Shown here piece after piece: positions 1 through 32,000 of a stretch of 32,000 nucleotides of DNA. The notes beneath the pieces were generated by a model. It was not told the DNA's origin, did no database searches, and was given only the letters and a program-made list of their open reading frames with translations. The position numbers were made by a program, and so were the translations under genes. This DNA is from Candidatus Nanopusillus sp. (GTDB taxonomy: Archaea > Nanobdellota > Nanobdellia > Nanobdellales > Nanobdellaceae), in contig JBMSAQ010000006.1 of the NCBI GenBank assembly GCA_049414405.1, positions 1 to 32,000 on the forward strand, written 5' to 3'. How positions within the stretch are numbered: position 1 is the stretch's first letter; each line of letters opens with the position of its first letter.

Positions 1-488
1 ATCCAGTCCAACTATCAAATGTATTATTAAAATATCCATATGCTATAAATACATATTTTCCATTATCATATTGTCTAGAAGGATCTACTTGGGGAGAAAC
101 ACCTACGTATGGGTAATATAGTGGATAATAATTTGTATAATAATTTCCAATTGCCATATAAATTACAATATTACTATTAGCAAGTATTTCATTAGGTAAT
201 TTTATCCACCAAATTCTACAATATGTACTTCCATTTACTAATTGACCTAAATACCATGAATATATGTTTGGAGTACTGTTGTAATTTGTAGTAAAGTATA
301 CATTTTTACCATCTGGGCGTATTTGATTAAATAATGTTGGATTATTTACAAAAGCAAAATTAGGACCAATAAGATTTTAATGAACCAAAAATACCCGAAG
401 TAAATGCATAAAATATTCCAGCAATTGCTACAGTTATAACAATAATTAATATAGTTGCTATTATTGGAGAAATAGATCTAATATACAT
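1..488 (-). pseudogene. Archaeal type IV pilin-like (class III signal peptide) surface protein. The frame breaks after 42 codons and the 3' end runs off the window.
   Basis: The minus-strand ATG at 488 encodes MYIRSISPIIATILIIVITVAIAGIFYAFTSGIFGSLKSYWS*, with the stop at 360-362. A short polar N-terminus followed by a ~22-residue hydrophobic helix is the archaeal prepilin/archaellin-type N-terminal domain. A second frame is open from 376 to position 1 (NLIGPNFAFVNNPTLFNQIRPDGKNVYFTTNY...YCRIWWIKLPNEILANSNIVIYMAIGNYY...). Its WW.K.P...IYM..GN pattern is reminiscent of DUF2341/lectin-fold surface proteins. Deleting one A from the AAAA run (plus-strand T run 375-378) fuses the two frames. Confidence 0.5.
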
Positions 489-509
489 ATAATATTTGTT
501 TTTTTTTAG

Positions 510-517
510 TTTATAAA
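510..517 (-). promoter_or_regulatory. TATA-box candidate (TTTATAAA) for the pilin-like gene
   Basis: TTTATAAA is centred about 26 nt upstream of the ATG at 488. The same motif and spacing recur upstream of many genes in this window, and no Shine-Dalgarno-like sequence is visible. Confidence 0.4.
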
Positions 518-593
518 AGTTTTGCATTTATAATGAATGGTATTTTAGATAAAATTATGAATATGAACTATAAAATATATAAAAAATCTTAAA

Positions 594-666
594 TGGGACC
601 GCGGGGATTTGAACCCCGGACCTCCGCCTTGTAAGGGCGGCATCATAGCCACTAGACTACGGTCCC
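594..666 (-). tRNA. tRNA-Val (anticodon UAC), 73 nt, no intron, CCA not encoded
   Basis: The reverse complement is GGGACCGTAGTCTAGTGGCTATGATGCCGCCCTTACAAGGCGGAGGTCCGGGGTTCAAATCCCCGCGGTCCCA. It folds by hand into a cloverleaf with a 7-bp acceptor stem (GGGACCG/CGGTCCC) and a 5-bp anticodon stem (CCGCC/GGCGG). The anticodon loop is CTTACAA (anticodon TAC), the variable loop is 5 nt, and the T arm is CGGGG-TTCAAAT-CCCCG with discriminator A. It is the only GC-rich island in the AT-rich surroundings. Confidence 0.93.
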
Positions 667-690
667 CTCATTTAATATTTTTTGTAAAAA

Positions 691-698
691 TTTTAAAA
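691..698 (-). promoter_or_regulatory. TATA-box candidate for tRNA-Val
   Basis: TTTTAAAA is centred about 28 nt upstream of the tRNA 5' end at 666. It overlaps the stop codon of the upstream 122-aa ORF. Confidence 0.35.
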
Positions 699-1061
699 TA
701 CTATTGAAGATTCATATTCAATTTCAGAAGTCTTTAAATATACTACAATTTTATCTTCTTTTATTTTTCTTCTTATTGATAGTAAACCCTTATCTAAGTA
801 AATATTAAATACGTAATATTCCAATTCATTCATTTCATTACTTTTTGTCAGTCTTTCGCAATCAATTATTTTACAATTTTTTATATTTAATATTTCAAAA
901 TCAGAAGTCATATTTGAACCTGCTATAAATGTTAATCCATTCTCTTGAGATAGTCTAATATAATATTTATCTCTTACACATTCCATATATGTTCCTTCTC
1001 TATACTGTCCTCCGCTCATTTTACAGAAAATCTCAAATTCTTTTTTGATTTTATTTTCCAT
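693..1061 (-). CDS. Hypothetical protein (122 aa), last gene of the trxB-DUF59 operon
   Basis: This is an ORF from the supplied track, and I recognise no family. Its ATG overlaps the stop of the upstream DUF59 gene (TAATG at 1061), which suggests translational coupling and a real gene. Confidence 0.5.
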   Translation of the reverse strand: MENKIKKEFEIFCKMSGGQYREGTYMECVRDKYYIRLSQENGLTFIAGSNMTSDFEILNIKNCKIIDCERLTKSNEMNELEYYVFNIYLDKGLLSIRRKIKEDKIVVYLKTSEIEYESSIVF

Positions 1062-1357
1062 TATAATCCCAATTCTTTTCTTACTTCTGGGCTTACTCTA
1101 TCCAAACTCCACCTATTTTCAAAATCTATTTCTATTTTCGAATTTTCATATATATTTAATTCTTTTAGTTTCTCATCTATTTGTTCTAAAATTGCTGATA
1201 TAAATGGACAAAGAGGTGAAGTGGGTAAAAATTTTATAACATATATTCCATTTTCTTCCCTAATATCTTCTATTTCTCCTAAAGATACTATATCATATCC
1301 AAGTTCTGGATCTACTACTTCTCTTAATTTATTTAATATATCTTCAATCTCTACCAC
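1061..1357 (-). CDS. DUF59/MIP18-family Fe-S cluster assembly protein (SufT/PaaD-like)
   Basis: The 98-aa product carries the family-typical N-terminal motif VVDPELGYDIVSLGEI and a conserved Cys (TSPLCPF). It overlaps the trxB 3' end by 7 nt. Confidence 0.75.
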   Translation of the reverse strand: MVEIEDILNKLREVVDPELGYDIVSLGEIEDIREENGIYVIKFLPTSPLCPFISAILEQIDEKLKELNIYENSKIEIDFENRWSLDRVSPEVRKELGL

Positions 1358-2322
1358 TTCTTTGTTTTAATATACATGAAAGCACTATATGCAGCTACAG
1401 CACCCTGTGCTGCTGAAGTAACAACCTGTCTTAAATTACATATTTGTGTTGTTACATCTCCTGCAGCAAGTAATCCTGTTATATTTGTTTTTCCACATTG
1501 ATCTACAATTATATGTCCACTTTCATCCATATTTATATTTAAACCTTTAACAATCTCTGACAATGGTGCTAGTCCTATCGCTACGAATAATCCATCTAAT
1601 TTTATTAAACTAATTTCTCCAGTCTTTGTATCCTGTAAAACTACTTCTTCAACTTTTTCTGTTCCTCTTATTTCTTTTACAACTTTATTTAATAAAAATT
1701 TAATTTTTGGATTCTTTTTTGCTTCTTCAACTTCTACAGGATCTGCTCTAAATTCATCTCTTCTATGAATTATATATACTTCCTTTGCATGTTGTGCAAG
1801 TACTTGTGCATCATGGAATGCACTATTTCCACCACCAACCACTCCAACTATTTTATCCTTAAAAAGTGGAGCATCACATTCTGCACAATATGATACACCC
1901 TTTAAATTTTCTCCAGGAACATCTAATTTTTTTCTTTGGGAACCGGTTGTAATTATAACAACTTTTGCAATAAATTCTTTGCCTAAATTTGTAAGAACTT
2001 TAAATCTTTCATCAGGCAATTTTTCAATTCTAACAACACTTTCTAACAGTGTTTTAGTCCCATATTTTTCTGCATGTTTTTTAAATAATCTTCCCATTTC
2101 AGATCCTTTAAAGTTTTCCAATCCGGGATAATCATCAATAATGTTTGCATCATTTAGTGTTCCCCCAATATCTTTTGTTATCACCAATGTTTTTAATCTA
2201 TATCTTCCACAATATAATGCAGCAGTATAACCAGCAGGACCACCTCCTACTATAATAACATCCCATTCTTTATCTAAATTTTCTGTAGCGGATATATTAC
2301 TCAGTGATAAATTTATCGGCAT
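1351..2322 (-). CDS. trxB: Thioredoxin reductase (FAD/NAD(P)-dependent pyridine nucleotide-disulfide oxidoreductase)
   Basis: The 323-aa product has an FAD-binding GGGPAGYTAALY motif, a redox-active CAEC (CxxC) followed by D, a second dinucleotide fold GVVGGGNSA, and a C-terminal GDV...Q motif. It ends with TAG at 1351-1353. Confidence 0.9.
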   Translation of the reverse strand: MPINLSLSNISATENLDKEWDVIIVGGGPAGYTAALYCGRYRLKTLVITKDIGGTLNDANIIDDYPGLENFKGSEMGRLFKKHAEKYGTKTLLESVVRIEKLPDERFKVLTNLGKEFIAKVVIITTGSQRKKLDVPGENLKGVSYCAECDAPLFKDKIVGVVGGGNSAFHDAQVLAQHAKEVYIIHRRDEFRADPVEVEEAKKNPKIKFLLNKVVKEIRGTEKVEEVVLQDTKTGEISLIKLDGLFVAIGLAPLSEIVKGLNINMDESGHIIVDQCGKTNITGLLAAGDVTTQICNLRQVVTSAAQGAVAAYSAFMYIKTKKW

Positions 2323-2343
2323 AGAAAAGATATGTTTAAAAAA

Positions 2344-2351
2344 TTTATAAA
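2344..2351 (-). promoter_or_regulatory. TATA-box candidate (TTTATAAA) for trxB operon
   Basis: TTTATAAA is centred about 26 nt upstream of the trxB ATG at 2322. Confidence 0.4.
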
Positions 2352-2368
2352 TGAAACTATTAATAATT

Positions 2369-2773
2369 TTAAAATATATTTATTTTAATTATCATGTCAA
2401 GACCTCCTTTGTTATTTGTTAATTGGTATAAACCTTTATGATTTGTTATCATTTCGATATTATCTTCTAAAGTATCTTCTGATAATATTTCTACTGGTTT
2501 TTTGTTTATATTCTTTTCTAATTCACTGTACCTAGGTTCTCTATAAGAAACATCAACAATAATTCCATATAATTTGTAAGAATCGTGAAGTTCCTTGTTA
2601 TATCCTGACAACTCCTTTGTGATTTTATCATAATAAGATGATGGTATATATATGCTTGCAATTACATTGATTTGGTTTAGAGGATTTCTAATATCTAAAT
2701 AAGAGGCCCTGGGTATACGGAAGACATATAGCCCTGTACTTACCGTTGTTATAGATTTGTAGCTGTTCCACAT
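2369..2773 (-). CDS. Hypothetical protein (134 aa)
   Basis: This is an ORF from the track lying between PDO and trxB on the same strand. I recognise no motifs. Confidence 0.45.
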   Translation of the reverse strand: MWNSYKSITTVSTGLYVFRIPRASYLDIRNPLNQINVIASIYIPSSYYDKITKELSGYNKELHDSYKLYGIIVDVSYREPRYSELEKNINKKPVEILSEDTLEDNIEMITNHKGLYQLTNNKGGLDMIIKINIF

Positions 2774-2813
2774 AAAAATTCAATATGTATTTTAAAATTT
2801 ATAAAAAATATAC

Positions 2814-3518
2814 TTATTTGGAAACCTTTTCCAAACTTTCTTTTATTTTGTTAGCAAATATTTCCATTTCTGCAATAGCCCCCTCCCACTTTGCTAAAAC
2901 CTTTTCATCTTTATTTACTATTGCAATATGTGGTACAGCATATACCTTGAATTTTTCGGCAAATTCTGGAAATTCGTATGATTCAATCATTATTCCCCTA
3001 ATATTACTTTTTACCATTGCAAATTGATGAGCGTGGTGTGTCATATATGGACAATAGGGACATGTTGGGGTTACAAATACATATATATCTATGGGCTCAT
3101 TTATTGATGCTAATTTTTTTGCTGTAGCTCCATCTATGTCGAAATGATCATTTGATACATGTATGATATCTTCTAAGAATATTGGAAATTCTTCCCCAGA
3201 TGGTAATCCATAAAATATAATCCCAGGATATTTCTTAAATACAAATATTGGACCTCTTCTATTTCCATATTTATCTATTAATAAATTTTTATTTTTCATT
3301 TCTTCTTCTACTTTTGGATCATATGCATCTAGGAATTCAAACTTTATTTTACTATTTATTTGCATTAATAATTCTCCAATTTTTCTTGCAAAATTACTAG
3401 TTTCCTTATTATTTTTTTCATCTAGGTATACAACTATTTCTACTGGATTTTTCAAACTTTTATCAAGCATTTCCTTTAATTTTTTTTTATCTTCTTCACT
3501 TAGAATTTCTTCAACCAT
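2814..3518 (-). CDS. Protein disulfide oxidoreductase (PDO, glutaredoxin-like, two thioredoxin folds)
   Basis: The 234-aa product has a CPYC active site in the C-terminal half (TPTCPYCP). Its overall size and layout match the archaeal PDO family. The N-terminal half lacks a CxxC. Confidence 0.8.
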   Translation of the reverse strand: MVEEILSEEDKKKLKEMLDKSLKNPVEIVVYLDEKNNKETSNFARKIGELLMQINSKIKFEFLDAYDPKVEEEMKNKNLLIDKYGNRRGPIFVFKKYPGIIFYGLPSGEEFPIFLEDIIHVSNDHFDIDGATAKKLASINEPIDIYVFVTPTCPYCPYMTHHAHQFAMVKSNIRGIMIESYEFPEFAEKFKVYAVPHIAIVNKDEKVLAKWEGAIAEMEIFANKIKESLEKVSK

Positions 3519-3541
3519 TTAGTAATATATAACACCATTAT

Positions 3542-3549
3542 TTTATAAA
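3542..3549 (-). promoter_or_regulatory. TATA-box candidate (TTTATAAA) for PDO gene
   Basis: TTTATAAA is centred about 27 nt upstream of the ATG at 3518. Confidence 0.4.
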
Positions 3550-3553
3550 TTTA

Positions 3554-4648
3554 TCATATATCTATTAATTCATTTAATTTTCTCAAAGATCTTAACTTAA
3601 AATTATTATTAACTTTCGCTTCTTCAATGGCATTCTTTAATAATTCTGCTTCTTCCAACATTAATGCTTTTTTAACATAATATGGTTTTCCGACCTTTGT
3701 TCCATGTGCAAATGTATATATTATCGGATCTTTCCATGATAATTCACTTCCATATATTACTTTTGCAGTATATGCTAATGCTCTTAATAGTCCAGGTCCA
3801 ATACCTTTTATAAAAAGTAAATCTTTGAAATTCTCTACAGTTCTATCAATTTCCAATGCCTTCCAATATATTTTATCAGGTATTTTCAAATAATAAGGTA
3901 ATTCTTGATAAAATATATAATTACTGTCATCATCCTTATTAATATATTTTAATATAGTATTATTTTTATTTTGGTAAGATTTTAACCTTATTATATATTC
4001 TTTTATTTTTTCTATCCTTTCATTATTAATTATTTCCAAAACATCTTTCCTTAATTCTTCAGATTCTTTTGTTGATAAATTTAATGTTTTTGTATTTGAT
4101 CCAAAACCAATTTGTGAGTCATCAAAATAATTTATATTTATCCAATGAAATCTCCTAACCTTTTGTTCTTTTATTGACATTTTTTGGTTTATAATAGTCA
4201 TATTGTCCCTTTCGTCAGAAATTAAAAAATGAAAATATAAATTATACCCATCTTGAATTAAATAATTATCAACTTTTGCAGAAGTTATTGATATATCCTT
4301 TATTTTATCCTTTAATTTATCTTTTATATCTCTTTTTTCTATCTCTTCTGTTATTTTGGAATCTTTTCCTTTTCCTCCTAAAACAATTATTGGTAGATTA
4401 TCTTCTATAGATATTTCTTTTAATGCTTTTAGTGTTACAGTAGTCATTCCAGAATAATTCCATTCGAATCCAAGTAAGCATGCTAAAGAATTGAACCATA
4501 ATGGATTTGAATATCTTTTTATTAATTCTTCCGTTCCAAATTCTTCAATAATTACTTTTACTATACCCCTTTCTAATTCTTTTAATTCTTTATAATGTGG
4601 GATAGGTCCTTTTGCCAATCTTAATTCAACATCGCCTACCTTTTTCAT
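3554..4648 (-). CDS. DUF763 family protein
   Basis: The N-terminal region (LRLAKGPIPHY...YSNPLWFNSLACLLGFEWNYSGMTTVTLKALKE) matches my memory of the conserved DUF763 N-terminus (..NPLWFQ....G.DW.SSG.TT.T...LKE). Confidence 0.65.
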   Translation of the reverse strand: MKKVGDVELRLAKGPIPHYKELKELERGIVKVIIEEFGTEELIKRYSNPLWFNSLACLLGFEWNYSGMTTVTLKALKEISIEDNLPIIVLGGKGKDSKITEEIEKRDIKDKLKDKIKDISITSAKVDNYLIQDGYNLYFHFLISDERDNMTIINQKMSIKEQKVRRFHWININYFDDSQIGFGSNTKTLNLSTKESEELRKDVLEIINNERIEKIKEYIIRLKSYQNKNNTILKYINKDDDSNYIFYQELPYYLKIPDKIYWKALEIDRTVENFKDLLFIKGIGPGLLRALAYTAKVIYGSELSWKDPIIYTFAHGTKVGKPYYVKKALMLEEAELLKNAIEEAKVNNNFKLRSLRKLNELIDI

Positions 4649-4783
4649 TATAAATTATTTATTTTAAATTGTACTTAAAAACCGTTATGTTATTCTTTTA
4701 TTTCTTTGATTTCACTTTTACTTATTTAACGTAGACAGAATTTAACTGATAATAAAAAATTATAAAAATTATATCTTATAATT

Positions 4784-5059
4784 TCAAATGCCTATATCCT
4801 TATAGTTGTATACTATAGATTTATACGTTGTAGCAGATTCAATTCCATAACTTAACCATTCTTTATCAATTCCTAAATATTTTCTACCACCATAAGGATA
4901 ATATCTGATTCTATGTCTCGGCATATCATTAATATATACAGTTTAAACATTCAGATATTTTGCTATTTTTCTAATTTTATTTGTATTATTTCTAAATATT
5001 GCTGTATTTAGTATATATCTCTTTTTTTCTATAATTTTTAATCTTTCATCATGATTTTT
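4784..5059 (-). pseudogene. Decayed remnant of a small helix-turn-helix protein gene (no start codon, in-frame TAA)
   Basis: The minus-strand frame reads KNHDERLKIIEKKRYILNTAIFRNNTNKIRKIAKYLNV*TVYINDMPRHRIRYYPYGGRKYLGIDKEWLSYGIESATTYKSIVYNYKDIGI*. The KIAKYLNV[stop]TVY segment resembles the recognition-helix region of resolvase/transposase-type HTH domains (..IAK.LGVS..TVY). The in-frame TAA is at 4943-4945, and no ATG opens the frame upstream of it. Confidence 0.3.
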
Positions 5060-5181
5060 TTACTAATAGTACTATAGATAAAAATACTTCTTTAATTAAA
5101 TAAATATGATAAATTTATCTCAACTTTTGGTTTTTTAGATAACAGAATTACACCCATCAATAAAAAATGATTTTCACTTTT

Positions 5182-5931
5182 TTATATATCTATTTCTAAT
5201 AATATTGGGACGTGATCGGATCCAAAAATATTATTCAATATATCTGCGTTAACTATTTTATCCTTTAACTCTTTACTTACCACACAATAATCAAGTCTCC
5301 ATCCTTCATTTTTCTTTCTTGCGATAATTGAATATGAAAACCAGCTATATTTTCTTATATTTCCTTTTATATACCTAAATGTATCAATAAATCCTAAAGA
5401 TAAAAAATGATCGAACCATCGTCTTTCTTCATCTGTAAATCCCGCATAACCTTTCAAATTTATTGGATCATATATATCAATATCCTTATGTGCTACATTA
5501 AAATCTCCACAAATTATGCATGGTCTATTTAAAGACAATACATAATTTTCAAATTCTTTATCAAATTTTAATTTGAAATCCAATCTTTTTAATGTTTCAA
5601 CCCCAGCATTTGGAAAATATACGTTTATTAAATAAAATTTATCATATTCCATGGTTATAACTCTCCCTTCAATATCAAATTTTTCAATTCCAATTCCATA
5701 TTTTACATTATTTGGTTTTATTTTTGCTAATGTCAATACTCCGCTATATCCACTTTTCTTTGCGGAAAATGAGTATATATTATATCCAAGTAATTGAAGT
5801 GTTAATGGTATATCTTTTGTTCTTATTTCTTGAAATAGATAAAAATCTGCATCATATTTTTTAATAAAGTCAATTAAACCTTTTTGAATTATAGATTTTA
5901 ATCCATTAACATTCCAAGATATTATTTTCAT
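5182..5931 (-). CDS. xth: Exodeoxyribonuclease III / AP endonuclease (ExoIII-APE1 family)
   Basis: The 249-aa product carries MKIISWNVNGL, LFQEI, ICGDFNVAH, GWRLDY and SDHVPILLEI, which are canonical EEP/ExoIII motifs. Confidence 0.9.
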   Translation of the reverse strand: MKIISWNVNGLKSIIQKGLIDFIKKYDADFYLFQEIRTKDIPLTLQLLGYNIYSFSAKKSGYSGVLTLAKIKPNNVKYGIGIEKFDIEGRVITMEYDKFYLINVYFPNAGVETLKRLDFKLKFDKEFENYVLSLNRPCIICGDFNVAHKDIDIYDPINLKGYAGFTDEERRWFDHFLSLGFIDTFRYIKGNIRKYSWFSYSIIARKKNEGWRLDYCVVSKELKDKIVNADILNNIFGSDHVPILLEIDI

Positions 5932-5972
5932 TTTATCAGTTTCCGGGTTCTACATCATTTTTCAGCCTACAT

Positions 5973-6734
5973 TTATTCATCATTATTTATATTGTATACC
6001 TTAATAAAGTTATTAAATATTATTTCTTCCAATTCTTTCTTATCTATATCCTTTATTTCAGATATCTTTTCTAATGAGTATACTATCTTCCACGAATTAT
6101 TTACTATTTTACCTTTTTCTATTGGATCTAAATATGGAGAGTCTGTTTCAGTTAAAATAAATTCTAATGGTACATTTTCTACAATTTTTTGAAATCCATA
6201 ATCTCTGTAAACAATTGTTGGTATTGACAAATAACAATTTATTTCAATTGCTTTGTCTACTAAAGAAGGTTTCCAGAAAGAGTGTAATACTCTTTTATTA
6301 TTATAACTTGTTAATATTTCTAATACCTCTTTTTCAGCCTTTCTACTATGAATTATTACTGGTTTCTTTAATCTATCTGCTAATTCTAAAAATTTTTCAA
6401 AATATATTTTTTGTTTTTTAATTTTATCTTCATCTACATTAGAAAAATCTAATCCAACCTCTCCAATTGCCAAAAATTTTTTATCTTTATTTTCTTCAAT
6501 AAATTCCAATATTTTTTCTATATCATTATCATTCATATTTACAATTTCTTCAGGATACAATCCTAAAGCATAATATATTATACCATACTTTTTAGATTCT
6601 TCAATTACTATATTCATACTATCAACATCTATAGAATTTTCAATTATATATTTTACGTTTCTTTCAATATTTTCCTTTATTTTTTCATCAACATCTTTAT
6701 ATAAAAATAGATGTGCATGATCATCGACTATCAT
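5973..6734 (-). CDS. TatD-family metal-dependent hydrolase/DNase (paralog 1)
   Basis: The 253-aa product has DDHAHL, GEVGLDF, IHSR, HSF and TETDSPYL motifs. Confidence 0.85.
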   Translation of the reverse strand: MIVDDHAHLFLYKDVDEKIKENIERNVKYIIENSIDVDSMNIVIEESKKYGIIYYALGLYPEEIVNMNDNDIEKILEFIEENKDKKFLAIGEVGLDFSNVDEDKIKKQKIYFEKFLELADRLKKPVIIHSRKAEKEVLEILTSYNNKRVLHSFWKPSLVDKAIEINCYLSIPTIVYRDYGFQKIVENVPLEFILTETDSPYLDPIEKGKIVNNSWKIVYSLEKISEIKDIDKKELEEIIFNNFIKVYNINNDE

Positions 6735-6736
6735 AA

Positions 6737-7396
6737 TTAGAACTTTTTCTTTAAATATATTAAAAATATATCTTCGAAGAAAATGTGTTTGCTATCTATT
6801 ATCCTATAATCATAAAATTTTGAATATTTATTTAATATATATTGGGGATTTGTTATTGAAGACATCATTATCAATATTTCTCCAAAATTATTTAATTTAG
6901 TTATGCTTTGATATAAAAATCTATCAATTGTCTCATATCCAAGCTTTCCTCCAGAAACCCACCGTTTTACTTTTATTCCCTCATAACTTATTTCTGGTAA
7001 ATATGGGGGATTAAATAATATTAAATCAAATTTTTCATTTATATTATTAAATAAATCAGAATGATAAAATTTTACCGATAAATTTATTTTTTCTATATTT
7101 TTATATAAGGAATTTAAATCAACATTATTATTTATATAATTTATATAAAAGTTTATTTTAGATAGTTTTAAGCATTCTTCAGATATATCAGAAAAAGAAA
7201 CATCTTTCGTATATTTATATGCTTCTAAACCTAGGATTCCAGATCCACACCCCATATCCAAAACCTTTTTATCTCTAGCAAATTCTTTTATATGATCATT
7301 TAATAAAAAGGAATCTTCTTTTGGAGGGTAACATTCAAGATCATAAATCTTATAATATATTATTAAATCATTATGTTTTATATATTCAAAATTCAT
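6737..7396 (-). CDS. HemK-related/Mtq2-like SAM-dependent N5-glutamine methyltransferase
   Basis: The 219-aa product has the SAM-binding motif LDMGCGSGILG, the catalytic FNPPYLP (NPPY) motif, and PKEDSFLL near the N-terminus, as in archaeal HemK-related methylases. Confidence 0.75.
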   Translation of the reverse strand: MNFEYIKHNDLIIYYKIYDLECYPPKEDSFLLNDHIKEFARDKKVLDMGCGSGILGLEAYKYTKDVSFSDISEECLKLSKINFYINYINNNVDLNSLYKNIEKINLSVKFYHSDLFNNINEKFDLILFNPPYLPEISYEGIKVKRWVSGGKLGYETIDRFLYQSITKLNNFGEILIMMSSITNPQYILNKYSKFYDYRIIDSKHIFFEDIFLIYLKKKF

Positions 7397-7435
7397 AATA
7401 ATATTTATTTAAGTTTTAATTTAAATTATTAATCT

Positions 7436-8404
7436 ATGCCAGAGAACGAAATATGGACTGAAAAATATAGACCAAAAAGATTGGATGATATAAAAGGACA
7501 AGATGAGATTGTAAAGAGATTGAAAGCATTTGTAGAAAATAGAAATATGCCTCATTTATTATTTGCTGGACCTGCCGGTGTTGGAAAAACAACTGCTGCA
7601 TTGGCGCTTGCTAGAGAATTATATGGGGATAGATGGGAGCAAAATGTATTACAACTAAATGCTTCAGATGATAGAGGAATAGATGTTATAAGAGAAAAGG
7701 TAAAAGAATTTGCAAGAACAAAACCAATTGGAAATGTTCCATTTAAAATTTTATTTTTGGATGAAGCAGATGCAATGACAAGAGATGCGCAACAAGCTTT
7801 GAGAAGGATAATGGAAGAATATTCTTCAGTAACAAGATTCATATTAGCATGTAATTATTCATCAAAAATTATAGAACCAATACAATCAAGAACTGTTGTA
7901 TTTAGGTTTAAACAATTAAGTAAAAAGGATGTATTTAATTTATTAAAATCAATAGCTGAGAAGGAAAATTTAAATATAAGTGATGATGCATTAGAAGCAA
8001 TATATTATATTTCAGAAGGTGATATGAGAAAATCAATAAATATGCTACAAGCCGCAGCCCTATATTCTAAAAATATAACTCCAGAGTTAATATATGAAGT
8101 TGCTTCTGTAGCTAAACCACAAGAATTACAGGAAGTATTAAAATTAGCATATGAAGGGAAATTTGTTGAGGCTAGAGAAAAATTAATTGATTTAATGTTA
8201 AAATATGGTCTTGCGGGGGAAGATATAATTAAATATTTATCAAAGGAAGTATATTCAATGAATATATCTGAAAAAGAAAAATTAGATATAATATATTATG
8301 TTGGAGAAATAGAATATAGATTATTAGAAGGTTCAGATCCGATAATACAACTAAGTGCTTTATTAGCATATATAGGACTTAAGGGTTTACAAAGTAGAAA
8401 ATAA
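7436..8404 (+). CDS. rfcS: Replication factor C small subunit
   Basis: The 322-aa product has [16 protein letters not shown] (RFC box II), Walker [10 protein letters not shown], a DEAD-like LDEADAMT, and SRC-like IEPIQSRT. There is no intein. Confidence 0.95.
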
Positions 8405-8477
8405 TTTTTGATAATCATTTTTGAAATTCAAGATTATAAAGCAATTATTTATATTTTGGAAAATAGTAAAATTCTAC

Positions 8478-8735
8478 ATGTCATATAATATTGAATATGA
8501 ATTTAAGATTCCAAAATATATAATAGAAGGGATTTTAGATGAATGCAATGCCGAAAGTCTGCATAAGAATGGAGATATTATGATAAAAAGGTTAATAGCA
8601 GATTATATATTAAATAAATATCCTGATCTATTTGATATAGATGATAAAAAATATGAAGAGATTTTAAAAAATATGAAAATTGAAGATAAGGGAAATAAAT
8701 ATATCTATGTTTATATATACGTAGATCAAAATTAA
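8478..8735 (+). CDS. Hypothetical protein (85 aa from the ATG; the track extends to a TTG at 8421)
   Basis: This is a track ORF. I prefer the ATG at 8478 because a TATA-like ATTTATAT sits about 26 nt upstream (about 8448-8455), matching the promoter spacing seen elsewhere in this window. I recognise no family. Confidence 0.4.
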   Translation: MSYNIEYEFKIPKYIIEGILDECNAESLHKNGDIMIKRLIADYILNKYPDLFDIDDKKYEEILKNMKIEDKGNKYIYVYIYVDQN

Positions 8736-8739
8736 TTTT

Positions 8740-9153
8740 ATGGATATATCAAAGATACCTAGATTAGCGATTTGGGTAGGTGTGGCGATTTTTATATTGG
8801 TTGTATTGTATGCAGTATACATATATTATGTAACATCATATTTACCCCCATATTTGAAATATTTTACATATAGTTGTCAACATGCAAATGGAGAATCTTT
8901 AATTATAATTACTGCAAAACAAAATTTGGAAAATGTAGTAGTGTATAATTTTTATAAAAATTCAACATGTGATTTGGGAAATATAAATTATGGATCTATG
9001 AATGGTTGTAGTGTAAATAATAATATCATTGTAGGAAATGCATATGTAAGAGTGCTTTATACTGTAAATGATAACCAATATGAAGCTATCTTACCATGTA
9101 AAATAGTCGAAAGTGGTATGTTAAGTGGACTTTTATCTTTATTTGGTCGTTAA
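8740..9153 (+). CDS. Hypothetical signal-anchored/secreted protein with four Cys
   Basis: The 137-aa product has an N-terminal hydrophobic helix (LAIWVGVAIFILVVLYAVYIYYV). It is followed by a polar, Cys-containing, probably beta-rich domain and a short hydrophobic C-terminus (GMLSGLLSLFGR). Confidence 0.5.
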   Translation: MDISKIPRLAIWVGVAIFILVVLYAVYIYYVTSYLPPYLKYFTYSCQHANGESLIIITAKQNLENVVVYNFYKNSTCDLGNINYGSMNGCSVNNNIIVGNAYVRVLYTVNDNQYEAILPCKIVESGMLSGLLSLFGR

Positions 9154-9356
9154 ATAAAAATTAAAAAATTTTTACATTAATATTTTATATTATTTTTACT
9201 TTATAATTTTTCCATAATTCTCAATATAATTTAAACTTGTCCGATATAAAAGACAATAATATACTAGACCTAGATAGGTCATTAATATAATCTCTTTTAA
9301 TAATTTTCGAGAGTTTAGCTTTTTTATACTTTGGTATATATACTTGCTAAATAATG

Positions 9357-10040
9357 TTAGATTTCATCACTTTTGTTAAGTTGTTCTATATTCCTTTTAG
9401 GACTTTTTAACAGATGTTCTATAATCTCTTTAATGTAATCAGATGCCAGTTGATAAGTATTTCTGTAGTGATCAACTTTTTCTTTAAAATCTGATAGATT
9501 TCCAATTTTTATATATTTGTCAATATCTACATTATTTAATGTTTCTTTAATTTTCTTTTCAAATCTATTATACAAATCGTTAAGTACTGATGAAGATGAT
9601 AAATGTTCTATAACTTCAATTAAATTATTAATTTTCATTTCAAAATAAGATTTGTCAAATTTGATAAAGTTTATTTTCTTTAAGTATTCATCAAAAGCTC
9701 TTAATATACCAGTAGAAAAATAACATTTTTTTGTACATCCTATATAACTATTTATAGTCATGTTATATTCTGCTCTATATGTACAAAGAGTTGTTTTGCA
9801 AATGCCCTGTTTAGATATAATTTGCATTAATTTATCTAATGATGAAACTATTCGATCCAGTTTAATGAGCATTTTAATATCTCTCTTTTCTAATGCTTCT
9901 ATAGCATTATAATATATTTGGCGATTGATCTTTGCTACTATGTCGTTGATATATGCATTACATTGAAGCAGTTCTGCATGAAGTACCTTAAGAAGAAGAT
10001 ATGTATTTAGTATGTTCTCTTCATTATTTTTGTCCACCAT
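9357..10040 (-). CDS. Hypothetical all-helical protein, single-module member of a local paralog family
   Basis: The 227-aa product shares segments with the modules of the neighbouring 411-aa ORF. IVSSLDKLMQIISKQGICKTT aligns with ALPSLSKLIKNLEKFGECKSF, and IKEIIEHLLKSPKRNIEQL aligns with EKIKHLLMNYFRSPEEYEDQI. It has the same upstream element as that gene. Confidence 0.6.
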   Translation of the reverse strand: MVDKNNEENILNTYLLLKVLHAELLQCNAYINDIVAKINRQIYYNAIEALEKRDIKMLIKLDRIVSSLDKLMQIISKQGICKTTLCTYRAEYNMTINSYIGCTKKCYFSTGILRAFDEYLKKINFIKFDKSYFEMKINNLIEVIEHLSSSSVLNDLYNRFEKKIKETLNNVDIDKYIKIGNLSDFKEKVDHYRNTYQLASDYIKEIIEHLLKSPKRNIEQLNKSDEI

Positions 10041-10060
10041 AACTAAATTAATTATTAAAA

Positions 10061-10096
10061 ATATTTTAAATCTGTTATTATTAAATAGTAATCATA
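10061..10096 (-). promoter_or_regulatory. Promoter of the 227-aa paralog: TATA-like TTTAAAA plus conserved 22-nt upstream element (copy A)
   Basis: The plus strand reads ttttaaatct at 10064-10073, about 27 nt from the ATG at 10040. It is followed by ttattattaaatagtaatcata at 10075-10096, which is identical to 11557-11578. Confidence 0.55.
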
Positions 10097-10274
10097 ATAG
10101 TAATGTCATTAAAATAATTTAAAATATATTGCAGAGCTAAATCAAGATAAAAAAGTACAAGAGCTGCCTATTCTGTGCAAGTTCTTTACTCACTTGTATA
10201 ATTCTTTCTCTTATATATGTTCTGTATATACTCTTTTAGTTCTTTACTCCAGCCTTTTATGCTGCTTTATTAAA

Positions 10275-11510
10275 CTACTTTAAAGACTTCCCTACATATT
10301 TCATACTCAAGCTTCCTAAAGTAACTACATATTTCATAATTTGGTCTTCATACTCTTCAGGGCTCCTAAAGTAATTCATTAGGAGATGCTTAATTTTTTC
10401 ACCTGCATGTATACGTGCACTTACATGTGCTTTTCTTACTTCATATGGAGATATGGTTTGATAATTCTTATCTTTTAGCATCTTCTTTAATGTAGTTTCT
10501 TTTACTTCTTTATAATATTTATATAAACCCTCTATTATTTCTTCGCCTCCATTTGCTAATTTTTCTAAACCTTTTTTAAATCTTTCAATTTCCTCTGGTG
10601 AGTGCTTATACTTTGATACTGACCATTCTAGAAAACTTTCCATGAAGGAACCCATAAAGTAATATATATCTGCATATTCTCTGAGAATTTTTGGATCATT
10701 AGTTAAAAGATTAATTTTGTTCAATTTTCTTAAGTTTTCAATTAATGTTGCTAATGATGGTAAAGCTTCTCGTATTACTACTCCGTGTGCGTTTATTATA
10801 GAAGATGCATAAAGATCATAGTTTCTTATGACTTCCTCTAATTCTTTTCTTATTTCTACTTCATCTATTTCTGCTTTTTTGCTACCTATAGAAGATGGTA
10901 TTTTTGAAAACGCTTCTTTCAATACAGATAGATATTTTGCTACTGATGGTTTTTTTCCTAAATATTTGCTAAGTTTTTTTCCATAATTTTCAGGATCATC
11001 CAAATATCGAACTATAAGAAACGTAATAGCTCGAACTTCGGGTACTATTTCAAATATATCTTTATCTATATCTTTTTTAGATATTGGGATGGTTTTAAAT
11101 AAGTGGTATAGATTATACAAATCTTCTATTACTTGTTTGCCTCCATTTGCTAAAGCTTCTAAACTTTTTATAAATTCTTCAATTTCTACTGGTGGACGCT
11201 TCTTTATAGTATAATGATGAATACCTTTAAGTATGCCTCTTTTAAAGTTATATTCATCTATACACTTTCGGAGAGTTTTTGGATCATTGGTTAAAAAACT
11301 TTTACATTCACCAAACTTCTCTAAATTTTTTATTAGTTTTGATAACGATGGTAATGCTTGTGGTGCATTTTTTAATACTCTTTCGAGTGCATCGCCCTTT
11401 GTAGATAAATAAAGTGCGTATTCAAACACAGCTTTATGTAATGCCTTCCTTACTGATTCTTCTAATGTTTTAGATTGATTTTGATTTGAAGATAAGGGTA
11501 TTCCTTCCAT
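10275..11510 (-). CDS. Hypothetical all-helical protein built from two tandem ~197-aa modules
   Basis: The 411-aa product contains an internal repeat. ALPSLSKLIKNLEKF (52-66) matches ALPSLATLIENLRKL (249-263), LTNDPKTLRKCIDEY matches LTNDPKILREYADIY, and LEALANGGKQVIEDLYNLY matches LEKLANGGEEIIEGLYKYY. The offset is constant at about 196-198 residues. It ends with TAG. Confidence 0.65.
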   Translation of the reverse strand: MEGIPLSSNQNQSKTLEESVRKALHKAVFEYALYLSTKGDALERVLKNAPQALPSLSKLIKNLEKFGECKSFLTNDPKTLRKCIDEYNFKRGILKGIHHYTIKKRPPVEIEEFIKSLEALANGGKQVIEDLYNLYHLFKTIPISKKDIDKDIFEIVPEVRAITFLIVRYLDDPENYGKKLSKYLGKKPSVAKYLSVLKEAFSKIPSSIGSKKAEIDEVEIRKELEEVIRNYDLYASSIINAHGVVIREALPSLATLIENLRKLNKINLLTNDPKILREYADIYYFMGSFMESFLEWSVSKYKHSPEEIERFKKGLEKLANGGEEIIEGLYKYYKEVKETTLKKMLKDKNYQTISPYEVRKAHVSARIHAGEKIKHLLMNYFRSPEEYEDQIMKYVVTLGSLSMKYVGKSLK

Positions 11511-11532
11511 TAAGTAAATATATTACTAAAAA

Positions 11533-11578
11533 GATTTTTAAATCTATTGTTACTATTTATTATTAAATAGTAATCATA
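11533..11578 (-). promoter_or_regulatory. Promoter of the 411-aa paralog: TATA-like TTTAAAA plus conserved 22-nt upstream element (copy B)
   Basis: ttttaaatct at 11536-11545 lies about 29 nt from the ATG at 11510. An 11-nt insert (attgttactat) follows, then ttattattaaatagtaatcata at 11557-11578, identical to copy A. Confidence 0.55.
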
Positions 11579-11628
11579 CTAACATATTCTTAAACATAAT
11601 TTTAATATCCTAACTAAAAATATAAATA

Positions 11629-12855
11629 ATGGTTGAACCATGGATAAAAAAATATGCACCTAAACATATTAATGAAATAATTAATCAAGCAGAAGCTGTT
11701 GGAAAAATAAAATCTTTTATTGAAAAATATCCAAATGTGGATAAAAAAGCATTATTATTATATGGACCTCCAGGTGTTGGAAAAACATCATCAATATATG
11801 CAATTGCAAATGATTTAAATTATGAAGTTGTAGAAATAAATGCTTCAGATAATAGAAATGCGAGAGCTATACATGTAAAATTAGGAGAAGCAATAAAGGG
11901 AAAACCTTTTTTCAAAAAGGGAAGGATAATATTGGTTGATGAAGTTGATGGGTTAGCAGGATTTCAAGATAGAGGAGGAATAGGGGCATTAATAAAAATA
12001 ATAGAAGAATCAAGATGGCCAATAATATTAACTGCAAATGATCCATGGGATCTTAAGTTTAAAAAATTAAGAGATGTATGTAATGTGGTTGAATTCAAAA
12101 AATTATCAAATACAGATATAATAAGACAGTTAAGAAGAATTTGTGCAAGTGAAAAAATAACAATTGATGATAATGCATTATCTGCACTTGTAGAAAGATC
12201 TTCTGGAGATTTAAGAAGTGCAATAAATGATCTGCAAGCATTGGCAACAATGAGCAATCATATTACCTTAAAAGACTTAGAAGTTTTGGGTTATAGAGAA
12301 AGAGAGATTACAATATTTAGAGCATTGGGTCAAATGTTTAAAGCAACTACAATAATGGGGTCTACATTACCATTTGCTGATGTAGATATGGATCCTGAAG
12401 AAATTAAGGCATGGGTTGAAGAGAATATATCGAATGAATATGAAAATATAAAAGAAATATATGAAGCTTATAATTGGTTATCATTGGCAGTTATATTTTA
12501 TGGAAGAATTTATAAAAGACAATATTGGGATCTATTAAGATATTTTACAACATTAATGTATGCTGGTGTTGCATTGGCAAAAGAAAAGAAATATAATAAA
12601 TTTACAAAGTACAGGATGCCACAGTATGTAAAAAGATTGGCTCAAAATAAAGAAATAAGGGAAAAAATTGAAGAATTGTCAAAAAATTTACAGAAGAAGG
12701 TTCATACATCAAAAAAGAGAGTTAGAGAAGTATATATAAACACATTAATAGTTTTAATGAAAAATAATGAAAAAATAGGGAGAAAATATGCGGAAATATT
12801 GGGATTTAATGAAAATGAAATATCATATATAAAAGCTGCTGTAGAAAAGTTATGA
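11629..12855 (+). CDS. rfcL: Replication factor C large subunit
   Basis: The 408-aa product has WIKKYAPKHINEIINQ, Walker A GPPGVGKTS, VDEVDG, and SGDLRSAINDLQ (sensor-2 region). It ends with a TGA that overlaps the next ATG (ATGA). A TATA-like TTTTAATAT at 11600-11608 lies about 25 nt upstream. Confidence 0.9.
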   Translation: MVEPWIKKYAPKHINEIINQAEAVGKIKSFIEKYPNVDKKALLLYGPPGVGKTSSIYAIANDLNYEVVEINASDNRNARAIHVKLGEAIKGKPFFKKGRIILVDEVDGLAGFQDRGGIGALIKIIEESRWPIILTANDPWDLKFKKLRDVCNVVEFKKLSNTDIIRQLRRICASEKITIDDNALSALVERSSGDLRSAINDLQALATMSNHITLKDLEVLGYREREITIFRALGQMFKATTIMGSTLPFADVDMDPEEIKAWVEENISNEYENIKEIYEAYNWLSLAVIFYGRIYKRQYWDLLRYFTTLMYAGVALAKEKKYNKFTKYRMPQYVKRLAQNKEIREKIEELSKNLQKKVHTSKKRVREVYINTLIVLMKNNEKIGRKYAEILGFNENEISYIKAAVEKL

Positions 12856-13340
12856 AAGAACTAAACAAAAAAATTGTAGAAGAAATATTTAAGAAAATAG
12901 AAGAATACTATAATATGAAGATAGATAAGTCAATAATAAAGAAATATAGATTTTTTATTAATAAGGATAAAATATATATGTTTAATAAGAATTTTCCAGA
13001 CTTTTTGGACGAAAAATATATAAAAAAATATGGTTTGTATGTTATTAAAATAGAAAAAAATAATAGATATAGATTTAGTATAGAAGGAGCACAAATATTT
13101 GGAATAAATTCTAATAAAAATATTGAAATAAAAAAGGAAAATCTTTTTTATAAATCTAATGAAAATATAAAATTGGAAAAAAATTTTGAGAATGGTTTTT
13201 ATATAGCAAAAGATAATAATGATATTTTGGGTAGTGTTTATATTAAAAATAATATATTAAAAGATTTTATACCAAAAGAAAGAAAAATAAATTATACCTT
13301 TACTAAAGATAAGCCAGAAAATACATATGTAAATAAATAA
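12852..13340 (+). CDS. Small RNA-binding-like protein, tentatively Nip7/pre-PUA-PUA family
   Basis: The 162-aa product resembles archaeal Nip7-like proteins in size and layout: an N-terminal helical region, YGLYVIKIEKNNRYRFSIEGAQIFG, and a C-terminal NDILGSVYIKNNILKDFIPKER. The assignment is from memory only. The gene is translationally coupled to rfcL. Confidence 0.4.
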   Translation: MKELNKKIVEEIFKKIEEYYNMKIDKSIIKKYRFFINKDKIYMFNKNFPDFLDEKYIKKYGLYVIKIEKNNRYRFSIEGAQIFGINSNKNIEIKKENLFYKSNENIKLEKNFENGFYIAKDNNDILGSVYIKNNILKDFIPKERKINYTFTKDKPENTYVNK

Positions 13341-14941
13341 TATACTCCAATATTTAATAATGCACTTAACCATATCATAATTGTTGCATCTAAGAACATT
13401 CCTAGTTTAGATCCCCCATCTATGTTTTTTATTATTCCAGCTAATATAAATGCCTCAATAATAGATAAAATAAATATATAATTCTGTATCACATATAGAG
13501 GTATTGAAAATGTATATATATTTATGCCTATTTGAGATACTGCAGTACCAAGTGCTGTGGATATACCTTGAAACATTTGATCTAATAAATATAATATTTG
13601 AACAATTATGAATAGAATTGCTATAAATGCTATATATGTTCCATATATAATACCCCTTAAATTAGATATAAATTGAGATTTTCTTGATCTAAGTTCAATT
13701 ATTTTTATTAATATATTATATAACATATCACCAGCTTTTTTTGTATCCCCATTATATGATAAAACCTTTTCAAATACTTTTATTATTTTTTCTGTAATTG
13801 AACTACCCAATTCAATTATGAAATGTCTCCATGATTCAGAATAATTTTTTGTTATATTCATTCTTTTCCTTAACCTATGAATATCTTCATTTAATAAACC
13901 AAAATCATGTATGACGACATTATCTAATATTTTTGTTTGATTGTTTCCAAATATTTCCGAGTATTCTATTATACTGCTAAAGAATGCTGGGAAATGATTT
14001 TCTTTTATTTTTAATGCTCTTTCTAATAATATCATCCTATAGCTTACATATGCTAATGGAGTGACTGCTATTGCGAATGCCTCCAACAATTGTAATTTTA
14101 ATATTAGAAATAGTATTAAGAATAATATATAGGATATTAGTAACAAAAGATAAAATAAATATCTTATTGTTACATATTCTTTTGGTTTTTCTTTTGAACG
14201 AGACCATAGTCCATCATCAGGAATGTAATATTTTGATACGTAATATATAAGTAAATTAGTTACAACAAATATTATAAAGAAATTTATTAGCAAGAATATT
14301 ATATTTGTGCTTATTAAAAATGGTATAAATAATATTAAAGAAAATGCAAATCCTAAAGATGATAATAAAGATATTATAAATTCATCTAATAATCTTATAT
14401 TTTCTAAACCTTTTTCATAATTTGCTTCATATATTGCCAATTGGGTTTCATATTCCTTATATAAAAATTCTGAAATTTCCTCACCAATATCAATTGAAGT
14501 TGCAAATCTCTCTAGAAAACTCTTAAAATTACTATTTGGAATATATGGTAGGGTATATCTTATAGCTTCTGGAATTGTATAATTATACTTATTTGTTAAA
14601 TAAAGGATCTTTGACATGTAGTAGTTTATATCCTTAAATTCTGCTTTTTCTTCGATTGCAATTTCTAATAATCTTCTAGTATTATTTGTAGAAAATGAAA
14701 GAGAATATAAATATGCTATATAATATAACAAAGATCTATCTAAAGACTTTTTTGTTTTATAATATTCTAGAAATATAACTTCTAATGAAAAAATAATTGC
14801 AGATAAATATAAAACTGGATAGTATATTTTTAATACCGGTAGATAATAACCTATTACAATTATTAATGTAATTATTATACTGAATATTATGGTAATTTTT
14901 CTAAGGCTCTTTTTAATGATATCGTTAATAAGTTCATACAT
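13292..14941 (-). CDS. FlaJ/ArlJ/TadC-like polytopic membrane platform protein (T2SS-F domains), orphan copy
   Basis: The 549-aa product has many TM helices that alternate with two cytoplasmic helical domains typical of FlaJ/TadC (IPEAIRYTLPYIPNSNFKSFLERFATSIDIGEEISEFLYKEYETQLAIYEANYEKGLENIRLL and a second ...WRHFIIELGSSITEKIIKVFEKVLSYNGDTKKAGDML...). No ATPase gene is adjacent. Confidence 0.7.
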   Translation of the reverse strand: MYELINDIIKKSLRKITIIFSIIITLIIVIGYYLPVLKIYYPVLYLSAIIFSLEVIFLEYYKTKKSLDRSLLYYIAYLYSLSFSTNNTRRLLEIAIEEKAEFKDINYYMSKILYLTNKYNYTIPEAIRYTLPYIPNSNFKSFLERFATSIDIGEEISEFLYKEYETQLAIYEANYEKGLENIRLLDEFIISLLSSLGFAFSLILFIPFLISTNIIFLLINFFIIFVVTNLLIYYVSKYYIPDDGLWSRSKEKPKEYVTIRYLFYLLLLISYILFLILFLILKLQLLEAFAIAVTPLAYVSYRMILLERALKIKENHFPAFFSSIIEYSEIFGNNQTKILDNVVIHDFGLLNEDIHRLRKRMNITKNYSESWRHFIIELGSSITEKIIKVFEKVLSYNGDTKKAGDMLYNILIKIIELRSRKSQFISNLRGIIYGTYIAFIAILFIIVQILYLLDQMFQGISTALGTAVSQIGINIYTFSIPLYVIQNYIFILSIIEAFILAGIIKNIDGGSKLGMFLDATIMIWLSALLNIGVYYLFTYVFSGLSLVKV

Positions 14942-15004
14942 ATTTTAATAGTCAATGTGGGTTATTATAAAGATTTAAATATGTTTTATATATAAAATAT
15001 AGCC

Positions 15005-15832
15005 ATGGAAAATATGATATCTGTTTATGATAAGGAAGGTAATAGAATAAAAGAAATAGAATTGCCAGAACATTTTAAATTCGAAATAAGAGAAGATATA
15101 GTATACAAAGTATTTAGAGCATATATGTTAAGTCATAGGGTACCACATGGTTCATATAAGTATGCGGGTATGGAAGCTTCTGCATGGACATCAAAGAGAA
15201 GGTATTCATATAGATCATCATATAAGAGAGGTATATCAAGAGTCCCGAGATCCGTGTTTGCAAAAATTGCTGGTAATTTTATATGGGTAGCTAGAGTAAT
15301 ACCAAATGCTGTAAAAGGAAGAAGAGCACATCCACCAAAACCTGAAAAAAATTGGTATAGAAAAATAAACAAAAAAGAAAAAAGGTTAGCAATATTGTCT
15401 GCAATTTCTGCATCTTCAAATATAGATTATATAAAAAACAGATATACAAAGTCCTTTATTTATTTAAGTGAATCAATTAATACTTTTGGTTTACCAATTG
15501 TTATATCAAATTTAGAAGAATTAAGGAAAGCAAAGGAATATAGAAAATTATTTAATAAATTGAAAATAGAAAAATTTATTGAATATGTAAAAGAGAACAA
15601 AAAACAAAGGGCTGGAAAAGGAAAAATGAGAAATAGAAGAATAAAAAAATATAGAGGAATTTTGTTTGTATTATCGTCAGATTCTGAATTACCGAAGGTT
15701 TCTATTGATGGTGTAGAATTTTCAAAGGTAAGTCAATTAAATATAGAAAAATTGGCTCCTGGTGGTAAATTGGGTAGATTTATTATTTGGAGTGAAAAGG
15801 CAATAGAAAATTTAAGAAATTTATATATATGA
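15005..15832 (+). CDS. rpl4: 50S ribosomal protein uL4 (L4e/L1e type)
   Basis: The 275-aa product begins VYDKEGNRIKEIELPEHF and contains RVPHGSYKYAGMEASAWTSKRR, RAHPPKPEKNW and QRAGKGKMRNRR, all typical of archaeal uL4. A TATA-like ATTTAAAT at 14973-14980 lies about 28 nt upstream. Confidence 0.9.
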   Translation: MENMISVYDKEGNRIKEIELPEHFKFEIREDIVYKVFRAYMLSHRVPHGSYKYAGMEASAWTSKRRYSYRSSYKRGISRVPRSVFAKIAGNFIWVARVIPNAVKGRRAHPPKPEKNWYRKINKKEKRLAILSAISASSNIDYIKNRYTKSFIYLSESINTFGLPIVISNLEELRKAKEYRKLFNKLKIEKFIEYVKENKKQRAGKGKMRNRRIKKYRGILFVLSSDSELPKVSIDGVEFSKVSQLNIEKLAPGGKLGRFIIWSEKAIENLRNLYI

Positions 15833-15841
15833 AATTATAAG

Positions 15842-16102
15842 ATGGATATAAAAGATGTCATACTTTATGCTGAATTAACAGAAAAAGGTATGTACTTGCT
15901 TGATAAATACAATAAAGTTATTTTTATCGTAAATAGATCTGCTACAAAAAAAGATATAAAGGAAGCTGTTGAAAAATTATTTAATGTTAAAGTAAAGAAG
16001 GTAAATACTTTGGTAGATTATAAAGGAAAAAAGAAGGCATATGTTACATTAGAAAAAGAATATAAGGCTCAAGACGTATTATCTAAATTAGGATTAATAT
16101 AA
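15842..16102 (+). CDS. rpl23: 50S ribosomal protein uL23
   Basis: The 86-aa product has KVIFIVNRSATKKDIKEAVEKLFNVKVKKVNTL...KKAYVTL, the typical uL23 pattern, and it sits between uL4 and uL2. Confidence 0.9.
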   Translation: MDIKDVILYAELTEKGMYLLDKYNKVIFIVNRSATKKDIKEAVEKLFNVKVKKVNTLVDYKGKKKAYVTLEKEYKAQDVLSKLGLI

Positions 16103-16103
16103 A

Positions 16104-16835
16104 ATGGGTGGAAATACATTATTACAGCAAAGGTTAGGTAAGGGAAAGAATATATATAAAGTTCCAGATTTTTATTCGATAGGCAAATTTTCTTTAAGAC
16201 CTCTAGATGAAAAAGAAATGAAAGATAAAGTAAAAGGTGTTGTTGTAGATATAATAAAAGATAAAGTTCATTACGCTCCAATTGTTAAAATAAAATTTGA
16301 AACTGGAGAAGCAATTTTGGTTCCTGCTGTTGAGGGTTTATATGTTGGGAAAGAAATTTATGCTGGTGTAAATGCTCCAGTAGAGAATGGAAATATTTTA
16401 CCATTAAAAGTCATTCCAGATGGTTCAAATGTTTGTATGGTAGAAATTTCTCCAGGAGATGGGGGAAAAATTGCAAGAACCTCGGGAACATCATGTATAT
16501 TAGTTCAAAAAACAGATAAGTATGCAATATTAAAATTACCATCTGGAAAAATAAAAATGGTTAATTTATATTCTAGGGCAATATTGGGAACAGTTGCAGG
16601 GGGTGGGAGGACAGATAAACCATTTATTAAAGCTGGAAACAAATATTATTTCAAAAGAGCGCATCATAGAAAATGGCCAATTAGTAAGCCAACTGCAAGA
16701 AATGCTGCCGATCATCCATTTGGAGGTAAACATAAAAGAAATAAAGGTGGAATGACTCCACTACCTAAACATGGATATCCAATAAAGTATGGTAAATACG
16801 GCTCAAGAAGAACTGGAAGAAAGAAAGCTATATAA
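16104..16835 (+). CDS. rpl2: 50S ribosomal protein uL2
   Basis: The 243-aa product has GDGGKIARTSGTSCILV, GRTDKPFIKAGNKYY, and NAADHPFGGKHKRNKG (the conserved HP.GG motif). Confidence 0.95.
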   Translation: MGGNTLLQQRLGKGKNIYKVPDFYSIGKFSLRPLDEKEMKDKVKGVVVDIIKDKVHYAPIVKIKFETGEAILVPAVEGLYVGKEIYAGVNAPVENGNILPLKVIPDGSNVCMVEISPGDGGKIARTSGTSCILVQKTDKYAILKLPSGKIKMVNLYSRAILGTVAGGGRTDKPFIKAGNKYYFKRAHHRKWPISKPTARNAADHPFGGKHKRNKGGMTPLPKHGYPIKYGKYGSRRTGRKKAI

Positions 16836-16836
16836 A

Positions 16837-17460
16837 ATGGCACAGGAAAACATTTGGTTGGTTAGTTTAGAAGAATATATAAAGGCGGGTGTTCATATAG
16901 GTACAAGAATAAAGAACAAACAAATGAAAAAGTTTATAGCTAGAATAAGATCCGATGGGTTGGCTATTATAGATGTAATAAAATTAGACGAAAGATTAAG
17001 GTTATCAACGAAATTGTTATCAAAATATGAGCCACATCAAATATTGGCAGTTGGTAGAAGAGAGGCTGCGAGAAAACCATTACAAATGTTAAATAAATAT
17101 ACGGGAATAAATGTTTATCCAAAGAGATATCCTCCTGGATTATTAACAAACCCGGCTTTAGATATATTTAAAGATGTAGATGTTGTTATAATAACAGATC
17201 CTGTACTTGATAGAAATGCATTATTGGATGCATACAGAACTGGAAAGGTGACAATTGCATTCGTTGATACAAATAATTCTTTAAACTATATAGACATTGC
17301 TATACCAGCAAATAATAGAGGAGCAAAATCTTTAGCTTTATTATATTATATTATTGCTAGAGAATATTTAAGAAATAGAGGACTATTGTCTAAAAAAGGA
17401 GAACTTCCAATCTCCCATGAAGAATTTATGGAAAAAGGTTTGGAAGAGGAAGAAGAATAA
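16837..17460 (+). CDS. rps2: 30S ribosomal protein uS2
   Basis: MAQENIWLVSLEEYIKAGVHIGT... is the canonical archaeal uS2 N-terminus. The track ORF starts at 16789 inside uL2. I prefer the in-frame ATG at 16837, which begins 1 nt after the uL2 stop codon. The C-terminal tail is acidic (EEEEE). Confidence 0.88.
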   Translation: MAQENIWLVSLEEYIKAGVHIGTRIKNKQMKKFIARIRSDGLAIIDVIKLDERLRLSTKLLSKYEPHQILAVGRREAARKPLQMLNKYTGINVYPKRYPPGLLTNPALDIFKDVDVVIITDPVLDRNALLDAYRTGKVTIAFVDTNNSLNYIDIAIPANNRGAKSLALLYYIIAREYLRNRGLLSKKGELPISHEEFMEKGLEEEEE

Positions 17461-17491
17461 TTTTATATATTAAAAAATTTTATAATATTAT

Positions 17492-17887
17492 ATGGCATTT
17501 GATTTTATAAAAAATGTATTTGGAAAAAAGAAAGATGAAGATTATGATATAAATCAGCAAGGAGATTTTATGAATTATCCACCAGGAGGACCAGGAAATT
17601 ATCCTTCAGGTCCATATCCAAATGACCCGTTTCCACCACCATATCCACCACCAGTTCAAAATCAAAATGTATTTCAGCAAAATCAATTTCCGGGACAATT
17701 AAATCCTCAAGCATATTTATCAAATTTCTCTCAGAATTATGGATATACAAATCAATATACAAATCAAGTCGATTATAATGCTATACAAATATTAAGTACA
17801 AAGTTAGATACAATTGCGACAAAACTGGATAATATAATTGCTCTATTAAATAATTTACTCCACTATTTTCAATATTATAGGCGTTAA
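17492..17887 (+). CDS. P/Q/N-rich low-complexity protein with C-terminal amphipathic coiled-coil helix
   Basis: The 131-aa product has a basic N-terminus (FGKKKDED) and a roughly 75-residue Pro/Gln/Asn/Tyr-rich region (YPPGGPGNYPSGPYPNDPFPPPYPPPVQNQNVFQQNQFPGQLNPQ...). This is followed by the heptad-like LSTKLDTIATKLDNIIALLNNLL. A TATA-like element lies about 26 nt upstream, and the stop overlaps the next ATG (TAATG). Confidence 0.6.
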   Translation: MAFDFIKNVFGKKKDEDYDINQQGDFMNYPPGGPGNYPSGPYPNDPFPPPYPPPVQNQNVFQQNQFPGQLNPQAYLSNFSQNYGYTNQYTNQVDYNAIQILSTKLDTIATKLDNIIALLNNLLHYFQYYRR

Positions 17888-18639
17888 TGAATTTTTATCA
17901 AAATTTTTATCAATATTTTATACATCCTGTAGTAGAATATCAATATAGATATAATATATATAATACATTTTTATATGGGTTATTATTTGTTATTGGTTTT
18001 ATCATTTTTTATTATCTTTTCGTAAAAAATAAGAAAGTAATTATCGATAGATATTTTTTATTAAATCTAATTATTTTGACTTTAATATTTATTATTCCAA
18101 GAGTAAACATGGATTTAGGTTATACAGTAAGAACATATCTATTACTTACACCTTTGTTAGAATTATGGATTTTAATATCTTTTTTACCAGTTCTTTTTTT
18201 ATATAAATATAGAAAGTATTACTTATACATATTATTGATAATTTTAATATTGGAGATTCCAATTTTTATTTTTGGAAGATCAATAAATTTATTACCATTT
18301 TTAATATTCGTTATATTGTTTTCTATTTTAATTTATTTATCATATAAAGAAAAATTATTTTATTTATCAATCTTTGGTGAAATATATGAGACTATTTTTT
18401 CGATTATTTCTATATATTATTTTAATTTACAATCAGAACATCTGCTATTAAACATTCTTATTTTTCAATATAACAATCCTTTATTATTTTATGGATTAAA
18501 ATTATCTTTAACATTATTCATTGCACTATATACAAAATATTATTTAAATGATGATATAAAAAATGTAATATATACGATGATATTTTATTTAGGGTTTTTA
18601 CCAGGTTTAAGAGCTAGTCTTATAGATATATTATTATGA
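17887..18639 (+). CDS. Polytopic membrane protein, tentatively DUF63 family
   Basis: The 250-aa product has about 7 predicted TM helices. Its N-terminus (YFIHPVVEYQYRYNIYNTFLYGLLFVIGF) resembles my recollection of the DUF63 N-terminal signature (Y..P......GYN.vnT..Y..iL). Confidence 0.5.
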   Translation: MNFYQNFYQYFIHPVVEYQYRYNIYNTFLYGLLFVIGFIIFYYLFVKNKKVIIDRYFLLNLIILTLIFIIPRVNMDLGYTVRTYLLLTPLLELWILISFLPVLFLYKYRKYYLYILLIILILEIPIFIFGRSINLLPFLIFVILFSILIYLSYKEKLFYLSIFGEIYETIFSIISIYYFNLQSEHLLLNILIFQYNNPLLFYGLKLSLTLFIALYTKYYLNDDIKNVIYTMIFYLGFLPGLRASLIDILL

Positions 18640-19328
18640 AGTATAGAGAAATATGGAAAGTGTATGGAAAAGTATTTGATAAAAATACATTATACTATTT
18701 GGATAAATTATATAGAGATCATTATATAAAAGATGAGTTAACGTTAATCTCTGAAGGTAAGGAAGCAATTGTTGTAAGATCTGGAAAATTTGCAATAAAG
18801 ATATATAAAGTAATGTCAATAAGCTATAAAGAACAAGTAAATTATTTAAAGACAGATCCTAGAATACATAATTTTCCAAGAACAAAGATTGGAATAATAT
18901 ATACATGGGTAAAAAAGGAATATATAAACCTAAGAAAAATGTACAAAAATTTAGTGAGAGTTCCAATTCCATACTTATATAAAGGAAATATATTGGTAAT
19001 GGAATATGTAGGTTATGAAAATAGACCATTACTATTACATGATTGTTATGATTTAATTGAAAATAAGGAAGAATTATTTTTTGATATATTAGATCAATAT
19101 AAAAAAATATATAATAAGGCCAAATTAATTCATGGAGATTTTTCAGAATATAACATAATTATATTTAACAATATTCCATATATAATAGATGTGTCGCAAG
19201 CAATACCAGTTAATTCTCAATATTATGAAGAATTTCTCAATAGAGATTTAAATAATATACTAAATATATCTAAAAAATTGAATTTAAATTATGATATGAA
19301 GTATGTAACTGAATATATTGGTATTTAA
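18636..19328 (+). CDS. RIO-type serine protein kinase (RIO1-like, no N-terminal wHTH)
   Basis: The 230-aa product has ISEGKEAIVV...AIKIYK (P-loop/Lys), NLRKMY, ILVMEYVG, and the catalytic LIHGDFSEYNIII plus IIDVSQA (metal-binding loop). Confidence 0.85.
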   Translation: MKYREIWKVYGKVFDKNTLYYLDKLYRDHYIKDELTLISEGKEAIVVRSGKFAIKIYKVMSISYKEQVNYLKTDPRIHNFPRTKIGIIYTWVKKEYINLRKMYKNLVRVPIPYLYKGNILVMEYVGYENRPLLLHDCYDLIENKEELFFDILDQYKKIYNKAKLIHGDFSEYNIIIFNNIPYIIDVSQAIPVNSQYYEEFLNRDLNNILNISKKLNLNYDMKYVTEYIGI

Positions 19329-19352
19329 AAATTATCTTTAATTTTCTATATA

Positions 19353-20435
19353 ATGGATGTTAAAGAACTTGAATTACAAATGTTAATAGAAGAATTAAGT
19401 AATTATAATGGCAGGGCTACAGAACTAATTTCATATTATATACCGGCCGGATATGACTTAGCTAAGATTTTAGACCATTTAAATTATGAATATTCAACTG
19501 CTCAAAATATTAAGGATAAGAATACTAGGCAACATGTGATGGATGCATTGGCAAAAATAATAAATTATCTGAAAGGGTTAAAAAAACTTCCAGACAATGG
19601 TCTAGTAGTATTTTGTGGAAATATATCAAACAGACCTGGAGAAGTCGATATAAGATTATGGGCAATAGAACCTCCAGATAAATTAAACATTAGATTATAT
19701 AGATGTGACTCTAGGTTTGTATTAGACCCGTTAAAAGAATTAATATTACCAAAGCAAATATATGGGTTAATAGTTTTAGATAGAGGAGAAGCTTCTATAG
19801 GAGTATTAAAAGGCAATCAATTGATAGTATTAGAAAATAAGCAATCATGGGTTCCTGGTAAAATAAGGGCTGGAGGACAATCTTCTGTAAGATTCCAAAG
19901 ATTAATAGAACAAGATGTTCATTTATGGTTAAAATATTTAGCAGATGAAGTTAGAAATTATTTTGAAAAAGATTTAGATAAATTGGTTGGTATACTGGTT
20001 GGAGGGCCGGGATTACTTAAAGAACAATTTGTTAATGGTGATTATTTACCATATCATCTTAAACAAAAAATTTTGGCTGTATATGATACGGCATATTCAA
20101 ATGAACACGGGTTAAAAGAATTATTAGAAAGGGCAAAAGATGTATTAAAAAAAACAGAATATGTAAGGGAAATAGAATTAACAAAATTATTTTTTGAACA
20201 TCTTGGAAAAGGTACTGGTTTAGTAATTTATGGATTTGATGATGTAAAAAGAGCATTAGAAATTGGCGCAGTAGATACAATACTAATATCAGAAGATTAT
20301 AAAGATAAGACTAAAGAATTATTTGAATTAATTGAACAAACAAATGCAAAAGTTGAAATAATATCAAAAAATCATCCTGAAGGGGAACAATTTTCAAACT
20401 TTAAAATAGGTGCAATATTAAGATTTAAGATATGA
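19353..20435 (+). CDS. prf1: Peptide chain release factor aRF1
   Basis: The 360-aa product has GRATELISYYIP, the tetrapeptide NIKD in the NIKS position (19506-19517), YRCDSRF (YxCxxxF), and the GGQ motif (RAGGQSSVRFQRL). Confidence 0.92.
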   Translation: MDVKELELQMLIEELSNYNGRATELISYYIPAGYDLAKILDHLNYEYSTAQNIKDKNTRQHVMDALAKIINYLKGLKKLPDNGLVVFCGNISNRPGEVDIRLWAIEPPDKLNIRLYRCDSRFVLDPLKELILPKQIYGLIVLDRGEASIGVLKGNQLIVLENKQSWVPGKIRAGGQSSVRFQRLIEQDVHLWLKYLADEVRNYFEKDLDKLVGILVGGPGLLKEQFVNGDYLPYHLKQKILAVYDTAYSNEHGLKELLERAKDVLKKTEYVREIELTKLFFEHLGKGTGLVIYGFDDVKRALEIGAVDTILISEDYKDKTKELFELIEQTNAKVEIISKNHPEGEQFSNFKIGAILRFKI

Positions 20436-21712
20436 TAGATTATAACAAAATATTATCTAAAATAAAACCATCTGAGGAAGAAAAAAAGAGAGTATATAAT
20501 ATAATAAATGAGTTTTTTGATATATTAAGATCAAATAATTTAGAGCCGTTCTTAGGGGGATCATTTGCAAAAGATACATGGATAAAAAATGATTTTGATG
20601 TAGATGCATTCTTATTATTTAAAGATGATAAGAATATATCTGATATTGTTGAAAATATCTTAAAGAAAGAAAATTTAAACTATATAAGAATAAAGGGTTC
20701 TAGAGATTATTTTAAAGTGGGTTATAAAGGTTTAATATTTGAATTAGTTCCAATATTGAAAATAAATGATATAAGAGAGGCTAAAAATATTACTGATCTT
20801 TCGCCATTTCATGTTAAATATATAATAAGTAAATTAAATGAAAAAATGAAAGATGAAATTAGATTACTGAAAGTATTTACAAAGAATATAAATGTTTATG
20901 GTGCAGAATCTTATGTTAGAGGATTTTCTGGATATGCAATAGAATTAATATTAATAAACTACGGATCTTTTGAAAATACTATAAAAAATGTATCCAATTG
21001 GAGACCAAAAGTAATAATAGATTTAGAAAAATATTATAAAAATTATGATGAGATAAAAAGAAATTTATCAAAAGATAAAATAAAATCTCCAATAATAATA
21101 ATTGATCCAACTGATAAATACAGAAATGCTGCAGCTTCTGTTTCTTTACAGAAATTTTCAGAATTTATATATTATTCTAGATTATTTTTAATATCTGAAG
21201 ATAAAGAAAAATTCTTTTTTAATAGAATATATAAGAATTATGATGAAATAAAGAAATTAGCTGAAAAATACAATGTAAATATGATATATTTAAAGATGGA
21301 GGGAGATTCAAATAATAAAGATATAAAAAATAGTAAAGCTTTATCATTATTTAATAATATTAAAAAATGGATAAATAATATTGGATTTAAAATTTTTAAT
21401 TACTATTATTTTTTCGATGAAAATTATTTATATGGTTATATATTATATTATCCGGATAAATTACCAGAATATGAAGTAAGAGAAGGTCCATTATTGTGGG
21501 AAGAAAAAAATTATAATAGATTTTATGAAAAACATAAGAATGAAGAATTAATAATTAGAAATGGAAAGATATATTCAATTACAAGGAGAAAAATAAATGA
21601 TATATACAAAGCATTAGAATTTATAATCAATAACTATAAAAATAGTATTAGAAAGAAAGTAAAGTACTTATATATTAAGATAGGTGAAAAAGAAATTGAA
21701 ATTAAATATTAG
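20432..21712 (+). CDS. cca: CCA-adding enzyme (archaeal class I tRNA nucleotidyltransferase)
   Basis: The 426-aa product has GGSFAKDTWIKNDFDVDAFLLF (catalytic carboxylates), LSPFHVKY, RLLKVF, and YGAESYVRGFSGYAIELLI. Confidence 0.88.
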   Translation: MIDYNKILSKIKPSEEEKKRVYNIINEFFDILRSNNLEPFLGGSFAKDTWIKNDFDVDAFLLFKDDKNISDIVENILKKENLNYIRIKGSRDYFKVGYKGLIFELVPILKINDIREAKNITDLSPFHVKYIISKLNEKMKDEIRLLKVFTKNINVYGAESYVRGFSGYAIELILINYGSFENTIKNVSNWRPKVIIDLEKYYKNYDEIKRNLSKDKIKSPIIIIDPTDKYRNAAASVSLQKFSEFIYYSRLFLISEDKEKFFFNRIYKNYDEIKKLAEKYNVNMIYLKMEGDSNNKDIKNSKALSLFNNIKKWINNIGFKIFNYYYFFDENYLYGYILYYPDKLPEYEVREGPLLWEEKNYNRFYEKHKNEELIIRNGKIYSITRRKINDIYKALEFIINNYKNSIRKKVKYLYIKIGEKEIEIKY

Positions 21713-21746
21713 TTATATTTTTAAAAAATAATGAAAAAATTTCTAT

Positions 21747-22439
21747 ATGAGTAAGATTTCTACCGGAATATATCCAATAGATAAATTGTTAGATGGAGGT
21801 ATCGAAACCGATATTATCACATCATTTTATGGACCTTCTGCATCAGGAAAAACAAACATTGCAGTAATAAGTTCTTATAATATTTCTAAATTTGGTAAAA
21901 AGGTAATATATATTGATACTGAAGGTGGCTTTTCTCTTGAAAGATTAAAACAGATTGCAAAAGAAGATCTTGAGAATGTAATAAAAAATATATTATTATA
22001 CAAACCAGTAAATTTTTCTGAACAAAAAAAGGCAATATATTTAACATATGATTATGTAAAAAAGAACTCTAATGATGTTGGATTAATTGTTATAGATTCT
22101 ATATCAATGTTATATAGATTAGAAAGGGGTGATAGCAATGTAAATGAAGTAAATATAGAACTTGCAAAACAATTACAGATATTTTCAGAAATTTCTAGAA
22201 AATATAATATACCAGTTTTGGTTATAAATCAAGTATATTCATTGTTTGATAATAGAGATGCAATCGGAATTGTTGGAGGAGATTTAATAAAATATTGGTC
22301 AAAATGTTTGGTTGAATTGAAGATTTTAGATAATGGTATTAGAGAAGCAATATTAAGAAAGCATAGGTACTTACCAGAGGGAATATCTGTAAAATTTAGA
22401 ATAGTAAATGATGGAATTATTGAATATAAGGAAATCTAA
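21747..22439 (+). CDS. radB: DNA repair and recombination protein RadB
   Basis: The 230-aa product is a RecA-fold core without the N-terminal HhH domain. It has ISTGIYPIDKLLDGGIE, Walker A GPSASGKTN, and Walker B LIVIDS. Confidence 0.85.
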   Translation: MSKISTGIYPIDKLLDGGIETDIITSFYGPSASGKTNIAVISSYNISKFGKKVIYIDTEGGFSLERLKQIAKEDLENVIKNILLYKPVNFSEQKKAIYLTYDYVKKNSNDVGLIVIDSISMLYRLERGDSNVNEVNIELAKQLQIFSEISRKYNIPVLVINQVYSLFDNRDAIGIVGGDLIKYWSKCLVELKILDNGIREAILRKHRYLPEGISVKFRIVNDGIIEYKEI

Positions 22440-22843
22440 AAATTAAACTTTCTTATTATTTCTTCAGCTTCTTCTTTAGATAATTTATGGGTATTCCAAT
22501 TAAATAATTTTTTATATCCATCTTCGTCATATTGTGGTAATATATGTATATGTGCATGAAATACAGATTGTCCAGCTTTTTTTCCATTATTTATTATTAT
22601 ATTATAGTCTTCCGATAATTTTTCTTCAAATAATTTTAAGAATTTTGTGAAACTTCTATAAAAATTCTTTATATATTCATCATCAATATTTGATATTCTA
22701 TAAAAATGTTTCTTTGGTATAAATAAGATATGCCCTTTGTTTAATGGATTTATATCTAGAAATGCTATAGAATAGTCGTCTTCATATAGTATATATGAAG
22801 GTATTTGTTTATTTATTATCTTACAAAATACACATTCTTCCAT
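22436..22843 (-). CDS. HIT-family nucleotide hydrolase/transferase
   Basis: The 135-aa product has CVFCKII and the histidine triad HAHIHILP. Confidence 0.9.
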   Translation of the reverse strand: MEECVFCKIINKQIPSYILYEDDYSIAFLDINPLNKGHILFIPKKHFYRISNIDDEYIKNFYRSFTKFLKLFEEKLSEDYNIIINNGKKAGQSVFHAHIHILPQYDEDGYKKLFNWNTHKLSKEEAEEIIRKFNF

Positions 22844-22874
22844 AAATATTTGATATATAAAAATTTTAAATGTT

Positions 22875-24017
22875 TTATATTTCTTCTAATACCTTTTTGA
22901 TGTCATCACTATTTGCTACATATTTAAATTTACTAAATACATTTGAAAAAATGACTTTTTTATCATTAGTATTTAATGATTTTACATATTCTACAATTTC
23001 TTTCTTCAATTCTTCTCTATTTCTTTTATATAAGTTATTTTCTCTTATTATATCTTCAATATCCTTATTATATTTGATATAATAATAATATATTATTGGT
23101 ACTGCATTTTTTACAATTTTTTTATCTTTTAAATAATCTTTTATCTTATATACAAAATTTAAATCAAATTTTTCTATTTTTTCTTTGAATAAATTTTCTG
23201 TATCCCCAATCATCTGAAAGAATAAATAATACACAGTAGTTGAATCTATATCGAAAGACATTTTTATTATATCATTTATATATTCGCTCCATATTATATT
23301 TTCAATTTGTTTTTCATTATATCCAAAAGATTTTAACATTTGTTTAATAAATTCTGGATCGATAGAATTTAATATTGTTTTTCCTTCATTTAACAATTTA
23401 ATATATAGGTCTTTATCAAATTTTTTTAAATAATATATATTGAATGTTTCTTTAATGTCTCCATAACTTATATTATATCTTATTATATTGTATTCATTAT
23501 TTTCAATAATGTCTTTATCAATATATAGGTAAGGATGATCAGTTTCAGGATACATTCTTTCAGAACCTGGTTGCGGTCTTAAAAAAGATGTAGTTCCATC
23601 ATCGTTTGCTTGTCTGGTATCTTTTGGTATTCCTTTAATTGATTCATTTATTCTATTTATTATTAAGTTAAAAACCTTTTTGGCTATTTCATAATCTTTT
23701 GATATTAATAATATAAACGCATCTTCATCTGAGCAGTTTAATATTTTTTTAACATTTTTGACTTCTTCTTCGGATATTCCGTAGTTTGGTAATTCATCTG
23801 AATGTAATATTCCCTTTAATCCAAATTTTTTTGCAATATCAGAAAATTCAGTTCCTATTCTTCTATTTGGTGATATTTCAAATCTAATCATTTCTTTCAT
23901 TTTATTGAGTTTTATTCCATATACTTTAGCCCCATTGTCTATGTTCAATTTAACTAATTTAGATTTTGTTTCTTTAAATATTTCGGTTAAGTCATATATT
24001 TTAATCTTAAATATCAT
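22875..24017 (-). CDS. gatE: Glu-tRNA(Gln) amidotransferase subunit E, C-terminal portion only (N-terminal ~280 aa of canonical GatE absent)
   Basis: The 380-aa product contains ISPNRRIGTEFSDIAKKFGLKGILHSDELPNYGISEEEV...IKGIPKDTRQANDDGTTSFLRPQPGSERMYPETDHP. This matches the GatE region ..GRRLGTE.ADYAKK.GV.GIFHTDELPAYGITEEEV..GVPEETR.A..DG.T.YLRPLP...RMY.ETD as I remember it from methanogen GatE (~620 aa). The helical/tail region follows. No upstream ORF supplies the missing N-terminus. Confidence 0.75.
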   Translation of the reverse strand: MIFKIKIYDLTEIFKETKSKLVKLNIDNGAKVYGIKLNKMKEMIRFEISPNRRIGTEFSDIAKKFGLKGILHSDELPNYGISEEEVKNVKKILNCSDEDAFILLISKDYEIAKKVFNLIINRINESIKGIPKDTRQANDDGTTSFLRPQPGSERMYPETDHPYLYIDKDIIENNEYNIIRYNISYGDIKETFNIYYLKKFDKDLYIKLLNEGKTILNSIDPEFIKQMLKSFGYNEKQIENIIWSEYINDIIKMSFDIDSTTVYYLFFQMIGDTENLFKEKIEKFDLNFVYKIKDYLKDKKIVKNAVPIIYYYYIKYNKDIEDIIRENNLYKRNREELKKEIVEYVKSLNTNDKKVIFSNVFSKFKYVANSDDIKKVLEEI

Positions 24018-24048
24018 TAAATATAAATTTAAATAAAAAAATAAAAGA

Positions 24049-24588
24049 TTATTTTTTACCCTTTGTTTTTGATGCTTTTTCTTTCTTTGTAACTTTTGAA
24101 GAATATTTATCTAGTAATATTTGTAGGTTATGTATGATATTTTCCAATTCTATTATTCTGAAATTTTCTTTTTCAGTCAATAATGATCCGCATTCTCTAC
24201 ATATAAAATCATTTTCATAAGCATCATCGAAATTATATATACTTCCACACTCATTACAATAGTATATTGTTTTTGGAGTATTTTTAATTTCTTCATTAAT
24301 TCTATTAATTTCTTTGTTAATCAGCAAGCTAAATAATTTTTCTTTATTCCTCATCTTATTCCCCCATCTGAAATCAAATTTTCCATTATTATTTATTATG
24401 CTTATTGGATATACTATATTATTTTCTTCTAATATGTATAATAGTTTTCTAATTTCTTCTTCCTTTATCTTTAATTGTCTCTTTATTTCTTTTTCTGTAA
24501 ATTCTTCTTTATCTGCCATGTATTCTAATATTTTTAAATAGTTTTCGTTGAGCAAGTAGCTCATAATACCTATAAGGTTTTTTGACAT
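24049..24588 (-). CDS. tfe: Transcription factor E alpha (TFE, TFIIE-alpha homolog)
   Basis: The 179-aa product has an N-terminal winged-helix region (ILEYMADKEEFTEKEIKRQLKIKEEEIRKLLYILEENNIV) and a Zn ribbon (CNECGSIYNFDDAYENDFICRECGS). Confidence 0.8.
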   Translation of the reverse strand: MSKNLIGIMSYLLNENYLKILEYMADKEEFTEKEIKRQLKIKEEEIRKLLYILEENNIVYPISIINNNGKFDFRWGNKMRNKEKLFSLLINKEINRINEEIKNTPKTIYYCNECGSIYNFDDAYENDFICRECGSLLTEKENFRIIELENIIHNLQILLDKYSSKVTKKEKASKTKGKK

Positions 24589-24602
24589 TTATAAACATTA
24601 TT

Positions 24603-24621
24603 GATTAACATTGTGTTAATC
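24603..24621. promoter_or_regulatory. Perfect 8-3-8 palindrome GATTAACA-TTG-TGTTAATC between the TATA region and the ATG of tfe; candidate operator
   Basis: The palindrome is read directly from the sequence. It lies 15-33 nt upstream of the tfe ATG (24588), and the TATA-like TTATATTAAATAT lies just beyond it at about 24622-24636. Four additional GTTAA motifs occur in the same 112-bp intergenic region. Confidence 0.4.
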
Positions 24622-24700
24622 ATATTTAATATAACGTTAATGAATATCCTTCTTAAAATTTATAAATATTAATGCAATGTTAAATAGTGTTAACGATGCG

Positions 24701-25426
24701 TTAATATATGAACTTAGCAAAATTAGTTTGTATGATATTTGATAATTCTTCCAAATCTATTTTTTGCATATTTGAAATTAATCTATAAAGGTCTTTTAAC
24801 AAGTCTGGGTGGAGTATAATACCTTTATAATTGTATGGTCCATCAGATTCTGTTATTATATTTTTTATATTCGCAATTTCTATATATCTTTTATACTTCT
24901 CATTTATTATTGTTGCGACATTTATACCTATAAAATATCCTTTATCAATTATTTCTTCCAATAATTTTTCATCCCCACTATACCAATGAAAATACGCCTT
25001 TTTAATATCATACTTTATTAAAAGATCAAATACCTCATTTGAAGCATTGGGAGTGTGAAGATTTAAATTTAATTCATATTCTTTTGCTAAATTTAAAAAT
25101 TTTTCAAAAATTTCTTTCTGTTTTTCAAATGTTTCTGGTTTAAATTTTTTATCTAATCCAATTTCTCCAAGTATTTTTATTTTATTTTCTTTTATTATGT
25201 CTTCTATTATTTTAAATGTTTTTTCATTTATATTTTCTACATTCCAAGGATGAATTCCTACGGCTGGTATTACATTTTCATTTAATTGAGATAAAAACAA
25301 ATTTTTTAATGAAGATTCTAAATCTTCAGAGACAGACAGTATTATTATATCTCTATTTTTTATTATTCTTTTAATTTCTGTTTCATTAAATTTATATAGG
25401 TGACAATGAGAGTCAATATATTTCAT
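24701..25426 (-). CDS. TatD-family metal-dependent hydrolase/DNase (paralog 2)
   Basis: The 241-aa product has IDSHCHL, GEIGLD, LHTPNA, HWYSG and TESDGPY. Its ATG overlaps the stop of the upstream 131-aa ORF (ATGA at 25423-25426). Confidence 0.85.
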   Translation of the reverse strand: MKYIDSHCHLYKFNETEIKRIIKNRDIIILSVSEDLESSLKNLFLSQLNENVIPAVGIHPWNVENINEKTFKIIEDIIKENKIKILGEIGLDKKFKPETFEKQKEIFEKFLNLAKEYELNLNLHTPNASNEVFDLLIKYDIKKAYFHWYSGDEKLLEEIIDKGYFIGINVATIINEKYKRYIEIANIKNIITESDGPYNYKGIILHPDLLKDLYRLISNMQKIDLEELSNIIQTNFAKFIY

Positions 25427-25818
25427 GTTATATTCAACTGCTTATTTTGGTAATATATATTAATTATTGAACAATTATCATCTAATACTATATAATTACT
25501 ATTATTGCATAAATTCAAATTACTGTCTGATACTTCACACCCCCAATTATGTGAATTTGGATAAGAAATCCAATATTGATATAATATAGAATTTTTTGAT
25601 ACTAAACATGTATTACTTAAATTATCTATAGATAAATTATGCTTTGCATATATACATAGAGCCTGACAGTATTGGGCAATTTGAGATATTTGATATAGTT
25701 CATTCTGATTTAAGTTTATGTTATTATTTATCGGATATAATATTGGAGCAATTATAAATCCTGATGCTAACAATGCCAATAGTATGGATCCTAATATAAC
25801 GTTCTTCCTTCTTTCCAT
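25423..25818 (-). CDS. Signal-anchored, Cys-rich, sequon-rich putative surface protein
   Basis: The 131-aa product has MERRKN followed by a hydrophobic helix (VILGSILLALLASGFIIAPIL). A polar domain follows with 6 Cys and several N-x-S/T sequons (NLS, NLS, NNS, NCS, NIT). It does not have a canonical class III (K/R-G/A) prepilin site. Confidence 0.5.
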   Translation of the reverse strand: MERRKNVILGSILLALLASGFIIAPILYPINNNINLNQNELYQISQIAQYCQALCIYAKHNLSIDNLSNTCLVSKNSILYQYWISYPNSHNWGCEVSDSNLNLCNNSNYIVLDDNCSIINIYYQNKQLNIT

Positions 25819-25849
25819 TAATAAAATTTATTAAAAAGGATTAAAAAAT

Positions 25850-26578
25850 TTAGGGTTTTCTAATAGAGTCTCTTAAAGACTTCAGTTCTTCTACAGTTTC
25901 TCTTAATTCTTTTGTAGATTCTGATATAGCAGGTATCATCGTTCTTATTAATCTGTGCAATGCTTGTATTTCCGTTGTTGTTTCTCTCATTCCTTTATCA
26001 TATTCTTCCAATTTTCTAATTGCTAAATTATTTATTTCGGTTATTTTATTATCCAATTTATCAATTTGGTCTTGCATTCTATTAATAAGATATTCTACCT
26101 TTTCTTTCCATACTTTTATTTGTGATAATTCGTCGTTTATTTCATTTAATTTATCCTTTAATATTTCACTTATTGTGCTATTTATATATTGTTCAAGCCT
26201 TTCATCTATAGCAAAACTTCCTTGTCCGAAATCTGGTTGATTTTGGATCTGCATTTGTTGTGGTGGAAATTGATTTAGATTTGGGGTTGGATTTGGCTGT
26301 GGAGGTAGATTCCACGATTGACTAAATTGATTAAATTGATTTGAAAAACTTTGCTGTGGCGACATTTGTTGATATGTTTGGCCATATGTTTGTCCAAAAG
26401 AATAATTTTGATAATTGTTTGTCATAGGATTAATATTACTACTCTGCTGAAATTGATTGAAAGGTCCGCTATTTTGCGGCATTGGATTATTAAAGTCTTG
26501 AAATAGATTATCTAAATTCTGTTGGTCATTCTGGTCCTTGTTACTCTTTTTGTTAAGTACCCCAAGTAAGCTTCTCAT
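25850..26578 (-). CDS. Q/N-rich (prion-like composition) protein with long C-terminal coiled coil
   Basis: The 242-aa product has a basic N-terminus (LLGVLNKKSNKD). A roughly 105-residue region follows that is about 40% Gln+Asn by hand count (NQFQQSSNINPMTNNYQNYSFGQTYGQTYQQMSPQQSFSNQFNQFSQ...). The final ~125 residues form a heptad-rich helical region (LNEINDELSQIKVWKEKVEYLINRMQDQIDKLDNKITEINNL...). Confidence 0.6.
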   Translation of the reverse strand: MRSLLGVLNKKSNKDQNDQQNLDNLFQDFNNPMPQNSGPFNQFQQSSNINPMTNNYQNYSFGQTYGQTYQQMSPQQSFSNQFNQFSQSWNLPPQPNPTPNLNQFPPQQMQIQNQPDFGQGSFAIDERLEQYINSTISEILKDKLNEINDELSQIKVWKEKVEYLINRMQDQIDKLDNKITEINNLAIRKLEEYDKGMRETTTEIQALHRLIRTMIPAISESTKELRETVEELKSLRDSIRKP

Positions 26579-26610
26579 AATTCTTAATAAAGATATTGAA
26601 TATTATAAAT

Positions 26611-26973
26611 TTAACTTTTCTGATTGTATAAATTACCCAAGTATTCTATAATCTTTTCTTTTACTAGTTTATCTAATTCTTTTTTAGTAACGAAATCAAA
26701 TGGATTTATATAATCTAGAATAGAATTTATAATTTTTAATTGATCTATAGTTGCAAAATTTGATAATTCATCAGTTATTGCTTTTATTTTTATTTCTAAA
26801 TCATTTATTTCTTGCTTTATATCTTTTATTTCCTTTTTAATATTTTCTATCTCTAATTTAAAATCCTCTAAAGAGCTTCTGGTAGTTACGTCTATGGTCT
26901 GCAATATATTATTAAACATTGAAATTTTTTCTTCTAAATATTTTAATCTTCTAAGTGTCTCTGGATCAATCAT
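26611..26973 (-). CDS. Small coiled-coil protein
   Basis: The 120-aa product is heptad-rich (LEDFKLEIENIKKEIKDIKQEINDLEIKIKAITDEL). It is the first gene of the minus-strand operon that diverges from the ATPase gene. Confidence 0.55.
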   Translation of the reverse strand: MIDPETLRRLKYLEEKISMFNNILQTIDVTTRSSLEDFKLEIENIKKEIKDIKQEINDLEIKIKAITDELSNFATIDQLKIINSILDYINPFDFVTKKELDKLVKEKIIEYLGNLYNQKS

Positions 26974-27011
26974 AGTAAAACTATTATATTTTAATACATA
27001 TTAATCTTTAT

Positions 27012-29255
27012 ATGTTAAATAATTTGCAGTATGAAATTAGAATGAATGGGAAAGAAAGATTATTATATGTAAATGCTAAAAATTATAATAGTATTGCAAC
27101 GATTGAAGATGATCCAAATATAATGGAATATATATTAAATATATTGTCTATAGATCCGTTTGTAAATACAATAATAATTGAACAAGATGAGAATATAGAG
27201 TATTATGAAGATAGTATAAAAGTATTGAATAGTTTTCTCGATGTATATCTTTCTATTAAAAGTAATATATCAGAATATTATAGGTATTTATTAACCAGTA
27301 ATCCATTATATTCAGAAATAAGAACCGTAATAGATTATTTGGATAGGGGTTATTTAAAAGATCCAATTGGTACATATGTATTTATAAGAAGAATGAAGAG
27401 GAAATTGATGTCATTATTAAAAAATAGTAAGAATTTAGAAAACCAAATATCAAATTTAGTATCATTAATAGATAACTTTTTAATAAAATTTGAATCATTA
27501 CCTTTCTATAAGTATATTAAACCATTTTTGATTGGATACCAAATTGGAAATAGAGAAATATACAGAAGACTATTGTTGGGTGATATAAAACCAAAATTTA
27601 TAGATACAAAATATATAAATAAAATCTCAGAAAGTTATAATATCGTAGATTCTTATAGATTGGATAAAAATACGGAAGTTTTTATATTAAAAAACCCTGA
27701 AGAAACAGTTTTTAGATATTACATATTTCCAGAAGAATATAAAATATTCTCTGAAGAAACATTTTTATCCCACAAAGCAATAGAAATTTTACAGGAATAT
27801 GAACCTAGAAAGGAAGATTATTTGGATGTAGAAAGATTAAGAGAAATATATAATAATGTATTAAATAATATAATAACGAAATTAATGTCTATATATAACA
27901 TAAGTATAGATAAAAATAGATTAGAATTGATTAAGAGTATAATTATTAGATACACAATTGGTTTTGGAATAATAGAAAAAATAGTATTAGATGAAAATTT
28001 AGAAGATCTTTTTATAAATCCACCAGCAGGCATAACCCCAATATATTTACAGCATTCTAAATATGAAATGTGTGTTACAAATGTAACTCCAACTAGAAGA
28101 GAAGTAGAATCGTGGGCTACAAAATTGAGATTAATATCTGGAAGACCTTTTGATGAAGCAAATCCGGTTTTGGATACAGATCTAGTAATTGGAAATAACA
28201 TATTACTAAGAGTTGCAGCATTATCACTCCCATTATCTCCATTTGGATTGGCGTATATAATTAGAAGACATAGAAGTAAACCATGGACTTTACCTTTGTT
28301 TATAGATAATAAAATGTTAAATTATCAAGCTGCAGGTTTATTATCCTTTTTAGTTGCAAATGGAAGGACTATTCTTATTGCTGGCACAAGGGGGAGTGGT
28401 AAAACATCATTATTAACAGCCTTAATGTTGGAAATACCTAAGAAAGTTAGGATAATAACTGTAGAGGATACTTTAGAAATACCAGCAGAATATTTCAGGT
28501 CAATAGGGTATAACATAGTTCCTATGAAAGTCAGGAGCCCATTTTCACTAAAATCTGCCGAATTATCCGCTGAAGAAGGTTTAAGAGTATCTTTAAGAAT
28601 GGGGGATAGTGCCATAATTGTTGGAGAAGTTAGATCTAAAGAAGCTTTAACTTTATATGAAGCTATGAGAGTTGGTGCTTTAGCAAATGCAGTAATGGGT
28701 ACTTTACATGCAGAAAGTCCATATGGTGTATTTGATAGGGTTGTAAATGATCTTGGAGTTCCTAAAACATCGTTCAAAGCTACAGATATAATAGTAATTG
28801 TAAATCCAATTAGAGAACCTTCTGGATTAAAAAGATATAGGAGAATATTAAGGATAACAGAAGTAAGAAAGTTTTGGGATCAAGATCCATTAAAAGAAAG
28901 AGGGTTTGCTGATTTAATGATTTATGATGCTGAAAAGGATAATTTAGAGCCAACTTTAGAATTAATAAATGGAGATTCTGATATATTGAAGGCTGTTGCA
29001 TCTAGGATAAGATATTTGTCAAAATCTTGGGAAAGAGTATGGAATATGGTAGAGACAATAGGTCTGTCAAAAAAATTATTAGTAGATATAGCAAGAGAAA
29101 AAAATAAGAAAGATATTTTGGAAGCAGATTTTGTTTCTGCATATAATGAAATATTTTATCAATATGTAGATAAAAGTATTAAGGAATACAATGAAATTGT
29201 GAAAGATTATATATTAGATAATATGAAGAAATGGATATACAAGAAGTTAAGTTAA
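27012..29255 (+). CDS. FlaI/ArlI/VirB11-class secretion ATPase (T2SS-E/PilB superfamily) with an extended N-terminal region
   Basis: The 747-aa product has Walker A AGTRGSGKTS (nt about 28380-28409, Lys at residue 464), an Asp box IITVEDTLEIP, Walker B SAIIVGEVRSKEA, and a His box GTLHAESP. Confidence 0.88.
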   Translation: MLNNLQYEIRMNGKERLLYVNAKNYNSIATIEDDPNIMEYILNILSIDPFVNTIIIEQDENIEYYEDSIKVLNSFLDVYLSIKSNISEYYRYLLTSNPLYSEIRTVIDYLDRGYLKDPIGTYVFIRRMKRKLMSLLKNSKNLENQISNLVSLIDNFLIKFESLPFYKYIKPFLIGYQIGNREIYRRLLLGDIKPKFIDTKYINKISESYNIVDSYRLDKNTEVFILKNPEETVFRYYIFPEEYKIFSEETFLSHKAIEILQEYEPRKEDYLDVERLREIYNNVLNNIITKLMSIYNISIDKNRLELIKSIIIRYTIGFGIIEKIVLDENLEDLFINPPAGITPIYLQHSKYEMCVTNVTPTRREVESWATKLRLISGRPFDEANPVLDTDLVIGNNILLRVAALSLPLSPFGLAYIIRRHRSKPWTLPLFIDNKMLNYQAAGLLSFLVANGRTILIAGTRGSGKTSLLTALMLEIPKKVRIITVEDTLEIPAEYFRSIGYNIVPMKVRSPFSLKSAELSAEEGLRVSLRMGDSAIIVGEVRSKEALTLYEAMRVGALANAVMGTLHAESPYGVFDRVVNDLGVPKTSFKATDIIVIVNPIREPSGLKRYRRILRITEVRKFWDQDPLKERGFADLMIYDAEKDNLEPTLELINGDSDILKAVASRIRYLSKSWERVWNMVETIGLSKKLLVDIAREKNKKDILEADFVSAYNEIFYQYVDKSIKEYNEIVKDYILDNMKKWIYKKLS

Positions 29256-31240
29256 ATAAATTAGATATTCAAAATTTAGAAAGTAAATTAAGATTATATA
29301 AATATATATATTTTGGCAATAAATTAAAATATTATGAGGAAATTGTTAAAACGTTTGGAAATATAATAAAGATCAGAGTAAATGAAAATAAAAGAAAAAA
29401 TTTTGAAAAAATAAATGAAGAACTTCTTCTAGATGTAAATATTGATCAGATAGAATCATCAGCAATATTCCTTCTAATACTGTTCATTTTTATAGGGATA
29501 ATTCCATCAATTATAATATCTCCTTTATATTTCTTATTATTTGCTTCTTTTGGTGTGTTATTTTACATATTGATAGATTATTATTATATTATTTTGTATA
29601 ATAATCTAAATATAAAGAAAAAATCCCAATTAATAAGTTTATTATTATTATTAGCTATTAAATTAAGACAAAATCCAAATGTAGAACAAGCCATATTATT
29701 TGCTGCAAAAAATATTAACTTACCATTGAAATTAGATTTATTAAGATTGTTAAGAGATGTTTATAATAGAAAATATATTTCAGCATCAGAAGCTTTAATA
29801 GAATATTCAAGATCTTGGGAAAAAAATGCAAAATTCTTCTATATTGGCGTTATGCTCATTTTAAGTGCTTTATATGATCCAGATAAAGATAGGAGAAATT
29901 TTCAAATAGATAAATCTATAGAAGAAGCTTTAGATGAATTAGTAAATGAACTATATGAATTTTCTAGAGAAATACGATCTACAATAAATCTAGTATCTAT
30001 GTTGGGTATAACTTTACCTGTTATGTTATTAACGATATTTCCTCTTGCATCAATATTCTTAGGAAATATATTTAGTCCTTTTATTTTATTTATATTATTT
30101 GATATTTTAATACCATTTATAGCATTTTTTTCAATTAACTATGCAATTTCTTCAAAAATGATTAGTATTTTTTCAGAGGACGATATATATTTGTTCTATT
30201 ATTTAAAAAGAAAAGATTTAACTAATAAATTAATATCGATAGCAAGCGGATTTTCAGTAGGTATACTACTATTTTTTATAATCTTTTTTGTAATATATCA
30301 ATATTTATATAAATTTGATGTTTTGGGAGTATTATTATCTGAATTTTTTGTACTTTTAATGGGTTTATCAATTTCATTGATTGCTTTTACATATTATTCC
30401 CATTATAAAGATTTATATAAAAGTTTAGAAAGAATAGAAATGGATTTACCACCATTTTTATTATCCCTAAGTTCGGCATTAAATGAGGGCTATCCGCTTG
30501 AAAAGGCGATGATACATGTTTATTCTAAATATAAAGGCGGCCCAATAGGAGATTTTATATCAAAAATATACCAAAATTTAAGGATGGGCTTATCATTTTA
30601 TGATTCAATATTCGATGTTAGATATGGAGCCTTATCTAAAATTCCATCATCAAAATTAAGATCTACAATGGAATTGTTATATGAAGCTAGTAGTCAGTCT
30701 CCTACGGAAGCTTCTTCTATAACAGGGATAATTGCAAAATATTTCTTATTAATATCAAAGGTAAAGGAGAGAATTAAAGACCTTGTAGCAGAAGATCTAT
30801 CTCAATTAAAATCATTATTGAGAATTTTAGCTCCAGTTATTTTAGGAATAGTAAGTGCTGTTGGTGTAATGGTTATAGAAATTTTACATAAATTATCTTT
30901 TCAATTTAATCAAATATCAAATTTAACATCACTCGATTCTAATGTTTCTCAATATATAAATTCATTGCCAAATATTATATTTAATATATTTAACTTAAAT
31001 TCGCTTATAACCCCGTCTTCAATGATAATAATAATTGGAATATTTAATGCAGCAATTGCTTTTGTAATTATATACGCAATTAATAGTATAGAAAATAGTG
31101 GTGATAAATTAGGATTTTACTACTATTTATATAAATATTATATAATAAATATATTAATGTTCTTTATATTTTCTACAATATCTACAATAGCATTATATAT
31201 GTTTGTACATGGAATATTAAATATCGATTATCTTATCTAA
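29231..31240 (+). CDS. FlaJ/ArlJ/TadC-like polytopic membrane platform protein
   Basis: The 669-aa product overlaps the ATPase gene by 25 nt. It has multiple TM helices and two cytoplasmic T2SS-F-like helical domains, for example LPPFLLSLSSALNEGYPLEKAMIHVYSKYKGGPIGDFISKIYQNLRMGLSFYDSI. Confidence 0.75.
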   Translation: MDIQEVKLNKLDIQNLESKLRLYKYIYFGNKLKYYEEIVKTFGNIIKIRVNENKRKNFEKINEELLLDVNIDQIESSAIFLLILFIFIGIIPSIIISPLYFLLFASFGVLFYILIDYYYIILYNNLNIKKKSQLISLLLLLAIKLRQNPNVEQAILFAAKNINLPLKLDLLRLLRDVYNRKYISASEALIEYSRSWEKNAKFFYIGVMLILSALYDPDKDRRNFQIDKSIEEALDELVNELYEFSREIRSTINLVSMLGITLPVMLLTIFPLASIFLGNIFSPFILFILFDILIPFIAFFSINYAISSKMISIFSEDDIYLFYYLKRKDLTNKLISIASGFSVGILLFFIIFFVIYQYLYKFDVLGVLLSEFFVLLMGLSISLIAFTYYSHYKDLYKSLERIEMDLPPFLLSLSSALNEGYPLEKAMIHVYSKYKGGPIGDFISKIYQNLRMGLSFYDSIFDVRYGALSKIPSSKLRSTMELLYEASSQSPTEASSITGIIAKYFLLISKVKERIKDLVAEDLSQLKSLLRILAPVILGIVSAVGVMVIEILHKLSFQFNQISNLTSLDSNVSQYINSLPNIIFNIFNLNSLITPSSMIIIIGIFNAAIAFVIIYAINSIENSGDKLGFYYYLYKYYIINILMFFIFSTISTIALYMFVHGILNIDYLI

Positions 31241-31897
31241 ATTTTTTATTAGAATATCAATTGTTATTCCATTTATATTATTATTTATTATATCATCGAT
31301 CAATCTAGGGCATGCAGAAAAAATCCAAAAGTCTATATATGGAAAATTTAATAATTGTAAAATATCTATTATATCGCCAATAAACAAGTATACATTTTTT
31401 CCAGCTTTTTCTAATTTATCTTTAACCTTTAATGCTTCTAAATAATAATATTGTCCGGGCTTTATAGATAATATTATTCCAATATTATTTGAATTTTTTA
31501 ATTTGTTTAATAAAAATTCTAAAATTCTATTGAAGTTATAATCTGGTTCATAAATATTTATTTCCCCGTATATAGGGTCATAGACAATTACTTTTTTCTT
31601 TAACTTTCTTGTAATATTTTCTGCATGAAATTTTCCATTTCCAATTAATAATATTGTATCAACCTCTTTTATATTTGCCGGTTCTGAATAACATCCTAGA
31701 ACATTTATCCCATACAGTCCTTCATTTAATATTATTTCATAATCTTTTTTTAGTATTTCGTATATTCTTTTAGTATATTCGTAATATTGTATTAAAGATA
31801 TTAAAGCAAATTTTTTTGGTAAGTATTTTTTTAATTCATCTAAATTTTTAATTTCTTTTAATTTATATTTTGTTGGTATGTATATTATATCCATCAA
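31217..31897 (-). CDS. dph2: Diphthamide synthase Dph2 (radical-SAM-type ACP transferase), short form lacking domain 1
   Basis: The 226-aa product has INVLGCYSEPANIKEVDTILLIGNGKFHAENI and FSACPRLIDD. These match the second and third Cys-bearing motifs of archaeal Dph2 as I remember them (VLGC...ILFIGSGIFHP; VACPRV). The protein has only 2 Cys, and canonical Dph2 is about 340 aa. Confidence 0.72.
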   Translation of the reverse strand: MMDIIYIPTKYKLKEIKNLDELKKYLPKKFALISLIQYYEYTKRIYEILKKDYEIILNEGLYGINVLGCYSEPANIKEVDTILLIGNGKFHAENITRKLKKKVIVYDPIYGEINIYEPDYNFNRILEFLLNKLKNSNNIGIILSIKPGQYYYLEALKVKDKLEKAGKNVYLFIGDIIDILQLLNFPYIDFWIFSACPRLIDDIINNNINGITIDILIKNLDKIIDI

Positions 31898-31931
31898 AAT
31901 TTATAATTTAAAAAATGAATAAAAATCTATA

Positions 31932-32000
31932 ATGATGGATGTTATAAATGCAAAAAGGCTTGCAGAAAAGTACAAGAAATTATATGGGAAATCTATTATA
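31932..32000 (+). CDS. 5' end of an unidentified ORF (partial, runs off window)
   Basis: The ATG at 31932 opens a frame (MMDVINAKRLAEKYKKLYGKSII) that stays open to the window edge. A TATA-like ATTTATAATTT lies about 28 nt upstream. It is too short to identify. Confidence 0.3.
   Translation, partial: MMDVINAKRLAEKYKKLYGKSII

Follow-up and report, generated by a model that had tools for sequence, protein, structure and literature searches.

The best described counterparts of the locus analysed here are archaella, Tad systems and the type IV pilus-like (T4P-like) gene pairs of nanoarchaea. The archaellum has an ATPase and a platform protein (ArlI and ArlJ) homologous to the pair considered below, and in Crenarchaeota the archaellum motor is encircled by a coiled-coil scaffold, ArlX/FlaX; Tad systems are localised by TadZ/CpaE and not by coiled-coil proteins. 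Nanoarchaea have two T4P systems as well as an archaellum (Jarett 2018, PMC6142677), and for Nanoarchaeota a second and a third ATPase/TadC pair of the type IV pilus-like sort are already on record (PMC4858521; PMC6142677). Makarova, Koonin and Albers (2016, PMC4858521) reported both clade 2 and subclade 4F pairs in nanoarchaea, with nanoarchaeal T4P ATPases that have no identifiable cognate pilins and two nanoarchaea without prepilin peptidase. An additional, variable domain at the N-terminus is common among the 4F ATPases, and halobacterial 4F loci encode one cytoplasmic coiled-coil protein, arCOG07564. In the DPANN 'dark matter' T4P islands presented in Fig. 2A of Makarova, Wolf and Koonin (2019), the genes of an ATPase and of TadC precede those of small, unannotated proteins with signal peptides, which were read as divergent pilins.

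The window, by which we mean the whole 32-kb stretch of Candidatus Nanopusillus sp. DNA that was analysed, contains a locus of six genes arranged about a short spacer:

24701-25426, minus strand: TatD, 241 aa (Pfam TatD_DNase, E = 1e-51)
25423-25818, minus strand: p131, a signal-anchored protein of 131 aa with one transmembrane (TM) segment (residues 8-26), 6 Cys and 5 N-glycosylation sequons
25850-26578, minus strand: c242, a soluble protein of 242 aa whose N-terminal half is rich in Q, N and P and which ends in a coiled-coil domain
26611-26973, minus strand: c120, a soluble coiled-coil protein of 120 aa with a conserved C-terminal motif, YI..W.P..FVT
26974-27011, no strand: divergent intergenic spacer, 38 bp, AT-rich, common to the c120 and ATPase genes
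27012-29255, plus strand: ATPase, 747 aa, a PilB/FlaI-class secretion ATPase (Pfam T2SSE, E = 2e-23)
29231-31240, plus strand: platform, 669 aa, a polytopic FlaJ/TadC/PilC-like protein (Pfam T2SSF, E = 3.5e-5)

The six open reading frames, the spacer and the two gene overlaps (25 nt between the ATPase and platform genes, and the ATGA formed by the p131 stop and the TatD start) are all found where an earlier note on this DNA had placed them. The spacer, AGTAAAACTATTATATTTTAATACATATTAATCTTTAT, is presumed to be a shared bidirectional promoter region. The closest relative has a nearly identical spacer and L006 an identical one, and the 3' half is kept in Nanobdella and in L007.

The description of the plus-strand genes as an enlarged FlaI-class ATPase with a FlaJ-like platform is borne out by the T2SSE and T2SSF matches and by profile matches to solved structures. 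The ATPase family profile matched afGspE (2OAP, 1.7e-38), CpaF (7e-32) and FlaI (4II7, 3e-20) in the PDB, always within profile positions ~215-650 and in the case of CpaF at 292-626. The best solved relatives of the core, afGspE (2OAP) and the Tad ATPase CpaF (8RKD, 9E24), are ~420-510 aa long and are without the family-specific extensions of ~215 aa at the N-terminus and ~100 aa at the C-terminus found here. Full-length homologues, 42-93% identical, occur in Nanopusillaceae and Woesearchaeota. Eleven homologues all retain the Walker A sequence GTRGSGKT, the E485-D486 box, E539/R541 and H566 without change. The structure of the N-terminal region, which the earlier note had suggested examining, was modelled with AF2 (residues 1-222, pLDDT 89) as a small alpha/beta domain and a helical bundle; Foldseek found no significant match for it in the PDB or BFVD. 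The pair resembles those of clade 2 and subclade 4F in having a PilB/FlaI-class ATPase beside a TadC-like platform, and the ATPase would belong to one or the other of these. Like many 4F ATPases it has an additional N-terminal region, but one that is not rich in Cys and resembles no known structure. In the platform, which has ~8-9 hydrophobic (TM) segments, the T2SSF match covers residues 409-512 at 24.2 bits, just below the gathering cutoff of 25.2 bits. The platform gene follows the ATPase gene in 78 of the 84 loci that we compared.

The two coiled-coil proteins, c120 and c242, contain no TM segments and are predicted to be cytoplasmic partners of the machine. Residues 1-120 of c242 are 39% Q+N, and its C-terminal coiled-coil domain of ~111 aa is conserved (..EKW..L.K....I..WKE...EYDK.I..VG.E.KAMEKVF.K.LP). 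A profile of this domain gave 134 database matches, every one a 'hypothetical' protein of Nanoarchaeota, Pacearchaeota or Nanopusillaceae. In distinction from 4F, no likeness of the two coiled-coil partners to anything outside the phylum was detected. The Woesearchaeota members have an additional UBA-like N-terminal domain of ~45 aa which is absent from c242 here. Against Pfam, NCBIfam and PDB profiles, c120 gave only coiled-coil noise and c242 no family match beyond such noise. None of the three small proteins, p131 included, is a recognised accessory of archaella or pili, which supports the earlier note on this point. That note also held c120, c242 and p131 to be free of pilin and FlaH signatures, and we find neither a conserved [KR]-[GAS] cleavage motif nor a P-loop motif in any of the three. 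A FlaX-like scaffolding role for c120 and c242 is possible as a functional analogy, and it stays an analogy because both proteins are without the membrane anchor of FlaX; they also show no sequence similarity to Arl proteins. The halobacterial 4F loci, with arCOG07564, have one coiled-coil protein where there are two here.

Among the 84 loci, 51 from Woese-/Pacearchaeota have at least 3 kb of sequence upstream and at least 2.5 kb downstream; in these the platform gene is present in 49, c120 in 43, c242 in 42 and both c120 and c242 in 42, whilst eight have neither coiled-coil gene nearby. Both are also present in all four Nanopusillaceae loci. Over the full set, c120 homologues are found in 64 loci at a median of ~0.5 kb upstream, with 62 of the 64 running opposite to the ATPase gene, and c242 homologues in 58, always adjoining c120 and divergent from the ATPase in 56. 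Unbiased clustering of the neighbouring proteins returned only four families that recur in 48 or more loci, namely one family of TM proteins besides those of the platform, c120 and c242. The synteny with the ATPase/platform pair that was expected of the whole minus-strand operon therefore holds for c120 and c242 and fails for p131 (0/51) and TatD (4/51). Since it extends across the phylum, c120 and c242 are genuine candidate accessory subunits, and on this gene-order evidence they are most likely dedicated, co-inherited partners of the ATPase and platform. The Woese-type loci additionally encode 2-4 TM paralogues, each of ~180 aa, and in many cases an RHH protein of 47 aa.

No class III signal-peptide pilin is found at the locus, where p131 has neither the motif nor a pilin fold match, and the sole pilin-like N-terminus in the window belongs to an ORF at 360-527 on the minus strand (Pilin_N, E = 4e-4, below cutoff). 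The window ORFs scanned gave no match to a prepilin peptidase of the A24 family (PibD/FlaK), and in the Nanopusillaceae genomes examined neither a pilin nor a prepilin peptidase is at the locus or recognisably linked to it. The absence of a pilin claimed in the earlier note is thus correct only for the locus of this lineage and does not extend to the orthologous loci of Woese-/Pacearchaeota, in which pilin-like genes of the type 'M-N-K-K-G + hydrophobic helix' lie directly 3' of the platform gene (L004, L034, L043, L045, L054, L056, L062, L073, L075, L076 and L082); the Woesearchaeota 'pilins' are called from this N-terminal motif only, Pfam giving no match. Because these KKG-type arrays follow the platform gene, the machine is most likely filament-building. 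The retention of arrays beside the same machine in related lineages indicates that the 'missing pilins' of nanoarchaeal T4P result from operon break-up: operons are generally broken up in Nanopusillaceae, where pilin genes have been scattered or lost. Filament assembly in this family is unproven, as no pilin or peptidase is linked and two nanoarchaea are reported to be without the peptidase; for Candidatus Nanopusillus sp. itself we infer it. The Woese-/Pacearchaeota loci resemble the islands shown by Makarova, Wolf and Koonin (2019), the Nanopusillaceae version being without such an island, and in the part of that article dealing with the islands the divergent coiled-coil pair and the enlarged ATPase are not singled out. 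The clade 2 and 4F nanoarchaeal members already have no identifiable cognate pilins, as here, and the suggestion that this is an undescribed surface apparatus does not stand, since such pairs, with their missing pilins and peptidase, had been reported (PMC4858521, PMC6142677).

From these observations, the locus is probably the inner core of a second, non-archaellar T4P-like machine, specific to Nanoarchaeota/Nanobdellota, with c120 and c242 as partners and class III pilins as substrates. Its core would be a hexameric-type PilB/FlaI-class ATPase working with the polytopic TadC/FlaJ-like platform. The c120 and c242 proteins, transcribed divergently from the 38-bp spacer, would most likely serve as a cytoplasmic scaffold or adaptor; they may dock on the extra domains of the ATPase and so position or regulate the motor, a role that would be analogous, not homologous, to that of ArlX/ArlCDE in archaella or PilM/GspL in bacteria. 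The substrates would be class III signal-peptide pilins such as those putatively encoded by the arrays directly 3' of the platform gene in Woese-/Pacearchaeota, and in Nanopusillaceae the pilins would have to be encoded elsewhere or be common to this and other filament systems.

Physical contact with a host is a necessity for DPANN/Nanobdellota archaea. In a more specific version of the explanation above, the machine would produce the thin (7-8 nm) filament or tube that the Nanobdellales attachment organelle sends through the portal of its cone into the host, and c120 and c242 would belong to the cytoplasmic base of the machine. Recent cryo-tomography of the cultured relatives Nanobdella aerobiophila, YN1 and YN4 has revealed a second appendage, of 15 nm, as well as a filament in the attachment organelle, both still without assigned proteins. 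The organelle contains a tube of 7 ± 1 nm (PMC11104419) or a filament of 8.2 nm (YN4 preprint). Retention of the machine in a genome of ~0.6-0.8 Mb is consistent with such a use, as is the finding that one of the genes diversifying fastest in Yellowstone Nanoarchaeota encodes a FlaJ/TadC homologue (PMC6142677). However, the four-gene module is widespread in Woese-/Pacearchaeota, for which no such organelle is known. The builder might also be the other T4P-like system, as nanoarchaea have two, or the filament in the cone could be cytoskeletal. We therefore regard this assignment as unlikely, and the narrower statement that the ATPase, platform, c120 and c242 form the base of a machine extruding this filament or tube into the host as, if anything, slightly less probable.

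A quite different reading of the second T4P-like machine would make the coiled-coil genes unrelated neighbours, for example cell-division or housekeeping genes, whose adjacency was inherited by chance. The surroundings of the locus in Nanopusillaceae are indeed of a housekeeping kind, and a PRC-barrel gene is frequent near the Woese-type loci. A DPANN-specific alpha-helical family (NEQ484), which Makarova et al. (2019) list as 'typically in house-keeping context', might also be one of the two. Against this, the linkage is kept among the Woese-/Pacearchaeota loci where the ATPases are only ~43% identical and the other neighbours all differ. It also withstands rearrangement, the relocated c120 and c242 genes of L067 and L083 having moved as a pair, and it is found in the reciprocal direction: a c120-like gene lies upstream of all five independently found c242 homologues, and a full-length divergent ATPase beside four of the five. 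Chance adjacency is very unlikely on these grounds.

We consider it equally improbable that this ATPase and its platform represent the motor of the archaellum (ArlI/ArlJ), which is what the public name 'flagella-related ATPase FlaI' implies. NCBI gives the Nanobdella orthologue the name FlaI, the FlaI model is the best NCBIfam match of the ATPase, and archaella are present in relatives of the organism. The score against this equivalog (NF058587), however, is 133.6 bits where the cutoff is 550, and the match takes in only the core, residues 193-644, so that we rejected the assignment to ArlI. The platform was rejected as ArlJ, having no NCBIfam match at all, that model included, whilst a separate ORF in the window, at 13292-14941 on the minus strand, is a canonical, full-length ArlJ (NF004704, E = 3e-81). 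No ArlH, ArlF/G, ArlX or ArlCDE is found near the locus, the three small proteins missing these models in Pfam and NCBIfam, and RadB accounts for the RecA-like gene at 21747-22439 (TIGR02237, 238 bits, above cutoff), which scores only 18 bits for ArlH. Behind the Woesearchaeota pair there are short pilin-like genes of the KKG kind and no archaellins, and the literature counts the archaellum genes apart from the two T4P systems (PMC6142677). Judged by these model scores, the ATPase and platform are a second, non-archaellar pair; the ArlJ paralogy is seen in this window, and the separate ArlI rests on the literature.

The remaining genes, TatD and p131, adjoin the module in Nanopusillaceae only (TatD in 4/4), a family in which collinearity extends over ~17 kb of housekeeping genes unrelated to one another. 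In the few Woese-type loci that have it, TatD is on the other strand, 3-8 kb off and never in the same position. A second TatD paralogue is present at 5973-6734, and gene order points to the TatD considered here being a housekeeping neighbour of the machine genes. The p131 orthologues are confined to Nanopusillaceae. The protein has 5 N-x-S/T sequons against ~2.7 expected from its N-rich composition, and its AF2 model, obtained as the earlier note had advised (pLDDT 82), shows a 4-stranded sheet and two helices, one of them the TM helix. Foldseek found no match for the model in the PDB, pilins and archaellins included, and p131 did not match an HMM of the Woesearchaeota Cys-rich pilin family. 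It is a lineage-specific surface protein whose membership of the machine is doubtful. The ATGA overlap is real, but 4-nt overlaps elsewhere in the window join unrelated genes (eRF1/CCA-adding enzyme, DUF63/RIO kinase, RFC/PUA-like); as short overlaps of this kind are common here, it reflects genome compaction and is no evidence of functional coupling. The least probable reading of all is consequently that the six genes form an apparatus for nucleic-acid uptake or secretion with TatD and the Cys-rich protein as components: bacterial DNA uptake is driven by type IV filament machines, and c120, c242, p131 and TatD do lie on one strand with short gaps, but the hint of nucleic-acid handling taken from TatD is without support because the TatD/p131 synteny fails outside Nanopusillaceae and at least 17 kb is collinear inside the family anyway.

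TatD and the Cys-rich protein can thus be removed as misleading leads, and caution is warranted with the public annotation of the ATPase as archaellum FlaI. What is left is a four-gene, phylum-conserved module in which two unannotated coiled-coil proteins accompany the enlarged ATPase and its platform, and which provides concrete candidates for the appendages of the cultured relatives. If the connection with the attachment organelle were true, a pilus-type apparatus would have been repurposed for inter-archaeal parasitism, with c120 and c242 as a cytoplasmic scaffold of a new type.

The six open reading frames of the divergent locus all lie where the earlier note had placed them:

Genes of the divergent locus in the window (coordinates, strand, product)
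24701–25426, minus strand, TatD nuclease (Pfam TatD_DNase, E = 1e-51)
25423–25818, minus strand, p131, Cys-rich signal-anchored protein, 131 aa
25850–26578, minus strand, c242, coiled-coil protein, 242 aa
26611–26973, minus strand, c120, coiled-coil protein, 120 aa
27012–29255, plus strand, PilB/FlaI-class ATPase, 747 aa (Pfam T2SSE, E = 2e-23)
29231–31240, plus strand, FlaJ/TadC-like membrane protein (platform), 669 aa (Pfam T2SSF, E = 3.5e-5, slightly below the gathering score)

The 25-nt overlap between the ATPase and platform genes, the AT-rich divergent spacer of 38 bp and the ATGA common to the p131 stop and the TatD start are likewise borne out. The window has a G+C content of ~24%, and its ATPase is best matched in a Nanopusillus MAG (93%), Nanobdella aerobiophila (76%) and Nanoclepta minutus (53%). 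The rest of it consists of scattered, unrelated housekeeping genes (RFC subunits, ribosomal proteins L4, L2 and S2, RIO kinase, eRF1, CCA-adding enzyme, RadB, HIT, TFE, Dph2 and a second TatD). A 380-aa ORF (22875–24017, minus strand) combines a GAD domain with no more than the tail end of the GatB/GatE catalytic domain. It may be a fragment of a split GatE, split genes being known from Nanoarchaeota; no Pfam match is on record for the Nanobdella orthologue (381 aa). A 411-aa all-helical protein (10275–11510, minus strand) has no family match and shows an obvious internal duplication, in which ..ALPSLSKLIKNLEKF..LTNDPKTLRKCIDEYNF.. recurs as ..ALPSLATLIENLRKL..LTNDPKILREYADIYYF...

A stand-alone canonical ArlJ/FlaJ of 549 aa is present in the window (13292–14941, minus strand) and is matched over its full length by NCBIfam NF004704 (E = 3e-81). 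The 669-aa platform gave no ArlJ match in NCBIfam, and the ATPase scores 133.6 bits on the FlaI equivalog model against a cutoff of 550, with residues 193–644 aligned. On these three grounds the ATPase/platform pair is predicted to be a second system, paralogous to that of the archaellum. This agrees with the literature on nanoarchaea, which counts two type IV pilus systems beside an archaellum (PMC6142677); for N. aerobiophila and YN1 the archaellum genes are listed separately. The ArlJ gene stands between a PUA-like gene and that of ribosomal protein L4, and the absence of further arl genes nearby points to an archaellum gene set dispersed over this genome. The RadB-like gene at 21747–22439 was considered as ArlH and ruled out by a family-model scan.

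Gene order in Nanobdella and Nanoclepta follows that of the window for 17 kb or more, across the housekeeping genes too, so that synteny inside the Nanopusillaceae is uninformative. The Woesearchaeota locus L004 shares no housekeeping neighbours with the window, and the 127-aa and 205-aa proteins encoded divergently from its ATPase are homologous to c120 and c242 (BLAST E = 9e-8 and 2e-10, respectively). Unbiased clustering of all ORFs over 80 species-representative loci yielded only five families present in 48 or more loci: the ATPase (84), the platform (78), c120 (64; opposite strand to the ATPase in 62 of 64 ORFs), c242 (58; opposite strand in 56 of 58 ORFs) and a multi-TM family of ~180–190 aa (48, with about three tandem paralogues each). 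Both coiled-coil genes occur in 42 of the 51 well-flanked loci (flanks of ≥3 kb upstream and ≥2.5 kb downstream) of Woese- and Pacearchaeota and in all four of Nanopusillaceae, and where they are displaced (loci L067 and L083) they relocate as a pair. A reciprocal test started from five c242 homologues that lie on long contigs and were picked without regard to the ATPase. A c120-like gene lies immediately upstream in all five and a T2SSE ATPase of 751–766 aa is divergently adjacent in four, the fifth having only a weak 165-aa T2SSE fragment nearby. The linkage across loci and the reciprocal test together indicate that the adjacency to the ATPase/platform pair, proposed in the earlier note to be more than accidental for the small-protein operon, is indeed so for c120 and c242; as judged from homology and gene order, these are conserved partners of the pair. 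The same cannot be said of p131 and TatD.

TatD adjoins the locus only inside the collinear Nanopusillaceae block, and in the four of 51 other loci where it occurs it is 3–8 kb off and on the other strand; a link to the machine is ruled out on this synteny. Overlaps of 1–7 nt are frequent between unrelated housekeeping neighbours throughout the window (for example eRF1/CCA-adding enzyme, DUF63/RIO kinase and RFC/PUA-like, with sites at 20432–20435, 18636–18639, 12852–12855 and 1351–1357) and are a sign of extreme genome compaction. The ATGA overlap of p131 and TatD is therefore read as compaction, and any argument from translational coupling in this genome is weakened; the suggestion of a coupled nuclease that handles nucleic acids finds no support. 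A second TatD-family paralogue of 253 aa (5973–6734, minus strand; Pfam E = 2e-59) lies ~19 kb from that of the locus. The protein p131 has a single hydrophobic segment (residues 8–26), six Cys and five sequons, against ~2.7 expected from composition, and its orthologues, found only in the Nanopusillaceae, share a short basic N-terminus, one TM helix and the six Cys, with no conserved [KR]-[GAS] site. Its AF2 model (pLDDT 82, >90 in the globular part) has no match in the PDB, and the protein does not match an HMM of the Woesearchaeota Cys-rich pilin family. With this narrow distribution and neither motif nor match, p131 was rejected as the missing pilin, and both it and TatD are placed by these comparisons outside the predicted conserved module.

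Neither c120 nor c242 has a hydrophobic segment. Single sequences and family profiles gave nothing beyond coiled-coil noise in Pfam, NCBIfam and the PDB, so that ArlX, ArlC/D/E, ArlF/G and PilM/N/O were rejected as identities and the view that these proteins are not known archaellum or pilus accessories stands. The c242 domain has 134 database relatives, all 'hypothetical' and all within this phylum. In Woesearchaeota, c242 has an extra conserved helical N-terminal domain of ~45 aa that is UBA-like (weak UBA and Raf1_HTH matches; alignment A2 of the family) with the pattern P...V..M..QG.SN.QII..LQ..GY...QIFDA..QA; in Nanopusillaceae its place is taken by Q/N-rich low-complexity sequence. Compared as possible paralogues of each other, c120 and the C-terminal domain of c242 align (hhalign probability 73%, 17% identity, 72 columns) in a way that is indistinguishable from coiled-coil bias. 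An iterative HMM search with c120 drifted to generic coiled coils past the first round, and only single-sequence phmmer and BLAST-cluster results were counted.

Full-length homologues of the ATPase (740–770 aa) are found throughout the Nanopusillaceae and, at 42–45% identity, in hundreds of Woese- and Pacearchaeota, with invariant catalytic motifs. The core (profile positions ~215–650) aligns to afGspE (2OAP, 1.7e-38), CpaF (7e-32) and FlaI (3e-20), and beyond it there are ~215 extra N-terminal and ~100 extra C-terminal residues. The AF2 model of residues 1–222 (pLDDT 89) consists of a small alpha/beta domain (1–64) followed by a helical bundle (66–173), a fold for which Foldseek found no significant match in the PDB or BFVD. 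The extension was also run through an exhaustive library search, where 73 cluster representatives matched at E ≤ 0.001; in nearly all of them the matched region fell inside the first ~250 residues. Some members are much longer (library representatives of 915–1783 aa); the 917-aa homologue P0025 carries the intein-splicing domain PF14890, indicating that inteins have invaded the enlarged ATPase in some lineages.

Many Woese- and Pacearchaeota loci have small genes arrayed directly after the platform gene, at most about ten to a locus. Their products, several of them Cys-rich, show the class III signal-peptide pattern, with M-(N)-K-K-G-(Q/E) at the start and then a hydrophobic helix, which argues that the machine assembles a filament. 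The arrays match the 'dark-matter pilin islands' of DPANN (PMC6393860). In the Nanopusillaceae loci, genes of this kind are absent within 10 kb, so the statement that the locus lacks a pilin is correct for this family and does not extend to the Woese-type loci. The sole pilin-like N-terminus in the window belongs to a 55-aa ORF (360–527, minus strand) by tRNA-Val (594–666, minus strand). Its sequence, ..YIRS followed by ISPIIATILIIVITVAIAGIF.., resembles an archaeal class III signal peptide/pilin N-domain (Pfam Pilin_N E = 4e-4, below cutoff); the ORF is very short for a pilin, and exact-match look-ups gave no record.

Further families accompany the Woese-type loci. Just beyond c242, 48 of 84 loci (40 of the 51 well-flanked Woese-type loci; e.g. 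L004 7343–8937, plus strand, and L086–L090) have two to four tandem paralogous membrane proteins of ~170–190 aa with no Pfam family, often beside a PRC-barrel gene. In 25 Woese-type loci (e.g. L015 166–309 and L010 9522–9665, both plus strand) the ATPase gene is directly preceded, on its own strand, by a highly conserved 47-aa ribbon-helix-helix-like (RHH) ORF (MKKPISATIDEELIKWIEKE...YRNKSHLIEIALE.LK), which may encode a dedicated regulator. Of the eight well-flanked loci without c120 and c242, five have this ORF. Both families are absent from the window and from the Nanopusillaceae loci searched.

Among known systems, the nearest are those that Makarova et al. 2016 (PMC4858521) describe as archaeal type IV pilus systems; ATPases of both clade 2 and subclade 4F are reported there from nanoarchaea. 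Subclade 4F stands out for extra N-terminal ATPase domains and, in haloarchaea, the coiled-coil protein arCOG07564. The absence of cognate pilins, and of a prepilin peptidase in two nanoarchaea, was noted in the same work. The ATPase/platform pair and the missing-pilin puzzle are thus already known, and the proposal of an undescribed apparatus has to be given up to that extent. What appears to be undescribed in the searchable literature is the phylum-wide two-protein coiled-coil module, the predicted structured N-terminal extension of the ATPase and the TM paralogues and RHH ORF that are added in Woese-type loci.

By these comparisons, a putative non-archaellar type IV filament core of ATPase and platform is shown to be co-inherited across the phylum with two soluble coiled-coil proteins, the genes of which face that of the ATPase across a very short spacer and would be expressed from its opposite side. 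That the machine builds the 7–8 nm filament or tube of the Nanobdellales attachment organelle, or the 15-nm appendage of cultured relatives, seems to us improbable; the four-gene module is also common in lineages without a known attachment organelle. We consider it likely that c120 and c242 act in the cytoplasm as a scaffold or adaptor, analogous rather than homologous to ArlX/ArlCDE or PilM/GspL, which would engage the family-specific extensions of the ATPase and position or regulate the motor, and that this filament core acts in Nanopusillaceae on pilin substrates that would be encoded elsewhere in the genome.
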